Part shown: positions 1 through 64,000 of the stretch, one piece after another | Layout of the letters: every line of letters begins with the position of its first letter | Numbering within the stretch: position 1 is the first letter of the stretch | Assembly (NCBI GenBank): GCA_039621445.1 | Contig: CP154954.1 | Coordinates: 37,495,703-37,559,702, forward strand | DNA from: Euglena gracilis | Lineage: Eukaryota | Length of the DNA stretch: 64,000 nt | Direction: 5' to 3' | The notes under the pieces: generated by a model | Databases searched by the model: none | Told to the model about the DNA's origin: nothing | The model's input: the letters and a program-made list of their open reading frames with translations, nothing else | Translations under genes and position numbers: made by a program

Positions 1-1913
1 ATTCGCGCACCAATTCCCGAGTCCACAGGCACATTGCCACCAAATCGCGTTTCCGCTCATGCGGTGGTTCCCCCACTAGCATTACCAGTCCCAATGGACG
101 AGTTTTCGGATGATGAGTCGGGTTTTCAAGCGAAAACCAGACCCACCCCCCTCTTAAATCAAGAGATTCGGGAATCCGAACTTATTCGTGGTATGATCCA
201 CACCCCTACACCGGGTATTGGTCACACCTCCCAAATTCGCTTAGTAGCACCAATGGTGCAACCATGTGATACCTCACCCCCACATGCGCAACCGCATCAC
301 CATTCGCGCAATCGCGATTCCCCTAATTTGCATGGTACCTATGGTACACTAAGTGGTATGTTCCATGCGCAATCGCAGAATAACCCGAACAATACCCTTG
401 GTGCAACCACCGGAGTACCTGCACATGGTGCGATTTCGCGCCCGGGCCCACGCCCCTGGAATACCACCGAAGGGCCACGGGTTTCTCAGAAAGATTTCAA
501 AGGCACCATCGCGATAGCGAACAAGGTGAAGCCCCAATGGGACGGTGACCCCACCACGTGGAAACAATTTTTCCGCGATTGGGAATATTACTGGGATTTG
601 AAGGGACCCACCCAAGATGACAACCCGGAGGTAATCAAGATGGAATTCATCGATTGCCTCCCCAGGGATGAAAAAGAACGCGCCAGACAATTGGTCATTG
701 GCAGGCGCATTTCTTTTGAAGAATTGGTTGAGCAATATGCTTCTTCATGCTCCAGTTTGGTTTCCAGAATCAGTCTGGAAAACAAATGGCGGCCAATTCA
801 CCCCCCCGGACCGCAAATGGAAGTCGATAGACTTGTGGTACTCCAAGTGGCTTGCATTAGCAGCCGAGGTTGATGAGTTAGGGGAAAAGCAAATCAAAGA
901 ACAATTTGATGCGGTATTACTGCGCTACATCCCCAAACTCATCAAGGAAATTCACCGCGAGGAACTCGCGGGACACATTTTGACTCTCGATGAGAGATGG
1001 AATTATATTTCCAAACAAATGAAGTTATCACAACTTCTGGGACAGATTGAATCGGCATATCACCACCACCCTACCGCGGGTGTACCCACCGGTTCAGTCC
1101 ATGCAGTCCAAAGGACTACCTCCCCAAAATCACCAAAATCACCATCGAGTGATTCCAAAACGCGCTATCCGCGCTCAAACCCCAAATCCCCGACACGGGA
1201 ATCCAAACCGCGCTATTCGCGCTCTTCTGACCAAGTTTCGGACAAAGTGTGCTTTTTGTGTAATCAACCGGGACATATGTCTCGCGAATGTCCGAACCCC
1301 CAAGCGCGAAAGCGCAGTAAGAGCCCCCGAGGATCCCTCACTTCCTGGAGTTCGCGTTCCTCACGATCTGCGCATTCGCAGCGGTCGGGATACCGATCGG
1401 GTGATGGAAGACCGCGTTCCCGTTCACCCCACCGCAATAGCGGACGTGGTTTCAAACCGCGAGGTCGGTCCCCCCGTACCCCCTACCCGTAATCGTTATG
1501 CCAATCGCGATTCTTCGCGATCTCGGTCGCGAAGTGGGTCATCCTCTTCGCGATCCGACCGCGGTCGAGCGGATAACCGCTCCCCGCGTCGCCATGATGC
1601 CAAAAGGCAATCGCAATCGCGAACCCGTTGTTCCCTTTGTGGGTCTAAAGACCACCATTCATCCAAGTGCCCCCGTTCCCGCTCTCCCCGCCCTAGCCAT
1701 GGTCGTCGCGATTCCAATCGCGGTTCTGCCAATAGGCAGCGGGTTGGTTTCAAAATATCCTCTATCGAGGAAAAAGACCTGGCTTCGGGCAGGGAGGGGG
1801 ATGAGAGCACCGAGGATGAGTTGGTGGAAGACAGGAATGCCATTCGCGCGATACGCGCAATTTACTCTAGGAAGTCCACCATAGGCCAAAAGGCCGACTC
1901 CGATATGGAGTAG
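1..1913 (+). CDS. gag: Gag (capsid-like region, two CCHC zinc knuckles, Ser/Arg-rich region); 5'-partial, apparent frameshifts near 805 and 1480
   Basis: ORFs 34-873, 668-1492 and 1047-1913 join up. Capsid-like PQWDGDPTTWKQFFRDW; knuckles CFLCNQPGHMSREC (1250-1291) and CSLCGSKDHHSSKC (1629-1670); ends at TAG 1911-1913. Confidence 0.85.
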
Positions 1914-1996
1914 GGGAGCCCGAGGTCTGAGGGCACGGACCTCTGGGCTGATGAACAGATGGAGGTAGGAACTGATCACCCCTGCCCCCCCTGCCC
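1911..1996 (+). promoter_or_regulatory. Candidate stop-codon readthrough signal at the gag/pro junction
   Basis: TAG is in frame with the protease ORF. It is followed by an 8-nt spacer GGGAGCCC and the stem GAGGTC (1922-1927)/GACCTC (1938-1943). Loop GGGCA could pair with TGCCC (1983-1987 or 1992-1996). Confidence 0.5.
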
Positions 1997-2520
1997 ATCG
2001 GTCTTTTTGGTCGGTACCCGGAAAATTTTCGGGTCCCCCACTCCCCGCGCCAAATTTTTGCTTGGAATGTTGAGCAAAGTAAGCCAAGGGTCATGGAACA
2101 GTTGGCGCAACAACAATTTTACACCCGACCCTTCGCTTTGCGTACCCCCCATGGAACTTTTGGTCCAAGCGAAAATCAAAACTCAAAATTTCTGTGCACA
2201 AGCCAAAATTTTAGTCGACACAGGGTGTCGAATCCCCCTTCTTTTCCGCAAAGGACTTATACCCACCCCCCTCTTGGTTCATGCCAAGAATCCCATCAAA
2301 ATTATGACCGCTGACAACAGCCCCATGTGCGGTGGTGACTTGGGATGCATTTTGGACATAGTCCTCCCCATTATCCCGAAGCACCACACACACACCCCCA
2401 CAATTCCAAAATTTTCTGGGTACTTGGGCATTCGAGGCGAATATCGCCGGGTCAGATGTCATACTCGGTTTTCCGTTCCTCCGGCAACACCGATTGGTGG
2501 TGGATTGTCCTTCGCACGGT
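1914..2520 (+). CDS. Retroviral-type aspartic protease domain of Pol (frameshift near 2400)
   Basis: KILVDTGC (DTG at 2217-2225); GSDVILGFPFLRQH follows in a shifted frame at ~2450-2490. Confidence 0.85.
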
Positions 2521-3576
2521 TTGCGCACTACCCCCCGCACACACACACACCACACCCCCGAACTTGTTCCCCGTGACATCCCCCAGGATGTCCCCCCGCA
2601 TTTCCACAACGTTTTCCACAACCGAAAACACCGTTTCCTACCCTAGGGGTAAAGAGAAAGCTGCCCCCCTACCCACCGCACTTTTACCGCTCGTTTCCCA
2701 TGCGGTAGGGAAAGCCAGTAGCTTAACCCCGCACGTTTCGCTGGGTTCCCAGGCGAAAGCCCAAAGGCCTGAAGAAATTTCGGTGTCGAGTAGCCGCCCA
2801 GCTGCACAACTTTTACGTTTTCCACCAGGTGTGTCGAGTTCAGACACCCCTGTACACCCCCCAGCAGCTACCCCAACCGACACCAACTTATGCACTGACA
2901 CCCACACAAACGCGCACCACATGCACCACCCCTCCTACCAATGCGCCCACTGTCGGAGAATTTCCGCTTACCATGATTTTGATTGTGGATGTCTAGTTGA
3001 AACTTCTAAACTAATCCGATTGGATCCCGCAACCGGGAATTTCCCCCCCCCTACACCTGGTAGTGATACCTATACACCTGGTACGGATTTAATAGATAAC
3101 CAAAAGGTACACAGCCTTGATACCATGGGTGATACACCCATCAGCACACTTGGTAATTATGCACAGCTCACAAATCCACTTGGCAGTTTTTCGCAATTCG
3201 CGAAAGTGAATCGAGCACTACAGTGCAAAGGCATAGCCTCCCTCTTCGGATTCGCGCATAGCGCTCCCTATGCGCCTATGGCGCTCTCCAACACCCCCGC
3301 GCATATCGCGCTTCCCGCACATAGTGCGAATTCCGCGCATATCGCGCTTGCCGCACATAGTGCGAATCCCGCGCATATCGCGCATTCCGCGCTATCGCGC
3401 ATCACCGATGATTGGGTATATGCCCAACCCACCCATGTCCCCCCTGGATTGAGTCCTATGGACATGTATGTGGATGATTCACAATTTCGTTGTTCTGTGT
3501 TACAGCGTGTTCCCCCCCTTCAGGATGTTGAGCAGATCTCCAAGTACACCAAGGATACCTGGAATGCTTTTCAATT

Positions 3577-3990
3577 TGGTCAATATCGAATTTTGAAACA
3601 TTGGTTTTCAAAAATCGCCGATATGGCGGATTCTTTTGATTTGACCTTGGAAATTGATGCATTCTCCTCCAACGCGCATTCGCGATTACCGCGACATTGG
3701 TCGCAACATTCTAACGCTTTTGATAAGTTTTGGGGAGACACTATCCTATGGATGCATCCCCCCCTGAAACTTATCCCGCTTGTTGTAGATAAAATTTTCC
3801 AGGATCAAGCGCGAGGCGCATTACTTGTTCCTGTGAATCCCGAAGCGGAATGGTTTCAAAATTTGACTTATGTCACATTTTATTGGTGGGACCTACCAAA
3901 CGATGTTCCTCTATTCGAGGATTTCCGTGGAGTGGTATTACCACCTTTTCAAGAAATCATTTTCCGTGTTTGTTTCTTTGATGCTTTTCA
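3577..3990 (+). CDS. Dam/DIRS-type DNA N6-adenine methyltransferase-like domain inside Pol
   Basis: In ORF 2345-4786, in frame with RT: EIDAFSSNAHSRL (motif I-like), NAFDKFWG, ILWMHPPLKLI (NPPY-like motif, here HPP at 3755-3763), VVDKI, ALLVPVNPEAEWFQNL. Order and spacing match the MT domain of DIRS elements and phage Dam enzymes. Confidence 0.8.
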
Positions 3991-4239
3991 TGTTTCTCAA
4001 TCTCCACCCCTGAATGTTAGTGTGTTGGATCATACCGACTATGTGGGAGCCGATACGGCTTTTGTGTCTCATGACGATAGGCCTACACGTTCGGAATCCC
4101 CTGTGGTCGATATGACCCATAAACAGGTTTCCGCTGTCATTGAAAGTGCAGGACAGCATCCAAAATCAGCAGAATCTGTACGCGCATCAGTCGCGAATTT
4201 TCTGGTGTTTTGGAAAACCCTGTTTATACCTTTTGGAGT

Positions 4240-5000
4240 TTGTAAGATTGAGCTTAAGGAAGGCGCAAAGCCAATGCATCGGAAATTTTTCCGTTGTTCC
4301 GGAGAAAGAGAGATAGCTCTCAATGAAATGATTGAAAAGCTCATAGAGCGGAAGTGGATCATCCCTTCCAAGAGTGAATGGACCTCCCAAGCAGGTCAGA
4401 AAAAGTGGAGGCTGGTACTGGATTATCGGTACTTAAACTCACAGACTAAGGATGACCCATTCCCGTTACCTCTAATAGAGGACCTTATCACAAAACAAGC
4501 GGATAACCGCTTGTGGTCAATTTTCGACCTGGAGGATGGTTTCCACCAAATGCATCTGGATCCCGATTCGCAAGCCTATACGGCTTTTGTAACATCCAAA
4601 GGTGTTTACCAATGGACGGTTTTACCAATGGGTGTTAAGAATGGACCAGCAATGTTTCAGCGCATGATCCAATGGGTCTTACGGGATTTACCGTTTGCGC
4701 TGGTATACATTGATGATGTTTTGGTTGGTACCCCCCCCTCCTTCAGCGAATACACACGAGAATATTCTCGACATTCACTATCGTGATGTTCGCGCGGTAT
4801 TAGCCGCATTTCTCAAACACAGACTCTTTGTCAAAGGTGCCAAAATGCACTTATTTCGCGAAACGATAAAGTTTTGCGGTCACATTCTCAATAATGGCCA
4901 ACGCCGAGCGGCGCCTAGCAAACTAGAGGCCATTAAGAAATGGACACCTGAGGTCATCAAGACCATCACCCATTTGAAAGGATTTTTGGGATTAGCCCAA
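4240..5000 (+). CDS. pol: Reverse transcriptase (Ty3/Gypsy type); frameshift at C-run near 4735
   Basis: WRLVLDYRYLN, FPLPLIEDL, FDLEDGFHQM, TAF, PMGVKNGPAMFQ, YIDD (4706-4717), then IKFCGH and LKGFLGL in ORF 4695-5366. Confidence 0.97.
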
Positions 5001-5089
5001 TATTACGCGATTTACATGAAAGATTTCGCGAAAATCGCGGTACCTCTATCGAGGCAACTCAAAAATCGCGCACCCGAAAATACCAAAGT

Positions 5090-5650
5090 CAAATGGGACG
5101 CAGATATGCGTGAAGCTCTAGAGAGCATTAAAAAGCTAATGCTTGAAAATGTCGTACTCGACATCGCGGATCCCTACAAGCCTTATGTGCTAGAAGTCGA
5201 TAGCAGCGATTATGCTGTAGGCGGTGTTCTAAGCCAGCATAACGCGGCTAACGAATTGCGCCCTGTAGCTTTTTTTTTTCTTTTTCTTTTTTTTTTTTTT
5301 CTTTTTTTTCTTTTTTCTTTTTTTTTTTTTTTTTTTTGCATTCTTCAGCAGAAAGCTACAAGGTGAAGATGGCAAAGGCCAAGTTAAATGAAGTATCCGT
5401 GTGAGAAGGAAACGTACGCAATCGTACTTATTTTACAAAAATTCCGTAGCTGGGTCGCCAGCTCCTTGGTGCAAATACTGGTGTTGACTGACCATGAGAG
5501 TCTTCAACACTGGTATACCGAGGATCTGAACAAAGCCATGTCATCCGTAGGCCGAAGATGCCGATGGCATGAATTTTTGAGCCAGTTCAACCTAGTGGTT
5601 GTATATACCCCTGGCCATACACAAAAAGTAGCAGACCCGCTCAGTCGAGC
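5090..5650 (+). CDS. RNase H domain, interrupted by a T-rich tract
   Basis: [14 protein letters not shown]...RPVAF[insert]FSRKL...EKETYA...LTDHESL...VADPLSR. Confidence 0.9.
5270..5337. repeat. 68-nt poly(T)/(T)nC tract inside RNase H
   Basis: Splits the conserved PVAFFSRKL motif; coding resumes at 5338. Confidence 0.9.
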
Positions 5651-6059
5651 ACCCTGGCATTACCCCGGTAACCCGGATGAAGGTGATGCCACCTTTCATG
5701 GAAGCCAAGAGGCTGATGAATATGCACGTCGATATGACGCAGCCGACGATATGTTGGATTCTTTTCCCGTTTCATCGATTTTTCGTTCGTTGCCAGTCTC
5801 TCCTATACGGGGGAGAAGGCGGCGAGGCCGCACACCTGGTCCCCGTCGCATTACGCGATCTGAATCTCCTTCCCCCCTCTTCTTTCGCGAATGGGATTAT
5901 TCCCATGACCCTGTATATAGCACGATAGTGCACAGACTGCGCAATGGCGAGGTTGTACATAATTATTCCCTTTCCCCTTTACGGTTGGTTTACCGCGATG
6001 ATGCGGGATATAAATATTGTATACCCCGTGACTTGGTTGATGAAGTACTTTTGTGTTAT

Positions 6060-7100
6060 CACAACCAAGGTCACCCTGGGGCCCCCAAACTTCTTTCTTT
6101 GGTGGGTCGCAGGTACTGTACAACCCTGAAAGAAAACGATTTGCATTCGCGCTGCTTGCAAATTTCGCAACGGTGCCAAATTTGTCAAGCGGTAAAACCG
6201 CGCAGAGGTACCCCCCCTGGTACGTTGGACTTTTTCCCCGTACCCCCTGACATTTTTACGTCCCTCTGCATGGATTTTCTGGAATTAGAACCTTGCAAAG
6301 GATCAGACGGCAAAATTTACGATTATGTTTTTGTTGTCGTCTGTAGGCTGAGTGGTTACATAGTAGCCATTCCATGCCAAAAGGCAGGGTTGACCGCGCA
6401 AATTTTAGCGCAGATATTTATGGAGAAGTGCATATGCCTAATGGGCTTACCGAATGAGATTGTCAGTGATCAAGATCATTTGATCTCCTCTCGATTCTTC
6501 ACAACCCTATGTGGTTTACTGGGAATCGAACAGCATTTTTCCATTATATATCGCCCGAAGGGCAATGGCCGCGCCGAGGCAGCAGTGAAAGCTGTTGTAA
6601 ATATGCTCCGTCTTTCACTGGCTGATTCGCGCCAGGCCTGGGTCCAGGTTTTGCCATGGTCCCTCTTTTATATAAACACCCTACCGGGTTTAGTTTTACC
6701 CCACTCCCCATACAAAATTGTTTTTGGGCGAGAACCCCCAGCAATTGGTGATATACCATCAGAGAGACCAGCTCGAAGTAGCGTAACCTGTGAGACATGG
6801 TTCTCTGAGGTAGAGTCTCTCAGAACTACTGTTCAGAAACGCATTACAGATATCCATTCTCAAAAGAGAAATAAATTTTTACAAGAATTCAAATCACCTG
6901 GCTATAGTGCTGGTGATCGCGTATGGGTTCGGAATAGCCGAATCCGTATGCAAGCTTCCAAGCTTGACCCCCTCTGGCTCGGGCCCTGTGAAATACTCGA
7001 ACGCGTTGGTAACAGTGGCCGCTATAGGGTGGCACTGCCCAACGGGATCGAGGATGTTCACATGGATGATTTCAAGCCATACCTTCAGACGCCTAATGGC
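6060..7100 (+). CDS. DDE integrase with HHCC finger and GPY/F-like module
   Basis: HNQGH...CQIC; catalytic MDF, SDQD, GRAE; WLGPCEI; all in ORF 5388-7346. Confidence 0.95.
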
Positions 7101-7154
7101 AAAGCACTACCGTGCCTTTATTTCAAGCCCCGTTCCAAGTTACCCGAAACGGAT

Positions 7155-7346
7155 GATTTTGTGGTGGACAAAATTCTCGATCACAAAATTGATCGAGGAG
7201 TCCACTACTGGAAGGTCAGGTGGAAAGGCTATGGGCCAGAGGAGGACACCTGGGAGCCAGCCTCCAGTTTTGTCGGTTATGTCCAACAGGACTGGAAGCT
7301 GTGGAATAAAAGAAATAACATAGACATTTCTGTGAATAATTTCTGA
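7155..7346 (+). CDS. Chromodomain at the integrase C-terminus
   Basis: [39 protein letters not shown], with aromatic cage residues retained. Confidence 0.93.
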
Positions 7347-7360
7347 AATCGGCCTATAGG

Positions 7361-7425
7361 CCTTTTCCTCCCCTCTCCGTGTTTTCCTCCCAACCTCAAT
7401 TCATTTCTCTCTTCTTTTTCTACAG
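7361..7425 (+). promoter_or_regulatory. Polypyrimidine tract plus AG: candidate (trans-)splice acceptor for ORF3
   Basis: About 60 nt of mostly C/T ending TTCTTTTTCTACAG, 39 nt before the ATG at 7465. Confidence 0.55.
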
Positions 7426-7464
7426 CTCATCAAAGCTACTTTTTGCTTTTTGGTCCCCGGACCG

Positions 7465-10400
7465 ATGCAAGATCCAGGGCGCGGACCCGGTCCGCCCCCT
7501 ATACAGTATGCCATCCCTCCCTACCCCCCTCACGCCTATGCGGCGGCACCCCCAGCCCAAGGGGCGCCCGCATATGCGGTATATCAACCCCTCCTGCCGC
7601 TTATGCGGCCCAGGCACAAATGCCACCCCCACCTCAAATGATTCAGGCACAAATGCCATACCCCTCTCAGGCACAAATGCCGCCCCCCTCTCAGGCACAA
7701 ATGCCGCCCCCATCTCAGGCGCAACCGCCACCTGTCGCTTATGCGGCTTCTGTGCCAATGGGAGCTGCATATGCGGCACAGCCTCAACAGGCATATCAAG
7801 TTCCAATGGAACAGTCACAACCCCAGCAGGTACACCAAGTTCCAATGGAACAACAACAGTATGCGAGGCAGGGACAGGCACCTCCAATGGAGCAGGCGCA
7901 TTACGCCATGCCTGGCCCCTCACCTCCCATCCTGTATACCCCACAGTATGTTACATCTCAGCAACCCCAATCCCAACCCCAATCTCAACCCGTACAGGGT
8001 ACCCCACATCAAGTACACGCCGTACAGGCGATGCCCCAACCTGCTGCTTATCCCGTCCGGGAACCCGCTGCCCAAACCGCAGCTAGCAGCAGTAGTATAT
8101 CCGCTTACGCGATCCCTGTGGCACATGAGACGCCACAGGCAGCACCAACGGTGCCATACCCCGCCTTCACCGCAGAATTGGTGAATCTCGCAGAGAAGAC
8201 TCTGCGAACGGCCTTGCGGGCCAGCAACCTAGAGAGAGTAGACCCATCTCTACAGGTGCTGTGGGATACCCACTGTCGTCAAATTCTGGGCCTGGCCAAT
8301 AGGCCCATTGCACAATGGTGCGCATGTGGCCAGACTTTGATGACAGGGAAAGTGTACTTCATGCCCGGGGAATATCCCCCTGAGGTCAGCATGCGTACAC
8401 TGGGTATTACAGTACCACCTATCCCGCGGATACGTCATCACGCAGGTGCATTCACCGAATATATGCGTGAACAGAGTCCCTCGATAAAGGAAAGCGAGAT
8501 GGGAGATTATCCAGCACAAACAGTGCAACCATCGCGAATTTTTCGCGATACCCAATCCCCACCTCGTATGCCGAGACCACCACCACCCGAATATCGGGAA
8601 CCACCAACGCAATATGCGGCGGAGCCAATGACGCAACCGTCAACAGCACAACCACCATTTCCTTATCCAGCCCATCTGGAAGCTGGAAGTCAGTTACCCG
8701 TACAACGGGATATGTCGGTGGCTCAGAAACCTGGATCCTGGGCTGAGGATGTGGAGCAAGCCGAGGCCGAAGGCCGAATGGCTGTGGAAGAGGATGTGCC
8801 AACGGCACCTGAACCTCTCCCAGCACCTCGCTTCACATCACCTCAGCAGGCCATCCAGTACTACCAGTCCCTAGAGCAACTTCAGGGCCCACGGTCTGCA
8901 GAACGCAGATATGCGTCACAGCCGTACAGGCCAGCAGACCTAGGTAGTAAACGGGGCAGGCCAGAATCTTCATCCCCAATGGGGAGACCGAAACCCCCGG
9001 CCCCTGCCCCAGCCCCAGCCAGACAGGCTACCCCAGCACAGCAACGACGGCGCCGGGTGGCCAACAGGCCGCACCCCCTCCCGTGCCCGTACCGTATGCC
9101 GCGCCGGCTAAGCCAGCGCCAATGGCGCAAACCCGGCCGGTGCCAGCAAAAGCAGCAGCGCCGGCAGCTCCAGCAGCGCCAACGGCGCCACTGCCGGTAG
9201 CAGCGCCAATGGCGCCAGCATCCCAAGAAACACCGGTACCTCCAGGCCAACAGGCCACCACCGAGGTACTGCCTGTTCCTGAACCCACACAGCAGCAGCT
9301 CGAACAGGCTGAATTGGCCCAGAGAGCCCATAGGGCAGAAATCGAGCACGAAGCTGCTGAGCGTGCACGCGTCCAGAAAATACTGGATGACACGCGTGAA
9401 CGTACACGCCACCCCACTTACATTGATCCGCCTAGAGGCGAACCCCTCCCTATCAATAATCCACCATTTTTGGCGGATATGCAGGATCAACCTGCAGCCG
9501 ACCCAGCAGCCAAAATGGCTTATGCCCCGCAGGAATTGCTTGGAACAACAAGTGATATGAATCCTGCCTTTATAGGCCCTCATTTTGCAGCCCATCTCTG
9601 TCCTCATGCTTGGAAACAAGCTAGAGAAAAGATTGCCCGAAGCGAAGCCCGATCGGGCAAGGGTAAAGCCAAAAGTGCTCCCAAACGAGCACCGACAGCA
9701 GGCCAAAAAGGCCAAGGCAAAGGCCAGAAAGGCCAATACCGGAACGTCTATGAGGACGACATGGAAGCTCTATTCGAGCACATCAAAGAGATTCATGCAC
9801 TCGCATTCGAGGCCATGAGAAAGTTTCAAAACGAACTTTCTCTTCCAATGCTGGTTGCATCCCCCGTCGTGACTGTGACCAGACAGCTCTATTTGGAGCG
9901 TAATCGTGAGTTCCACCACGATGGAACCCTGTATGCCTATGAGGGCAACGTAATTCTCGGTCCGATACTGGACGGACTGCCGGGATTCTGGCACGTTTGG
10001 TTCTGGGCGGGATACCCCACCCAAAATTTCGGCAGATTTCTGAACTCCTGTGGATATCCTTATCTGGATTGTGGTCGGGAAGACCGATACAATACAGGTA
10101 AAGATTTGCTACGGCAGTTATTCGACTGCATTCGCAGTGTAGGCCCAAAAGGCCTGGAGTGGGAAATCTACCCACTGCCTGACAATATTGCCAAATTGGC
10201 AGAAAACATGTTCTGCAGCAATCTGCAAGTCTTCTACCACTGGCAATATGCCTATCATTTTGAAGTGGTCGATATTGACCTCCGCTTCCCCCAGACGTAT
10301 ATCGTCAGATGCACCCACTGTCACGAAAAGTTTGCAGTGGACTTCTGGGGATTCGGAGTACGCAGTACTCAACCACAGGCCGAAGGCCAGGACGAGGAAG

Positions 10401-13267
10401 GCCAACAGGCCAATATCCCGCAGACAGCGCCAAAGCGCATCATGCTCCTGCACCTTTGCAGAAATCCAAAGGATGTTCACCAAAGCTCGAATGGGCGACG
10501 CAACCACCGTCAACTCCTGCTGTATTTGCAGCAATTCTGGTTCAGGGCTTGGACCTGCCAGATTATGGAGATATATTATTATCTCAATCCCGATAGGGAA
10601 ATCCCCCCGGACTATGTCCCCATTAGGCCCCGTTTCGAGAAGGAAAGCATAGACGATTATGTCAAACGCCGATTCGGCGATACGCTCGATAGAGCACTAT
10701 TCCAGCCGTTTTTCCAAGGCGGCAGACGGAACGAGCTGGGCATGGCCCTACCCCTCCTACGCTTCAACCACAGAATGGTTGAAGACGAAAGGAAACCATG
10801 GGATCTTTTCCGATTACGGAAAAGACAGGTGCCACAGGCACCTGCCCCGAAGCCGCAACCGGCTTCAGAAGTTCCGCCATCGGAACCTTCAACACAGCCG
10901 CAACCGGCATCAGTACCCACAACGCAGCCGCAACCGGCAACGCCTGTTCCCCAGGGTATTCCTGGTGACACACCGCCACCCGTCTTTGGGCGCGGTCGGC
11001 GTTACCTAAGTTCCAGCCTATCGGCTACTGCGGAACCATTTATCCCTAAGGGATTACAGGAGAGTCAATCTTCTGTCGCAACCTCTTCACCCCAGCCCGC
11101 TATTGCGGCACCCCCCACCAGCGCGACTGCGCAACCAACAGCTGTGCCTACCGCTACAGCGGAACAGCCAGCAGCCCCTGCCGCTTCACCAGAAACGGTG
11201 GAGGACAGTGAGGGGAGTGATGGTGAGGGCGGTGAAGACCGCATGGAAGGCCTGGAAGACATATGTGCTGATGAACCTCAGCAATCAGTCCTTCCACCAG
11301 TCCCAATAGGGTCCAGGACACCTCTTCCACCTGAAGGAGATGTCAGCTCAGAGTCTGAATCGCCTGCATCCGAGGCCGAACGGCCACCGGTACCCCCGGT
11401 ACCACCCCTAGCCTTACCAGTAGTGCCAACGGCACAAACGACGACAGAACCTGTCGCATCACCGACAATACCTACGGGTGTTTTAGGTGGTGTGTTACAG
11501 GGGCTCACCGCGGCGATGTCCGCAGTATCAGCAGTACTGACCCCTCGAGGCTCACCAGCCACATCCCCTCCCGAAACCCAAAGGGTTACTACGGCAGATA
11601 GCAGCTCAACAGCCGTACAGCCTACGGCTACAACTCCAATGGAGTTGGATGTCCCAGCAGCTAAACCAGCTGCACCAGCACCGCCAACCGCGGAAATGCA
11701 ACCGCCTCCTGCCAAACCGGCAGCATTGGCACCTCCTGCCAAACCGGCAGCCCCGAAACCGTCAACAGCGGAAAGACCACTGCCTCCGGCAGACCCTCGT
11801 GAAGAACGCCGATATGGCAGGCAGAAGAAGCCTAAGGCTAAACCTTCAGCCGAAGGCTGCAAGCCCGCTGAACAGCGGCGGGATGATGAGCCACCACCGT
11901 CTGGTGGAGATGGCTCTGGCACAGGCCATAGGCCTACGATACCCATGGCCAGCTATGTGGCTGCAACCTCTGAAGGCGCTAAGCGCAAACCGACAATCAG
12001 ACCGATTCGGTCAAATGTCCCTCACGAGGCCGATGAGCCATTTTGGACTGAGGACGTACTGTCCAGAGTAGACCCCCTCAACACTCGCCAGGCTAGGATC
12101 AATATGATCCGCAACAGCAGTGACCCCTGGCTGAACAAGTGGATCAAGCCCTTGTTCCACCGGGATCAACCCGGTATTTTCACGACCAGCCACACTTGGC
12201 GTTTTTGGAATGCGAAATCTCCAAGGGTATTAGCCCAATATTTTGGAGGAAATTTCGTACTGGATTTCCAGGACAACGATCCACTATTGTGGTTATGTAC
12301 AGCATGCCATAGGCTACGAAACGACATGCCCGCAGTGCATATCTGCACACGCAACCCGGATAGCATAAGCTTCCACCATGATGCATATGTGCGCAATTGC
12401 GCAGCACTGGTTTGTGGCGATTGCCTGCTGACATGGTCCAATATGGACAATTTCCGCTGGACAGAAAACGATTATGACAAGGACATACCTGTCCGTTGCA
12501 TCAACTGCCTACAGGCAGGTTTTTGGTTACCTGCCACTGGTGGTATGACTAGAATCATACCAGAAAATGAAGACCATCTGGTCAAATTCAAGCAGGACTA
12601 TAAATCCCAAATCAACTTCTACCAGTTCAAGAAGTTCAAAGCTGTACACAGCTACGGCACAGGCGGAATCGCCAAAGATTTTCATCTTGACAGCGCAGCT
12701 GTCCGACTCGCAGTCGAGTCAGCAGGCAAGGCCAAAGTGCCATACATTTTTCAAGACTCCGATTGGGACAGGGTAATATACCCACTTTTTACGGCACAAA
12801 GCCTGCCAAACCGACCAAGTTTTACCTTTTTGTTGCCTGAATACCCCCCTGAGGCCTACAAAATGGAATTTACCGATTGGGTAAGAGAAGTTTTAAGGCC
12901 ATTCACCATCCGAGCGCGAGTCGCAGGTTGGCACACCAAGGCAGATCCTGCCGTTTATCCGGGGATACCCCCACAGGTTCAATGCAACCATCCCCGCCTA
13001 AATTTTTGGATCTGGCCGGCAATGTTGCCACTTTTCTTCTGGGATAACCTCCAGAATTTTCTGCATCGCGAAGCCAACAGGCTTGGAGTACGATTACCCG
13101 ATGGGTATACACAAAAATGGGAATATCCCGACTTTGATGTTGATGAGCCTGAAAGGCAACTTGTAAATTTCGAACCTCCGATACTGGAGATAGTGGAATC
13201 TCCTGAAGGAGATTACGTTCGGGAGATCAGACCACCGACTCCAAGGAAATGGCCGTCTGTGCCATAG
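7465..13267 (+). CDS. Extra retroelement ORF3 (~1,900 codons, apparent frameshifts near 7590 and 9050-9080): Pro/Gln/Ala-rich linkers, two globular blocks and an 8-Cys zinc finger
   Basis: MQDPGRGPGPPP (7465) joins ORFs 7443-9200 and 9083-13267. Aromatic-rich blocks at ~9760-10830 (with CTHC) and ~12040-13260; C-x2-C-x12-C-x17-C-x4-C-x2-C-x24-C-x2-C at 12296-12508. Confidence 0.75.
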
Positions 13268-14091
13268 ATACCCCAGGCTTACAGGCCACAGGTCCATGGA
13301 CCCTGTTCTGACCTTTCCATCAGGCCTATAGGCCTTGTATTCGGTATCTATCCCAGGCACATCTGCCAATATGTATTTTTACTTTACATATTACCCCCTC
13401 TCTTTTGGGCTACTGCCCACTTGTCGAGGTATATGCCTCTGGGGATACCCCATCGACAACATCGTGTCCGAGCAGCGCTGTGAAGCCTTCTCCTAGCGGT
13501 ATATGCCGCCAGTAAGAAGACACACAGCGTACAGCGCGCACACCGTAATAATAGCTCCCAACTTGTTACTTTTCGGCTATAAGGCCACATAAGACTGCCA
13601 GACAGCAAAACTTCTGCTAAGGTCTTTTGACCAGCCCCCCACTCCTCTCTCCTTTACCCCCCTGGGCAAAATATCGCTGTCGCCGGCAGTTGGTTTTGTA
13701 AATAGGTCTTTCTCCCTGGTCAGATATGACTGGCCAGGTGCCCCTTCCTTCCACACCCCACCCCTCAATCTTTTCCGATTATGGAATGAGACCTCCCTGC
13801 GTGTCATAGACACACCCCAAACTGGGTGGATGGGACTTTCTGGAATGGAAACCTTCCAGCCCCATTTCCCAATGGGCTCTTCCGCTTCCACCCCTCTGCC
13901 GCAATAAGTAGGCACTGCATAAGCGGTTAACCGCTTTTGCGCGTTTTTGCGTTATTTCGCAATTTCCTTCCCACACCCCTGGTGACAGGAGAACCAAAAG
14001 CCGCAAACGGCCTTGTGACATGTCCCCGTCACCAGGACTGTGTCCGGCATTCCGACTGGCCTGGTCCAGTAGGGAAATCGGGCATAGCCCT

Positions 14092-14101
14092 GGGAGGGGG
14101 A
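14092..14101 (+). promoter_or_regulatory. Polypurine tract (PPT)
   Basis: GGGAGGGGGA immediately followed by TG. Confidence 0.6.
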
Positions 14102-14270
14102 TGTGTACCAGGCAGCCGTAAGGCCGTGGTACTGTGTATGTAGGTATAAGCCTACGGCCAGATATAGCTCTGAGCCCCATACACAGTTACTATGCTAGGT
14201 GGTATTCCTACAGATGGCCAACGGCCTGAATTAGGAATACCAAAGCCTAATTCTGGTTCTCCTCTCCACA
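14102..14270 (+). repeat. Candidate 3' LTR (169 bp)
   Basis: Starts TGTG right after the PPT and ends CACA (4-bp inverted ends); internal hairpin GGTATTCCTA (14201-14210)/TAGGAATACC (14232-14241). No second copy in the window to confirm it. Confidence 0.5.
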
Positions 14271-15189
14271 GGTGGTATTCTTTGCTTTTCATTCTGACTT
14301 TGCAAGACTTGATCACCAAGTCTCATTTTTCACATTTGAAGTCCTGAAAGGACATTTGTCACTTTGTCTGGTCCGTAGCCCATAGGGCTCCTCCCCTGCC
14401 TTGTGCTCTGCCTCTTAATTGGGGAAAAGGGCAAACAACTTTTATATTATTCTTTTCATTTTTCTGTTACTCCAACTTTTACCTTTTTGCGCACCAAAGG
14501 GCGAAAGCGAGGAAAGGTTGGACGTACACTGCCCCCCACCTGCTGTCACCACCCAGCCCCAGGGCTTTTCGCAGAAAAACGTCTCTGGAGGGCTCACGGC
14601 CGGATTCCCAGCATTTCACCCCCTGCCAGCAGCTGGGTTGGCATGCCAGCGTAGGATCCAAAACTTTGACACTTCAAATGGGTTTTTCTTCCTTGAATAC
14701 AAAGAGAACCACAAATGAGTTTCTTTTGAAGTATGAACTTGATTCAGAAAGCAAAGCATATGAAAGGCAACTTGTACACCTTTGTTGTACACACCTGTGC
14801 TTGCTGGTGGTGAGAGCGACGTACAAACAATGATTTCGGAATGGAGTGCCTTACTACTTCATTCTTTTCATTTCAGTTTCAGTCTTGCAACATTTTGCTC
14901 ACCTTCCATTTGATTCTGGAGCTTTCTACCCACTGGGTGAGTCCTATCGCCGGGGGAACGTTGAGAAAAGCGGCTGTCGGCGTCCCGACCGCGGACACTC
15001 CGAAATGATTCCCGAATCTCTTGATTCATGTGGGGGGAGGTCTGGTTTTCGTTAGAAATCTTGACTCGTCATCCGAAAACGCGTCCATTGGGACTGGTTA
15101 AGGCCAAGCGGGGAACCACGGCATGAGCGGAGACGCGGGGTGGGGGCTATGTGCCGGTAGACTCTGCAACCGGTGCGCGAATAGAAACT

Positions 15190-15860
15190 TTTGAGCTCAA
15201 AGAGTCAGCAAGTGTGCCAACCACACCCATGTGAGGGTTTTGTTGGACGGAACACATTTGTGCGTGTAATTGGTCCAAATTGGTCACCAAATGATGCACT
15301 TGGAGAAGAACGGGGAATTTTGGAATCCCCTCCCAATCCTCCTGCAGCTGGTCAAGGCCCCATGCCCACTGATATTTTTACATTGCGTACTGAACCCATT
15401 TTTTGTTCACGCATCCTCTGTTTATACAGACCTTCAGACCTGGCACAGGCCAAACGAGCCACCAGTGTGTTGGTTAGGTTACCCTACATCAGGATTCAGC
15501 GTACAGGCCAAAAATTCCAGTGGGAAAGGGTTTTGTCCATACCCCAGTGTCCACATACAAGCCCGTTTCATTTAATGATGTGTTATGTGGCTGCCGAACG
15601 GTCATTCGTCAGACCTGGGCACCTTCTAAGTGTATTTAAACCCCTTCAGGGCAGACAGCATTGCGTCTATCGCAAAAGATTGCCAGACGCCAAACGCCAA
15701 ACATGAGGTGACCCCCCAGGTTTGGGCGCCAAATCCACAGGAGGGGAAGGGCTTGGTTTACTCAAAAAAAAATTCGGGCTTTCAACCCATAAACTGTTTG
15801 AAATTGGCCCTTTGAGGGGGTGGAGGCGTTTTTAACCCACCCTAGACGACTTGAGGTCCA
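15190..15860 (+). pseudogene. Decayed DIRS-type tyrosine recombinase
   Basis: Across frames: GEFWNPLPILLQL, LCLYRPSDLAQ (catalytic R box), SPFHLMMCYV, VWAPKST (decayed HSTR box) and EAFLTHPRRL (catalytic Tyr lost). Confidence 0.65.
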
Positions 15861-18800
15861 AGGTGCCCTGGAAAATGCCCTGGACACCCTAATTTGTGAA
15901 AAATCGGGCCTCACAAGGGAAAAGTGTGGAGCCCGCGCCGCCTCGCACCCCCTCGCGGCAAGCGGACAAGGGGCGACGGGGCACCGAGGGCGAAGCACAA
16001 AGACCTTGAGAGCCCGACCCCCCACGCAAAGAAAACTTGTCTTCAAAAGCCCTCGGGGGGACGGGCCCCCCAAGGGGCAAAAAGACACAAGAAGGCATAG
16101 CCAACCTTCCGATCCAAACAGCACCGCTGGAGAACAGGGCATGGCCCTCCCTTCGTGTCCCTCCCTCCCTTGCCCCGGGGGTGACTCCAGCTCTCCGCGT
16201 CTCAGCCTGGCTTCGCCACCGCTTCACCCCTCCGTCGATACCAATTATTCGGAAAAGCATCCCCCATTAGTTGATGTTGAACGTTTTGTGATATTTTCCG
16301 GAAAATTGATGGTATGCGTTGGCCCCTCTCGTTCTGCAGTTTCATTTGAGCCCGAAATCTTGAGCTCGAGTTTATTGCCCTTTTCTTTTCTAAATTGGGA
16401 ATTGCCAACTCAGCGAAAAAGGCACCAGGAGACCTCACCCAACGCACCAAAGCGGCAAAGTGTGGAGCCTGAGGTGTCCCCAAAATTTTGGGTATTAAAA
16501 AAAATGCCCCTCCAGCCAGCCCGTGGTCAGTGCCCCTCCAGGCTCCAGGGGGTATTTCTTTTCAGTCGTCTTCGGCTGCCAGGAGGGCACCAACGTTGAA
16601 ATTGGAGTGAAATGTGAACCTCAAAATGAAGTCAAATTGGTCAGATGTGGATGCAGTCAATGCAGTGGGGATGATGTGATGGCGATGAGGGAATAAAAGA
16701 CGCGGCGAAGAACAAAAAGGCGTGGTGAGAGGGAAAGAGGTGTGCGTCACTGAGCATTGTTGCAATGCATAAGAAAATCATCGTCCACGCACAGCACCAT
16801 TTCCAATTTTTTTTTAGCCTTTGAGAACCCCCCCCCGGTCGTTATAAAAAAATCCTGTTCTGGAACAATGCAACCGTTGCGTTAATCTGCTGCGCCAATC
16901 TGCATTTTAAAAGACTGTGCCACAAATCACCCACCGCTGGTCCTCCTAATAAGCAGGGGGCCAACGGTGGTTCGCTCTCTGGACCCCACCCCAGCTGACA
17001 TCCTGTGTCAACAACAGGCTGAGAGTTTGACAGTTCTGCCCTGACAACACTGGCCTTTTGCTGGCCGGGGGCAAGAATGTCCCGAAGCGACCCGTGATCC
17101 AGCTCAGAGGCTGGGACTGGACCCAACCCAAGGTCAAACCAGGTGAAAGAAAATCGACACTGCAAGAATGCAATCACTGGGGACCTGAGATAAAACCTTG
17201 GAAACCCTCTAGCACCCAAATTGGCCAGGAGTCCGATACCAGCCGGCCCTGCATCCGTCCGATCCAGGGCCAGCTGTGTGCCTGGCCCCTGATGTGGCCA
17301 ATTTTGTACTGCTTTGGCCTGTTTCAACTTGGACATCCAGCGCCAGCTGCTGGGCAGGGCCAGGCCGGGTCGCCTCGAACCATCAGGTGCATACAATTTT
17401 TTACTGACCGGGGGGGGGGGCACTCCACTTTTTTTAAAAAAAAACCAGTCAGTCAGTCAGTCACTCATTTTCGGAAAACCAGCCAGTCACTACGCCCCCC
17501 TCCCCCCCGGGGGTCAGCCACTCAGAAAAACGGCCACTTTCCAGTCACTTTAGGTCATTTTAGGCCAAAAAAAAATTCCGGCGACTTGAGCACCGGGGTC
17601 ACTCAAGCCACTTTTGCCCATACCTGGCCGACCCCCCCGAGTCAAACCACCCAAGCAATTGACTGATCAGGTGGGAAAAGAGCTCAGTGCACAAAACCTG
17701 GTCCGGACCGTTCAAAAATTACACCCTCCCCTGAAAGAGGGTGAAAAATTTTCCTGAATGATAACCAAAAAACCACAACTTCCAAACCCGACTTCTATCT
17801 TATCTATTCCGATGCCCCCCCTCCCAAGTTGCACCCAGTAAGGGGGGCAAGGGAGGCTTTATATTTGGGGGGGGGAATCAAACTTTTTCAGGAAGCTCTG
17901 TGACCTTTAGTGGCCTTCAATTGTGGCCAAATACCAATTTTCTGCCAAATTTTTGTTGTGTACCTCATATTTTCGCAAAAATGTACCCCCCCAAGCCCAA
18001 TGAACACAAAGGTGACAATCTAGACGGTCTGAACGGGGGGTGTTCATTGGGCTTGGGGTACAGTTTCTGTGTGGATAAGGTATATGGTGACAATCTAGAC
18101 GGTCCGAACACCCCCTACCCCCTGTTCGTTGGGCAAGGGTGTTCATTAGGCATGGGGGGGGTAATTCATATCCAAGATGAAGCACTTCTGGTGAAAGAAA
18201 AATGTTGTATCCACCCAAAATTTTTCGACTTTTTCCTGAATGACACCGTCTGGCTCAACATCGGGGGGGGCTTTATATTGGGGGGGGCTTGATATTTGGA
18301 AAGGGGTTTACCGCATTTCTTCCAGGTAACATGCAAATATGGCAATGACAAAGATGAGTAAACAAAAATTCTCAGCACCTCCTTCTGGCTGGATTGTTGC
18401 AGAAAAGGCTCTTTCACAAACAAATAATCTATGAACGTTGGAAACGAGCATACCGATGCTCTTCACAAGCAGACTGCTGTTTCACCCACAAACTTCCCAA
18501 GCAACCATGGTTCTTGGTCCATGACTGACATTGCAATTTGGTCCATTTTGTAAACAGTGAAAACTTCCGAAATCTCTTCCACCAAATTGTGGCAGGATAC
18601 GCAAGATTTGGAAACACCCACTGATGTATTGGACGGCCCTTTTGAGGGGGATTTTTTCCGTTGGGGTGGGAAAAAAACAAAAAAAGAACAGTGCATTCAT
18701 CAAAAACATCCCAAACAGACATACATGTATGTGTTTGAAGTAGCGAGCAAAAATGTCTGTTCCCAATCTGCTGGCAACATGCACACAGGTTGCCCAATGT

Positions 18801-18991
18801 TCCCAAATGCGTTGTCAATCTTTCTATATTGAGCACAAAATTCCAATTCACATGACCGGGAATGAATTGTACTAAAAAGCAGCTTGGGCGAAAGCAAAGC
18901 AATGTTCACTTCGTGCCCCAGACATGGTTCCTTTTCAACCTCGGAAAAAAAAACACACCACCCAAAAGATTAGAACAAAAAAAACAAATAT

Positions 18992-19034
<43 letters not shown>

Positions 19035-22000
19035 TCCACCAATCCTCCGATATGATGGTACAATTCCAGACAGATGGGGGCACCCCCTGCAAGTCCCTGC
19101 GAGCCCCCTCCCCAAATTTCTGGAAAAAAAGTCAGTCAATGTTGTTGCGAAAACAATTCAGACACTTTGAAGACAAGGGGGGGATGTGCCCCCCCAATAA
19201 GATCCCCCTGGGCCAGGCCAAGAAAAATCCAAAAAATAAGACCCCAAATTCTAGACCTCCTGACGGCGCAAAACCCCGGAGGCAATGAAAAAGAACCCCA
19301 ACAACCCCAATTATGGGCACAAAAAAATGATGAGAATTGTGATATATATCCCCCCCGGGCGCTTGTGCGCCTCAACGAACGTGTTGCTTCCATGATGGGG
19401 ATACTGTTGAGCAAAATCAACCCATATTTTGCATCTTTTCACTTTGAGAACGTTTGATTGCTCAACTTCTGGACATCAGATAAACTTGGTGGGGAAAAAA
19501 AGCACACAACCAAAACAAATATAACTCATAATTTGACTCCACCAACCTAAACATAGTATTTCAAGCCAAGTGTGGGACTCCAAAGCCAAAGGAATGGAGC
19601 CAGACATATACGCAAGGGTGGGGCTTAAACCCATCCCTGGAAAGCTCCAAGGCAAAGGTCCGCAACGTGCTTCTCCTCTGCATTTCATCCAGGCGTGTGT
19701 GTGCATAGATATGAGTAGAACAATTTTTTTGAAAAAAGATTTGGCCTTGTAAGAGAACATGCTTTTTGACAGAATCACTAACACCCCAAATGGCTTTGCC
19801 CCCTAACACCCCAAATGGCTTTGCCCCCTGCAAAATCAATGCACTAATCTTTTTGGCCCCAATCCCCTGCAAAATGATTTGGGAAGCACCTAATGAACCA
19901 GTGATCGACCAACTGACCACGTTTCCGAAAAGCAGTTTGTTAACAGGTCCTGTGTGTCCCCCCCCCCCGTAACAAAGGAAATTGTGGGGAATGATGCAAA
20001 AAAAGCATCTCAAATGCAAAAATGTTCAGGTGGACGATGAACAGAAGCATTAAATCATGTTACAGTTATAATAAAAAATTACTTGGATGGATGTTTTTTT
20101 GGCCAGTGGGCAAAAGAGGGGGGGGGGGCGGGGAACCTCCGTCCCCCATGAAAAAAAATCTTCAATTTCCATGAACATTGTTTGGGCAAGTTTTGGGGAA
20201 AATGTCTCAACATGATGTTGCAGGAAAATGGGGGAGACAAAATTTTGACCTTTTTGGGGGCACACCCTGGGGTCAGTCCCAATCCCGCTGGCACGGAAAG
20301 GGGAGGCTCAAACCCCACCGCCATCAAAGAGCCCATCCCCAAAAAATCAGCAGAGGTTCTTCTGAACCGATTGACTGAACCCAAAAACACCATCCTCCCC
20401 CATTTTAACACCCCCCCCCCTCGGGCACAAAATCCCAGCGAAATGGGAAAAAAAAAACACTACCCTGACAAATCGGGGCACAGAAATGATGAAAACGCTG
20501 ATTTCATGCCAGATTAAAGCTGAAAAAATTGCTGTGTTTTGCAAACCAAAAATGGGTCTCCAAGCCCCCCCCGCCCCCCAAATTAAGACCTGGCTATTTT
20601 TGGGTCCATTGCTGAAAACTTTTTGGGGGTTATTTAATTATTTATTTTTCTATTCATTTATTGTGTGTTGTAACCCCCCCCAAAGACCCTGGGCCTCCTT
20701 TTTGGGTCCGTTTCTGAAAATCCCAAAGACAATTTGGGGGTCTATTTGGATTTCCCCCCAAAAATCCGGAGGGGGGTCTCGGGTCTGGGGTCTCGGGTTT
20801 GGATTTTTGATGAAAAAAAATCGGCAGGGGGGCCTTAAACCCCTCCCTCACTTATAACCCCCCCGGGGGTTTAAGATCCTGTTTAGTGGTTGGCCCCGAG
20901 GGGGGGGTTATAAGTGGGGGGGTTCAGCCTTGGCGGTTCTCTTTGCCTTCTCATGGCTTCCGGGGGGGTTAGGGTTCGATATAAGGACAGGTGGGGGGGT
21001 CCGGACTCCCCCTGCGGGCCAGGGGGGGGGGGGGGGACACCCCCCCCACCTAAACAGTTGCGCGGTCAGGGTGACCGAAAAATTTTGACCCCCCAAAACG
21101 ACCAAAAGTGCCAATTTGGGCACTTTTTGGGGCAAAAATGTGCCAAAAATGCAAAAAATTTTCGGCGCAAAGCGCCGGAGGAAAAAATTCACCCTTTTTG
21201 GGGGGGTTCCGGGTGCCCCCCTCAGGGTCGGTCCGGACCCCCCTGGCAGGTGGGGGGGGGGTGGTCCGGACCCCCCTGCGGGCCGGGGGGGGGGGCCGGA
21301 CCCCCCACCTAAACCATGTACGCCCTCCTTAAATCAAACCCTGGGGGGGGTTATAAATCACGGTTTAGTGGTTGGGTCCGAGGGGGGGGTTATAAGTAGG
21401 GGGTTTATAGGATGGGGGGGTTATAAGTGGGGGTCGGGTTTATTTTGGGGGGGGGTCTTATTTTGACTGATTGGGCCCAAATAAAGATTTGTTTTGGGGG
21501 TCCAGTTTGGGACCATTCTTTTTTCCGTGCTTTGTACAAAAATACAGGAAAACTTGCCCCTTGGGGGAGGGTTACACTGGCCCTGACTCGGCCTGACCCC
21601 AGGGCCGGAACCCCCCCCCCCCAGGTCAGAACCCTGGAGTGGACGGGTGGTCAGATTCGATTCAGGGCAGGTGGGGGGGCCCCTCCTGTCCAGCAGGGGG
21701 GGGGGGTAACAGAAAGGAGCATGTATGGGTTGGAAACCCTCCAACCCATACATCCTCCTTTCGAACCTTGCTTGTGGTCGACCCTCCCACCCAGAGAGTT
21801 TCCAGGATGATTCCAGCCCTACCCCAAACAATTCATTTGGCTGGGAGCCAGCAACTTTTCAGTAGTTTGACCTCCGGCTTGCTAATCCAATTCACCCTGA
21901 AGAGGAGAAATTTGGACAATATTCACAAGCGAGTTCTGTTAATGAACTATTGTCGAGGAAAGCAATGGCCAACATTGTGAAGGTAGAGTGGGTGGGTGGG

Positions 22001-22451
22001 GCGAGGTAAATAGGTCCAGATGGAGACCGGCCACCGCAAGCGCAGGGGGATCTCACTGGACAGCAGCAGGAATGGGCAGCAACTGTGTGCAACTATGCGG
22101 CACACTTTTAATCACACACTTGGGCGAAGCCCAAAACGGTGCCCTGAAGATATTTATGCTAAGGCAACCTCCTCCATGAAACTGTGGACATCCTTAATGG
22201 ATAATGAATAACAAGGCCACCGGACAGGATAGGGGGGAATGCAACATGGACCCTTGAAAAATGCGACACAAAAAAACAAATGAATGCTAATAAACACAAA
22301 TTGTATGGAAACATGACAAGGACACATTGACACATTTTGACACATTGGCAAACAGGACAAGGGTTGCAAGCATTCATCAATGACATCATCAGAAGGTATA
22401 AAAATCCAAAAGAAGGAAAGACAAATAAAATTGATGATGATGCGTCCCAAA

Positions 22452-22734
22452 CAGGGGTTTTTTTAAGACCGGGGGGGAGGGGGGGTGCGACCCCACCCAC
22501 CCCCCCCCGGGGGGGGCCCCCGGGGGGGGGGGGGGGGGTCCCGGGGGACCCACAAAAAAATGGCCGAAAAATCGCGAAAAGTGCTAAAAATAGATTTTTT
22601 TCGGCGCCTGCGGCGCCGAAAAGTATATCCCACCCCCCTCCGGGGGGACCCCCCCGGCGGGGGGGGGGGGGGGGGGGCTCGGCCGGACCCACCCACCCTA
22701 CCCCCCCCGGGGGTCCACGACTAAAAAACCCCTG
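22452..22734. mobile_element. CAG-ended MITE with 8-bp TSD (hAT-like)
   Basis: TIR CAGGGGTTTTTT/AAAAAACCCCTG; perfect TSD GTCCCAAA (22444-22451, 22735-22742). Confidence 0.92.
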
Positions 22735-23768
22735 GTCCCAAACAGAGTGGTCACAGGGGTTCAATGAAAAAAAAATTGTGGCCTAAAATACTTGTTCAAT
22801 GGGGATCAATAATTGTGTCCAAAGTATCCGGAGGGACAACAAAATTGGCCAGGAGGGATCTTCATTTTGTCCTTGAGTGTCCGCAAGCTGTAAAGGCGCA
22901 TGCAGCCGAAGGAGCCAGTCCACTACCCCCCCCCCCCCTGGGTGCTTGGCCCGGGCCTTGATTGAAAGTAAGCCTGGGGGCTCAACCTTCGGGCTGAATT
23001 TTGCATGTTAAAACATTCGGGGGCAATTTGAAGGCATTCGAAGAATGGCTGGGAAGAAGATCCAACACATTTTGAAATGCCTTGGCTAAATCTCCTTGGA
23101 ACTGTGTGTGGCCAGTGCAAAAAAAACAACCTATGTTCCAAAAAAGTGCAGTTGACAGAGGAGGGTGTCAACGACACGCTGTGTCAATGACATGGGGGGG
23201 TTTAGGGAGGGGGGGGCAACCACCCGGGGGAGGGCAAGAGCCAAGGGGGGGAAGAACTGACACTCCCAAATTTGATGGAAATTAAAAACAAAATCAACAA
23301 AAAATACAGCAGGAATGGTCCAAATAGAAGCACACCCCCTGCTACCAGAGGCGGCAGTCTGCCATACTGCGCTTTTATCGAAGGGGGGGGGGGTGTTTGG
23401 AAAGAAGGGCAGTGGACCTCACTGACAACCTCCACCTCACTTGCCACTTTCAAATCAAACTGGGGTCACATCTAGGTGAGTTAAGCAACATGGTGCGCAT
23501 GAGGCATACGGAAAATGTTAGCAAGCACCTTGGTATTTTTGGACAAACACTGACAAAAACCAGGTATGAAAGTGAACCAGATGAATATGCATTCCTGTGC
23601 AAACAACAAAGCAAATATAAAGAGGTTAGAAATGCATAAATCACAGAACTTTTTTTGCAGCGGCAGACAAACAACAGGTGAGAATGCAAACGAGGACAGG
23701 ATAAGATTTGCATGTCACAAATTCCTGAACACGATAAAAACCTCCTCCTGTTGTCCAATCACTGGGAT

Positions 23769-26700
23769 CAGGGGTTTTCTTAAGGACCCGGGGGGGGGGG
23801 GGTCCAGCCTCCGGCTGGCAAAACGGCTGCTGGCTGGAAATGAGCTGCTGGCTGGACCCCCCCCCAGGGATGGATGGGAAGCCTTGAGGGGGGGGGGTCG
23901 GACCCGGGGGGGGGTGGGTCGGACCCCCCCCCTCCTACCTCGAAACTGAGGGGGGGGGGGCGAATTTTTTTTGATTTCATGGACGGGCAAAGGGCCGGAA
24001 ATCGGGTCGGAATCGGTCAAAAAACCCTGATTTTTCTTCGAAAATCGATCCAAAAATGCTCATTTTTTGAATTTTTTTGAACATGTTTTTGGGGAAAACA
24101 CCAACACATCAAAAAAAATGGGCAATATGTCCAAAAGTCAGCAAAAGGGGTGTGTTTTGCTCATTTTCCGGTGCGCAGCGCCGGAAGAAAATTTTCTGGT
24201 ATTTTTGGCACCTGCCAAGGAGGGGGGGTGAGGGGGTCCGGACCCCCCCTCCCAACATCTAGGGGGGGGGGTGGTCCGGACCAGGTTTTGAATACCGGGG
24301 GGGGGAAAAAACCTGACCGGGAACAATTGCCGACGGGAAAAATTCTGCCGGGAAAAATCCTGGACGAATCCTTAAAATGCCGGGAAAAATCCTGGACGCT
24401 CGCTTAAACCTGGTGGGAAAAAATATTGGACAGCTGCAAAAAAAAAACCCCGCAAAGGCGCCGACCATCAATTGAATGAGAAAGCATGGCTGCGCTTGGT
24501 GAAACCAAAAAAAAAGGGTACATTCCACCGGGGTGATAAAACCGCCTTGTTGACAGACATGAAGCGGTTTCCGGTGCACAACTTATGCACAGGGTCTTTT
24601 TTGGGCCGATTTTTGAGAGGAAGAAATATTCCTGCTGCAAATCGGCGCGCAGCGCCAAAGATTTTTTGGGGGGGTCATTCACTGGAGGAAATTGGACTTT
24701 CCTTAAATCTGCCGGGAAAAATCCTGGACGAATCCTTAAAAAGGCGGGAAAAATCCTGGACAAAATTTCGTCCAGAATTTTTCCCACAACATTTTTTCCC
24801 GCACAAGTTTTTTCCCCCCCCGGTAGTGCTGAGCTCTTGATAAGCGCGCACCCACCCCTTCATTGACCCCTCCATACATACCGGCACACCCCATGGAGCT
24901 CTTTTGACTGAAATCCATGTGTTTTGTGCCAGAAACAGGGCGCTGGCGGGTCGAAAAACGCTCGTATTCGGCTCGAAAACAGTTTCTCTGGGTGCGGGAG
25001 GCCAAAAAACATCGTTTCGGGCAAAAAAATTTTTTCGATTTTTTTCGATTTTTTTGACCCGGTTGACCCAAAGTCAATGGGTCGGCGGCCCAAAACGGGG
25101 CGCTGGCGGGTCGAAAAACGCTCGTTTTCGGCTCGAAAACAGTTTTTCCGGGTCCGGGAGGCCAAAAAACATCGTTTTGGGCAAAAAAAATTTTTTCGAT
25201 TTTTTTGACTTTTTTGATCCGGTTTTGACCCAAAGTCAATGGGTCGGCGGCCCAAAACGGGGCGCTGGCGGGTCGAAAAACGCTCGTTTTCGGCTCAAAA
25301 ACAGTTTTTCCAGGTCCGGGAGGCCAAAAAACATCGTTTTGGGCAAAAAAAATTTTTTCGATTTTTTTTGACTTTTTTGACCCGGTTTTGACCCAAAATC
25401 AATGGGTCGGCGGCCCAAAACGGGGCGCCGGCGGGTCGAAAAACGCTCGTTTTCGGCTCAAAAACAGTTTTTCCGGGTCCGGGAGGCCAAAAAACATCGT
25501 TTCGGGCAAAATTTTTTTTTTCGATTTTTCTCGACTTTTTTGACCCGGTTTTGACCCAAAGTCAATGGGTCGGCGGCCCAAAATGGGGCGCCGGCGGGTC
25601 GAAAAACGCCCGTTTTCGGCTCAAAAACAAATTTTCCGGGTCCGGGAGGCCAACAAACATCAAAAAAAAAATTTCCGATTTTTTCGACTTTTTTTGGCCG
25701 AAAACGGCTAAGGCGAACAGAGGGAAAAGTGTACAAAATGCCCTAAAATGGCCTAAATTGGCCGAAAACCGGCCGTATCTCGGGCTGGGCGGGGAGTTGT
25801 GGGGAAACCAAAATCCCAGTAGATAGAGCGTTCCAAGGGCTTTAATTTATGTCTCCGGACATTTCCTTTGATTTTGCATCATTTTGGAGAAATTTTGAAA
25901 ACATCGATTTTTTGACCCCCCCACCCCCCGAAAACGGCTAAGCCGAACAGAGGAAAAGTGTACAAAACGGCCATCCGGGCCGAAAACGGCCGTATCTCGG
26001 GCTAGGCGGGGAGTTGCGGGGAAATCAAAATACCGGTAGATGGGGCGTTCCAAGGGCTTCAAATTAGGTCTCCGGACATTTCCTTTGATTTGGCTTCATT
26101 TTGGAGATATTTTGAAAGTTGACATTTTTGGGCCGAAACGGCAGAGTCCAAAGGGGGGGGGGGCTTATCCAGGGGGGGGGGCGGGTAAATCCTACCGAGT
26201 TTGGACCCCTTCGCGCGTGAATAACTCGGGCCTGGCGGGGAGTTGGGGGTCAAACCCAGGTGATTCGGAAACGAGGAATCCAGTCGCTCGCGACTGAAAA
26301 AAAAAATTCCGGGAACGGGGCCGGGATGATGGTGATAATCCGTCGGTTCCCGAGGTGGCCCCGACCCGGGGGGGGGGCCCCGGGGGGGGGGGGGGGGCGG
26401 GGGGAGGGGGGGGGGTCGAGGGGGGGGTTTCGCCAGGGGTAAGCTTCGCTCTTACCCATAAAGGGATAAGAGCTCAGCGACCCCCCCCTACCACCTTACC
26501 CCCCAGGGGGGGGGGTGGTCGGGCCCCCCCCCCCCTACCACCTACCTCAATACCGAAGGGCTTCCCATCCATCCCCCCCCTGGGGGGATAGGGGGGGAGG
26601 GGGGGTCCGGGGATGGAGGGGGCTGGGCTGGGCTGTGTCGATGAAAAACAAAAATTTCTAGACAATTTTGCCATTTTCGACATTTTGATGAATGGAGCTA

Positions 26701-26957
26701 GATCAAGGCTGGGGGGCTGTGATGGAGGAAGGTGTGATGAGGGGGGAAAATGCAGGGATAGGTGAGCTGGGCAGCCTGGTTGGTTGGCCAGCCTGTGGCC
26801 GGCTGGCCTGGCCTCCGGCTGGACCCGACTTTATTTCACCGACCCCCCCTGGGGGGGACTCCCAGCCCCGATTTGGGCTGCTGGCTGGATTTGAGCTGCT
26901 GGCTGGCTGGACCCCTCCCCGGGGGATGGGGTACCCTCCGGCTTAAGAAAACCCCTG
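23769..26957. mobile_element. 3.2-kb CAG-ended non-autonomous element with nested repeats
   Basis: Perfect 16-bp TIR CAGGGGTTTTCTTAAG/CTTAAGAAAACCCCTG; TSD ACTGGGAT/ACTAGGAT (7/8). Confidence 0.8.
24936..25650. repeat. Tandem satellite, ~163-bp unit, ~4.5 copies
   Basis: GGGCGC(T/C)GGCGGGTCGAAAAACGC recurs near 24938, 25098, 25260, 25423 and 25586. Confidence 0.9.
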
Positions 26958-29288
26958 ACTAGGATCCTGAAGTCTGTGCGACGTGGGGGGGGGTCATAAT
27001 TTTTTTGGTTTGGACCTGGGGAGTCCCCCCCCCCCAGGGCTTTGCAGGTCCCCCGCCAGAGGCAGGGTTTGGGCCATTTTTGGCCTTCTTCGTGCTCAAA
27101 AAATTTTTGAACCCAAAATTGACACCCCAAAAACTTGTCACCTGGATCCCCCCCACACCCTGGTCTTTAACATCTGGTCTGGTCTGGTCTGGTCTGCACG
27201 CTCTGACGAGGAGAAGAAGTGGTGTTCACTGGGATGGTCATGGGGCAAAGGAGGGGAGAAAACCCTAGCCTGCGTAGACAATGCCAGGGACACATAGCTG
27301 GTCACTCTGCGGCACCAAGAGACACCAGACATTCTGGAGCTGATCCGATAAATGCTGCACTTCGCAAACCAAACAAAAGCAATCAGAAACTCAAATGTTG
27401 GTAGCATTTCCAAAGAGTATTCAAGAGAGGCACCTCAAAGCAAATCAATTTTTTTTGAATCCCCCTCGGGTACCAGGGGCAGGGTTCGACGTAAAGGGAA
27501 TTGGGGTTGGACCTCCCTCCAATCTGGGGGAGGGGCTGCCAGGGCCGCCACATGTTCAGGGGGGACGCCCAGGGTGGTCCCTGAGAAAAAAAATTTCCAT
27601 CCCAGCAGATTCAATGAAAAATGCTCAAGGGTGGTCCCTGACGTCCTTATCAAGCGCCCTGGGGTCAAACACCAGAGCAGGGTTCGATACAAAAGCAAAA
27701 ATGGACTTTTGGGTAGATTTTTGGCCGGTTTTGATGAGCAATATTTCTCGCCGGGCCGAAAATCAGTTAACCCCCCCCAAATAATACCCCCCGGGGTGTT
27801 ATTTTTTCGCCCGAAGTCCCGGCCCGAGGGGGGTATTATTTGGGGGGGGGGGGTGTTATTTCCCAAAAATTTTCGAAATTTTTTCAAGTTCTGTAGGAGC
27901 AAAAAGAGCAAAAATAGCGCCAAAACCCCCCTTTGGGGTCATTTTTTGTACTTTCTCATGAAATTTAGCATTCTTTGGAGGTCAGATAATTGATTTTTTT
28001 CGCAATTTGTTGTAAGAGATTGTGAATTTTACCAACATTTTCAGGTCAAAAATCCGGGCCTTTGGCCCGAAACCGGGGGGGGGGGGGTATTATTTCGGCG
28101 GCCGAAGTCGGACCCCGAGGGGGGGTATTATTTGGGGTGGTATTATTTGGGGGGGGGGGTATTATTTGGGTTTACCCAGATCGCGCCACTGTCAGGTGGG
28201 GGGAGTATCTACTCCCCAGGATCATTGCAAAAAGCCTGAAATGGGAACATTTTTCTCGTGAACAAATGAAATCATTCAGTGTCTTTTGTGCACGTGGGCG
28301 GCAAATGGTGGATCAATCCAATACCAAAATGACAAAAAGAAAATATGGCTTTGACACATACCCCAGATTCTTCTTTGTTTGTTTTCAGCATATATTGTCC
28401 CCCACATGTTTTGGGAATGTTCACTTGACAGGGGGGAACCAGCAATGTAGGCCAAACAAGAGGTTTTGTTTGGACCAAATTTTGCAAAAAGCTTTTGCCA
28501 AAACTTTCCAGAAAATATCAACATGCCCCATTGATATGGGGCAGGTTTTGAAACAACATAATCCAATGATATTTGCATCTGCGGCATTTTATTTTGAAAC
28601 CGGTTATTCCAAAAACCCAGATTTCCCAAAAACCTCAAAATTTGCACAAAAACAATTTGTTCCCGGGGAATGACTCCGTTTGGTGCATCTTCTTTGAACT
28701 ATCACATACTCCTTCAAAACTATTATTTATAACTTTTGTATTTTTTCTGCTTGAAGGAGCAATGCACATTATGGGGATGGATGTGAAATGCTGCCAAAAA
28801 GTATTGAAAAGCCATGCTTGCATCGGTGTAAATGGAGCAAGATGCCCAGTTGAATAGAACTGGAAAGCAAATAGCCTTGATGGGATGAGACAAGAAGAGG
28901 AACAAAACTGCTGTTGCATACACACCACAACCCTCTTCCTTCCACTCTCCGGACCGGCACGCGCGTGTTCCAAAGATGATTCTAACTTTTGTGGCGTTTT
29001 ATCTCAGCATTGTCTTGTTCCCCCCCCAATTATTCCTGGAATATGTGGATACACCAGGAGAGGAAACATAAACACCTCAGAATGCAATTCAAAACAAGCA
29101 AAATGTGCAAAAAAAACACAAAACACAAAAAAAAATGCAAAAGGGCACAAAATCATTCAGGGATTTCTTGGGGATGCACACTTTTCGACTCAAGAACATT
29201 TTCACCTACGCCAGAAAAATTTAAGATTCTTGCAACACAATGCATATTGATCAATGCATTCATTGAAAATTTCATTCACACCATTCTA

Positions 29289-29668
29289 AACCCCCCCTAA
29301 TAAGTGCACGGGTGCGCGCATTTTAAGGTAGTTTCGGACCCGAAGGGGTGCGCACTTATTAGGGCAGTGCGCACTGTTTAGGGCAAAGCCGAAAATACTC
29401 TCGTTTCCCCCACTCTTTTTCAATTTTCTCCCATTTTGTGATTTCAAGCTATGAGTCGCGTGATTATGTCTCAAATTTGGGCAGACGATAGAAATATTTG
29501 GTTTAGAAAGACAATTCTGAGAATTGTGTGTGCTTTCCAACCTGAGATGTTACCGTGATTTCTCCTTGGGGAGTTCACTTTCTAGGGAGGTAATTTCGGA
29601 ACCTTGGGGGAGCACTTATTAGGGAACTGCGCACGATTGGGGAACCGCGCACTTATTAGGGGGGGGTT
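29289..29668. mobile_element. TA-flanked MITE (Tc1/mariner/pogo-like)
   Basis: TA|AACCCCCCCTAATAAGTGC ... GCACTTATTAGGGGGGGGTT|TA. Confidence 0.75.
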
Positions 29669-31385
29669 TACCAAAAAACATTGCATAGAAATATGAGCCA
29701 AAAAATGTTTTGCACATTTTTTTTAAAACAAAAATGCGCAAAAATGTGCAAAAAATGTCCGTTATTAAAAAAATCAGCACAAAAAGTCAAAAAAAATCAT
29801 GCAAAAATAACACAAAAAGAAACACCAAGAGGAAAGTTACCAAAAGGAAGCATGGTCCAATCCAGCTAAAATCCAGGTCAGTTGGACCGATTTTGTTTTG
29901 AAATAAACCCCCCAGAAAACTATTCAAAATGGCCATTTTTTTGTGCTTTGCGGTGCTTTGCGCTTTTCCAGCCACTCCAAGTTTATTTCAGCAGATCCTG
30001 GAGGGTGGTCTTCAGCCTGGCTAGGAGCTGAAGAATGTTGCCTGGCTGGACGCCCCCCTCCCCTGGAGGCAGGGTCAGTTCCATGCCCTCCCAAAACGTG
30101 TTGCTGCCCAAACACCCTTTGCTTTGGACTGCTGAACAGGAATTAAAATTAAAACCCATTTTTCTGGGCCCGCGGCCTGTCTTGATTTCTACTGACTTAA
30201 ACGGAATTCAAACTGAAATTGTTTAGGTCAGTCAATTTCCATTCAGGCGCCGTTTAGGTCAGTCGATTTCCATTCAATTGAAATCTGTTGCTGGTCAGAT
30301 TCGGAATTTTTGGTGAAATTTTGGACGTTTTGTATTTCCACGTTTTTGGTCCTGTGGGGTTCTGGAAACTATTTGGACCGACAAAGGCTGAATTTTGCAG
30401 TCAGATGATCATAACTGGCTGAACTCAGGATGTCCATTTTCATTTTCTGGAAATTCAGAATAAACATTTCTGTACAATTTGGCCAGATTCAGCTGTCATC
30501 ACTGGTCGTCTGAAAGAGAATCTTTTGATCGAGGGGTGATTTTGCAACTGTTAAAACCTGTTTTCTGGGACTGACGCCTGTCTTGCAATTCTACTGACAT
30601 TAAGGGGTTTCAGGCTGAAATTGTTTTGTCGATCCCGATCTCAATGGTCTAAACTCAGAATTTAAATTTCATTGGTCAAGAATTTGGGGAAATCTGGGTT
30701 TTGCCAAAAAATGCCCAAAATAGAACAAAAAAGGTTGGTCGATTTCCAAGACATTGGAATCTGTTTAGGTCAATCGATTTCCATTCAGGCGCCCGTATAG
30801 GTCGGTCGATTTCCATTCAGGCGCCCGTTAATGGGCCAAAAACCACTTTTTTTTTTTGGCTATTTCCGTCCACGCGGTTCGGTCAAATGAAATTCAAGAC
30901 AGGCGTGCGGGCCCAGACAAAATAGGTTTTAGAAAAATCGACCGACATTAACCAGGTCACCCAAGCCACTTTTGACAACCCCTGGCCGACCCCCCCTGGG
31001 GGGGGGGGTTGGGCTCAAAACCAGTCAGTCAACCCCCAGGGGTTGGCCAGTGCTTCAGCAATTGACTGCATCCAACCCAATTAGAAAAAAAACTTATGAG
31101 TCACTTTGTGTGTGAAAAAACAAACAAAACTGAGAACCTTAGACAGAAAAAATTAAGCAGAAACATAAGGGAAATGATGTGAGACCTTGGAATAAGCACC
31201 CTGGGTGAAAAATCACAAAATGCCATCAATATACACTTCTGTCTGTTCTGTCAGAGAGAACAGCGGTTTTGAAGAAATGCTGCAAATGCAGGCAAGCAAA
31301 GCATGAGGTCCTTGAGGGGGAAAACACAGCCGACAGCCTCAAAAAATACTCAAAACTGAAAGATCAGCTTCGTCTTTGTCGCTGC

Positions 31386-31484
31386 TCACTGTTTCTCCTT
31401 CTGCTTGTGGAAAGTGATATCCAATGACCTGCCATCTAATGGAAATCCATTGAGTGCCTCAAGTGAGGCCAAGCTTTGACTTAG
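31386..31484 (-). CDS. Two-RRM RNA-binding protein, last coding exon (5' boundary uncertain)
   Basis: LSQSLASLEALNGFPLDGRSLDITFHKQKEKQ* is RRM helix 2 and strand 4. Confidence 0.8.
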   Translation of the reverse strand, partial: LSQSLASLEALNGFPLDGRSLDITFHKQKEKQ

Positions 31485-31532
31485 AACAGCACACAAAATT
31501 AAACCGCCAAGCATAAAGAACTCATAGAATAC

Positions 31533-31547
31533 CTCCAAATAATCCAC
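31533..31547 (-). CDS. Candidate 15-nt micro-exon (VDYLE) of the RRM gene
   Basis: AG|GTG GAT TAT TTG GAG|GT; supplies the residues missing between KGYGF and LSQSLA. Confidence 0.35.
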
Positions 31548-31555
31548 CTCTGAAC

Positions 31556-31857
31556 CAGGGGTTTTTTGAAGACCGGGGGGGGGAGGGGGGTCCCCCCCAC
31601 CCACCCACCCCCCTGGGGGGGCCCCCCGGGGGGGGGGAGGGGGTCCCGGGGGACCCACAAAAAATGGCCGAAAAATCGCGAAAAGTGCTAAAAATAGAAT
31701 TTTTTCGGCGCCTGCGGCGCCGAAAAGTATATCCCACCCCCCTCCGGGGGGACCCCCCCCTCCGGGGGGACCCCCCCCGGGGGGGGGGGGTCCGGCGGAC
31801 CCACCCACCCTACCCCCCCCCTCCCCCCCCGGGGGTCCAAACTTAAAAAAATCCCTG
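31556..31857. mobile_element. CAG-ended MITE with 8-bp TSD (same family as 22452)
   Basis: CAGGGGTTTTTT...AAAAAATCCCTG; perfect TSD CTCTGAAC (31548-31555, 31858-31865). Confidence 0.92.
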
Positions 31858-34033
31858 CTCTGAACACAACCAAACAAATCTCCATATAAAATAATTACTC
31901 TCACAAACCGAAATAAACATACATCCATTTTCCTTGCTTCCTTTCCATCTATGTGGCATGGGATATTGTGAAAATTGCACCTTTGTCTCACAATTTTTCA
32001 TATTTGCTCATTTTATGATGTTTGTTTTCATATTTTTGTGAGTTTTCAATCTGTTTCAAAATTGGGGGTTTTTCCTGTTTTCTCCCTCAGCATGAGATTT
32101 GTCAAAAAAAACCTTTTTTTGCTTCTGGAAAAAATTTTCTTCATTTTTTCCCTTTGTGCTGAAGACAATGGCTATCAAGCTGTGACGGGCTTGACTTTTA
32201 ATGAAATAAATGTCGCTGAAACAGTGAAATTAACTCAAAGAGAAAGACATTGACTTCAATTCTGAATCCACCATCAAATACCCTCAACCCCCCCAGATTG
32301 TCCCCTGCCCCAAAATGGCCATTCGGCCTGGAAGAAGTTTTGAACCCCCCGTGCCAGATTGGCAAAATTGGCCGGCGCTGGGGGGTCAGGTTGGGCCAAA
32401 CAGAGGAGGGTAAGGTTGGGGGTGGCCAAATTCGGCCCACACAGCTCCGGGAGTCAATAACCAGGGGCAGGGGGGGTCAATACCCGGGGGAGGGGATAAA
32501 CAAAACTCCTTTGGTGCCAAAAGCAACGAAAGCACCAAAATTTCCGACAACAACAAAATAAAGAGTAAAGCTTGGGACAAAATCAAAAAGAATTATTGCC
32601 CCAACTACCAATGACTGTTTAAAAAGAATACTCAAACAAGAAACAATAAATCTTGAGCGACAAAAGAAAAATGTGCAAAATTGGGTGGTCCATGGTGGTC
32701 CATAACATGTGGAGCGACGCGCCAGGAGGTGAGAAATTTTGGTCCAGCGTTCGCGCAGGACCTGAAATGGTTTGATTTTGGGCCCCCTTCCTTATGTGAA
32801 AGCCCCAATTGCGTACATTTTATTCTTCTGGAACAAGGCGCTGCAATTGCAAAAAAAAAAACCCGAAATTTCCCCTCAATTTTTTTTGTATTCACAGAAG
32901 CGAAGCAGGAAATATAGGGATTCTCTCCAGCCGGATGTTTTCGAAGGGCCTCAAGGGGTTTTAAAGTTTGGAGAGGGGGTCAGGGCAGGTTTCTTGTTCG
33001 GATTTTCAAATATGAGACCCCACTTCCAGCCTTCACTTTGCCTTGTTTTCTTTTTCTTGTCAAAAATCAGGCCACCGAGAAGAGGACATATAGTCGACAG
33101 TGGCAAGACCTTATCCGCATTGGCTAAGCTGATCTCGACATTCCCTCGAAATCTTGGCTGAAAAAAAACAACCCACCTGGATTTGGGCCTTTTTGCCTGT
33201 TTCTGGGTTCCCGCCGGGTCCAGCCCAGTAGCTGGTAGGACCTCCCCTGGATCTCCTCCTCCCCGAGGGGTGGCAGAGCCTAACACCTTTTTCCAGCCAT
33301 CCATTCCCTGACAGAAACCCAGGGACAACTGCCCAGGGACATTCAAATTCCATCATTTTGCGGGGTTTTTTGGAAATTTCAGCATTTTGGCGGATTTGCA
33401 CTTTTCCACCAGAATCCCAAGACAACCTAAGATTGCGCGATCCAGTTCAGTTTGCCCAGTCAGATTGTTGCAGGTGAACAGAAACCCCCAAAAAAGTTTC
33501 AAAAAGGCTACTTTGGTCATTTTGATTCCTTTTTTCAGTTGAATCCAGCTTCGGCAGGCTGCAAAAAGTTTATTGCCGCTCGACCCCTTGGGGGCAGGAA
33601 GGCCTGGTGGGGGGGGGGGTCGGACCCCCCCACCCCGGAGGTGGGGGGGGGGGGCCGAAAATGTTGCTTTAGAAGAGGTTGCTTGTACCCTGGAGTTTGC
33701 TGTCAGAGAAAAATTTTGGAAGAGGATGTCTAGTGTGGCCATCTGTGTGAATGTTTGACATTCCAATGCGAGACATTGAGGAACAGCTTTGGAGCAGTTA
33801 TTTGGAAGATTCCTTCGCCTCCCATTTGTGAAACTTTGAGAGATAGCTTTGCCCCACTTTTTGGATGGAAGATGCGAAGTCATCTTGTACGATTAATATG
33901 CAGACCCTTGAAGACATTCCCACCAACTCCATGTGAATCTTAACATCTGCTGTGAAATTTTCAGTTCCTTGGTTCAGATTGTTTCAGACAGGTTTCCCTG
34001 CAAAATTGTCCATCAGGGCCTAAATTTCATGGG

Positions 34034-34286
34034 CAGGGGTTTTTTTAAGACCGGGGGGGGGGTCCCCCCACCCACCCACCCCCTGGGGGGGGGGGGGTCC
34101 CGGGGGACCCACAAAAAATGGCCGAAAAAACGCGAAAAGTGCTAAAAAAATAGCACTTTTTCAGCGCCTTCGGCGCCAAAAAGTATATCCCACCCCCCTC
34201 CGGGGGGACCCCCCCCGGGGGGGGGCTCGGCCGGACCCACCCACCCTACCCCCCCCCCCGGGGGTCCATGACTAAAAAAACCCCTG
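34034..34286. mobile_element. CAG-ended MITE with 8-bp TSD (same family)
   Basis: Perfect TSD TTCATGGG (34026-34033, 34287-34294); internal sequence matches the 22452 copy. Confidence 0.92.
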
Positions 34287-37044
34287 TTCATGGGTCAGAG
34301 GGGCCAATTATTCATGTCCCCGGGGGCCCTAAAGATACGTCCTCCATTCTCCCATTTCCTGCCCGGTGGGGGCCAACGAAAATGTCCGGCCGGGTCCAAC
34401 AATTGTGTCCGTCGGCTCTAAGGCGGGACCCCACCATTGCCCTCCGGGAGGCGGGGGTCCAGCCAGCCAGCCAGCACTTTTTTTCCCAGTCAGCAGCTCC
34501 AAGTTGGGCTGCAACCCCCCCCTTTCCGCGGGCACCGATTTTTAGGTCAAAATTTTCCTTCGGCGCCGAAGGAATTCTCTTTGAGCAGGTGCCATGGTGG
34601 GTGGGGGGGTCATGGTGGGTTTTGTGATCACTGCGCATCATGCAAGCCAGAGGCAACCGCTAATATGACGAGACGCACTGCTTTTAAACATTTGGGGCTC
34701 TAAATTAAAAAAAAACCAAAAACGGTTTTTGGGTTTTTTTTTTGTGATCCTCTTTTTTCAAAAAAAAAAACGCCAGCTGTGGAACCAGACAGGTCCTGGA
34801 CATCCTCAACCCTATCCTATGTACCAAACCAAACTTGTCCACCTAAAAATTCACAAAAAATGTCTTTTCCAGAATAAATTGTTGCTTTTCCAGGAACCTC
34901 ACCAACCTGTCACAAATGATTTTCCAACATTCAGGAAAAAACGGCTCCGTGGTTCATCACCAGGTGATCTAGGACGCAAAATGGATATCATCTGGATTTG
35001 ATGAATCACAAATCGTTCTGGTTGACGAACGTGCAATATCATTCACTTAAAATGTTTGTTTCAGACCTTTGTTTTGTGAAACCCGACAAAAGAAAATCTC
35101 TGTTTTCCGGGGTTTGTTATTCTAAAGAAGTGGCCCGGGTGGCATTTCCCCTCCCTCATTGGCCAAAGAAGGGGTGCAGCCCGCCAAGAGGCGGTGTCAA
35201 TGCAACCAATTTACCCTTGAAGTGTTTATACGTCTGCACCTCACAACCCAATGGCAATTAAACAGTTCGTGGAGGTCTAGTCTGCTCCTTGCAGTCTTTT
35301 CCATCCACCCAGAAAAACGTCATTGGTCTCACACAGAAGGGTCCACGGGGGCTCAACAAAAATGTCTTTGGGGGTCTAAATTTCTCGTCCATCGGGGATC
35401 AATAATTGTGTCCGTTCCTCGGGAATGTGTCCGTGAGGGACAACAAAACTTGGCCGGGAGGGATCTTCATTTGTCCAAAATTCCCTACTCGGGTGTCCGC
35501 TAGCTGTAAGAAAATCCCTGGTTGTCATGCAGCCCCCCCCCCCACCCCACCCCAGGAGGCTGTCCTAAAGATTTTCACATATTTTCCACACGCTGTATAA
35601 ATGGGTTGCTGGTCAGAGTTGTAAGAACCCATGGGAGTGTGGGGGATAACAGCAACTACCACGTTGGGGCGCTTCTGAGGATCCTCTGTGTCAAAGCTTG
35701 TCTGCAGCCCTTGCATCAGCTGCCCTCATGAATTTTGTTGGTAGCCCCCTTAATCAAGAAAACCTTCATCAAAATAAACCACGCACTCATTACCCCATTA
35801 CTCCAGCATGGGGCTCGCATAGGGGGGCAGGGTATTAATGAGAGAGGGGAGGGGGGAGGGGGGTAGTCCTGGACCCCCTCCCCACTGGGCTTAAAAAAAA
35901 ACCGGTGAAGCGCGGAAAAAATTTTGAGGGGCCTCAAAAAATGCCCAAAATTGTGTTTTCAGGTGATTTTTTCTCCAAAATGACAACGGCCCTGGGGGGA
36001 AGGGGGGTGGTCTGGACCCCCCCCTCCCCCGCACAAAACCAACGCTCACTTGATACCCTGCGGGGGGGGGGGGGGGGGGGGTTCGTTATAAAAGCAGGTG
36101 GGCATGGACAAAAAAACTTTGACCGCCAGAATTTTCCCAGAATATTTTCAGCACATGTTTGGGCAAAAATTTGTCGAAAATGCAAAAAAAATCCTGCGCA
36201 AAACGGCAGAAGGAACAAATTTGCGCTTTTAGGTGGGGGATGGTCCCGGGTACTCCCTCTCCTGGGTGGATCAGACAAGAAGGAGGAGATTGAAAACCAC
36301 ATTATTCCAGCCAAATCAGAAAGAAATACACCTCAAACTTTGGACCACATGCTCCCCATCCCCAATACAGCAAAAAAACAGAGCGTTTTGTGAAAAGAAC
36401 ACGCACACATGTCAAAATGTGGGTGTTTCGTGCATTTTAATAGATACCTGAGTCAGACAGTACACAATTTTGGCAATCTTTTGGTCTCTTGAACCATTTG
36501 ATAAGAGAGGGTTGAGACAGAGAACACTTGGCGCATAAAACAGAGTGTTTCCACGTCAACAGAAGTCCAAAAAGCCTGACTTTTTACACCCGGCGCAAAG
36601 TGCCGAAGGTTTTTTGGGCCGCACACAAGGGTACCCAATTAGAACCCCCCTCCCCGGGTTTTCTGCAGACTGACCAAATAGCAGCCCCTGGGGGCTTCAA
36701 ATTGGGGGGTGGTTTATGTCCACACACGGCAGTAGGAACCTGGTGGGTGGGCAAGGGGGTGGGGGGGGGTAATGGTGGCGGTGGTGCTGGTAGGATTATT
36801 GAATTGCATTGTACCTTCCCTGACAAGTCTGAGGATTTGAACTCACAGACAGCCAGCATGGTCCGGGAACAGAATGATCCTCCCCCAAATTATTGTGTGT
36901 GTGTGTGTGTGCCCGACGGGGGGGGGTCATACCCTGACCTGTAACCCCCGACCGGGGGGGGGGTCGCGCAACCAGGTGCCAAAAAAAACCTGGTTATTTC
37001 AGGTCAACTGCAACCCCCCCCGAGGGGGGCTGCTGCTGCTGTTA

Positions 37045-37983
37045 AACCCTCCCCCCAAATAATACCCCCCCCCCTCGGGGTCTGACTTCGGCCGCCGAAA
37101 TAATACGCCCCCAAGGCTTTTGCTTAAGGAACCCCGGGGGGGGGGGGGGGGGTACTGGCTAGGCAATCGGCTAGACACTGGGAAAAAATGGACTAGCTAG
37201 ACCCCCTCCCCCGGGGGGGGGGGGGTCTGGGGGTCCCCCCAACTGGAAAATTTTTTTTCCTCCAGCACTGCGCGCCGAGGTAAAAATGAGGTTTTTAACA
37301 GGTTTTTGGCTGATTTTGTTCCAAAAATTCCCAAAAAATGGCCATTCTTGGGGGTCCCAAAAAAAATTCCGGCGCTTCGCGCCGGTCACTTGGAAAAAAA
37401 ATTTCCACTACCAATTTTCCACTACCATGCCCCCCCCCATATAAGACCCCCCCTCAGGAGCCAAAATTCAGGGGGGGGGTCTTATATGGGGGGGTGTCGG
37501 TCCCGGCCAAAGGGCCGGCCAGGGGGGGGGGGGTCTTATATGGGGGGGCATGGTAGCTAGCCCTGCTAGCAGACCCCCCCCGGGGGGGGTCTGCTAGAAA
37601 TCCCACTAGCCAAATTTGGACTAGCTGCAGTCCAGCCCCCCCCCCCCGGGGGGTACTGCAATCCCTTAAGCAGAAGCCTCCCCCCCCCCCCGGTGTCGGG
37701 ACGAAAGCCCGGATTTTTGACCTGAAAATGTAGGTAAAAATTACAGTTTCTGACAACAAATTACGAAAAAAAATTGATTTTTCTGGATCATCTGGCCTCC
37801 AAAAAATGCTAAATTTCATGAGAAAGTACAAAAAATGACCCCAAAGGGGGGTTTTGACGCTATTTTTGCTCCTACGGAACACCGAAAAAGTTCGAAAATT
37901 TTTTCGAAATTATACCCCCCCCCCTCGGGCCGGGACTTCGGGCGAACAAATAATACCCCGGGAGGGTATTATTTGGGGGGGTT
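37045..37983. mobile_element. TA-flanked MITE with nested insertions, including a TA-flanked CCATG-ended MITE at 37425-37553
   Basis: TA|AACCC..CCCAAATAATACC ... GGTATTATTTGGGGGGGTT|TA. Inner TIR CCATGCCCCCC..ATATAAGACCC. Related copies at ~27769-28172 and 41165-42878. Confidence 0.7.
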
Positions 37984-38215
37984 TACCACCGCCCTGCCAC
38001 CAGCACTATTTCTACAAACATAATACTAAAGATATAAACATTGGTGGTGGTGTTGTTGTTATTGTTGTTGATTATTCTTATTATAATTCACTTTGCGTTT
38101 ATTGTTTATTGATCATTTTGACATCAAATTGTTTCATTCGCCATGAGAAATTGATTTTGGGACCTTCAAAAAATTGATGATGAACTGCATTAAAGATACT
38201 TAGAGGGCTAGGCAC

Positions 38216-38336
38216 AAATCCGTAACCCTTGGATAAACCACGACTGAAATCCATTTCGACACGAATGGAGGCAATTGCTCCAAATTGAGCAAAAAGACGA
38301 TACATAGCAAGCTCATCCACATTGCTGGATAAAGAC
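38216..38336 (-). CDS. RRM protein exon 4 (RRM2, RNP1)
   Basis: SLSSNVDELAMYRLFAQFGAIASIRVEMDFSRGLSKGYGF; 3' boundary assumes the GT donor after TTT. Confidence 0.9.
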
Positions 38337-38683
38337 GGAACCAGGCTTCTTTTTAAGACCGTGTCCTGGTCCGTGAACCACAGCCCCTGGCACCCCCTTC
38401 TTTCAGGTAACCCTTGATCTTCGACACCGCATTGCAGCGTCGAAGAGTGGGCGGAGGTGAGGTGTGTCCGTTAAAAACAAAAAAAATGCTGACTCCGTGC
38501 AACTTTTGACTCACTTTTTACTCACCATTTCAGAGTCCTTTTACTATAAGCCATAGGTACGGCAGAAAGGTCCGAAAATCAGACCCTCCTGAATGTGTGC
38601 CAAAATCGGGTCGTTTCAGGAAGCGATTTCCTGCTTCATCACTCTCCTGATTTCACTGTTCTGAGTTAAATAGAAGCCCGAAC
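38337..38683 (-). other. Non-conventional (euglenid-type) intron, 347 nt, with MITE-derived ends
   Basis: Starts GTT-CGGGCTTCTATTTAA and ends TTAAAAAGAAGCCTG-GTTCC (no AG). Removal restores NLFVRSLSSN in frame. Confidence 0.85.
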
Positions 38684-38891
38684 CGAACAAATAAATTTGA
38701 GCCCTCCTCAGGGGCTTCGGCGCTCACCACAGGGATGTGAACTTGCTTGTTGCGCAATTGCATTGGAATTGTTGCATATGCAAAATCTTGATACGGATCC
38801 AAGGCTGGATGGGTGTAACTTCGCCCAAGTGGATGTTGTCCACCAAACACAGATGATGCCAGGGGATTATAGAACACCATGGGGGAGCAGG
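38684..38891 (-). CDS. RRM protein exon 3 (linker and RNP2 of RRM2)
   Basis: ...CSPMVFYNPLASSVFGG...EAPEEGSNLFVR; preceded by acceptor TGTTTTCCGCCAG; phases consistent with exons 2 and 4. Confidence 0.75.
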
Positions 38892-40931
38892 CTGGCGGAA
38901 AACACTGGCGATCCCTTCAACCCTACTCCACCCCCTCAGAAGCACGGACTTGAAAAAGAGGAAACTTAAAAGCAGAGCTGGTGTGAGGCAAAACAGTCTA
39001 CCCGTCAGAGGTTCTCAAGGACCCAGGGGGGGGGGGAGTCCCATGGGCCGGCTGAAAAAAAGGTGCTGTCTGGACCCCCCCCCTCCTTCGGAACCCCCTG
39101 AAGCAGGGCAGAACGGGCGCCTGGTGGGGGGGGTCCGACCCTCCCCCACCCGGGTGGGGGGAGGGTCAGACCCTCCCCACCACCATAGCGTTTTCACCAA
39201 TTTTGGGAAAACGGGGATTTTGGCCGGGGAAATTTTTTGAAAAATGAAAATGATTTTTTTTGATGGAAACCCACATTTTTTTCACAAAAAAACTCGAAAA
39301 TTTCAGGTTTAAAAATTTTACAAGAGAAGTGTGGGAAAAAAAAACGAAAGTCAAAAAAAAATTGGTCAAAAAATTTGGCACACTCGAATTTTACTGATTT
39401 TTTTTCTTGGAAATTTTTGGATTTTCAATGGCATTTTTTTTGCTTCAAAAACCTCTCAAAATCAAATTTTGAGAAAATGTTGAAATTTTGGAAGGTGTGA
39501 AAAAATGGGGGTTTGGGGGTTTTGTAACCTGCGACTGAGGGGTGGTCGTAAATGAGGGGTGGTTGAAAGACAAAGGGGGGGGGCAGGTGATGTGAGGGAT
39601 CAGAGAGAAAGGACCAAAACAATTTCAGTACCCAAGGCGGTTTTGAACCATTGGTCAAAATTTATCCCCAAAACAACAATTCTATCATAAATACTCAGTC
39701 GATGCCGGGGGGGGGGGGGGGTTGCAGTCCTGCTGGAAACTGGAAGCTGCTGGCAAGGGGTAATCAATACTTGGCGTTCATAAATGGGGGCCATTCTGGC
39801 TTCAGGAATCCCCTGGAAGGCATGTAGAATTGTGGGTTTGCGTCGCGAAAATTTCTCTTCTTTGAAATAAACAGCATCCCCACGAATGCAAGCGTTGAAA
39901 AAATGAATGCAAAAAAAAACTGATGTCCTTCCTGCGATCATTCAATTTGGCCAAACGACGCCCCCGTGACGCCTGCAACTGAGGGGGAAAAGGGGAAAAT
40001 GCCTGCAACTGAGGGGGCCCCCAGGATTTTCTTGAGGCCCGGGGGGTCCTGTGGGAGGGCTGCTGGAAGAAAGCTGCTGGCTGGGCCGGCTGGCTGGGAG
40101 CTGGACTCAGCAGGTATCCAAAAAGTGCCCAAAAACACCCAAATCCAGCTGGGTTGGCATTACTCAGCCAAATTTTGAGGTGAAGACCCAAAAAACCACC
40201 CAAAAATGAAATTCTGGGCCATTTTTGACCTGTTTCCAAAATTTTTGGTTGTTTGTGCCGAAATTATTTTCAATAAAGCCTGGTTTTGGAAGGAGGGGAC
40301 CCCTGCCTGCCCCAATGTGTTCGACCCACAATCTTGGAAGGCACATTTGAATGGGAGAAGACGGTGGATGGGCAGGGTATAAAATGAGATGGGGAGGAGG
40401 GGGTTCTGGAACCCTCCCCCAGAGGGGGTGAGTCAGCCCCCTCCCAGAGCAAAAAAAATTCAGCACAAAATGCCAGAAAATCTTTGGGCCTTGAAAAAAG
40501 CCCAAAGGTGAGTGGCTTGGGTGGACCAAAAAAAGGCAACAACCAAAACAGTATTTGATTGCTGTTATAATCGTGGTGAACAGCAGCATTATGGAGTCAA
40601 AAAGAATGCTTTTAAATGAATTTTCCCAAATACTCAACGGCAATGTTTTTGAAAAATTGTGATTGTTCAAAAGGAAAAAGTGCCAACCTTCGTATTGGCT
40701 TCTGTTTCATGGCTGGTGGCCTTGGTCAGTGGATGTTTCTTTTTAAAAAAAAATTGAACTGCAAGCAATCAGAAGGGGCACAGGGCAACCAGCAAGGCAA
40801 GACAACGATGAATGTGCGGGGGGGGGGGGGAAGGGAGAGCAGGAGGGAGATGAAAAAGGTGGGGCAGGATACAGAAGCATGTCCCCATTTTGAAAACCAT
40901 CAAATGAAATCTGACAAAGAGAAACACTCGC

Positions 40932-41090
40932 AAGATTGTGAGTTGTCGTGTGCCTGCTGCTTTCGCAGCTTGGATCGAGGATTGTCAGCTGGCTTCAATT
41001 CCAAAGGTTTATCATGCCCCTCAATGTATGTGCCATTCAATGCTTTGATGCAATTATCAGCATCCTCAGCCGCTGTGAATTCAATGAGTC
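40932..41090 (-). CDS. RRM protein exon 2 (second half of RRM1)
   Basis: (G)LIEFTAAEDADNCIKALNGTYIEGHDKPLELKPADNPRSKLRK...; the 3' end assumes a GC donor (T|GCGAGT), which keeps frame with exon 3. Confidence 0.85.
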
Positions 41091-41164
41091 CATATCACAC
41101 CATTGTCCCCAACATGGGTGGATGGAGTGGAGGTAGACTCCAAAATGTCTTCCTATGCGAACTA

Positions 41165-42878
41165 AACCCCCCCAAATAATACCCCCCCCCCCGGGGGATT
41201 ATTTGATTTTCGCCCGAAGTCCCGGCCCGAGGGGGGGGGCTCCCGGATCTGGCCTGGGGGGGGGGGTTGTGAGGATCGACCATGGTCGGCCCACGGTTGC
41301 CCTCAGTCGCCCTCGGTCGTGGGGGGTCGACGGAGAAGGTTGTGGGGGTCGACCGAGGGGGTCGACCCCCACCCCACAGACGGACCCCCCCTTTTTTGCA
41401 AGGTTGGTCGCCCTCGGTCGACCCACACAGCACCGTCCATGCTGACCGTCCATGTTCGTGGGCCCCAAGACAAACAAAAATTTTTCAATCCATTTTGGGA
41501 GGCAAATCCCCTTTGTTGCCCAACTGTTTGAGGGCCCCAAATCCCTTATGTTACCCACCCGTTTTCCGGGGCAAATCCCTTTTTGTTGCTCAACTGTCCG
41601 AGGGCCCCAAAATAACAAAATCCCTTATGTTAGCCACCTGATGGGTGGGTAACACAAGGGGATTTGTTATTTTGGGGCCCTCAGACAGTTGAGCAACAAA
41701 GGGGATTTGCCCCCCAAAACTTGAGGGTAACACAAGGGGATTTGTTATTTCGGGGCCCTCGAACAGTTGAGCAATAAAGGGTATTTGCCCCCCAAAATGG
41801 GTGGGTAACACAAGGGATTTGCTCCTCAAAACGGGTGGGGAACACAGGGGCAAATTCCCCTTGTTGCTCAACTGTTCAAGGGCCCCAAAATAACAAAATC
41901 CCTTGTGTTACCCACCATACATCTCTTCAAGGACCCCGGGGGGGTGCTGGGCTAGGGCTAGGCTGGCTAGAAATTTGGGCTGGCTAGCCCGCCCCCCCCC
42001 CGGGGGGGGGGGGGGGGGCTGGGCCCCGGCTGGACCCGAACCGGGGCGAGCTGGACTGAAATCGGAAAAATGCCCAAAAATGACCTGCAGAACACAGTTT
42101 TGAAAAAATGATGCATCTGAAACCCCCCAAAATGCCCCAAACGCCCCCCAAACCCCATTTTTGGCCACTTTTGAACACAGTTTTTCAAAAAATTTCGGCG
42201 CTTTGCGGCGAAAAATTTTGGGCTGGACCCCAAAAAAAGGGGCTGGCTAGCTGCTGGGCTAGCAGCACCCCGCCCCGGGGGGGGTGCTGCTGCGGCTGGG
42301 CTGGGCCCAAATCGGGGCTGGCTGCAGCCGCCCCCCCCGGGGGGGGTTCGCAAAACCTTAGAGAGATGTATGTTACCCACCCCCTTTGTGGGGGTCGACC
42401 GAGGGCGACCGACCTTGGAAAGGGGGGGGGGGTCCGGCTGTGGGGTGGGGGTCGACCATGGTCGCCCTCGGTCGACCCCCACAACCGCAGCTCGGTCGCC
42501 CTCGGTCCCCCCCACGACCGAGGCGACTGTGGGCCGACCATGGTCGACCCCCACAACCCCCCCAGGCCAAATCTACCCCCCCGAGGGGGGGTATTATTTG
42601 GGAGGGGTATTATTTCCCAAAAATTTTCAAAATTTTTTCAAGTCCCCCAAAACCCAAAATAGCACCCAAAACCCCCTTTGGGGTCATTTTTTGTCCTTTC
42701 TCAAAAAATTTAGCATTTTTGGAGGGCAGATGATCGCAATTTGTTGTCAGAGATTGTGATTTTTACCCAAATTTTCAGTCAAATTCCGGGTCGTCGGCCC
42801 AAGATTTGGGGGGGGGGGTATTAATTCGGTGGCCGAAGTCGGACCCCGAGGGGGGGGGTATTATTTGGGGGGAGGGTT
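41165..42878. mobile_element. TA-flanked MITE expanded by nested insertions
   Basis: TA|AACCCCCCCAAATAATACC ... GGTATTATTTGGGGGGAGGGTT|TA; internal GGTCGACC-rich and CAACTGTT/AACAGTTG-rich repeats. Confidence 0.65.
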
Positions 42879-45800
42879 TAATCTACCCCCCCCAAATACA
42901 ATCCTGGGATTCTGGGGTCTGATTTTTGGGAAGAGTGCACTTTTTGGATTTTTTTTGTTGAAAATTTTGGATTACAGCTTTGGCCTGATGCCAGCAATTT
43001 GGCCCGCAGTGTGCCAGAATTCTGGCCACTTCCACCATGAATAAATGAAACCAACACATCCCCTCGCAATTGGAAAAAAGGGGGGGAAATGCCGAAAATT
43101 TTGTTTAGTCTTGGCCTTTCCATCAAATTTTGGAGGTCTCATGATATTGTTTGGATCCGGGTTGTGGGGGGGGTCACGGGGATGAAAAACCCCATCCTAT
43201 TAACCATTTTTTTTTGGAAAAAATGCGATTGTTTCGTTGTTTTGATTTTTGTGAATATTGTTTTTTGGTGCTTTTAAGATTCAGTTTTCGAGTTTTGGGA
43301 ATTTTCAGCAGGGGCTCTAGGCGGTAGACTCCTCCACCCCCACCCGAGCCCAGATAACAAAATCCCTTCTATGTTGGCAACATACTCGGGGGCTAAGTCG
43401 TTTTTGTGGCTCACTTTGGCATAGGCGGGGGGGGGGGCTCTGCCCCCCCCGCACCCCCCCTCAAATAACAAAATCCCTTCTATGTTGGCAATATACTTGG
43501 AGGGCTAAGTCCTTTTTGTGCAAATTTTGACTTATATATTGAAAATCCAACGGGGAGAAGTGTTCTTTTCCCAAAAATGGCCCAAAATGGACATTTTGCC
43601 CCCAGTTTTTTGCTTATTCACCCCCGATTGGGGGTTCTGGAGCCATTTGGGTGGGTTTTGACTGGTTTTGGGGTGATTTGGACAAAAGTTTTTTCTCAGG
43701 GGGGGGGCTTAAAAGTCGGCGAGACTGGCCCGTAACTACATTAGAGTGGGTGACTAGTCGGCCTACCACCCAGGACCCCCCCCCCTGTCTCGCCGACTAG
43801 CTGCCGACCAGGCCTAGTCGGCCGACCAATTGGGTGGTCGGCCGACCACCCAGGACCCCCCCCCAGTCTACCGTTTGCCACTGCAGTTTGGACAAACTTT
43901 TGGTCGAAAAACACAATTTTTTTTGCCACGGGATGGTAACTGGCAGTTTTTTGGGGGGGAAAATGTTTGCAGTTGATTTTGTCGGACGGGGTGGGGTCCA
44001 GTCCGAACCCCCCCCCCACAGAGTCCGGCCAGCCTGCTGGACCCGGCGGGCGCCTCCACACAGAATAAGAGAGTCTTCGTATTTAGGCCGGCGGGGCGTC
44101 TTTGAAGAGGTATTATTTTCTATTGAAAGCTCCCAGACAATTGATGTTCTATAATCATGTTCCATTAAATGAAATATGTTCTATCATTTTCTTTCTGTTG
44201 AGCTCATCATGTCGGCCGTCCCTCTTCATGGAGTCCAACATATATCACAGCTGGTGGCAGACAATATCTATACAAAAATCGACTGCCACTAATGGCGCCG
44301 GGCAGCCTGGCGCCTTTGACACCTTGGGCTGCCCGGCGCCCCTGCTAAAATTGTTACTTAGTGCAGTCGATTGTTCTAAAACCTATTTCGCAGGGCCCGC
44401 ACGCCTGTCTTGAGCAACCTTTAACAATTAGAAACCTATTTCAAAAATTCCCCAAAATTGGCCAAATGGAAATTGTTGCACAAAATACCCCAATATCTGG
44501 CCAAATACCCCCCAAAAACTGCTCAGATGTGATTGACACGTGTCTACTAACCATTTTGAACACTTTTGGGCATTTCTGATTTTCGATCCCCTAGACGCCA
44601 TCTTCCCGCCCGAACCGGCGTTCTGGACGCCGGTTCGGCGCAAAAATTTCTGCGCCGAACCGGCGTCCAGAACGCCGGTTCGGGCGTGAAGCCAGAGCCC
44701 CAATACGAATACCATGAAGCACAGCTGGAATCTAAGGCCATCTGCTGAAAGCCCTTGAGAACTGCTTTCGATCTGCGGGCCAGGAGGGGGAGGGTGGGGG
44801 GGACACCCCCCCCCCCCCACCTAAACAGTTGCGCGGTCTGGGTGATCGAAAATTTTTGACCCCCCAAAACGACCAAAGGGCCAAAACGACCAAACGTGTT
44901 CAGCCAGGGGGCCCCCGAAGGGGGCCCCCTGAAGACGTTTTCAGGCTGAAATCTGGGCTCAGCCACAACTTGTTTGAAAACGTGCCTAACCACAGATGCC
45001 TTAATGGAAAACGTGTCATTGCCACAGATGCCCTCATTGAAAACGTGTCACCCCCCCCTTTTTCCGCAGCCTTCCCACTATGGCTAAACGCACGGCTAAC
45101 TTTGTGCCTTTTGCCACCTCCCCCTAGGACGGAACTGTTGCTGGCTGCTCTCGCGGTATACCAGCAAGATGCCAAGAAGCCGAAGGTTGACCCCCTTCAT
45201 GGCACCTTGCTGGCACAGGGCAACACAAAGAAAAAGTCCGGCTCCGTGGGAGCAGAGCTTGCTGCTGTTGCCAACTGTTTGGAGTTCGCCAAACTGTGTC
45301 AACATCGGCAAGCCTCTTATCCTGAGCTGCATGCTTTCTTTGTTGCTTGGACGGGATGGGAGCATGCTTGTGCTTACCAACCGGGGGGGGAGGGGGGGGT
45401 GGGTGCTATAGGGTGCCTGCCCCTAGCAGGCACACCCCCCCCGGGGGGGGATAGGGGTCCGGGCCGGACCCAGAAAATTTTCATTGAAAATGGCCCTTTC
45501 CCGGCCCCCGGCGCCTTTGGCGCCGGGGTCGGAGGGGGGTGCCTGCTAGGGGCAGGCACCCCCCAAAACCCTACCCCCCCGGGGGGGGGGGGCGGATCGG
45601 GTGCTATGGGGTGCCTGCCCCTAGCACCCCCCCCCGTGGGGTAGGCACCCGACTAAGCGCAAGCCTGGAGGGGAGCTGGAACCCAGCCTGTTGTTCGATG
45701 AGGCGAGCGTCATTGAACAATGTGTGGCTCAACGTGAGCAGCAGTCGGGAACTTTGTTCGTTTCAGGGAATCGTTCGGCAACCTCTTTTCTTCTTTGCCA

Positions 45801-45976
45801 TTCCCAAAAATCCAAATTGTGTGGAGCTGAAAAAAGTTGTGTGTGACGCCTGGGGTTTGGCATATCATTTTCATTGCCAAGATTTGCGGCGGCCACCAAA
45901 GTATGGCTCTTTTTTGTGTAAAGTGTGACGTGTTTCGTGATGTCCGCCACTCCGTGTCATTGTGCTCCAAGGCAAC

Positions 45977-46213
45977 CAGGCTTCTTTTTAAGACCCCCGG
46001 GGGGGTCCCCCCCCCACCCACCCAGGGTGGCGCGGGACCCCCCCGGGGGGGGGGGGGCGGGACCCCCCCCCCAAAATCGGGCCCGTAAAAGGCAATTTCC
46101 AAAAATTTTCGGCGCTTCGCGCCGAAAAGGTATACCCAGCGCCTCCGGCGCGGGACCCACCCACCCACCCCCCCTCCCCCGGGGGGGGGTCTGCTGACTT
46201 AAAAAGAAGCCTG
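45977..46213. mobile_element. Young CAG-ended MITE with 8-bp TSD; TIR matches the ends of intron 38337-38683
   Basis: Perfect 16-bp TIR CAGGCTTCTTTTTAAG/CTTAAAAAGAAGCCTG; perfect TSD AAGGCAAC (45969-45976, 46214-46221). Confidence 0.95.
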
Positions 46214-46339
46214 AAGGCAACCTAGCCTTCTGTTGTGTTGTAGAGTGCCCCCGACCCGCCTCACTCGTTGAGGACCACCCGACCTCGCAACCACCCGCTG
46301 ATTTTTCATGACAGCGTTTTTTGCTTTTTACTCAGGGTT

Positions 46340-46492
46340 GCCCCAGATGCCCTAATGGAAAACGTGCCTGAACACAGATGCCTTAATCGAAAACGTGTCA
46401 TTGCCACAGATGCCCTCATTGAAAACGTGCCTAACCACAGATGCCTTAATTGAAAACGTGTCATTGCCACAGATGCCCTCATTGAAAACGTG
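46340..46492. repeat. Short tandem repeat of GAAAACGTG...CACAGATGCC units (also at 44976-45048)
   Basis: Alternating ~31-32-bp subunits, directly visible. Confidence 0.8.
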
Positions 46493-48640
46493 TTCATGAC
46501 CACGAATTTCAGGGCAGGCATTTGGCGGGCTTAACACGTTTTTAACACTGTGTCCAGAACGCCGGTTCGGGCGTGAAGCTGTGTTTCAGAACGCTGGTTT
46601 GGGCTGCCGCCCGAACCGGCGTTCTGGACACAGTTTTCGTATCAGAAACCCATACAGTGGTTTTTTTGTTGTTTTCACGGCGCCCCTCTGAAAACCATTT
46701 AAACCGGCGTTTGAGACGCCGGGTTCAGGACAGAACCGGCGTCCCCCCCCCCCATGGGTTTTCCGGACGCCGGACAGAACCGGCGTCCGCCACCCCTTTT
46801 TTGTAGTATATACAAACGGGCGCCTGTCTTGAAAACCGTTCGACCTTTTGTGAAATCTCTTATTTGCCTCATCATCCTTCTTTAAAGCTGTGAAGTGTGC
46901 AATGTTCGGTGGCACTGTGTGTGGATCTCCGACATCCACCCAGCTTTGGGTGGATGTGCGAGGGCTGTCGCAGCGCTATGTAGTTGTTCAGTTTCCGTTG
47001 TGATCCTGGTTGTGATTGTGCCCTGGTGATTTTTGTCTTTTGTCTGTACGTTTCTGTCGTTAACCCTATTTCAGCTCTTGTTGAGCTCTGGGGCACCAGT
47101 CCCCACACATTCTTTTGTGCCTTCAATTGTGGGTTCACTAGGGTGGTGACATTCGTGAAAAGTGGTCGGAAAGAAAAGTAAAAGATCGTGAAATCTCATG
47201 AAATTTCAGGGGCCGGAAATTTCAGTCACGACCCTAGGATTCACAGATCCTTTTGTGGCTTCAATCAGTTACCAGCTGCCTACATCCCACGGGCGCCTGT
47301 CTTGAAAACCGTTTCATACAAACGGGCGCTTGGTCTTGCAAAGCCGCCCAGAACGCCGCCCGCCACTGCGGGCCGCCGGCCTGCCTGCCTCCTCAATATG
47401 CTCCCATCCCACGTGGAAAGTGGAAAGTGCCAATAGTTAGAAGCCAGCACCTTTCTTCCAGCTGGGAGTCATGGTGGTGCAAACGCAAATTGGTGCCAAA
47501 TGTTTTTTTGGTATTTATCATGTTTCCAGCTAGCCTGGCACTTCCCGTTTTTAAGACCTGGATCGGAGAAAGCAGTTCTTTGCTTGATGGTGAAGCAACA
47601 AAAAACATATTGGCAGGAAATCTGTTGTTTGGGCGACATCCTGTCATGGAAGCTCCACTCAGGGGTTTTTTTTTTAGCACCTTTTCATATTTTTCGGTGC
47701 CTTCAGCACCGAAAAATATGTTCCCACCAGCCCTTACACCCACCGCCCCCCCCCCCCCGGGGGGGGAGGGGTCCAAGGGACCCACCCACCCTACCCCCCT
47801 GGGGGGGGTAGGGGGGCAAGACTAATTTTTAGCATTTTTGGACATTTTCGGGCAAAAGTGGGTCCCCCCGGGGGGGGGGACACCCCAGGGGGGGGTGGAT
47901 GCCGACCCCCTCCCCCCCCGGTCTTAAAAAATCCCTGGTTTCAGTGCCAAATTTTCTTTTTGTTGCAAATTTTCTGCCATTTTGCCACTTTCTGCCCACT
48001 TGAACGTTTTTGTGAAAATCAGGGGGGGTGATCATGATGATGATGATGGCGACGACAAATATTATTCTTATTATTGTTATTATCATTATTGTTATTCTCA
48101 AAAAATGAGGGAATTTTTTGTTGAACCCCGGAAAGGTTTGGAGCAGGATTCTTTAAGTGAACGTCTTTTTTGGCCCCCCAAAAGCCCCCCCCCCGGACCT
48201 CCTCTTCCTTCCCTTTTTGGGGGTGGGTGCAGGGCTACCCCCTCCCTCTTAAAAAAAGAACTCTTCCCTTCTTTCCGGCTTTATCCCAAAGTGCCTTGCA
48301 TTCACCTCCCCCCCCCCCGTCTCACAGTTCCGTGGCTGCTGGTGGTGGCTGGTCCCCCTCCTCACCGCCATCGGCGCCGCCAGCTGGACACGCAGGGCGG
48401 CGCTGTGAAAATGGTCAGTTCGGGGGTGGCCAGGCGATTTCCCTTCGGGAATGCACCCCCCAAACTGGGCGATGAGGATTTTCTCACAAAAGAAATCCAC
48501 CCCAACCCTGGTTGGTGAACATGTGGTGACCCCAAACGCATTTCTCAGTGCAAAGTGGCAAATCTTCTCTGCCGTGTTTGTCCTCCCTGACAGGTAGTTG
48601 CAGATCCCTAACAGACCCATTTTGGGGTTTTGGCCAGAAG

Positions 48641-48806
48641 CAGGGGTTTTTTTTAATCTTGGACCCCCCGGGGAGGGGGTAGGTGGCCCCCAGGGGAATA
48701 TTTTTGAAAAGGTGCTATTTTCAGCATTTTTGCGATTTTTAGCCATTTTTGGGGAAAAGTGAGTGGGTCCCCTGGGACCTCCCCGGTCTTTTAAAAAAAA
48801 CCCCTG
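48641..48806. mobile_element. CAG-ended MITE with 8-bp TSD
   Basis: CAGGGGTTTTTTTTAA/TTAAAAAAAACCCCTG; perfect TSD GCCAGAAG. Confidence 0.92.
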
Positions 48807-51800
48807 GCCAGAAGTGTCCACCGAGGAATGGCGCGCCCCTGCCGCAGATCTCGCCCATCGACAGCAGCCTGGCCAACACGTTGGCGTGGGCAGCGGTGGC
48901 CAGCACCTACGGCTGGCTGTGGGTGGACTACCTCCGCCCACGGCTGCTGGGTGCCGCACCGCTGCCCATGCTCCGCGGTTGGGGGGGCTTTTGCCCTGGG
49001 TGTATGGTCTTGAAAACCGTTTTTTTTTTGGGAACGGTTTCTGCTAAAACCGGTCAATGTCAGTCGATTTTCAAGACAGGTGTCGGGTGAGATTTAAACA
49101 CATATGGACTTTTCGTGAACTCTGATACAAAAACTGTGTCCAGAACGCCGGTTCGGGGGCCCCGAGCGGATTTCCGGTGGTGGTCGCTGTGGTGGTCGGC
49201 CCGACCTTATCGACCTGTGGTGGTCGGGCCGACCTGGTCGGCCCGACCACCATTTTTTTGCACCACCCCCCCCCCCCCTTCTGGAAATTTAAGCCGGCGT
49301 TTGAGACGCCGGGTTCAGGACAGAACCGGCGTCCCCCCCCACGGGCTTCCGGACGCCGGTTCTGTACTAAAACCAGGCGTTAGGAACGCCGGCTTTGTCC
49401 AAAGCCCGGCGTCCGATTTTCATTCCTAAAAATGTCACCAAAAGTGTCCAAAAGTGGCCCTGAGGTGCTGGTATGAGTGTTTCAACCATCAAGGACAATG
49501 ATTTTTGCCATCTGGGGACCACTAGGGTGGATATCCAAATTTGGTGAAAATTGGCCCAGATTTGGAAATAGAGTACCGTGCAGCGTGGAAAGATCTGATG
49601 AGCACCGCTGGTCGTCTGTTGAAAAGAGCTTTCGATCGAGGGGTAACTTGGTACCCTAACGTTGCACGCAGCCCGAGATACGCTCGCGATCGTCGGATCG
49701 GCCAGAATCTGAGTCGAAATTTGTCGCAATTTTCAGTGATTTTTGGTTTAAGATGCTTAATAAACCTTACAGAAACGTTTTTCCTCTTCGAATCAACGAC
49801 CTGAGGGCCTTGGGGGGGGCACCAGAGTTGTGAAATTAGGATTCCCCACTGACAGAAAATAAGAGCTCCAGGCGACCTGGCTGAATTTGGTGGTGATCGC
49901 CAGTCGTCTGATGAAAAGAGCTTTCGATCGAGGGGTGAGTTTGTACCAGGACGATCAACACAGCCAGAAATACCCTCGCGATCGCCGGAATTTGGTGAAG
50001 TGCAAAGTGGTGTGACATTGCAGATCAGTGGTCGGAGGTTGGTCCTGGGAGTGTCCTTTGGCCGAAGGTTGGGTACGCCGGTTCTGTCCTGAGCCCGGCG
50101 TCTCTAAAACGCCGGGCTTTGGACAGAACCGGCGTCCGACACCTCTTTTTTGTAGTAAAGCCCCCCCCCCTGAAATTTTTTTTGTCCAAATCACCCCAAA
50201 ACCAGTCAAAACCCACTTAAATGGCTCCAGAACCCCCCAATCGGGGGTGAATATGCAAAAACTTGGGGGGGAAATGCCCATTTTGGGCCACTTTTGGCAA
50301 AAGAACACCACTCCCCATCGGATTTTCAATATAATTGCAAAATTTTGCACAAAAAGGATTTAGCCCTCCAAGTATGTTGCCAACATAGAGGGGATTTTGT
50401 TATTTGAGGGGGGGGTGCGGGGGGGCGGAGCCCCCCCTGCCTATGAAAAAGTGAGCCACAAAAACAACTTCTCCCCCGAGCATGTTGCCAACACAGAAGG
50501 GATTATTTGACGTTCGGATGGGGGTGGAGGGAGGAGTTTCCTGCCTCTCGTGATGCAGAATGCTTGCATTTCTAAAGGATTTTCATGTAATCCCTGTTTC
50601 ATCATTGTTTTTTTTTACCCCTCCGGGCCCCCATCAGGGGTCCACCGACCCCCCACCGACCAAAGATTTCCATCTGGGGGTGTTTATTTAGGCGTAAGAC
50701 ACTTATTTGGACCCATCCGGACCATTTCCGGGTGATTTGGGCCCGCCACAGACCATGTTTATAACCACCGACCAGCCACCGACTTGTTTGCATGGGATTT
50801 TCTTCAGGGGTACTTAAATGTCGGCGGTACTGACCCGTTAGTACATTAGAGTAGGTAGGCAGACTACCCAATACCCCCCCCACCCCGTCCTCCCCACCCC
50901 ACCTCGCCGACCAGCTACCGACCATTAGTCGGCCGACTCCCCCCCCACCCCCCAGTCTACTGCCATGCGCCACGAAGGCCTCCTGGTCGAAGGCCGCACA
51001 GCGGCCGAGGGCCGCCGCAACGGCCGAAGGCCGCTGCAATTCAGACCAACCAGTCGGCCAACTACCCAATACCCCGCCACCAAGTCTCGCCAACTAGCTA
51101 CCGACCGTTAGTCGACCGACTACCCCCCCCTGCCAATCTACCGCCATGCGCCCCGAAGGCCGCCTGGCCGAAGGCCGTGCATCGGCCGAAGGCCGAAGCC
51201 CGCGCAGCGGCCGAAGGCCGCTGCAATTCAGAACTTGAAAAGTTGATGACGTTATTTAAAGGAGTAGGGTTAGGGTCAAGTTTCCATCCCTAACTGTCCC
51301 ATCCCATCCCCTCAACGTCGTTAAATTGGTGTCTGCAGGGGACCCAGCGAACCCAAAGAGGCGCCCAACTAGGGTTAAAAACATTGGGGGACCCGAGCGA
51401 GGCGCCGAAGGCGCCGAGCGAGGGTCCCCCAATGTGTATTAACCCTAGTTGGGCGCCTCTTTGGGGTAGCTGGTCCCCTGCAGGCACCACTTTTTCACGC
51501 ATCAGTCACCGACCCTTCAGCTGGTCGATCGACCCTTCAACTGTTTGGTGGCAGGCTGGAAAGGGGGGCTGGTCGGCCGACTAGTCGGCTGACTAGCCAA
51601 TTGGTTGGCCAACCGACGGCGCCAATTGGTCGGTTGGCCTAGTCGGCAGCTAGTCGGTGAGACAGGGGGGGGGGGCCAGTTGGCCGACTAGTCGGCGAAC
51701 TACCCACTCTGTGCTACTGAGTCAACTGCCGACTTTTAAACCCCCCCTGAAAGAAAACTTCGGATCGGGTGGAGGGGGGAGTTTTTCTGCCTCTCGTGAG

Positions 51801-52341
51801 AGTCATGGCCAGTTTCCCCCTACGACCCCCAGGACCCACCGGGGGGCGGTACCCACTTTAGAATAACCTGAACTTGTGCTGCAAAATTTTTGCCAAAAAA
51901 ATGCGGGACCCACCAAGGACCCCCCCCCCCAGCACCCCCCCAGGACACCCCCCAGCACCCTCCGAAGTCTGACTGGGGGGGACCTGGCCAGGACCCCCCC
52001 AGGTCCCCCCAGGACCCCCCCAGGACATGGTCACTGGCCATAAATGCATTTCCATCACATAAGTGCATAAGGACATCAGAACTGGCCATAAGTGCATTTC
52101 CGGGTGATTTGGGGCCTTCACAGACCATTTTTATGCCCACCGACCAGCCACCGACCACCCACCGACCAGGGGGGGGGGGGCTTAAAAATGCAAAAAAGGG
52201 GGGTAGTGCAAAAAAATGGTGGTCGGCCCGACCACCACAGGTCGGTCGACCACCACCACAGGTCGGGCCGACCATGGTCGGCCCGACCACCACAGCGACC
52301 ACCACCGGAAATCTGCACGGAGCCAATAGGAGCCCGGTTCG

Positions 52342-55300
52342 GGCGTTCTGGACACAGTTGTTGAAACCGTGGATTAGGGGCTCTGGCTTCACGCCCGAAC
52401 CGGCGTTCAAGGAATGCAGGCCAATTTCGGCCTAAATACCCATTTTTCGAACATTTTGGAGCATTTTTGGCTCCTTTGGGCGCATGGCCATGTCGATGGG
52501 CCGATTGAAGTTTTCACTGGTCTGGTGCCATATCACCCATCGATCGAAAGCTCTTCTCAAGGGCTTTTGGTAGATGGCCACAGGATTCAGCCATTATGCA
52601 CAGCGCTTATTTTCAGCGATCGTGCATTCCAAAATTTGACATCTTAATTTGTGAAATCCCACACCTCAGGTGCCATACAGCATATCAATTGAAAGCTCTC
52701 GCCAAGACCTTTCATTTGGACCCTCAGAACTCAGCTACACTGCAGAGCACTCTGAAAATCGGCGATCGCATTTTCCGACCCTGTTTGCAAAGTCGAAATT
52801 CCTATGTTTCACCAGCCATGTTGCCCATCGATCGAAAGCTCTTCTCAGGGGCTTTCAGCAGATGGCCTTGGATTCCAGCCGTGGTGTATGGTGTTCTACT
52901 TCAAAAACTCCCCAAATTTGGCCAAATGGAAATTGTTGCACAAAATACCCCAATATCTGGCCAAATACGGTACTTGTCTGTTATCGCACGACGCACGTTA
53001 TCGCACGACGCCCTTGGAACGGCCAGAATGCTTTCCCTTGGGGTCTGTTTCAGCCGTTTTGGGTGGTTTTGTGGTTATTTTGTGAAGGGAGGCGAGGCCC
53101 TGCCGTACCCCTTGGCACACCACACAAGGGGAAACCCAAAGGCGGCAGACAGGCAGGGGGATAGAAAGATAAAGCGTGCCGACCATTCGGCCCCAAAAGG
53201 GATTTGCCATCCTGAACACATGGAGAGAAACAGGGCAATTTGCCCAAATTTGGCCAAATTCAAAAAAGGCAAAATCTTCGCAATTACAACTCCCAACCCT
53301 AACCCCATTCCTCCCAATAACCCAATACAGCCACCGGAAGAGGAAAGGAAGGCGTCGTGCGATAACCAAAAGGGGGGGGTATGTCGTGCGATAACAGACA
53401 AGTACCCCAAATACCCCCCAAAAACTGCTCAGATGTGATTACCACGTGTCTACTAACCATTTTGAACACTTTTTGGCACTTTTTATTTTCGATCCCCTGG
53501 ACGCCATCTTCCCGCCCGAACCGGCGTTCTGGACGCCGGTTCGGCGCAAAAATTTCTGCGCCGAACCGGCGTCCAGAACGCCGGTTCGGGCGTGAAGCCA
53601 GAGCCCCAATACACGGTTTCAAGGTTATGCCCATATGCTCGCAGTTGTCGAAACGATGGATTAAGGGTCATGCCCGAACCTGCGTTCAAGGAATCATGAT
53701 TGAAAATTTTCACCTCAGACGCCATTTCACTCCCCCCCCAGCACAAAAATTTGAATAAAACATTGTCGTTCAAAGTATTCCCATTGCTCCAGAACGCCGG
53801 TTTGGGCGAACGCCAAGTTGGGCTGACGCTTGAACCGGTGTTCTGAGGAATGGCTTTCTGTGGCCCCAAATTTTTTACTTGCGCTTTTGCGCCGGAAATT
53901 TTTTTGCACAGGGGGTCCGACCCCCCCCCCCCCCCCCGGGGTCCAGACCCCCCACTCACAATACACTTAGCGTCTGAAATGCTTGCCCACAACCTGTCAA
54001 GGTTTTGGCCTGGAGCCCTCAAAAAAGTTTGCCCAAAGGTCTCAAATTTTTTTTGCACTGCGCCCCAAAATTCTTGCACTTTGTTCCAAAAAAATTTGCA
54101 CTTTGCCATTTAAACCGGCGTTTGAGACGCCGGGTTCAGGACAGAACCAGCGTCCCCCCCACGGGTTTTCCGGACGCCGGTTCTGTACTAAAACCCGGCG
54201 TTAGGAACGCCGGCTTTGTCCAAAGCCCGGCGTCCGGTTTTCATTCCTAAAAATGTCATCAAAAGTGCCCAAAAGTGACCCTAAGGTGCTGGTATGACTG
54301 CCATCTGAGGACCAGTGGGGTGGATATCCAAATTTGGTGAAAATTGGCCCAGATTTGGAAATAGAGTACCGTGCGGCGTGGAAAGATCTGATGAGCACCG
54401 CTGGTCATCTGTTGAAAAGAGCTTTCGATCGAGGGGTAACTTGGCACCCTAACGTTGCACACAGCCCGAGATACGCTCGCGATCGTCGGACCAGCCAGAA
54501 TCTGAGTCGAAATTTGTGGTAATTTTCAGTGATTTTTGGTTTAAGATGCTGAATAAACCTTACAGACACGTTTTTTCTCTTGAAACCGTGTATTGGGGCT
54601 CTGGCTTCACGCCCGAACCGGCGTTCCAGAACGCCGGTTCGGCGCAGAAAATTTTGCGCCGAACCGGCGTTCTGGAACGCCGGTTCGGGCGGGAAGATGG
54701 CGTCCAGGGGACCGAACATAAAAAGTGCCAAAAAATGTTCAAAATGCTTAGCAGACATGTGGCAATCACATCTGAGCAGTTTTTGGGGGGTAATTGGCCA
54801 TATATTGGGGTATTTTGTGCAACAATTTCCATTTGGCCAAATTTAGGGAATTTTTGAAATAGAATACCATGCAGCACGGCTGAAATCTAAGGCCATCTGC
54901 TGAAAGTCCTTGAGAAGAGCTTTCGATCGATGGGCAACATGGCTGGTGAAACATCGGAATTTCGACTTTGCAAACAGGGTCGGAAAATGCGATCGCCGAT
55001 TTTCAGAGTGCTCTGCAGTGTAGCTGAGTTCTGAGGGTCCAAATGAAAGGTCTTGGCGAGAGCTTTCAATTGATATGCTGTATGGCACCTGAGGTGTGGG
55101 ATTTCACAAATTAAGATGTCAAATTTTGGAATGCACGATCGCTGAAAATAAGCGCTGTGCATAATGGCTGAATCCTGTGGCCATCTACCAAAAGCCCTTG
55201 AGAAGAGCTTTCGATCGATGGGTGATATGGCACCAGACCAGTGAAAACTTCAATCGGCCCATCGACATGGCCATGCGCCCAAAGGAGCCAAAAATGCTCC

Positions 55301-55416
55301 AAAATGTTCGAAAAATGGGTATTTAGGCCGAAATTGGCCTGCATTCCTTGAACGCCGGTTCGAGCGTGAAGCCAGAGCCCCTAATCCACGGTTTCAACAA
55401 CTGTGTCCAGAACGCC
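52342..55416. repeat. Large inverted repeat (arms 52342-53623 and 54579-55416, ~950-bp spacer)
   Basis: ORFs 52414-52647 (+) and 55111-55344 (-) translate identically; the left arm carries an extra MITE. Confidence 0.9.
52969..53406. mobile_element. GGTAC-ended MITE with 8-bp TSD (Merlin-like by ends and TSD)
   Basis: TIR GGTACTTGTCTGTTATCGCACGAC; perfect TSD CCAAATAC. Confidence 0.9.
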
Positions 55417-55996
55417 GGTTCGGACCACGGAACTGTGTTCCGTGGTCCGAACCGGCGTTCTGGACACAGTTTTCGTATCACAAATCGACCACCTGAGGGG
55501 TCCGGGGGGTACCAGAGTTATGAAATTAGGATTTCCCAGTGACAGAAAATAAGAGCTCCAGGCGGCGTGGCTGAATTTGGTGGTGATCGCCAGTCGTCTG
55601 ATGAAAAGAGCTTTCAATCGAGGGGTGAGTTTGTACCAGGACGATCAACACAGCCAGAAATACCCTCGCGTGTCAGTAGAATTTCAAGACAGGCGTCGGG
55701 CCCAGAAAATAGGTTTTAAAGTATGGTTTGGGTGTTTCATAACGAGAAATTTCCCTTTTGTTTTTTTTTGATGTTTTTTTTAGTGTTTTTTTTTAAAAAA
55801 AGCACGTTGTTTTGTTTTTTTTTTAAAAAAACAAAAAAAATGCCCACTATGGTTCAGGACAGAACCGGCGTCCCCGCCCTTCGGTCAAAGGACACTCCCA
55901 GGACCAATCCCCGTCCACTTATCTGCAAAGTCACGCCACTTTGCATTTCACCAAATTCCGGCGATCATTAACGGATTTCAGCCTGAAATTGTTTGT

Positions 55997-56943
55997 GTCA
56001 GTCGATTTCCATTCAGGCGCCCGTTTATGTCAGTCGATTTCCATTCAGGCGCCCGTTTATGTCAGTCAATTTCCATTCAGGCGCCCGTTTATGTCGGTCG
56101 ATTTCCATTCCATTGAAATCTGTTGCTGGTCAGATTGGGAATTTTTAGTGACTTTTTGGACATTTTGGATCTCCCTTTTTTGAAGACATTTTTGGTCCTA
56201 TGGGGTTGTGGAGGCGTTATGGACCAGAAAAAAACCAAATTTTGTGGTCAGGTGATCACAGCTGGCTGAACTTTGGATGGAACAGACGGAAGGACGGAGC
56301 TGAAGATTATCATTTTCTGGGACTTCAGACAAAGCATTCGGCAAATTTGCCCTGAACCAGTTGTTATCACTGGTCATCTGAAAGAAAAGCTTTTGGGTGA
56401 GGAGTGATTTGGCCACGTTAAACCTATTTTCTGGGCTCGACGCCTGTATTGCAATTCTATTCTATTGCAAGGCTGTGTTCCTGGCAACATGGCTTTGGTC
56501 AAAATCTGTGTTTCTAAAAAAATGCAGAGTCTGCGTTTTAGGCACAGTTCTTGAGATAGAGCTTGTTCTTGTCAAAATGGAAGAAAAAATGCATTCCGAA
56601 AAAATGCAGAGTCTGCGTTTAAGACACAGTTCTTGATGTAGAGATTGTTTCTTTCAAAATGGAAGAAAAGCTGCATTCCGAAAAAGGGAACAACAGGTTG
56701 GGTCGACATTAACGGATTTCAGGCTGAAACCTAAAATGTCCCGAAACGGAACAAAAGGGCATTCAAAAAAAGGACACAAAAGGTCGGTCGATTTCCAAGA
56801 CATCGGAAACCGTTTATGTCAGTCGATTTCCATTCAGGCGCCCGTTAGTGTCGGTCGATTTCCATTCAGGCGCCCGTTAGTGTCGGTCGATTTCTATTCA
56901 GGCGCCCGTTAGTGTCGGTCGATTTCCATTCAGGCGCCCGTTA
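55997..56943. repeat. Two arrays of a 31-bp repeat GTC(A/G)GTCGATTTCCATTCAGGCGCCCGTT.. (55997-56110, 56818-56943); related copies at 30227-30275 and 30768-30830
   Basis: Head-to-tail units with no spacers; probably subterminal repeats of a ~1-kb element. Confidence 0.88.
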
Positions 56944-58152
56944 ATGGGCCAAAAACCACTTTTTTGACCATATTTCCGTCCAGGCGGTTCGGTCGAATGA
57001 ATATCAAGACAGGCGTCGGGCCCAGACAAAATAGGTTTTAGAAAAATCGACCGACACTAACAGATTCAGCAGGGGCGCCGGGCGGCTCGCTTCGCTCGCT
57101 CGCGCCCGGCGACCATACTGAATCTGTTAGTGTCGGTCGATTTTTGTATAGAATCCTACTCAGTTCAAAAAGTGCCAAAAATGGTCGAAAACATCCAAAA
57201 AAGCAGAAAAAATGCAATTTTATTACTTTTTCCGTTTTTTATGGGAGGTAGTCTTTGGCAAAACTGAACCAAAAGTTACCAAAAATGACCGAAAATACGC
57301 ATTCAAAATTTTTTCTTTACAAAACCTAGTGGGCGTTTTTTTTGTTTTTTTTAAAAAAACATTGTTTGAAATAAAAAAAAACAAAAAAAACAAAGAAAAA
57401 AAAAACAGGCATGACCACTATGTCCTGAACCCGGCGTCTCTAAAACGCCGCTTTAAACAAGGGGTGGCGGACGCCGGTTCTGTCCAAAACCCGGCGTTCC
57501 GGACGCCGGTTCCGTCCGGAATGCCGGGTTTTGGACAGAACCGGCGTCCGCCACCCCTTTCTTGTAGTATACTTTTGTCCAAAAAAAAAGGCTTACACAA
57601 TAGGTACACTCCGGTTGAAGTTTAAAAAGGCAATTGTGCAAAACACCCAATCCAAGGGCAAAAAAATTCGGAACGAATGCTTTTGGAATGTGCAACCACT
57701 TTTGAGGAAAAGTGCGAACAAATTGGTGGTATGTGCAAACATTTTTGAGATTAAGTGCAAGAAAATTGACCGGAAGTGTAAAAGCATGCGGAGCGAAGTG
57801 CAAAAAAATTCGGTTGTTAGGTGTAAAAAATATTTTCTTAAAAAGGTATGTTTTTTTAAAAAAAAACAAAAACAAACCGTCAACCTTGGCACTCGGCCGA
57901 CTACCCACCACCCACTCCCCTCCCAGTCGACTGTCTGGCACCCGTGCCGACCCCTCCCCCCTGTCCCTCCAATATGAAACACCCCCTCGGGAGCCAAAAT
58001 CCTGAGGATGTTGCAGCTATGCCATGGTGTGGGGAATCGGTCTCAGCCAAAGCCCCCCCCCCCCGCCTTGTACGGCAAGGGGGTGCATGGGTGCATGTGG
58101 GGGGGGGGGAGGTGATGGGGGGGGGGGAATGGACAACTGCAATGGTCTGGTC

Positions 58153-58298
58153 CAAATCCTTTGCTTTGCCCCGTCACTGTATTCCGCCAAACAGTTAAAG
58201 ACGATACCACACCGTAAATTTCAACAAGGTTTCGCAAATCTGCTTCATGATAAGACAATGGAAGGTTCCGAATGAAGACGTTCTTGTTCATAACCGCT
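58153..58298 (-). CDS. RRM protein exon 1 (ATG at 58291; first half of RRM1)
   Basis: MNKNVFIRNLPLSYHEADLRNLVEIYGVVSSLTVWRNTVTGQSKGF; preceded by the acceptor TTCTTGCATTTTCCTTTGCAG (cis or SL trans-splice). Confidence 0.9.
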
Positions 58299-58379
58299 CT
58301 GCAAAGGAAAATGCAAGAATAGTTTTTGGTGTATTTTTGGGGGGTTTACACGTGCGATTTTGTTGATTGAATAAACGAC

Positions 58380-58894
58380 GGTACTTGCCAGCGCACGACG
58401 GACCCACCCTTTCAATTATCGCACAACGCCTTTTGAACGGCCAGAATCCTCTCCCTTGGGGTCCGTTTCGGCCATTTTGGGTGGTTTTTGTGGTTTCCAT
58501 GACCCCCTCCCAAGGGGGGTCACTTAGTGGGGGGGGGTCGGAAAACAAAAACTTGATATCACCCCCACCTTTTGGGGGGGAGGGAATTTTTGTGTGAAAT
58601 TCGTGATCTACACCATTTCCCCATCACGTCAAAAATTTCGGAAAATTCTTCAAAAAAAGAACTCTTTTATGACCATTTTAGCTTACGGAAAATATTATGC
58701 ATGTTCCAGCCGGACCCCGGAGGACCACTTAGGGGGGGGGTCGTTTGGGGTTCGCAAAAAAGGCGAAGTGTTCGCAATTACAACTCCTGACCCTAACCCT
58801 GTTCCTCCCAATAACCCTATACAGTCAATGGAAGACGAAAAGAAGACGTGATAACCGAAAGGGGGGGTCCGTCGTGCGATAACAGACAAGTACC
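58380..58894. mobile_element. Older GGTAC-ended MITE (same family as 52969)
   Basis: Right TIR intact, left TIR partly deleted; TSD TAAACGAC/CAAACAAC (6/8). Confidence 0.75.
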
Positions 58895-59126
58895 CAAACA
58901 ACATCTTTGGCCGACACCTTTGGCCCCAGCAGCAACACCCGGGCAGTTCCCTTATGGGGACAAAATCTTTCTTCCTCCCTGCCTTGCCACCTTTGGGACC
59001 ACCTTCCCAAAACCATCGCCAAAAGGGAATTTCTTAAGGACCCCCCGGGGGGGGGGGTCCAGCCGGCTGGCAAAAAGGCTGCTGGCAGCCAGCAGCTCAA
59101 ATCCAGCCAGCAGCCCAAATTCGGGC

Positions 59127-59431
59127 GGTACTTGTCTGTTAGTCGATCCACGGCAGTGCATCAAGTCTGTTAGTCGATCCACACCCTATTCAACCCTATT
59201 CAATAGGAATGACCACTTTCAGTGCAAAACAGGATGTGTGACGTCATAATTTGACCATGTGACGTCATACACAAGCAAAATGATGACCGTATGACGTCAT
59301 ACTTGAGTGTGTGACCCGGGGATGACGTCATAAGGTCCAAATCAGCTGCATATTTGACGTCATCAAAGCATAGGGGAAGAAAGGGTGTGGATCGAGTCGT
59401 TTTGCCGTGGATCGACTAACAGACAAGTACC
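59127..59431. mobile_element. GGTAC-ended MITE with five TGACGTCA palindromes
   Basis: 29-bp perfect TIR GGTACTTGTCTGTTAGTCGATCCACGGCA; perfect TSD ATTCGGGC. Nested in an inverted relative of the 26640-26957 repeat. Confidence 0.92.
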
Positions 59432-60087
59432 ATTCGGGCTGGGAGCCTCCCCCCCCCCCCCAGGGGTCGAGTGAAATAAAGTCGGGTCCAGCCCGGCCGG
59501 AGGCCGGTCACAGGCTGGCCAGCCAACTGGGCTGCCCAGCTCACTTATCCCTGCATTTTCCCCCTCATCACAGCCCCTCCATCACAGCCCCCCAGCCTTG
59601 ATCTAGCTCCACCCATCAAAATGTCGAAGATGGCAAAAATGTGTTAGAAAAATTTGTTTTTCCTCGACCAGCCCTCCAGCACCGGCCCCCCCCCCCCCCC
59701 CCCCCCCGCGGGGGGCAGCCATACCCCCCCAAATAAGCCCCCCCCCCCCCGGGCCGATCAAGGAAAAATCCAAAAATAAGACCCCTCCTCATAAAAAAAG
59801 ACCCCCCTTGATCCCCCTTGCCGCGGACGGTGAAAGTTTTCCCTGAAAATTACCAAAACCCCAATTTCATGCACATGAAATTTCCAAAGTTTTCAGATTT
59901 TTGAAGTGGGGGGGAGGAGGGGGAGGGAGGGTGGTCCCGGTCCGTCGCAGGTGATTTTTTTCCCGGTCAGAAAACGCCGGCAACCACCCTGCAGCAGCCG
60001 CTGCAAGTGGTGGTCCTGTGCCAGTGCATCGAGCCACACCCCCCCACAGCGGGCTACCACGCGAGCGCCCGCGCGGGGGAGGCCCAG

Positions 60088-60155
60088 TTCTGAGTGTCTA
60101 TTTTTTGTTTTTTGTTTTTGTTTTCTTTGTCTTTCTGAGTGTCTATTTTTTTCCG
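60088..60155 (+). other. Two euglenid spliced-leader exon copies (partial 60088-60106; near-complete 60131-60155)
   Basis: CTTTCTGAGTGTCTATTTTTTTCCG versus the Euglena SL ACTTTCTGAGTGTCTATTTTTTTTCG. No GT donor or SL intron follows, so these are not SL RNA genes. Confidence 0.88.
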
Positions 60156-60430
60156 CATAATAAATGGCGGACAATTGAAAGCCCCTGGTGGGGTCAAGTA
60201 TCCAAGTCAAGAATTCAACTACAATCGAAAGTCACTTACAAGTCCTGCTGGTGCAGGCAGAAGAAGAAGGCAGAAGTCCTGCTGGTGCAGGCGGAAGAAG
60301 GCAGAAGTCCTGCTGGTGCAGGCAGCGGTATTCAAGTTACAAGTTTTGGGCTTCAGCCCTTTGGTGGTACTGCAGGAGCTCATCGTGCTGTCTATGGACG
60401 GTATGGCCTTTATGGCTTATCTGGTTTCTT

Positions 60431-60620
60431 TGGGCCTGAAAAGGCCCCCACCAACCTTTTTGGGCCTGAAAAGGTCCCCCCAGCCACTGAGCCTGCAAAG
60501 GCCCCCCCAGTCACTGGGCCTGAAAAGGTCCCCCCAGCCACTGGGCCTGAAAAGGCCCCCCCAGCCACTGGGCCTGAAAAGGCCCCCCCAGCCACTGGGC
60601 CTGCAAAGGCCCCCCCCCCA
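60431..60620 (+). repeat. 27-bp tandem repeat (GPEKAPPAT-coding), ~7 copies
   Basis: CTGGGCCTGAAAAGG(C/T)CCCCCCAGCCA units. Confidence 0.92.
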
Positions 60621-61294
60621 TGGTCAGCCCCCCATTCACTGTATACCCACCCCTTCTGTCATGCCCAACCACTGCAAACCCACCATGCATACAACCATTC
60701 TTTGGATCTCCAAAGGTCACCCATCATCAACCTTTCCATTTGCATGCAGGAAAACCTTCTGGTGCTGACATCTTCCCCAACCAACCCCCCAGATTGCTTT
60801 CAAACATTGTCCTCCATCCTCACCCCTGTCATCTCACATCAGGCATCAGACATCTTTTCACAGTTTTGGTTTTCATTGCCAGACTCGGGGCCAGTGGCTG
60901 CACCAACATCTGTTGTTGTAAGCCCCCCACTGACAACTGGAACCTGTTTGCATTCCTTCTCTGTGCACTCTCTTTTGCTTTGTTTGAAAGTGCCAGTGAA
61001 AACCTGTGTCCTGAAGGAAAACTCTGTTCAACCGTTGACAACAGTTTGCCAAAAAATGGGGGAAAATTTTTCATGTTCCAAACTTCAGGGCCCATCACAC
61101 ACCCATCTCACCTGCAAGACTTTCTGATGTCGCCTGTCAAGCCCAGCACTGCAGCACCCACCCACCCACCCACCCAGCCAAACACTCCAAAAAATATGCT
61201 TGCCTCCTTTTTTGGAAACCCCACTAACACCAGTCTGGACCAGCGATTTGCAAAGACGCAGGGGCCTGCAAAAATCAAGCAACACGCCTCTTCT

Positions 61295-61348
61295 GGGAGG
61301 GGAGAAGAAGCCCTGACCTGTGGTGATGTGGAAGCCAACCTAGGCCCC
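61295..61348 (+). other. 2A-like (StopGo) peptide, Pro-to-Leu variant
   Basis: GRGEEALTCGDVEANLGP versus T2A EGRGSLLTCGDVEENPGP; the Leu codon CTA is one change from Pro CCA. Confidence 0.7.
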
Positions 61349-61929
61349 GAAGACGACGTTGAAATGTTAACAGCCTCTCAATGTTCTCAACTTGGCCCAG
61401 CCCATGGCTCCTGGTTTCCGATGAATGCGCTGCCGGTTTTCCCCCAACTCCCTTTCGCCCTGCCGACTGCTTCCGGAGTGCCCGGCCTTGATGCTGGTGG
61501 CCAATGGCTACAGGACCACCAAAATGCTTCATTCCTCCCCTTGATGGACAACATCCACCCTGTGACTTTACCCTCACCACAACCACCAACGCCAGCACAC
61601 CTGCCCATTCAGTCAACTATTGCTTCTCCGTCAACGACGACCGCTCAACCATTCCAACGATCCTGTGCCATATCTCCTGTCGTTGCCGGAGTTAGTAACC
61701 CTGGTCAGCCCGCTTCACACTCCCAAGGGGACGTGGCCATGTTACCCAACTCACAGGACAGCAGGCAACGCCGAGTATCTTGCTCTGTTCCCCCGGGTAC
61801 GTTCCCAGATGACGGGGCAACCTTGCATGGCTCGGTTGCATGCTCTCCACCCATTTGAAGAGCCCCCTGGTTTTGGAACGTGGGACCCGTCTCACCAATT
61901 GCAATTTGCGAGAGATGCAGAAACCTTGC

Positions 61930-63540
61930 GGGACCGAACGTTTGCTCTGCGGAAACTCATCTGCACCTTCCCAAAAGACTCCGCTCCGGGGCCGTCTGGG
62001 CTCCGGCCAGATCACCTTCGGAGCATGCTAGCAGACTTGCCAGGATCGCGAGCTGAGGATCTCCTTGAATGCTTGGACAAATTTGTCACAGATTGCATCT
62101 CCAAAGGAGTCCACCCCCTCATGGCTCCGATTCTATCATCGGCAACTCTCACACCCTTGCGTAAGGCAGCCGCCAACCCACAGAATGGTAGTGAACCGGC
62201 AGCTGATGGCACCCGCCCAATCGCTTCTGGTGAGTGCCTTCGGCGGTTGGTGGCCAAAGTGCTGATGCACCACCCAGCAGTGACCCAATCACTTAAGGAC
62301 CTGTGCCCCCTGCAAACAGGTGTCGGTGTCAGAAATGCTTGCAGCCTGACAGCCATGGGTTTGCAACAGATGGTTTCTGATCTTCACAATAAGAAGGAAG
62401 AACGGTGGGGCTTGCTCCAAATTGACCTCACAAACGCCTTCAACAGGATGTTTCGCGCCTCCGCTCTCGACAGTGTCCGCCGCAGATGCCCATCCGCCCT
62501 GCCATGGTTGGAGAGCTGCTATAGCCAACATTCTCGCCTGTTTTGTGGGAAATCGCTGCTGCTATCCGCCCGAGGGGCACAACAAGGGGATCCGTGTGGT
62601 CCTGCTCTCTTTGCATGGGGTCTCCAAGACATGCTTGAAGATTTGTCCGCTTCTGTGGAATGGCAAGGCTGGTACCTCGACGACGGACATCTGTTGGGTT
62701 CCCCCATGCAACTCCACTCAGCACTGTCCACTCTCTCCAGGGAGGCAGGAAAAAGGGGCCTTGTTGTCAATCTTGCAAAGTGCAACCTGTGGGGCCCCTC
62801 TTTCACCTCTGCTAGCAACCATGGGTGTTATCCGGACGCTATTCCACCAGACAGCCCCCTGCGCCAAGTGCCAATTGTCCCGTTTGTGAAGGACTCCGGC
62901 GTCAAGGTCCTTGGTGTGCCACTCTGCCATCCTGAAGGTGACGCTTTTGCCCGACAAATCTGGCGCAAACGCGTGGATGGTGTTGTGAAGGCATGTGACT
63001 CCCTCTCAAGGCTCCCCCAGGCACACCTCCAGTTCACCATTCTGCGATATTGCCTGACATCATGCAAAGTCAACGACCTCCTTCGCGCTACGCCTCTTTC
63101 CACGGGCCGCCCAGAATGTGCAGCTTTCCGTACGACCCTCCGACATTGCTTTGAAGGAATAGTTGGCGGCCCTGCTTCCCTGAACAATGGGAACAAATTT
63201 GTCTCCCCATCCGGCTGGGTGGACTGGGCATCTCTGACCCGGGACACATTCGTCTACCAGCTCGGATTGCTGGCATTGTGGAATACATCCGTCGAGGCCC
63301 CGAAACCCTTGGTATTCCTTCGGCGTTCCCCAGGGCCCCCTCAGACACTCTGGTGTGCCTCCAAGAAGCCTCAGCCATCCTCGGCAACGTTGCACCACTG
63401 GTGCAATGGGTTGACGACCTGTCACTGTTGAAAGACGCGCAAAGTCCTCACACCTCCCAAAAGTGGTGGAATGGACAATTTTCCACGGCACGGCAAACAG
63501 TTCTTGCAAGGACCCTGCCCCCCACTGACCAAGTCCAATT
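61930..63540 (+). pseudogene. Non-LTR reverse transcriptase (CRE-clade-like)
   Basis: SAPGPSGLRPDHL, RPIASGECLRRLVAK, LQTGVG, IDLTNAFN, GAQQGDPCGP, WYLDDG, GLVVNLAKC, VKVLGVP; frameshift near 63180. Confidence 0.92.
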
Positions 63541-64000
63541 AGTGAAAAGCTTCCTAATTTTGAGGGGATTTGGTGGCCAATTCCTAACTTTCAGTGATTA
63601 ATGCCTAATTTGGGGTGCAAAGCCCTACAAGAGGGGTTGCTTTGGGCAATTTTTAGTCACTTGAAACCGTTCCACACAAAATTTCAGCCTTTTTCCGTCC
63701 ATAACAGGTAATTTTTGTCAGTTCGTGGAAAACGGACCATCAACTGAACAATTTTTAGTCATTCGAATAATTTGTTGGCAAAATTCCTTCACAATGACTA
63801 TGGAATGACCCAAAAATCGGCTGAAATGGTCAAAATTGGTCAAAAAAGTCCCAAAATTGGCAAAATTGACAAAAAATGACGAAAAATGACTTCAAATGGA
63901 GGCTAGGCGCGCCGCTCGGGGGGGTCCGGGACCCCCCCCTCCCCCCCCCCTGCGCGTCCCCTGCGCGGCCGCCCGCGCGGCCGCTCGCCCCCCCCCCCTG

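Follow-up and report, generated by a model that had tools for sequence, protein, structure and literature searches.

A Dam-like methyltransferase-fold domain with a His-Pro-Pro motif between protease and reverse transcriptase in the Pol of a high-copy chromovirus

The analysed window, a stretch of 64,000 nucleotides, opens with a Ty3/gypsy retrotransposon that occupies its first 7.3 kb on the + strand (Table 1). The 5′ end of the element is cut by the window edge, and Gag extends beyond this edge. A search of positions 1–14000 revealed one element copy with its 5′ end beyond the window, but neither an LTR pair nor an internal repeat. In ORF 5388–7346 the chromodomain comes after the rve core and the SH3 domain, which identifies the element as a chromovirus. 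The Pol order of this chromovirus family is protease, Cys motif, Dam-like domain, reverse transcriptase (RT), RNase H, integrase and chromodomain. The protease region gave a weak Pfam match to Peptidase_A3 (E 0.027), and its DTG and ILG motifs are split between frames in the window copy; both motifs lie in a single frame in the intact relative P0153. Further lesions were found downstream. Positions ~4180–4230, before the RT, could not be aligned to P0151, at 4391 the window copy lacks 30 bases that other copies possess (as seen by comparison with contigs from public runs), the frame changes within the RT near 4731–4735, and a T-rich insertion breaks RNase H. The window copy is thus defective in protease, RT and RNase H, and its Dam-like segment is still open.

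Table 1 Features of the window, with positions counted from its first nucleotide
Feature	Position	Strand	Basis or remark
Gag CCHC zinc knuckle	1250–1294	+	frame 2; Pfam zf-CCHC E 7.2e-7
Aspartic protease	2211–2481	+	DTG 2211–2237 in frame 3, ILG 2455–2481 in frame 1
Open frame holding Dam-like domain and RVT_1	2339–4786	+	frame 2
C-x2-C-x10-C-x-C motif (YQCAHCRRIS...DFDCGC), putative zinc-binding module	2936–2992	+	regex
Low-complexity variable linker	3008–3559	+	34% identity to P0151, 56 gap columns
Dam-like (PF05869-type) methyltransferase-fold domain	3560–3988	+	Pfam, AF2, Foldseek
EIDAFSS	3650–3670	+	ORF 2339–4786
NAFDKFW	3713–3733	+	ORF 2339–4786
LWMHPPL	3746–3766	+	His codon CAT at 3755–3757
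Motif IV equivalent HPPL	3755–3766	+	loop directly after strand ILWM
ALLVPVNPEAEW	3818–3853	+	ORF 2339–4786
FRVCFFDAF	3962–3988	+	ORF 2339–4786
RT and beginning of RNase H, defective	4235–5273	+	RVT_1 E 6.2e-22; tblastn of P0151
T-rich insertion with in-frame stops, breaks RNase H	~5274–5408	+	ORFs; tblastn of P0151
C-terminal part of RNase H, integrase (H2C2 zinc finger, rve core, SH3), chromodomain	5409–7346	+	Pfam
Chromodomain	7167–7259	+	PF00385 Chromo E 3.9e-10
Long open frame	7347–9200	+	617 aa; Pro/Gln/Ala-rich
Long open frame	8951–13267	+	1438 aa; Pro/Gln/Ala-rich
tRNA-Asn	61493–61588	−	predicted by ARAGORN
Second RT ORF	61566–63431	+	RVT_1 E 2.5e-13

Directly after the chromodomain follow two long open frames (the 'ORF3' region), possibly part of the element, neither of which gave a Pfam match at E ≤ 10. 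Near the 3′ end of the window we observed a second, unrelated RT ORF, the start of which is overlapped by a predicted tRNA-Asn. This was the one tRNA predicted in the tRNA scan, and the Rfam scan returned no match. Scanning of 10 of the 18 ORFs of at least 200 aa between positions 13000 and 64000 yielded no Pfam match at E ≤ 0.01 except the second RT. Judged from these ORFs, the window looks repeat-rich and without a recognisable host gene.

A preliminary description of this DNA had recognised a series of methyltransferase motifs in the same open frame as the RT and had ascribed them to a Dam-like domain at positions 3577–3990. Indeed, all motifs of the series were found together with RVT_1 (E 6.2e-22) in ORF 2339–4786 (Table 1). 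The domain is present at the proposed place, but its core proved to be slightly wider, spanning about 3560–3988. PF05869 (Dam, DNA N6-adenine methyltransferase) was the sole Pfam family that matched this segment. The 166-aa domain scored 23.6–24.1 bits (E 3.2e-5 to 4.7e-5) and 20.4 bits were obtained within the whole ORF, so that the curated gathering cut-off of 28.1 was not reached. A HMMER search of 1.84 billion representative proteins retrieved 407 relatives of the domain at E ≤ 1e-3, 84 at E ≤ 1e-10 and 10 at E ≤ 1e-30. Together with the Pfam match, these relatives led us to reject a chance occurrence of the motif series. We aligned the query with 59 shorter matches picked from the 150 listed. 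PF05869 was matched at E ≤ 1e-3 by 46 of these 60 sequences (best E 2.1e-18), and some relatives pass the Pfam cut-off, for example P0015 with 39.7 bits. Since many relatives match the profile, the homology of the window domain is supported by transitivity. Positions kept across the 166-aa domain are D47, F49, W72, W78, P81–P82, K92 and P105. Sequence searches of the PDB with the single sequence and with a profile gave one insignificant match each (E 0.43 and E 1.6), and a short-protein homologue search returned no match at E ≤ 1e-5.

An AlphaFold2 (AF2) model computed on the 60-sequence alignment reached a pLDDT of 92.3 and a pTM of 0.86. Comparison by Foldseek with the predicted viral structures of BFVD gave 20 matches at E ≤ 1e-3, headed by phage DNA N6-adenine methyltransferases. 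These phage Dam models matched with E 4.7e-9 to 1e-6 and TMq up to 0.71; for several of them TMq was 0.6–0.7 and the rmsd 2.4–3.8 Å. Among solved structures the best match was the N6-adenosine methyltransferase PCIF1 (CAPAM, PDB 6irx and others), with a Foldseek E of 8.8e-4 and a VIA-align Z of 10.4 for a Rossmann core superposed over 135 residues at an rmsd of 3.5 Å. It was followed in VIA-align by PH1948 (Z 9.6), by KsgA, DIMT1 and METTL5 (Z 8.6–8.9), by T4 Dam (Z 8.2) and E. coli Dam (Z 8.1), whose Rossmann cores superpose as well, and by M.TaqI (Z 7.7). The structure prediction that the preliminary description had suggested as a check thus returned Rossmann-fold methyltransferases, T4 Dam and E. 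coli Dam included, and the claim of a Dam-like methyltransferase domain is borne out by Pfam, by AF2 and by structural matches to adenine methyltransferases in BFVD and the PDB. We regard it as nearly certain that the segment represents a Dam-like domain of the class I Rossmann SAM-methyltransferase fold, conserved in its lineage and related to phage PF05869, in the Pol of a high-copy chromovirus.

The relatives also revealed how the domain is embedded. When the ten longest of the top matches were scanned with Pfam, Dam was found in all ten and RVT_1 in four; in each of these four the Dam-like domain was N-terminal to the RT. P0021 and P0027 run on from Dam and RT into RNase H and integrase. 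P0151, the closest relative among those stored (E 7.5e-81), is intact and consists of one ORF of 1208 aa that aligns from the linker via Dam, RT and RNase H into the integrase. P0153 (1662 aa, one ORF) comprises protease motifs, Cys motif, Dam, RT, RNase H, integrase, SH3 and chromodomain, and shares 49% identity with the window copy in the Dam-like domain. All four (P0151, P0153, P0021 and P0027) are intact metagenome polyproteins in which Dam precedes RT, RNase H and integrase. Scans of metagenome contigs and viral contigs for the DNA of sister elements found no relative. As originally proposed, the domain lies in a chromovirus Pol after the protease and before the RT; this order is seen both in the window and in the intact P0153. 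Likewise, the presence of the segment at the same place in sister polyproteins speaks against a one-off insertion. We therefore rejected a nested DIRS fragment, given the identical site in intact polyproteins and a Pfam analysis that found neither a tyrosine recombinase nor a DIRS-type order. The Dam-like domain is, by these comparisons, an integral part of the element rather than a nested fragment.

Comparison with P0151 further revealed uneven conservation along Pol. In the Dam core 114 of 143 residues are identical (80%), versus 34% in the linker before Dam and 39% in the spacer after it, both of which are gap-rich; RT, RNase H and integrase are 84–93% identical. The higher identity of the core compared with its flanks indicates that the Dam-like domain has probably been under purifying selection.

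The family is also abundant. Contig pieces covering positions 3300–5500 at a likeness of at least 80% numbered 12575 in the public DNA run X1 and 4146 in X10, a part of these pieces spanning the Dam segment. With thousands of such pieces from DNA runs, the element family is highly repeated in its host. Contig depth is unable to rank the parts of a gene, and we make no claim based on depth. Contigs of the RNA-labelled libraries X15 and X20 also match the stretch, which is not proof of transcription.

Upstream of the variable linker, a regex search detected the motif C-x2-C-x10-C-x-C in the window copy and in six of the 153 stored proteins (P0002, P0008, P0009, P0039, P0151 and P0153). All six are chromovirus-like relatives of the Dam-like domain. 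AF2 modelling of P0002 showed short beta strands in the Cys-motif region (pLDDT about 78–83), which a disordered linker joins to the Dam-like domain. The motif may represent a small module that binds zinc and nucleic acid and forms a pair with the Dam-like domain.

In Rossmann adenine methyltransferases, motif IV occupies the loop after the fourth strand, and its catalytic form is defined as (D/N)PP(Y/F/W) after strand 4. In the AF2 model the His-Pro-Pro of the window domain lies exactly there, in the loop right after the fourth strand (ILWM) and before a helix. The window domain departs from the canonical motif in that it reads HPPL. This replacement of NPP(Y/F) had been pointed out before and could be read directly from the codons at 3755–3766. 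To place the motif among its relatives, we aligned 114 domains, namely the query, the 111 of the 150 listed matches that cover the motif, P0151 and P0153. The first residue was N in 83 domains, H in 16, C in 10, F in three, Y in one and A in one. The fourth residue was F in 69, Y in eight, W in five, L in eight, I in six, V in three and another residue in 15; 82 of the 114 domains thus have an aromatic residue here (F, Y or W), and the window copy has L. The query and P0151, both HPPL, form a pair with a support of 0.997, and their sister P0001 carries NPPI. P0153 (HPPA) and P0006 (HPMF) complete a five-member group (support 0.857) with H in four of the five members. The wider chromovirus-like group displays NPP(I/V/L), HPPF or YPPI, and the aromatic fourth residue is missing across most of it.

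The possibility that HPP is a one-off change of the window copy, hinted at by the remark in the preliminary description that CAT is a single base away from AAT, did not stand: the His is also present in P0151 and P0153. Because it is common to diverged elements with intact frames, it is no lesion of this copy, and HPP is a lineage trait rather than decay of the window copy. Among the 40 contig differences listed (243 others exist), none lies at the CAT codon 3755–3757. Elsewhere in the alignment we observed an eight-member clade with H only, in which HPP is mostly followed by N or D (P0052, P0072, P0074, P0092, P0107, P0113, P0117 and P0130), and a six-member clade with CPPF or CPQF (P0025, P0028, P0030, P0043, P0047 and P0143). 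A motif IV with Cys or His for Asn is thus recurrent and stable among Dam-like domains of the retroelement type, and the persistence of clades lacking the Asn could mean that they comprise functional enzymes.

The explanation that we favour, and hold to be rather probable, is that the window encodes a genuine Dam-like domain in a chromovirus Pol, probably with weak or altered catalysis. We lean towards weak catalysis because the fold is kept, but the clade varies at just those residues on which an enzyme should impose the strongest constraint. To the mechanistic part, a structurally maintained module of weak or altered catalysis that would work on the replication intermediates of the element, we give an even chance. 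What we infer about substrate, SAM binding, methyl transfer and an effect on chromatin would then read as follows. The Dam-like domain would be made within Gag-Pol and travel with RT and integrase, where it would act on, or bind, RNA:DNA hybrids, cDNA or copies that have just been integrated. In the HPPL/HPPA sublineage, with the remaining fold preserved by constraint, the domain would most likely be a SAM- or nucleic-acid-binding module and not an efficient N6-adenine methyltransferase. Such a domain could, for instance, imitate the 6mA system of the host or enlist it, and may link new insertions to that system. The preliminary description had conjectured that the element could mark its own cDNA or modulate silencing by the host.

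The strongest competitor of this weak or altered activity is full activity, with an HPPL-bearing N6-adenine DNA methyltransferase that deposits 6mA on cDNA or new insertions, thereby promoting permissive chromatin. In its favour are the retained fold and the other conserved positions, the persistence of HPP in the intact ORFs P0151 and P0153 and the great abundance of the family. Furthermore, the N6 amino group of adenine could still donate a hydrogen bond to His, so that HPPL need not abolish catalysis. In M.TaqI and Dam the flipped adenine stacks against the aromatic side chain of motif IV. Precisely this residue and the Asn are both replaced in the window domain, and among its closest relatives the first position alternates between N, H and Y with the rest kept, which argues for a relaxed catalytic constraint. 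Related elements provide evidence in both directions: according to the accessible text of a preprint of May 2026 (bioRxiv 10.64898/2026.05.21.726589), 6mA is enriched on the copies of Dam-bearing LTR retrotransposons (DAM-LTR) in two ichthyosporeans and in Euglena, but expression of DAM proteins in E. coli led to no gain of 6mA, even for those with NPP. Weighing these points, we consider full activity rather unlikely, though it is the alternative that survives best.

A more far-reaching proposal, which we put forward as distinctly speculative, is that the window element, P0151 and P0153, which share a motif of (N/H)PP plus an aliphatic residue, the upstream knuckle and the order protease, knuckle, Dam, RT, constitute a further, independently assembled DAM-LTR lineage from a host group that the published survey did not include, with scores too low for its screen. 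Their Dam fold would serve as a non-catalytic reader or adaptor, for example of SAM, of 6mA-marked or hemimethylated DNA or of RNA:DNA hybrids, and would cooperate with the chromodomain in directing new insertions or shielding them.

Methylation of RNA, for example m6A on the genomic RNA of the element or near its cap with consequences for packaging, translation or stability, is suggested by the top matches among solved structures, which are RNA adenine methyltransferases (PCIF1, PH1948, KsgA, DIMT1 and METTL5). We judge it very improbable, since the sole Pfam match is to a family of DNA methyltransferases and phage DNA N6-adenine methyltransferases matched with a far better E (4.7e-9 in BFVD versus 8.8e-4 in the PDB). 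No member of PF05869 was among the PDB matches by sequence or fold, and the PDB ranking is thus not decisive. A relic without function, be it a decaying passenger or a one-off nested DIRS fragment left open by chance, would fit the defects elsewhere in the window copy, the non-canonical motif and the Pfam score under the cut-off, but is hardly credible and largely refuted by the identical position of the domain in independent, intact polyproteins, by a core far better conserved than its flanks, by the high-confidence compact fold model and by the lack of a tyrosine recombinase or DIRS-type order.

Retrotransposons with DNA-modification domains of their own show mobile elements engaging the host epigenome. 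To these the present element contributes a chromovirus family of very high abundance in which the Dam-like domain is conserved and its catalytic motif is non-canonical (HPPL/HPPA). It thereby offers a natural test case for the question of whether the Dam-like domains of retroelements are adenine methylases or pseudoenzymes, and suggests that screens based on profile thresholds under-count such elements.

With phage Dam proteins of PF05869 the window domain shares the profile match, the matches to predicted structures and the small size without a large target-recognition insertion. It differs from them by HPPL in place of NPP(Y/F), by its location inside a polyprotein and by a score below the gathering cut-off. 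PCIF1, T4 Dam and E. coli Dam share the Rossmann core, but they are larger, possess extra recognition domains and are only 7–10% identical to the window domain. The resemblance to these three is one of fold class, not of membership. A closer parallel is found in DIRS1-like elements, whose Pol contains the same type of Dam-like domain. In the accessible text of PMC3266345 their order is given as RT, RNase H, MT, the function of the MT domain being stated as unknown; this agrees with the kinship to the DIRS MT domain, and with the place of that domain after RNase H, that the preliminary description had mentioned. DIRS1-like elements encode a tyrosine recombinase and lack a protease and a DDE integrase. 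In the window element, on the other hand, Dam precedes RT, and protease, rve integrase and chromodomain are present; Pfam scans of its ORFs found the rve integrase and no tyrosine recombinase, which sets it apart from the DIRS1-like group. As a lead only, we mention that the Protein Atlas holds eukaryotic RT clusters in which PF05869 occurs in a minority of members.

The best counterpart is provided by the DAM-LTR retrotransposons of the 2026 preprint, which include chromodomain-bearing elements. Its accessible text reports 10,030 eukaryotic DAM proteins, assigns 30.9% of the DAM-associated transposons to chromodomain LTR elements, names five DAM-LTR lineages and infers at least four transfers from DIRS to Ty3/gypsy. 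In the model proposed for DAM-LTR elements, 6mA deposited on the cDNA or on new insertions keeps these in transcriptionally permissive chromatin. Our full-text search of the literature found no further publication dealing with Dam domains in LTR elements other than DIRS. The window element resembles DAM-LTR elements in that a prokaryote-like Dam domain related to the DIRS MT resides in a Ty3/gypsy Pol that also comprises a DDE integrase and a chromodomain; Dam and RVT_1 share one ORF and the DDE integrase follows downstream, as is characteristic of DAM-LTR. The window element is thus a member of this group, and its architecture was already known. The preliminary view that a Dam-like domain is not a standard part of chromoviruses must be revised in this respect. 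Asn-Pro-Pro is reported in almost all published DAMs; the window domain has HPPL. Concerning the domain order, the preprint describes one other clade with Dam between integrase and RT; the order protease, Dam, RT of the chromovirus clade is not stated in its accessible text, in which the word 'protease' has no mention.

The DAM screen of the preprint employed hmmsearch with a threshold of E ≤ 1e-5. In single-protein hmmscan runs against PF05869 we obtained 3.2e-5 for the window domain, 7.8e-4 for P0151 and 6e-3 for P0153, values that depend on the search size and are only indicative when set against 1e-5. The window domain and nine of the ten closest relatives scanned fell between 1.8e-5 and 6e-3, the exception being P0015 with 5.2e-10; weak scorers in this range comprised P0004, P0005, P0006, P0008, P0009, P0151, P0153 and the window domain. 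Since this clade scores worse than 1e-5, it may have been missed by the published screen, and screens at E ≤ 1e-5 might in general miss it. Within the DAM-LTR retrotransposons, the HPPL/HPPA motif, the upstream Cys motif and the sub-threshold PF05869 scores look particular to the clade of the window element.

Follow-up and report, generated by a model that had tools for sequence, protein, structure and literature searches.

The nonconventional introns of euglenids are among the closest described counterparts of the feature reported here. Passages of a recent study (Nomura et al. 2025, PMC12501133) put these introns at 71.8% of the introns of E. agilis and report knock-ins in E. gracilis that define a splicing code of 5′-N3CDG-/-CH′GN5-6|R. 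In these passages, the 5′ spacer allows no length but 3 nt, the 3′ spacer measures 5 nt, a length of 6 also being tolerated, and pairing inside the CDG/CH′G motifs is required for splicing. Natural introns with CGG-CCG or CGG-CTG motifs, n = 6 in all, are spliced in the knock-ins described there. For the bases at the junctions, passages of Milanowski et al. 2016 (PMC4770533) give a pyrimidine at the last exon base in 49/55 introns and at the last intron base in 49/55, a purine at the first intron base in 51/55 and at the first downstream exon base in 55/55, and an A at exon position +2 in 43/55. The same passages describe a nonconventional gapC intron that is present in one E. agilis strain only, with eight-nucleotide direct repeats at its junctions. 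The authors take this repeat as a footprint of double-strand-break repair.

In the literature consulted, the origin of euglenid nonconventional introns is given as unclear or only as MITE-like (PMC3935182, PMC12501133, PMC11282704). A MITE origin of nonconventional introns was proposed in 2014 (passages of PMC3935182), and passages of a 2024 review (PMC11282704) equate the CAG/CTG motifs with TIRs and the junction repeats with TSD-like sequences. The terms “8 bp”, “hAT” and “superfamily” are absent from these review passages, as is “TSD” from PMC12501133, where the origin is called unclear in 2025.

Target preferences have been described for hAT elements, with passages of PMC10368747 and PMC3276498 giving the motif nTnnnnAn for Hermes and GTNCGNAC for hobo. 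Merlin and P elements also make 8-bp TSDs, and Merlin ends in GG. In E. gracilis, Merlin elements that make 8-bp duplications have been described (passages of PMC8101967), so that a length of 8 bp alone is no proof of a hAT element.

The window studied here is a stretch of 64,000 nucleotides from Euglena gracilis, to which all positions refer. Its minus strand carries a gene with two RRMs (RRM-a and RRM-b), in which the Pfam profile RRM_1 has matches in four ORF pieces. The relevant ORFs and gene parts are the following.

58046-58345, minus strand: ORF with a Pfam match to RRM_1 profile positions 1-42
40903-41094, minus strand: ORF with a Pfam match to RRM_1 profile positions 41-67
38102-38335, minus strand: ORF with a Pfam match to RRM_1 profile positions 6-44
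58153..58291, minus strand: exon 1 (MNKNVFIRNL...SKGFG), RRM_1 profile 1-42, RNP2 uninterrupted
41091..58152, minus strand: 17,062-nt intron, the second nonconventional one, in RNP1 of the first RRM (KGFG|LIEF)
40985..41090 (3′ border approximate), minus strand: start of exon 2 (LIEFTAAEDADNCIKALNG...), RRM_1 profile 41-67
38684..38916 (5′ border approximate within the ORF), minus strand: exon A, the linker, with the end ...EGSNLFVR
38337..38683, minus strand: intron B, nonconventional, 347 nt, interrupting RNP2 of the second RRM
38221..38336, minus strand: exon B (SLSSNVDEL...SKGYG), RRM_1 profile 6-44, 3′ border placed by RRM spacing only
31389..31504, minus strand: possible last exon (LILCAVLSQSLASLEALNGFPLDGRSLDITFHKQKEKQ, then stop), tentatively the second half of RRM-b

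The LFVR at the end of exon A corresponds to RRM_1 profile positions 1-4. No Pfam match was obtained for the possible last exon at 31389..31504. An ORF with an RNP2-like “LYVGNI” at 50373-50390, which sits in a repeat family, was considered as a part of the gene and dropped. The gene model has four probable introns, and two of the four carry the pattern of inverted repeats and TSD-like flanks.

Intron B is the clearest of these, and it is probably a MITE insertion that nonconventional splicing removes together with one TSD copy. Its ends in gene sense read GTT CGG...CTG GTTCC|G, and the terminal features are located as follows.

38342..38360: TIR at the gene-sense 3′ end, CAGGCTTCTTTTTAAGACC on the plus strand, identical at 19/19 positions to 45977-45995
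38666..38680: TIR at the gene-sense 5′ end, TTAAATAGAAGCCCG on the plus strand, identical at 13/15 positions to the right end of the MITE, 46199-46213
38334..38341: TSD copy GACGGAAC, gene sense GTTCC|GTC, with 5 intronic and 3 exonic bases
38681..38688: TSD copy AACCGAAC, gene sense GTTCG|GTT, with 5 exonic and 3 intronic bases

The initial annotation had assigned the ends of this 347-nt segment to the TIRs of the MITE at 45977-46213, and the assignment holds at both ends (19/19 and 13/15). The probability of a chance match of the 19-mer anywhere in the window is about 5e-7. The exact 15-mer is found at only three ends in the window, namely both ends of the 45977-46213 MITE and the end at 38342. 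With up to 3 mismatches, the 15-mer has 14 matches in the window, a number that is reached in 0 of 100 shuffles. The interiors of the 38342-38680 element and the 45977-46213 MITE are unrelated. The 5′ motif of the intron is not CAG: CGG replaces it in the gene-sense 5′ TIR.

A degenerate 8-bp direct repeat had been described around the element, and this too is borne out: the flanks GACGGAAC and AACCGAAC agree at 6/8 positions in the 8-bp TSD register (P = 0.0042 for this fixed register). It had further been argued that both mismatches of the repeat lie in the intronic halves. This argument is empty, since a 5|3 cut gives every TSD position one exonic and one intronic copy, and the location of a mismatch is thus without information.

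Intron B carries an in-frame stop at 38655-38653 and its length leaves a remainder of 2 on division by 3 (347 mod 3 = 2), and its retention therefore breaks the ORF. Removal of 38337-38683 brings LFVR directly before SLSSNVDEL... and leaves the RRM_1 profile gapless, and the assembled RRM-b aligns to RRM-a without gaps over 67 residues, with a score of 83. The split codon CG|G re-forms CGG, the Arg codon of the paralogous VFIRNL, and the mRNA joined at 38684|38336 is predicted to read ...TTTGTTCGGTCTTTATCC.... As RRM-a has no intron at RNP2 and its VFIRNL is uninterrupted, intron B is a gain relative to the paralog.

The ends of intron B were compared with the published code. A 3-nt spacer is followed by CDG at +4 to +6 (GTT CGG), CH′G at -8 to -6 is followed by a spacer of the 5-6-nt kind (CTG GTTCC|), and the first downstream exon base is a purine, the G of exon B. 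Just inside the motifs, pairing that brings the ends together is present in predicted folds; both the minimum-free-energy and the centroid fold of the intron pair the two terminal repeats (z = -3.0). Short direct repeats make the junction slidable over 3 equivalent positions. Exon A ends in G, where a pyrimidine is common at the last upstream exon base, and the last intron base is C, as expected. The motif pair of intron B, CGG-CTG, is among the combinations spliced in the published knock-ins. Intron B conforms to the code in every sequence requirement, and its excision is a prediction from this fit.

GT/GC-AG sites of the introner type are absent from the frame-restoring junction, which ends in CC. 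The initial annotation had stated that there is no AG acceptor. This is correct for the proposed junction and imprecise for the intron as a whole, which starts with GT at +1/+2 (38683-38682) and contains in-frame AGs at 38347-38346 and 38350-38349, 9 and 12 nt upstream of the 3′ junction. The spliceosome could use this GT with either AG and leave 3 or 4 extra residues in the protein, and passages of PMC12501133 note that 0.8% of E. agilis introns bear both kinds of motif. The authors, however, attribute the processing of such hybrids to the nonconventional machinery. In addition, the AGs are preceded by the purine-rich AAAAAGAAG and no pyrimidine tract, and an insertion of these residues would separate RRM_1 profile positions 4 and 5 and reduce the score of RRM-b against RRM-a from 83 to 71 or 70, depending on which AG is used. 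Spliceosomal removal is consequently regarded as very unlikely, and nonconventional removal at the frame-restoring junction is retained.

It is also conceivable that the MITE disrupted this gene copy, which would now be a pseudogene with the element left in its RNA. The in-frame stop and the frameshift would be expected of such a copy, and the only database proteins that were found run into the element: the search with the exon A protein returned two ORFs of genomic type as “near” matches, both running into intron B with no spliced form, and none as “longer” matches. Nevertheless, the insertion is not young, with a TSD of 6/8 and repeats of 13/15, yet both exons have stayed open and give a gapless RRM, and the ends of the element agree with the splicing code in every requirement tested. 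In a public assembly, a second copy of this locus (P0002) has retained the element. Against window positions 38653-38880, it has one substitution in the exon part, a His-to-Tyr change, and its reading frame shifts just inside the intron, directly past the terminal repeat, as is expected of non-coding intron sequence. The pseudogene explanation is thus improbable.

The preferred account of intron B can be stated as a series of steps. A non-autonomous DNA transposon would have inserted in the RNP2 codons (LFVR|SL) of the second RRM of this two-RRM minus-strand gene, duplicating the 8-mer GTTCGGTC. With CAG...CTG termini and 8-bp TSDs, the element would be hAT-like, and by its ends it belongs to the terminal-repeat family that includes the 45977-46213 MITE. 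Its two repeats would pair in the pre-mRNA, and the euglenid system would make its 5′ cut 3 nt ahead of the CDG and its 3′ cut 5 nt past the CH′G, before a purine. The piece removed would consist of the element and a single TSD copy, and the reading frame from before the insertion would return without a scar. With repeats from +4 to -6 and 3 + 5 = 8, the cut takes out the element with one 8-bp TSD copy, and removal of one copy restores the pre-insertion sequence whatever the site, frame or orientation of the insertion. The claim that intron B equals a MITE plus one TSD under a 3/5 cut is supported by the TIR match, the TSD register, the fit to the code and the gapless RRM, with the excision step as a prediction. 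This local reading is well supported by the sequence and by the published genetics, from which excision in RNA would follow.

The CAG...CTG MITEs of the window were surveyed by a scan. It took elements with CAG...CTG ends, TIRs of at least 9/13, 8-bp flanks matching at 7/8 or more and a length of 40-3000 nt. It returned exactly 5 elements, all with 8/8 TSDs, in agreement with the five copies that had been counted before; in 30 Markov controls, 0.5 elements were returned on average and never more than 2.

45969..46221 with TSDs: reference MITE 45977-46213, 237 nt, inverted repeats 15/15, perfect 8-bp TSD AAGGCAAC
22444..22742 with TSDs: MITE 22452-22734, ends CAGGGGTTTTTTT, TSD GTCCCAAA
31548..31865 with TSDs: MITE 31556-31857, TSD CTCTGAAC, 89% identity to the copy at 22452
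34026..34294 with TSDs: MITE 34034-34286, TSD TTCATGGG
48633..48814 with TSDs: MITE 48641-48806, TSD GCCAGAAG

Three of the five share 77-89% identity over their full length and thus form a real family, to which the MITE at 45977 shows about 68% internal similarity. The terminus CAGG....TTTTTAAGAC is common to all CAG...CTG MITE families. The T2 and A7 of nTnnnnAn are present at 10/14 half-sites over 7 TSDs (P = 4e-4), a small sample. CAG termini are typical of hAT elements. Membership of the window MITEs in the hAT superfamily is putative, and they are called hAT-like here, with no transposase seen. Six long ORFs, picked by eye from many of at least 80 aa, were compared with Pfam; they gave reverse transcriptase, integrase or nothing, and no transposase. 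An autonomous hAT partner would be expected to have the ends CAGGCTTCT or CAGGGGTTT.

Inside the predicted 6.7-kb intron, some 43 nt separate the putative last exon from a young MITE upstream of it (31548-31865), whose TSD is perfect. The MITE at 45977 is flanked on both sides by 32/63-nt tandem repeats with one shared unit (44976-45050 and 46338-46493).

The direction of the relationship could in principle be the reverse, such that nonconventional introns gained mobility and gave rise to the “MITEs” as copies. Intron mobility is discussed for circular intron RNAs (PMC11146597). The perfect 8-bp TSDs beside inverted repeats in 5/5 copies are, on the other hand, the mark of cut-and-paste DNA transposition, and of the five young MITEs, four are located in predicted introns of the RRM gene, one lies outside the gene and none in exons. 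This reversal is considered highly improbable, and a transposon that became an intron is the preferred order of events.

Further MITEs with 8-bp TSDs and other, non-CAG ends occur in the window. Two of these, at 52969-53406 and 59127-59431, have identical 12-nt ends that start with GG (GGTACTTGTCTG) and perfect 8-bp duplications (CCAAATAC and ATTCGGGC), and these GG ends and 8-bp TSDs are the published Merlin signature. An element of 457 nt at 41916-42372 has CATACATCTCTT ends, or CATACATCTCT ends at 11/12, and the 8-bp duplication TTACCCAC.

For older elements, the scan was relaxed to TSDs of at least 6/8 and repeats of at least 10/15. It gave 50 matches against about 14 in controls and re-found the intron B element. 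The matches consisted mostly of G/C runs and palindromes, and as candidates for old elements they were set aside. Matches to the repeat pattern in metagenomes (35 loci) had a single match each with no partner end, mostly in low-GC sequence, and were attributed to chance. A search of the whole window against Rfam gave 0 matches, and one terminal-repeat motif was found in the literature only in unrelated primer matches.

A further intron of this gene, 58152->41091, resembles intron B. Exon 1 ends in ...GGATTTG, followed by GAC CAGACCATTGC, and the intron closes with ACAATGGTGTG ATATG|G, with CAG at +4. The complement of CAGACCATTGC lies at 41096-41106, five bases before exon 2, as a 9/11 inverted repeat (P = 1e-4), and the flanks ATTTGGAC and ATATGGAC agree at 7/8 positions (P = 4e-4). 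The predicted splice yields KGFG|LIEF, the correct RNP1. The 3′ motif is GTG, not CTG, which places this intron outside the strict code.

The second RRM has an apparent intron at the same codon position and phase as this one (KGYG|LILC, ~38220->31505). The shared position and phase suggest that the intron may be older than the RRM duplication. In the predicted intron 38220->31505, inverted repeats are absent and the flanks agree at only 5/8, with a junction set by RRM spacing alone. For the fourth predicted intron, from ~40930 to 38905, there is one candidate border pair with a 7/8 direct repeat and no inverted repeat, and GT-AG options are present too.

The wider claim was that the 3 + 5 consensus is a footprint of CAG-ended, 8-bp-TSD transposons in general, and this is plausible. 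It gains some support from the intron 58152->41091, from the published consensus and from the 8-nt repeat at the new E. agilis intron; the intron 38220->31505, without inverted repeats, speaks against it. Taken to its full extent, the claim is that most N3-CAG...CTG-N5 euglenid introns are former CAG-ended, 8-bp-TSD (hAT-like) MITEs, and that their splicing is an orientation-independent and scar-free removal of transposons at the RNA level, a proposition with about an even chance of being right. On this former-MITE reading, the Y|R at both junctions and the R-A-C exon start would be two copies of a hAT-type target site and not independent signals. The Y|R junction bases would then be positions 5 and 6 of one 8-mer seen twice, and the A at exon position +2 would be TSD position 7, the A of nTnnnnAn.

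The case of intron B may also be real with the sum 3 + 5 = 8 as a coincidence, and the junction repeats may come from double-strand-break repair or from a preference of the enzyme for Y|R. This is held to be less likely than not. The repair reading is the one given for the gapC repeat in the passages of PMC4770533, and a purine as the first exon base is needed for function (|R in the code, passages of PMC12501133). The intron 38220->31505, with its poorly matching flanks, and the window MITEs with 8-bp TSDs and no CAG ends fit a coincidence as well. It is less easily reconciled with two introns in one gene that have inverted repeats from +4 to -6 and flanks of 6/8 and 7/8. A published consensus of Y|R that is equal at both junctions is likewise expected of two copies of an 8-mer, and the common A at exon position +2 (43/55 in the passages of PMC4770533) coincides with the A of nTnnnnAn at TSD position 7.

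The 3 + 5 = 8 TSD arithmetic was not found stated in open-access full text and bioRxiv. New here are the match of intron and MITE at the level of a family, the arithmetic of 8 bp and the interpretation of the junction consensus as a target site, the MITE origin itself having been proposed earlier. The family-level match turns a decade-old conjecture into a countable prediction: the two 8-mers that span the junctions are expected to be copies of one another, in register and over 8 nt only. If true, the former-MITE origin would explain how coding exons could have been flooded, as every insertion would be without harm from the start, whatever its orientation or frame.

The window contains other elements as well. 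A Ty3/gypsy-type retrotransposon pol lies at 2339-7343 on the plus strand, with reverse transcriptase, RNase H, integrase zinc finger and core, SH3 and chromodomain. Adjoining the retrotransposon is an open frame of 1,438 residues (8951-13264, plus strand) with no Pfam match, and a separate reverse-transcriptase ORF is located at 61566-63428. At 52300-55500, a large inverted duplication encloses repeated ORF pieces on opposite strands; its arms reach lengths of 123 nt (93%) and 48 nt (100%), and shorter perfect arms are numerous.

In comparison with known systems, intron B as read here is like the introners of Micromonas and Aureococcus and the noncanonical introns of Amoebophrya and Fritillaria in that a DNA transposon becomes an intron at birth. 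Removal of the introner type takes out the element with part or all of one TSD (passages of PMC11282704 and PMC7789003). Those systems use the spliceosome, with GT/GC-AG or AG-AC-type sites that come from the element or the TSD, and have TSDs of 3-5 nt. In intron B, the predicted cuts are instead placed at fixed distances of 3 and 5 nt from the ends of the paired repeats; the two distances add up to the 8-bp TSD, and the cuts are independent of orientation. Introners of the Micromonas type further occur as numerous near-identical intron copies spread over different genes, and this window contains a single gene.

The removal of maize Ds elements uses cryptic spliceosomal sites and is usually imprecise. 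That Ds elements are spliced from transcripts is reported by Giroux 1994, as cited in passages of PMC3935182. The likeness lies in a hAT-type element that sits in an exon and is removed at the RNA level, which for intron B is a prediction; unlike Ds, the geometry of intron B predicts exact restoration.

The MITE copies in the window are like MITEs of the hAT superfamily in their 8-bp TSDs (5/5), short inverted repeats and lack of coding capacity. Intron B itself is like the nonconventional introns of euglenids (Milanowski 2014, 2016; Nomura et al. 2025) in its N3-CDG...CH′G-N5|R arrangement and paired ends, in having no AG at the frame-restoring junction and in its short, slidable direct repeats. 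It is unlike the published euglenid introns in that its ends can be assigned to a family whose members are also found free, as MITEs with perfect TSDs.

Follow-up and report, generated by a model that had tools for sequence, protein, structure and literature searches.

Nonconventional introns of euglenids have been described by the splice code 5'-N3CDG-/-CH'GN5-6, with R opening the downstream exon (Nomura et al. 2025, PMC12501133), and an earlier model named CA at positions +4 and +5 and TG at positions -7 and -6 as the most conserved positions (Milanowski et al. 2014, PMC3935182). In 84.4% of all introns a direct repeat makes the junction slidable (Nomura et al. 2025, PMC12501133). The published catalogue, which is based on a fragmented draft assembly, comprises 28,337 introns, the nonconventional ones having a mean length of approximately 520 nt and a longest member of 5,931 nt (Gao et al. 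2024, PMC11170887). According to a published figure, 38.8% of the annotated nonconventional introns are spliced without the strict code, and in a published knock-in assay the test intron was no longer spliced after any single substitution in CAG or CTG. Furthermore, circular intron products have been published for some cases.

Transposons of the hAT superfamily and their MITEs have 8-bp duplications and short inverted repeats, which often start with CAG. The maize Ds element is reportedly spliced from pre-mRNA, and its removal is performed by the spliceosome at cryptic sites. For the nonconventional introns of euglenids an origin from MITEs has been hypothesized, based on terminal inverted repeats and on repeats at the exon borders that resemble target-site duplications (Milanowski 2014, PMC3935182; Guminska 2018, PMC6221363; Mob DNA 2024, PMC11282704). 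Introners of Micromonas, dinoflagellates and other organisms are spliceosomal, with GT/GC-AG ends and duplications of 3-5 nt (PMC11282704).

Here, we describe a gene on the minus strand of a 64,000-nt stretch of Euglena gracilis DNA (the window), in which two exons are separated by 17,062 nt. This interval probably represents one very long nonconventional intron of the euglenid type, situated in the Gly47 codon within RRM1 of a gene for a two-RRM protein (Table 1).

Gene structure and homology

Each of these exons encodes one half of a single RRM domain. Along the 70 positions of the Pfam RRM_1 profile, exon 1 covers positions 1-42 (E 1.1e-8) and exon 2 covers positions 42-67 (E 4.8e-4; 20.4 bits, just below the cut-off of 20.7), the halves meeting at one residue. 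Exon 1 encodes RNP2 together with the N-terminal half of RNP1 (translation MNKNVFIRNL...QSKGF-G) and ends with ...AAA GGA TTT G, and the translation of exon 2 is GLIEFTAAEDADN..., its first base being a G. An in-frame TGA is located two codons upstream of GLIEF, so that exon 2 has no upstream extension and its acceptor is fixed.

A homologue of 238 amino acids, P0003, spans the exon 1/exon 2 junction without a gap and reads QSKGFGLVQF at this point. In tblastn searches P0003 gave five collinear minus-strand matches (58291-58151, 41094-40945, 38844-38683, 38341-38213 and 31475-31398; all E <=6e-7), and in all five exons detected by homology the frames are open, with 46-81% identity to P0003. 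Exon 1 was matched by residues 1-47 of P0003 with 70% identity (E 8e-17) and exon 2 with E 8e-13. No second copy of any exon was identified in the 64-kb window, the other P0003 matches all having E values of at least 0.016. One weak match inside the intron (56114-56061, E 9.5) was attributed to chance after comparison with the gene's own exons.

A first reading of the letters without database searches (the sequence-only reading) had placed the split of RNP1 between KGF(G), ending at 58153, and (G)LIEF, starting at 41090, which is borne out by the translations of both sides. It had also set as a test that the two halves belong to one gene, and the complementary RRM_1 coverage together with the collinear, single-copy P0003 matches agrees with this. 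In a protein search with exon 1 among longer proteins, P0003 was the sole match (70% identity). No identical protein from the same organism was found with exon 1 (among longer proteins and those of similar length) or with exon 2 (among longer proteins), which constitutes weak evidence.

Intron 3 of the same gene is 347 nt long, conforms to the strict code and is flanked by repeats that are identical at 6 of 8 positions. Its predicted junction, NLFVR/SLSS, is identical to P0003, and its 3' end matches one end of a MITE nested in the 17-kb intron (45977-46213), with identity over 19/19 nt. This strict-code intron supports a euglenid-type splicing system that would operate in the same gene. For introns 2 and 4, scans with strict and relaxed codes yielded no convincing pair of boundaries, the best score of 8/11 being what chance would give among thousands of combinations.

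Table 1. Coordinates of the gene, its introns, the intron ends and the nested elements (positions in the window).
Feature	Positions	Strand	Description
Exon 1, coding part	58153..58291	-	start codon to first base of the Gly47 codon
Proposed nonconventional intron	41091..58152	-	17,062 nt; 3+5 register
Left direct-repeat copy ATTTGGAC	58150..58157	-	last 3 bases GAC (58152-58150) = 5' spacer
5' inverted-repeat arm CAGACCATTG	58140..58149	-	CAG at intron +4 to +6
3' inverted-repeat arm CAATGGTGTG	41096..41105	-	GTG at -8 to -6; published code has CTG
Right direct-repeat copy ATATGGAC	41088..41095	-	first 5 bases (41095-41091) = 3' spacer
Exon 2	40945..41090	-	second RNP1 half and remainder of RRM1, LIEFTAAEDADNCIKALNGTYIEGHDKPLELKPAD...; 3' end approximate
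Intron 3	38337..38683	-	347 nt; strict code GTT-CGG...CTG-GTTCC, then G
Further homology-supported exons	31389..38916	-	~38916-38684, 38336-38213 and ~31478-31389 (with stop codon), by P0003 homology
Nested CAG...CTG MITE	45977..46213		237 bp; perfect 8-bp duplication AAGGCAAC
Nested CAG...CTG MITE	48641..48806		166 bp; perfect 8-bp duplication GCCAGAAG
Nested element with inverted ends	41916..42372		457 bp; perfect 8-bp duplication TTACCCAC
Nested second-family MITE	52969..53406		438 bp; perfect 8-bp duplication CCAAATAC
Large inverted duplication	52342..55416		arms 52342-52968 and 54790-55416, 97.8% identical over 627 bp

Intron ends and splice register

The intron begins with GAC-CAGACCATTG and ends with CAATGGTGTG-ATATG, followed by G as the first exon base. 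The two arms are complementary at 9 of 10 positions, the mismatch being a G opposite G in the third pair, and the direct-repeat copies are identical at 7 of 8 positions and directly abut the arms. An 8-bp duplication flush with inverted repeats, as looked for in a hAT-like element, is thus present, and the 3-nt and 5-nt spacers add up to the length of this duplication. Both the 9/10 complementary ends and the flanks ATTTG-GAC and ATATG-GAC had been noted in the sequence-only reading and were seen as described, on the minus strand; its interpretation of the ends as transposon-like likewise agrees with the 3+5 arrangement of the inverted and direct repeats. When the two ends were aligned locally over 120 nt each, C-runs were all that extended the match past 10 nt.

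The predicted spliced exon 1/exon 2 junction reads ...AAAGGATTTGGACTCATTGAA... and is slidable over TGGAC, which yields six registers with the same mRNA (intron ends TG..TA, GG..AT, GA..TG, AC..GG, CC..GA and CA..AC). None of the six carries the GT-AG, GC-AG or AT-AC ends of spliceosomal introns. The junction 58153/41090 is therefore the register picked by the 3+5 rule rather than one read from RNA: its earlier placement stands in that homology defines the junction and the 3+5 rule selects this register, and does not stand as the only solution, the five other registers being equivalent.

The motif CA[G/C]ACCATTG occurs exactly twice on both strands of the 64 kb, at the two intron ends (0.50 expected), and matches to the partner sequence with at most one mismatch number 10 vs 5.27 expected over 128,000 strand-positions (approximately 4-8e-5 per position). 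The chance of the inverted repeat is approximately 1e-3 over the roughly 12 registers allowed by homology and approximately 0.05 when every one of the 364 in-frame donor/acceptor combinations is counted. A direct repeat that matches at 7/8 positions and abuts it has a chance of approximately 4e-4 (binomial), which places the combination far beyond chance. Further copies of either 19-nt end with up to 3 mismatches, as would mark a repeat family, were absent from the 64-kb window.

In agreement with the published code, the 5' end contains GAC followed by CAG (58152-58147), ACCATTG pairs with CAATGGT at 7/7 positions, and a purine, the G at 41090, opens the downstream exon. The 3' end carries GTG-ATATG (41098-41091) instead of CH'G with its spacer of 5-6 nt, and the 17-kb intron accordingly has no strict-code pair. 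The older consensus of CA at +4,+5 and TG at -7,-6 is present. The intron thus appears, from its ends, to fit as a member of the known euglenid nonconventional class and not as a new class. The sequence-only reading had presented an intron "defined only by" an inverted repeat and a target-site duplication; this definition is not a new one, the same geometry being already published for euglenid nonconventional introns. What is unusual is the 3' GTG in place of the genetically required CTG, and the length: 17,062 nt corresponds to approximately 2.9 times the 5,931 nt of the longest nonconventional intron catalogued, the catalogue being one that rests on a fragmented draft assembly. The published text examined gave no statistics on intron length for chromosome-level assemblies.

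The intron ends (16+18 nt) fold to -11.2 kcal/mol. The end duplex is not thermodynamically special: it reaches -15.7 kcal/mol, a value attained by 9.0% of 5,000 random 25-mer pairs, and of 17,007 internal 25-mers 1,002 pair at least as stably with the 5' end. In addition, the interior contains three decoy sites that have one mismatch to the partner of the 5' arm and keep CTG.

Intron interior

The interior is non-coding and rich in repeats, with 54.7% of it repeated within the window. None of seven long ORFs was assigned to a family, and among the 150 interior ORFs of at least 66 aa the only matches were that of the exon-1 ORF and two DUF matches at chance level. No transposase domain was detected in these 150 ORFs, nor in the ten longest ORFs from the rest of the window, a search that genes split by introns would escape. 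The interior also contains 57 runs of G or C of at least 8 nt.

Self-pairing elements are abundant, as the sequence-only reading had proposed, with 143 inverted pairs of at least 16 nt whose partners lie no more than 1.2 kb apart and two CAG...CTG MITEs with perfect 8-bp duplications. Its proposal of nested insertions is matched by four elements with perfect 8-bp duplications (Table 1), one of which, the second-family MITE, has its empty target site preserved at 54790-54797 in an inverted paralogous copy. Duplications were counted only with non-palindromic flanks; many apparent 8/8 duplications from a general scan were palindromic 8-mers within long inverted repeats and were discarded as target duplications. 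The window as a whole contains five CAG...CTG copies with 8/8 duplications and one pair of filled and empty sites, which demonstrates the mobility of elements of this kind in the window.

The insertion that would have given rise to the intron looks old, with one mismatch each in the inverted and the direct repeat, four later nested insertions, and internal duplications of 76-98% identity. Of the two CAG...CTG MITEs, the one at 48641-48806 conforms to the splice code when read on the transcribed strand; the other is followed by a pyrimidine on that strand and does not conform. The recognisable nested elements amount to 1,298 of 17,062 nt, and with only one of the two MITEs on code, their stepwise removal would shrink the intron little.

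Proposed origin and removal

We hypothesize that a DNA transposon with terminal inverted repeats starting with CAG inserted into the gene and generated an 8-bp target-site duplication, and that later nested insertions and duplications enlarged the element. Following the published code, CAGACCATTG and CAATGGTGTG would pair, and the nonconventional machinery would place its cuts so that 3 nt ahead of the 5' CAG and 5 nt behind the 3' (G)TG leave with the element. Since 3 and 5 sum to the 8 bp of the duplication, such cuts would take out the element plus exactly one duplicate and restore ...KGFG-LIEF.... Splicing of the interval in one step is likewise proposed, and by analogy with published cases the intron would leave as a circle.

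It is extremely unlikely that the two exons are parts of separate transcripts, in which case exon 1 would be an isolated 5' piece and the gene downstream would begin elsewhere. The 17-kb gap is large, but the halves of the RRM_1 profile are complementary and meet at one residue, the P0003 matches are single-copy and collinear, and a stop codon stands two codons upstream of exon 2; furthermore, a pyrimidine tract and an AG lie 7 nt upstream of the exon 1 ATG, as would be expected of a first exon to which a spliced leader is added. An assembly artefact, in which the exons are neighbours and the interior was misjoined or inflated by repeat mis-assembly, is also very unlikely. Such an interior, with its repeats, near-identical inverted copies and G/C runs, is hard to assemble, but the window contains no N bases, the nested elements have clean duplications, and the matched inverted- and direct-repeat ends would not be expected from a random misjoin.

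Disruption of the gene or of one allele, with the 17 kb as an unspliced composite transposon insertion between exons that merely look intact, is an unlikely explanation that nevertheless retains an appreciable chance. It is favoured by the GTG at a position where CTG was essential in published mutagenesis, by a length above that of any catalogued nonconventional intron, by indistinct end pairing with decoy sites inside the interval, and by the fact that no same-organism protein across the junction was found. Against this, five exons have kept open frames at 46-81% identity to P0003 despite an old-looking insertion, and splicing off the strict code is published for more than a third of annotated nonconventional introns, with the CA/TG consensus retained here. 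There is a small chance that removal proceeds in several steps, nested nonconventional introns or recursive cuts coming first and the outer ends last. The on-code MITE at 48641-48806 would be suited to this, local pairing at the 143 inverted pairs, together with the long inverted duplications, could fold away kilobases, and direct long-range pairing of the ends is not thermodynamically favoured; set against these points are the small share of recognisable nested elements, the pyrimidine that follows MITE 45977-46213 on the transcribed strand, and the examined text of a study on intron order, in which nested or stepwise removal is not mentioned. A single long nonconventional intron is retained as the probable reading.

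If the junction is real in cDNA, the known size range of nonconventional introns would widen approximately threefold, and a natural CAG-GTG pair would be spliced, contrary to the prediction from mutagenesis of a short test intron. The junction would also bear on how the machinery locates ends that lie 17 kb apart.

As a wider and more tentative reading, which is possible without being favoured, nonconventional splicing may be the exact RNA-level excision of CAG...CTG transposons with 8-bp duplications (hAT-like), the 3-nt and 5-nt spacers being fixed because their sum is 8. An exon hit by such an insertion would then still yield an mRNA from which the element has been removed without trace, and the window would contain three stages of one process: free MITEs with perfect duplications, the young intron 3, and the old 17-kb intron, which would have lost the C of CTG and grown approximately 50-fold and whose removal would still be needed. 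The machinery would consequently tolerate great length and a mismatched third pair. The surroundings may outweigh the intron itself in significance, as one 64-kb window contains MITEs with perfect 8-bp duplications near a code-compliant intron with a common terminal repeat. The terminal repeat common to the MITE and intron 3, together with the 3+5 sum, makes the MITE-origin hypothesis directly testable genome-wide.

Comparison with known systems

With the nonconventional introns of euglenids, the 17-kb intron shares the lack of GT-AG ends, a 3-nt spacer followed by CAG, pairing right after the motif, a 5-nt spacer and purine at the acceptor, and a slidable direct repeat. It differs in its 3' GTG (vs CTG or CCG), its 17,062 nt and the nest of later insertions inside it. 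In agreement with the MITE-origin hypothesis, it has terminal inverted repeats and exon-border repeats resembling target-site duplications; the locus goes beyond this hypothesis in its MITE families with perfect 8-bp duplications near the code-compliant intron 3, with a common terminal repeat. Neither the 3+5 arithmetic of the duplication nor the 8-bp figure was found in the examined literature on the origin of nonconventional introns.

The 8-bp duplication and the short inverted repeats starting with CAG are features shared with hAT elements and their MITEs. As with Ds, the element would leave the RNA so that the host gene survives; contrastingly, removal of Ds is spliceosomal and uses cryptic sites, whereas removal here would be exact and follow the non-spliceosomal euglenid pathway. 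The introners provide a further parallel, as there too a transposon turns into an intron whose splice geometry comes in part from the duplication, and excision restores the frame, but at this locus the ends are non-spliceosomal and the duplication is 8 nt long.

Gene structure and exon junctions

The gene for the two-RRM protein (the RRM gene) is encoded on the minus strand; its exon 1 ATG is at 58291, 7 nt downstream of a pyrimidine tract plus AG (58292-58320, minus strand) that looks like a spliced-leader acceptor. Exon 1 translates as MNKNVFIRNLPLSYHEADLRNLVEIYGVVSSLTVWRNTVTGQSKGFG, and 17 kb downstream, past an in-frame TGA, the frame (Y)GLIEFTAAEDADNCIKALNGTYIEGHDKPLELKPADNPRSK... is found. 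In a collection of 5.8 billion proteins, the only homologue found for exon 1 was P0003, a 238-aa protein with two RRM domains from a contig no longer than 1,250 nt, in which the exon 1/exon 2 junction is uninterrupted (QSKGFGLVQFSSPEEANECILLLNNFKIDGHDKPLEVKLADRPRSK). P0003 yielded 13 tblastn matches in the window at E ≤10, five of which are collinear on the minus strand (E 2e-17 to 6e-7); one further match (E 0.016) reflects cross-matching between P0003 RRM2 and exon 2, and the remaining seven have E values of at least 0.47. DNA and protein searches of the window with the gene's own exons detected each exon only once. Exon 1 covers positions 1-42 of the 70-position Pfam profile RRM_1 (E 1.1e-8) and exon 2 positions 42-67 (E 4.8e-4; 20.4 bits, cut-off 20.7), and P0003 covers positions 1-67 as a single piece. 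The two exons complement each other to the residue, occur once each and lie in order. A stop codon lies two codons upstream of GLIEF, leaving no room for a different acceptor, and homology support for the predicted junction is good.

The probable borders of exons 2 and 3 (40940-40950 and 38890-38900, minus strand) carry a direct repeat matching at 7/8 positions (GAGTGTTT / CAGTGTTT), across which the frames join; neither an adjoining inverted repeat nor a GT-AG register was found there, and so far as could be seen intron 2 obeys neither rule. RRM2 may be interrupted where RRM1 is, immediately after KG[FY]G (38213-38225 and 31478-31505, minus strand). Ahead of the last exon, the open frame (GLILCAVLSQSLASLEALNG) has the 19-residue spacing of RRM1 and P0003. 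No code-compliant pair was found for intron 4.

Ends of the probable 17-kb intron

The 5' inverted-repeat arm CAGACCATTG directly follows the exon-1 sequence ...ATTTGGAC, and the 3' arm CAATGGTGTG directly precedes ATATGGAC-TCATT. The sequence-only reading had proposed an intron at this position bounded by a 9/10 inverted repeat and a 7/8 direct repeat; its coordinates and both repeats are correct, and its assignment of both halves to one gene is borne out by the complementary RRM_1 coverage, single-copy exons and collinearity with P0003. The junction can slide over TGGAC, giving six equivalent registers, none of which has GT-AG, GC-AG or AT-AC ends. In the 3+5 register (a 3-nt spacer before the 5' CAG and a 5-nt spacer after the 3' TG), CAG occupies +4 to +6, TG occupies -7 and -6, G is the first exon base, and beyond the motif the ends form seven perfect base pairs.

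CA[G/C]ACCATTG occurs in the window only at the two intron ends (0.50 sites expected). Matches to the partner sequence with at most one mismatch have a frequency of 4-8e-5 per strand-position; the chance level is ~1e-3 over the dozen registers allowed by homology and ~0.05 when all 364 in-frame combinations are counted, with a further factor of ~4e-4 for a 7/8 direct repeat flush with the inverted repeat. The best score was 9/11 for the 17-kb intron versus 8/11 for introns 2 and 4 (6,128 and 2,792 combinations scanned). At the level of sequence and homology, a transposon-derived origin of the predicted intron is well supported.

Intron 3 provides a control in the same gene, and is probably the first case of the 3+5 geometry in the sequence-only reading. 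It conforms to the strict code throughout and ranks first among in-frame pairs in the strict-code scan, and its predicted junction, NLFVR|SLSS, is the exact P0003 sequence. Its flanks (GTTCGGTT / GTTCCGTC) agree at 6/8 positions. Over 19 nt the 3' end coincides with one end of the 45977-46213 MITE (E 2.6e-4 by blastn), and the 5' end agrees with that element's terminal repeat at 13/16 positions, while the interiors are unrelated.

Features of the RRM gene, its introns and CAG...CTG elements
Feature	Position	Strand	Detail
17-kb intron	58152-41091	minus	17,062 nt; predicted
5' arm	58149-58140	minus	
3' arm	41105-41096	minus	
Intron 3	38683-38337	minus	347 nt; GTT-CGG GCTTCTATTT ... AAAAAGAAGC CTG-GTTCC|G
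P0003 match	58291-58151	minus	
P0003 match	41094-40945	minus	
P0003 match	38844-38683	minus	
P0003 match	38341-38213	minus	
P0003 match	31475-31398	minus	
CAG...CTG element	22452-22734		8/8; CAGGGGTTTTTTTAAG...CTTAAAAAAACCCCTG family
CAG...CTG element	31556-31857		8/8; same family; in intron 4
CAG...CTG element	34034-34286		8/8; same family
CAG...CTG element	45977-46213		8/8; in 17-kb intron
CAG...CTG element	48641-48806		8/8; in 17-kb intron
CAG...CTG pair	23769-26957		7/8; 3,189 bp; ends as CAGGGGTTTTTTTAAG...CTTAAAAAAACCCCTG family
Partner-like site	55243-55234	minus	CTG kept
Partner-like site	52130-52121	minus	CTG kept
Partner-like site	44143-44134	minus	CTG kept

Mobile elements and the intron interior

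A scan for CAG...CTG termini gave 906 pairs with terminal complementarity of at least 10/12, flanked by 8/8 repeats in five cases and a 7/8 repeat in one. The three copies of the CAGGGGTTTTTTTAAG...CTTAAAAAAACCCCTG MITE family outside the 17-kb intron have perfect 8-bp duplications. Among termini of all 64 trinucleotides (complementarity at least 11/12, at most 3 kb apart), repeats of at least 7/8 flank 5/78 CAG pairs versus 0/77 and 0/78 for the equally frequent GAC and CGA; G/C homopolymer termini exceeded CAG, but are low-complexity runs. A second MITE family, with ends GGTACTTGTCTG...CAGACAAGTACC, has copies of 438 bp (52969-53406) and 305 bp (59127-59431), also with perfect 8-bp duplications. 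The empty target of the 438-bp copy is a single 8-mer at 54790-54797 in an inverted paralogous repeat, and the two constitute a filled-site/empty-site pair. The fourth element nested in the intron (41916-42372) is flanked by the duplication TTACCCAC. In this region, elements carrying 8-bp duplications are mobile.

Because 3 + 5 = 8, excision 3 nt before the 5' end and 5 nt after the 3' end drops the element and exactly one duplicate. hAT elements generate 8-bp duplications and often have ends beginning CAG, and the elements described here presumably resemble them. No transposase was found among the 150 longest interior ORFs or the ten longest ORFs elsewhere in the window. Neither the 3 + 5 arithmetic nor the 8-bp figure nor a superfamily assignment was found in the accessible sections of the literature searched, though all three may be in print.

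Another copy in the window exists for 54.7% of the interior, and three or more for 15%. The interior also contains 143 inverted pairs of at least 16 nt within 1.2 kb, several being perfect hairpins with 45-nt arms, and an inverted duplication of 627 bp whose arms are 97.8% identical. No protein family was recognized in seven long interior ORFs. Apart from the ORF of exon 1, the 150 longest of the 184 ORFs of at least 60 aa gave just two matches, both to DUF entries (E 0.0014, E 0.0044) and at the level that chance predicts for 150 queries. Together, the four nested insertions with clean ends amount to 1,298 nt, 7.6% of the intron; the earlier proposal of inflation by nested insertions is thus borne out in principle, the bulk of the 17 kb being unexplained repeat and duplication. 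Within 56055-57061, ~0.7 kb is duplicated on the same strand (76-90% identity) at 30221-30952, just downstream of the RRM gene's last exon.

Elsewhere in the window, long ORFs at 2339-7343 (plus strand) encode reverse transcriptase, RNase H, integrase and a chromodomain, as in a Ty3/gypsy-type retrotransposon, and a second reverse-transcriptase ORF lies at 61566-63428 (plus strand). A 1,438-aa ORF (8951-13264) matched no Pfam family.

Bringing the ends together and alternative explanations

The end duplex has a predicted energy of -15.7 kcal/mol, a value reached by 9.0% of 25-mer pairs drawn at random from the window (n = 5,000); of the 17,007 25-mers inside the intron, 1,002 form equally good or better pairing with its 5' end. 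Three internal sites have one mismatch to the partner sequence and keep the canonical CTG, making them potential decoy acceptors. Thermodynamic pairing alone therefore cannot select the true 3' end; either recognition relies on features besides the stem, or internal helices or ordered removal must contribute. Stepwise removal of the interval as a whole is rather improbable; only one of the two interior CAG...CTG MITEs conforms to the splice code on the transcribed strand.

We consider it probable that the interval is a real, spliced, single nonconventional intron. That it is not spliced out, and so disrupts the gene, is unlikely; searches with exon 1 or exon 2 found no protein identical to the RRM-gene product, which is weak evidence. 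An assembly artefact is very unlikely, and the interior contains no N bases. Least likely of all is that the exons, 17 kb apart and complementary in RRM_1, belong to different transcripts.

Comparison with known introns

For 28,337 E. gracilis introns catalogued from a draft genome, the maxima are 4,682 and 5,931 nt for the two nonconventional groups and 8,197 nt for GT-AG introns, with means near 520 nt (PMC11170887). No length statistics for chromosome-level assemblies were found in the accessible portion of the literature searched. A further intron of the RRM gene, from 38213 to ~31500, seems to span ~6.7 kb, and long introns may thus be under-reported rather than rare.

As far as the accessible text of the published descriptions goes, nonconventional introns have CAG at +4 to +6, CTG at -8 to -6, pairing ends and TSD-like border repeats (PMC11282704), CA/TG being the most conserved positions (PMC3935182), and the genetically defined code is 5'-N3CDG-/-CH'GN5-6|R (PMC12501133). 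Compared with this strict code, the 17-kb intron departs in one feature, the 3' triplet GTG (third pair G opposite G), and the scan found no strict-code-compliant pair for it. Any single substitution within CAG or CTG abolished splicing of a short test intron in the published assay, whereas the strict pattern is absent from 38.8% of annotated nonconventional introns (PMC12501133). The 3+5 register matches the published description, and by these sequence features the predicted 17-kb intron is a member of an already known class, the euglenid nonconventional introns.

Follow-up and report, generated by a model that had tools for sequence, protein, structure and literature searches.

A spliced leader encoded at its exact exon end upstream of a decayed non-LTR retrotransposon in Euglena gracilis: a possible retro-copy of trans-spliced element RNA

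Relic spliced leaders (SLs) in dinoflagellate genomes, retrotransposons with a restriction-like endonuclease (RLE) in SL genes and 2A motifs in APE-type elements are already known; the case from Euglena gracilis described here rests on a single decayed copy. RLE-type elements specific for SL genes are known in trypanosomatids and nematodes, where the CRE clade (CRE1/CRE2, SLACS and CZAR) and the nematode element NeSL-1 insert at a fixed site in SL-RNA genes. R2 targets the 28S rDNA, and an HDV-like ribozyme is said to release its 5′ end from a co-transcript. PMC4035085 mentions HDV-like ribozymes within mobile elements. The RLE clades are described as mostly target-specific, with SL exons and microsatellites among their targets, and the CRE-clade elements and NeSL-1 as interrupting the SL-RNA genes (PMC4640811). 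In dinoflagellates, SLs encoded directly before a gene body (DinoSL relicts), several in a row and sometimes with short gaps between them, are by the accepted reading the traces of retro-copied trans-spliced RNA (PMC5585692, PMC12014239, PMC7245778). Symbiodinium genes carry up to eight such relicts, some separated by gaps of 6-450 bp, which have been read as the outcome of repeated retroposition (PMC5585692). Motifs of the form D(V/I)ExNPGP near the N-terminus of the polyprotein are described for the 2A-bearing non-LTR elements, namely L1Tc, ingi and animal elements of the APE type (PMC3708506), and PMC1874656 describes the Pr77-derived transcripts of L1Tc as unspliced.

In E. gracilis, SL trans-splicing is estimated to affect more than 70% of transcripts, and the splice sites of the SL RNAs are of the canonical GT/AG type (PMC10679874). 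The main arrangement of the SL-RNA genes in Euglena is an array with 5S genes (PMC2784804 citing Keller 1992). The literature searched yielded no description of genome-encoded SL relics or of SL-tagged retrotransposons in Euglena, and an SL-tagged retrotransposon is likewise not described in the portions of the dinoflagellate relic literature examined.

The window, that is the whole stretch of DNA analysed here (64,000 nucleotides), contains two SL sequences in close succession upstream of a reverse transcriptase (RT) gene in the same orientation (Table 1). The published SL of E. gracilis is ACTTTCTGAGTGTCTATTTTTTTTCG (PMC6242988), and the SL primer given in PMC5654406 is concordant with it. 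Read directly, the stretch runs, in order, ...GGAGGCCCAG TTCTGAGTGTCTATTTTTT GTTTTTTGTTTTTGTTTTCTTTG TCTTTCTGAGTGTCTATTTTTTTCCG CATAATAAATGGCG... In the upstream copy the exact match is preceded by CAG, where the SL has ACT, and followed by a T6G end rather than T8CG; aligned across the full length of the SL it agrees at 20 of 26 positions. The downstream copy has T instead of A at position 1 of the published SL, and C instead of T at position 24. TRF describes the area of the spacer as (TTTTTTG)x3.6 with a period of 7 (60101-60124). A 21-mer SL pattern with up to three mismatches finds these two sites only on both strands of the 64 kb, with none expected in 100 shuffles, and a 13-mer SL core with at most one mismatch returns the identical two sites. 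These matches bear out what an earlier note on this DNA had reported from the letters alone, a partial SL, a T-rich spacer and a near-complete SL without a following GT. A 15-mer at 37764-37778 on the minus strand that resembles the 3′ part of the SL has no SL sequence upstream and is a chance match.

Table 1. Features of the SL-RT unit, in window coordinates
Feature	Position	Strand	Basis
SL copy 1, partial (SL positions 4-22)	60088..60106	+	19/19 exact against published SL
T-rich spacer, 23 nt: T6G, T6G, T5G, T4C, T3G	60107..60129	+	direct reading
SL copy 2, full 26 nt, ends at the final base of the SL exon	60130..60155	+	24/26 against published SL
Presumed 5′ UTR of retro-copied RNA, with two tandem arrays	60156..61195	+	TRF, ORF reading
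51-codon leader, frame 2, from ATG 61196, ending in decayed 2A-like GRGEEALTCGDVEANLGP	61196..61348	+	core 61295-61348
Proline-rich linker, frame 2; holds the missing zinc-finger/N-terminal junction and the frame change 2 to 0	61349..61811	+	start homologous to P0023
RT region, frame 0, without in-frame stop	61812..63167	+	tblastn, P0001 aa 178-632, 47%
Frameshift (63168-63184), then post-RT region in frame 2	63168..63541	+	tblastn against P0001, P0002
Unrelated AT-rich repeat-like sequence, replaces the element's 3′ part	63542..64000 (window end)	.	direct reading; relatives

The two copies have only SL positions 4-22 in common, and the 30 bases before and the 40 bases after them are unrelated; what is repeated is therefore the SL alone, rather than a duplicated stretch of the genome. 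A local tandem or segmental duplication as the source of the two SLs is ruled out by the same flanks.

At the 3′ end of the downstream copy, TTTTTTTCCG is joined directly to CATAATAAATGG; CATAATAAATGGCG occupies 60156-60169, so that CATAAT and not GT follows the SL. Neither copy is followed by a GT or by the SL intron. A complete SL exon joined at its exact 3′ end to foreign sequence is the product of trans-splicing in RNA, and the presence of such a junction in DNA implies reverse transcription. The SL at this locus thus very probably marks a retro-copied trans-spliced RNA, and the chance that this RNA was the element's own transcript appears even or slightly better. Of the alternatives that the earlier note had offered, the first, a trans-spliced RNA copied up to its 5′ end, fits the exact junction between SL exon and body, co-oriented with and upstream of a non-LTR RT.

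The arrangement resembles that of the DinoSL relicts in that the SL is encoded in sense orientation directly 5′ of the presumed RNA body and ends at the last base of the exon, without the intron of an SL-RNA gene. It differs in phylum and in the SL itself, and also in that the tagged RNA is apparently a retrotransposon rather than a host gene. In tandem relicts of dinoflagellates the shortened copy is the downstream one, whereas in the Euglena locus the upstream copy is shortened and the downstream copy is of full length.

Downstream of the SLs, the open reading frame 61566-63431 matches Pfam RVT_1 (E 2.5e-13), which covers ~62205-62921, an RT domain such as RLE-type non-LTR retrotransposons carry. 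With the TRF arrays described below, this match also upholds the earlier observation of tandem repeats and an RT beyond the SLs. Among the relatives (numbered here P0001 onwards), the RT is most similar to P0026, with 49.8% identity over 458 aa (P0026 aa 905-1359). Behind the frameshift the alignment continues in another frame, where 63170-63541 is matched by aa 639-749 of P0001 and aa 633-757 of P0002. Overall, the homology of 61812-63541 to P0001 spans aa 178-749 and is broken by a single frameshift. Family homology stops at 63541, before the part that carries the CCHC motif and the endonuclease, and no relative matches past 63545. The copy in the window is dead: it is without the N-terminal domain, carries a frameshift and is cut before the endonuclease. 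A second copy was not found within the window, either by blastn of 59800-64000 against the window or by tblastn of the three ORF translations.

The leader upstream of the RT ties the two to one protein family. Its 2A core reads DVEANLGP, in which the essential NPGP of the canonical D(V/I)ExNPGP is changed at one residue to NLGP, and the motif of this copy is probably inactive, judged by the residue change. P0023 likewise starts with ML, has a leader of equal length (51 residues, counted to the GP of its own decayed 2A), and continues with the DDVEM..ASQ..HGSW.PM linker of the window; it is a second decayed leader-2A-linker module in public data and the sole true match of an exhaustive search. 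P0026, the nearest relative of the RT, is a polyprotein of 1736 aa with three canonical 2As, of which the third, GRGAALLTCGDVEANPGPQDD (counterpart in the window GRGEEALTCGDVEANLGPEDD), stands ahead of the RT, 256 residues before the start of the homology with the window. P0005 (43%) begins with MTCGDVEANPGP and has two further 2As; both P0026 and P0005 have, before the RT, canonical motifs that are near-identical to the one in the window. Of the 63 relatives scanned, five (P0005, P0006, P0026, P0027 and P0044) carry one to three canonical 2A motifs ahead of the RT. Since the nearest relative of the RT has an almost identical 2A upstream of its RT, leader and RT represent one lineage.

Within the linker, the family's zinc-finger/N-terminal domain is missing. 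Codon-position GC indicates coding in frame 2 over ~61056-61800 and in frame 0 thereafter, with the shift near 61650-61800. When a profile of the relatives' N-terminal domain (n=9) was run against all six frames of 59500-62300, only its last 17 positions matched, at ~61824. The window has 158 residues between the 2A and the RT homology, too few for a missing domain of roughly 190 residues, and leader, linker and RT are therefore read as one element with an internal loss; this reading is drawn from the relatives, not from a second copy. The loss would have been an internal deletion or an RT template switch near 61650-61812, which would also explain the change of frame.

The locus may be read as a non-LTR retrotransposon copy, now dead, of a lineage that bears 2As and encodes an RLE; the template RNA of the copy would have been SL-trans-spliced and reverse-transcribed up to its capped 5′ end; we give this reading a probability of about 0.5. 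Much depends on the region between the SL and the leader, 60156-61195. It contains tandem arrays of 31 bp x2.6 (60240-60325) and 27 bp x6.8 (60431-60616), and few AUGs, the first of which (60164) opens an ORF of four codons. Pfam gave no match in three frames upstream of the RT, and a word-based search with frame 1 (60139-60768) gave none among 7055 candidates. Exhaustive phmmer with the frame-2 ORF 60578-61858 matched only P0023 and P0024, the latter a spurious bacterial repeat protein, and returned no homologue of the part within 60156-61195. The codon-position GC signal is absent at 60756-61205, and the long open frames of the region are taken to be compositional because one of them continues upstream through the SLs into the flank. 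Without a homologue, the roughly 1 kb after the SL can be assigned to the element only by inference, as its presumed own 5′ UTR; the relatives P0005, P0044, P0027 and P0026 have 330-640 aa upstream of their last 2A, which counts for the SL standing at the 5′ end of the element.

Alternatively, the locus could be a chimera, in which the SL and the sequence behind it derive from an unrelated trans-spliced host RNA, as a processed pseudogene or by template switching, and stand before a 5′-truncated retrotransposon fragment. In a single and rearranged copy, sequence of other origin could have become attached to the RT, and with the 3′ end of the element lost, a tail or target-site duplication cannot prove a single insertion unit. 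The region is indeed repeat-rich and rearranged, the kilobase behind the SL is without relatives, and homology to the RT family begins abruptly at 61812-61824 (P0001 aa 178), as it would in a 5′-truncated copy. However, the leader with its 2A is of the type that belongs to the element and is situated before this break, so that any foreign part would have to end before ~61190. A search of 60156-63600 for an internal poly(A) boundary between SL and RT also speaks against two joined units: there is no poly(A) remnant, no A-rich 20-mer and no A-run longer than the A6 at 61051 and 61189. Nor does the region offer a convincing host-type ORF, given the four codons that follow its first AUG. A chimera is on these grounds unlikely.

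If the tagged RNA was instead that of the element, the sequence of events might have been the following. The RNA of the element would have received the host SL by trans-splicing and would then have been reverse-transcribed to its capped 5′ end, leaving the SL encoded before the element. The upstream copy and the spacer could stem from a second cycle of this kind, a reading also given to tandem DinoSL relicts; transcription would have run through the first copy, trans-splicing would have used an upstream acceptor, and the retroposed copy would have lost three 5′ bases. The two-round model needs both this 5′ truncation and a later change, since the upstream copy is shortened and ends in T6G, not T8CG. 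Alternatively, slippage or jumping of the RT on the U-tract of the SL may have produced the upstream copy and spacer. The T-runs of the spacer, each closed by G or C, look like a reiteration of the SL's own T8CG end, which would fit RT slippage, a template jump between SL-bearing RNAs or later growth of a microsatellite. Template jumping is known from R2. The N-terminal domain and the endonuclease part would have been lost later, and the frameshift added.

The nature of the element bears on whether it might rather have inserted into SL sequence. A word-based search with the RT found 22 relatives, ~1000 aa long when complete, and a profile of 12 relatives gave 45 matches; none among the 22 and the 45 is named CRE, SLACS or CZAR. 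The only eukaryote named among the RT matches is the dinoflagellate Polarella glacialis, and one other match is labelled as a Planctomycetes MAG. At the C-terminus of the 12 aligned relatives, C813, H836, E857, D883 and K913 are invariant and C810, H823, C826 and R865 are present in 90% or more, giving the pattern C..C..H..C, RH, E, RP(x)D, D, K. In the profile of the 12 relatives, the stretch from the RT through the CCHC motif to the endonuclease aligns with R2 proteins of solved structure (9nl3, E 9e-39; 9dou, E 1.5e-38). P0001 alone gave no match in a phmmer search of the PDB, and a search of the ESM Atlas returned only unnamed RT clusters. Conservation of the CCHC motif and of an R2-like endonuclease in the relatives identifies the lineage as RLE-type; in the window copy the CCHC/PD-(D/E)XK endonuclease is absent through the loss past 63541, and it is seen in the relatives only. 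Unlike R2, the element would owe its 5′ end to trans-splicing, and no Rfam ribozyme match was found in 59500-64000 at E<=1.

The earlier note had called the RT CRE-like and had suggested that the locus would extend the link between SLs and CRE elements to euglenids. With CRE1/CRE2, SLACS, CZAR and NeSL-1, the element has in common a non-LTR RT, a C-terminal CCHC and RLE (here in the relatives only) and physical association with an SL. The SLACS/CRE REL consensus is C[X1-3]C[X7-8]H[X3-4]C[X9-10]RHD/N..E..R/KPD..D/E (PMC12857005). In its strict form this consensus is matched by none of the 63 relatives, and the window copy has no such domain; a loosened pattern of our own making is matched by 21 of the 63. 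On this one feature compared, the lineage departs from SLACS/CRE, and the label CRE-like is unproven. The genomic setting differs as well, in that here a complete SL exon adjoins the element without the context of an SL-RNA gene. Rfam at the gathering threshold gave no match in the whole 64-kb window, and thus no 5S rRNA gene, and the search of 59500-64000 at E<=1 returned a single miRNA match of no significance and no 5S gene. With the exon complete, the intron absent behind both copies and positions 1-3 of the upstream copy wrong, an insertion inside an SL-RNA gene or an SL/5S array is not seen at the 5′ side, the 3′ junction being outside the view. Among 59 loci of distant relatives, in records all labelled bacterial or MAG and only 22-33% identical to the first sequence of the query profile, none carries the Euglena SL core or DinoSL. 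Targeting of SL genes in the manner of CRE/SLACS is not extended to euglenids by this locus.

A broader form of targeting deserves separate mention. An endonuclease with a preference for SL-derived or T-rich microsatellite sequence could have placed the element, with or without an SL of its own, beside an old target represented by the upstream copy and its (TTTTTTG)n. Target specificity is the rule in RLE clades (PMC4640811); among the relatives' loci, L022 and L023, which are 99.3% identical over 3.4 kb, have (ACAG)n on both sides, and A/AT tracts form the ends of L006 and L016. However, these target-specific relatives are as distant from the first sequence of the query profile as stated above, the upstream copy lies outside any SL-RNA gene, and targeting leaves unexplained why the downstream copy is of full length and stops precisely where the exon does. 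We regard this explanation as quite improbable. An origin of the two SL-like stretches apart from retroposition, as the decayed remains of a dispersed SL-RNA gene (orphon) or as a motif that arose by chance or by duplication, is scarcely credible: some Euglena SL-RNA genes are said to be dispersed (PMC2784804 citing Keller 1992), but neither copy leads into a GT or intron, the flanks of the two are unrelated, the shuffles gave no chance matches, and Rfam, which may lack a model of the Euglena SL RNA, has no match here.

The reading preferred here, a retro-copy of the element's own trans-spliced RNA, would have wider consequences if other copies agree. The retroposition of trans-spliced RNA, a major force in dinoflagellate genomes, would operate in euglenids too, and a retrotransposon's own RNA would be a substrate of SL trans-splicing, which would bear on how elements without a promoter of their own come by a cap and a defined 5′ end. 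Agreement among copies would also provide a simple marker by which retrocopies could be found in a genome as large and repeat-rich as that of Euglena. A more general proposal, which we put forward tentatively and consider doubtful at present, is that euglenid RLE retrotransposons routinely gain a capped 5′ end by SL trans-splicing from host co-transcripts. If so, trans-splicing would take the role of an internal promoter or of an HDV-like ribozyme, and every full-length retroposition would write the SL into the genome anew; a row of SLs would stand for successive cycles, and encoded SLs would be a general tag of retroposition in Euglena, as the relicts are in dinoflagellates.

The relatives show further diversity. 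P0026, P0027, P0005 and P0039 are RLE-type RT polyproteins with upstream modules separated by up to three 2As. P0027 contains an SLBP-type histone-hairpin RNA-binding domain (E 2.6e-20), P0026 a Dam-like stretch, P0005 an NPPF motif seen by eye and P0039 a weak match to a Ulp1 protease (E 0.0016). In contrast to the APE-type L1Tc, ingi and animal elements, which share the D(V/I)ExNPGP motif, the lineage here is RLE-type, and its up to three 2As separate extra modules that include SLBP-type RNA-binding and Dam-like domains; we know of no description of RLE-type RT polyproteins with modules separated by 2As. Among the 59 loci of distant relatives, eukaryote-type non-LTR retrotransposons (L006, L016, L022 and L023) stand in records labelled as bacterial MAGs, and the many copies in one 'Dehalococcoidia' assembly suggest mis-binned eukaryotic DNA. 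The copies L022 (9259-12687) and L023 (9258-12687) are inserted in (ACAG)n microsatellites.

Elsewhere in the window, a Ty3/gypsy chromovirus-type LTR retrotransposon at 635-7346 on the plus strand carries a zinc knuckle, RT, RNase H, integrase, SH3_Tf2-1 and a chromodomain, together with a weak match to a Dam-like adenine methyltransferase (E 4.5e-4) upstream of its RT; it matches the 'DAM-LTR' elements described from E. gracilis (bioRxiv 10.64898/2026.05.21.726589). Directly after it, at 7347-13267 on the plus strand, follow open frames of 617 and 1438 aa without a Pfam match, which may be a further part of the gypsy element (an extra methyltransferase or other module) or a gene of unknown kind. 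A unit of 305 bp at 59127-59431, with perfect 29-nt inverted repeats and five TGACGTCAT copies within ~130 bp, looks like a MITE with palindromic TGACGTCA sites. Near-perfect hairpins at 57459-57559 (47-nt arms, 98%) and 57039-57148 (46-nt arms, 91%) both lie inside an AT-rich repeat field (56000-57900) with 32-bp periodic repeats. Long homopolymer tracts of C or G and G/C-rich blocks occur on both sides of the SL-RT unit, at 59686-59707 (C22), 58047-58125 and 63918-63998.
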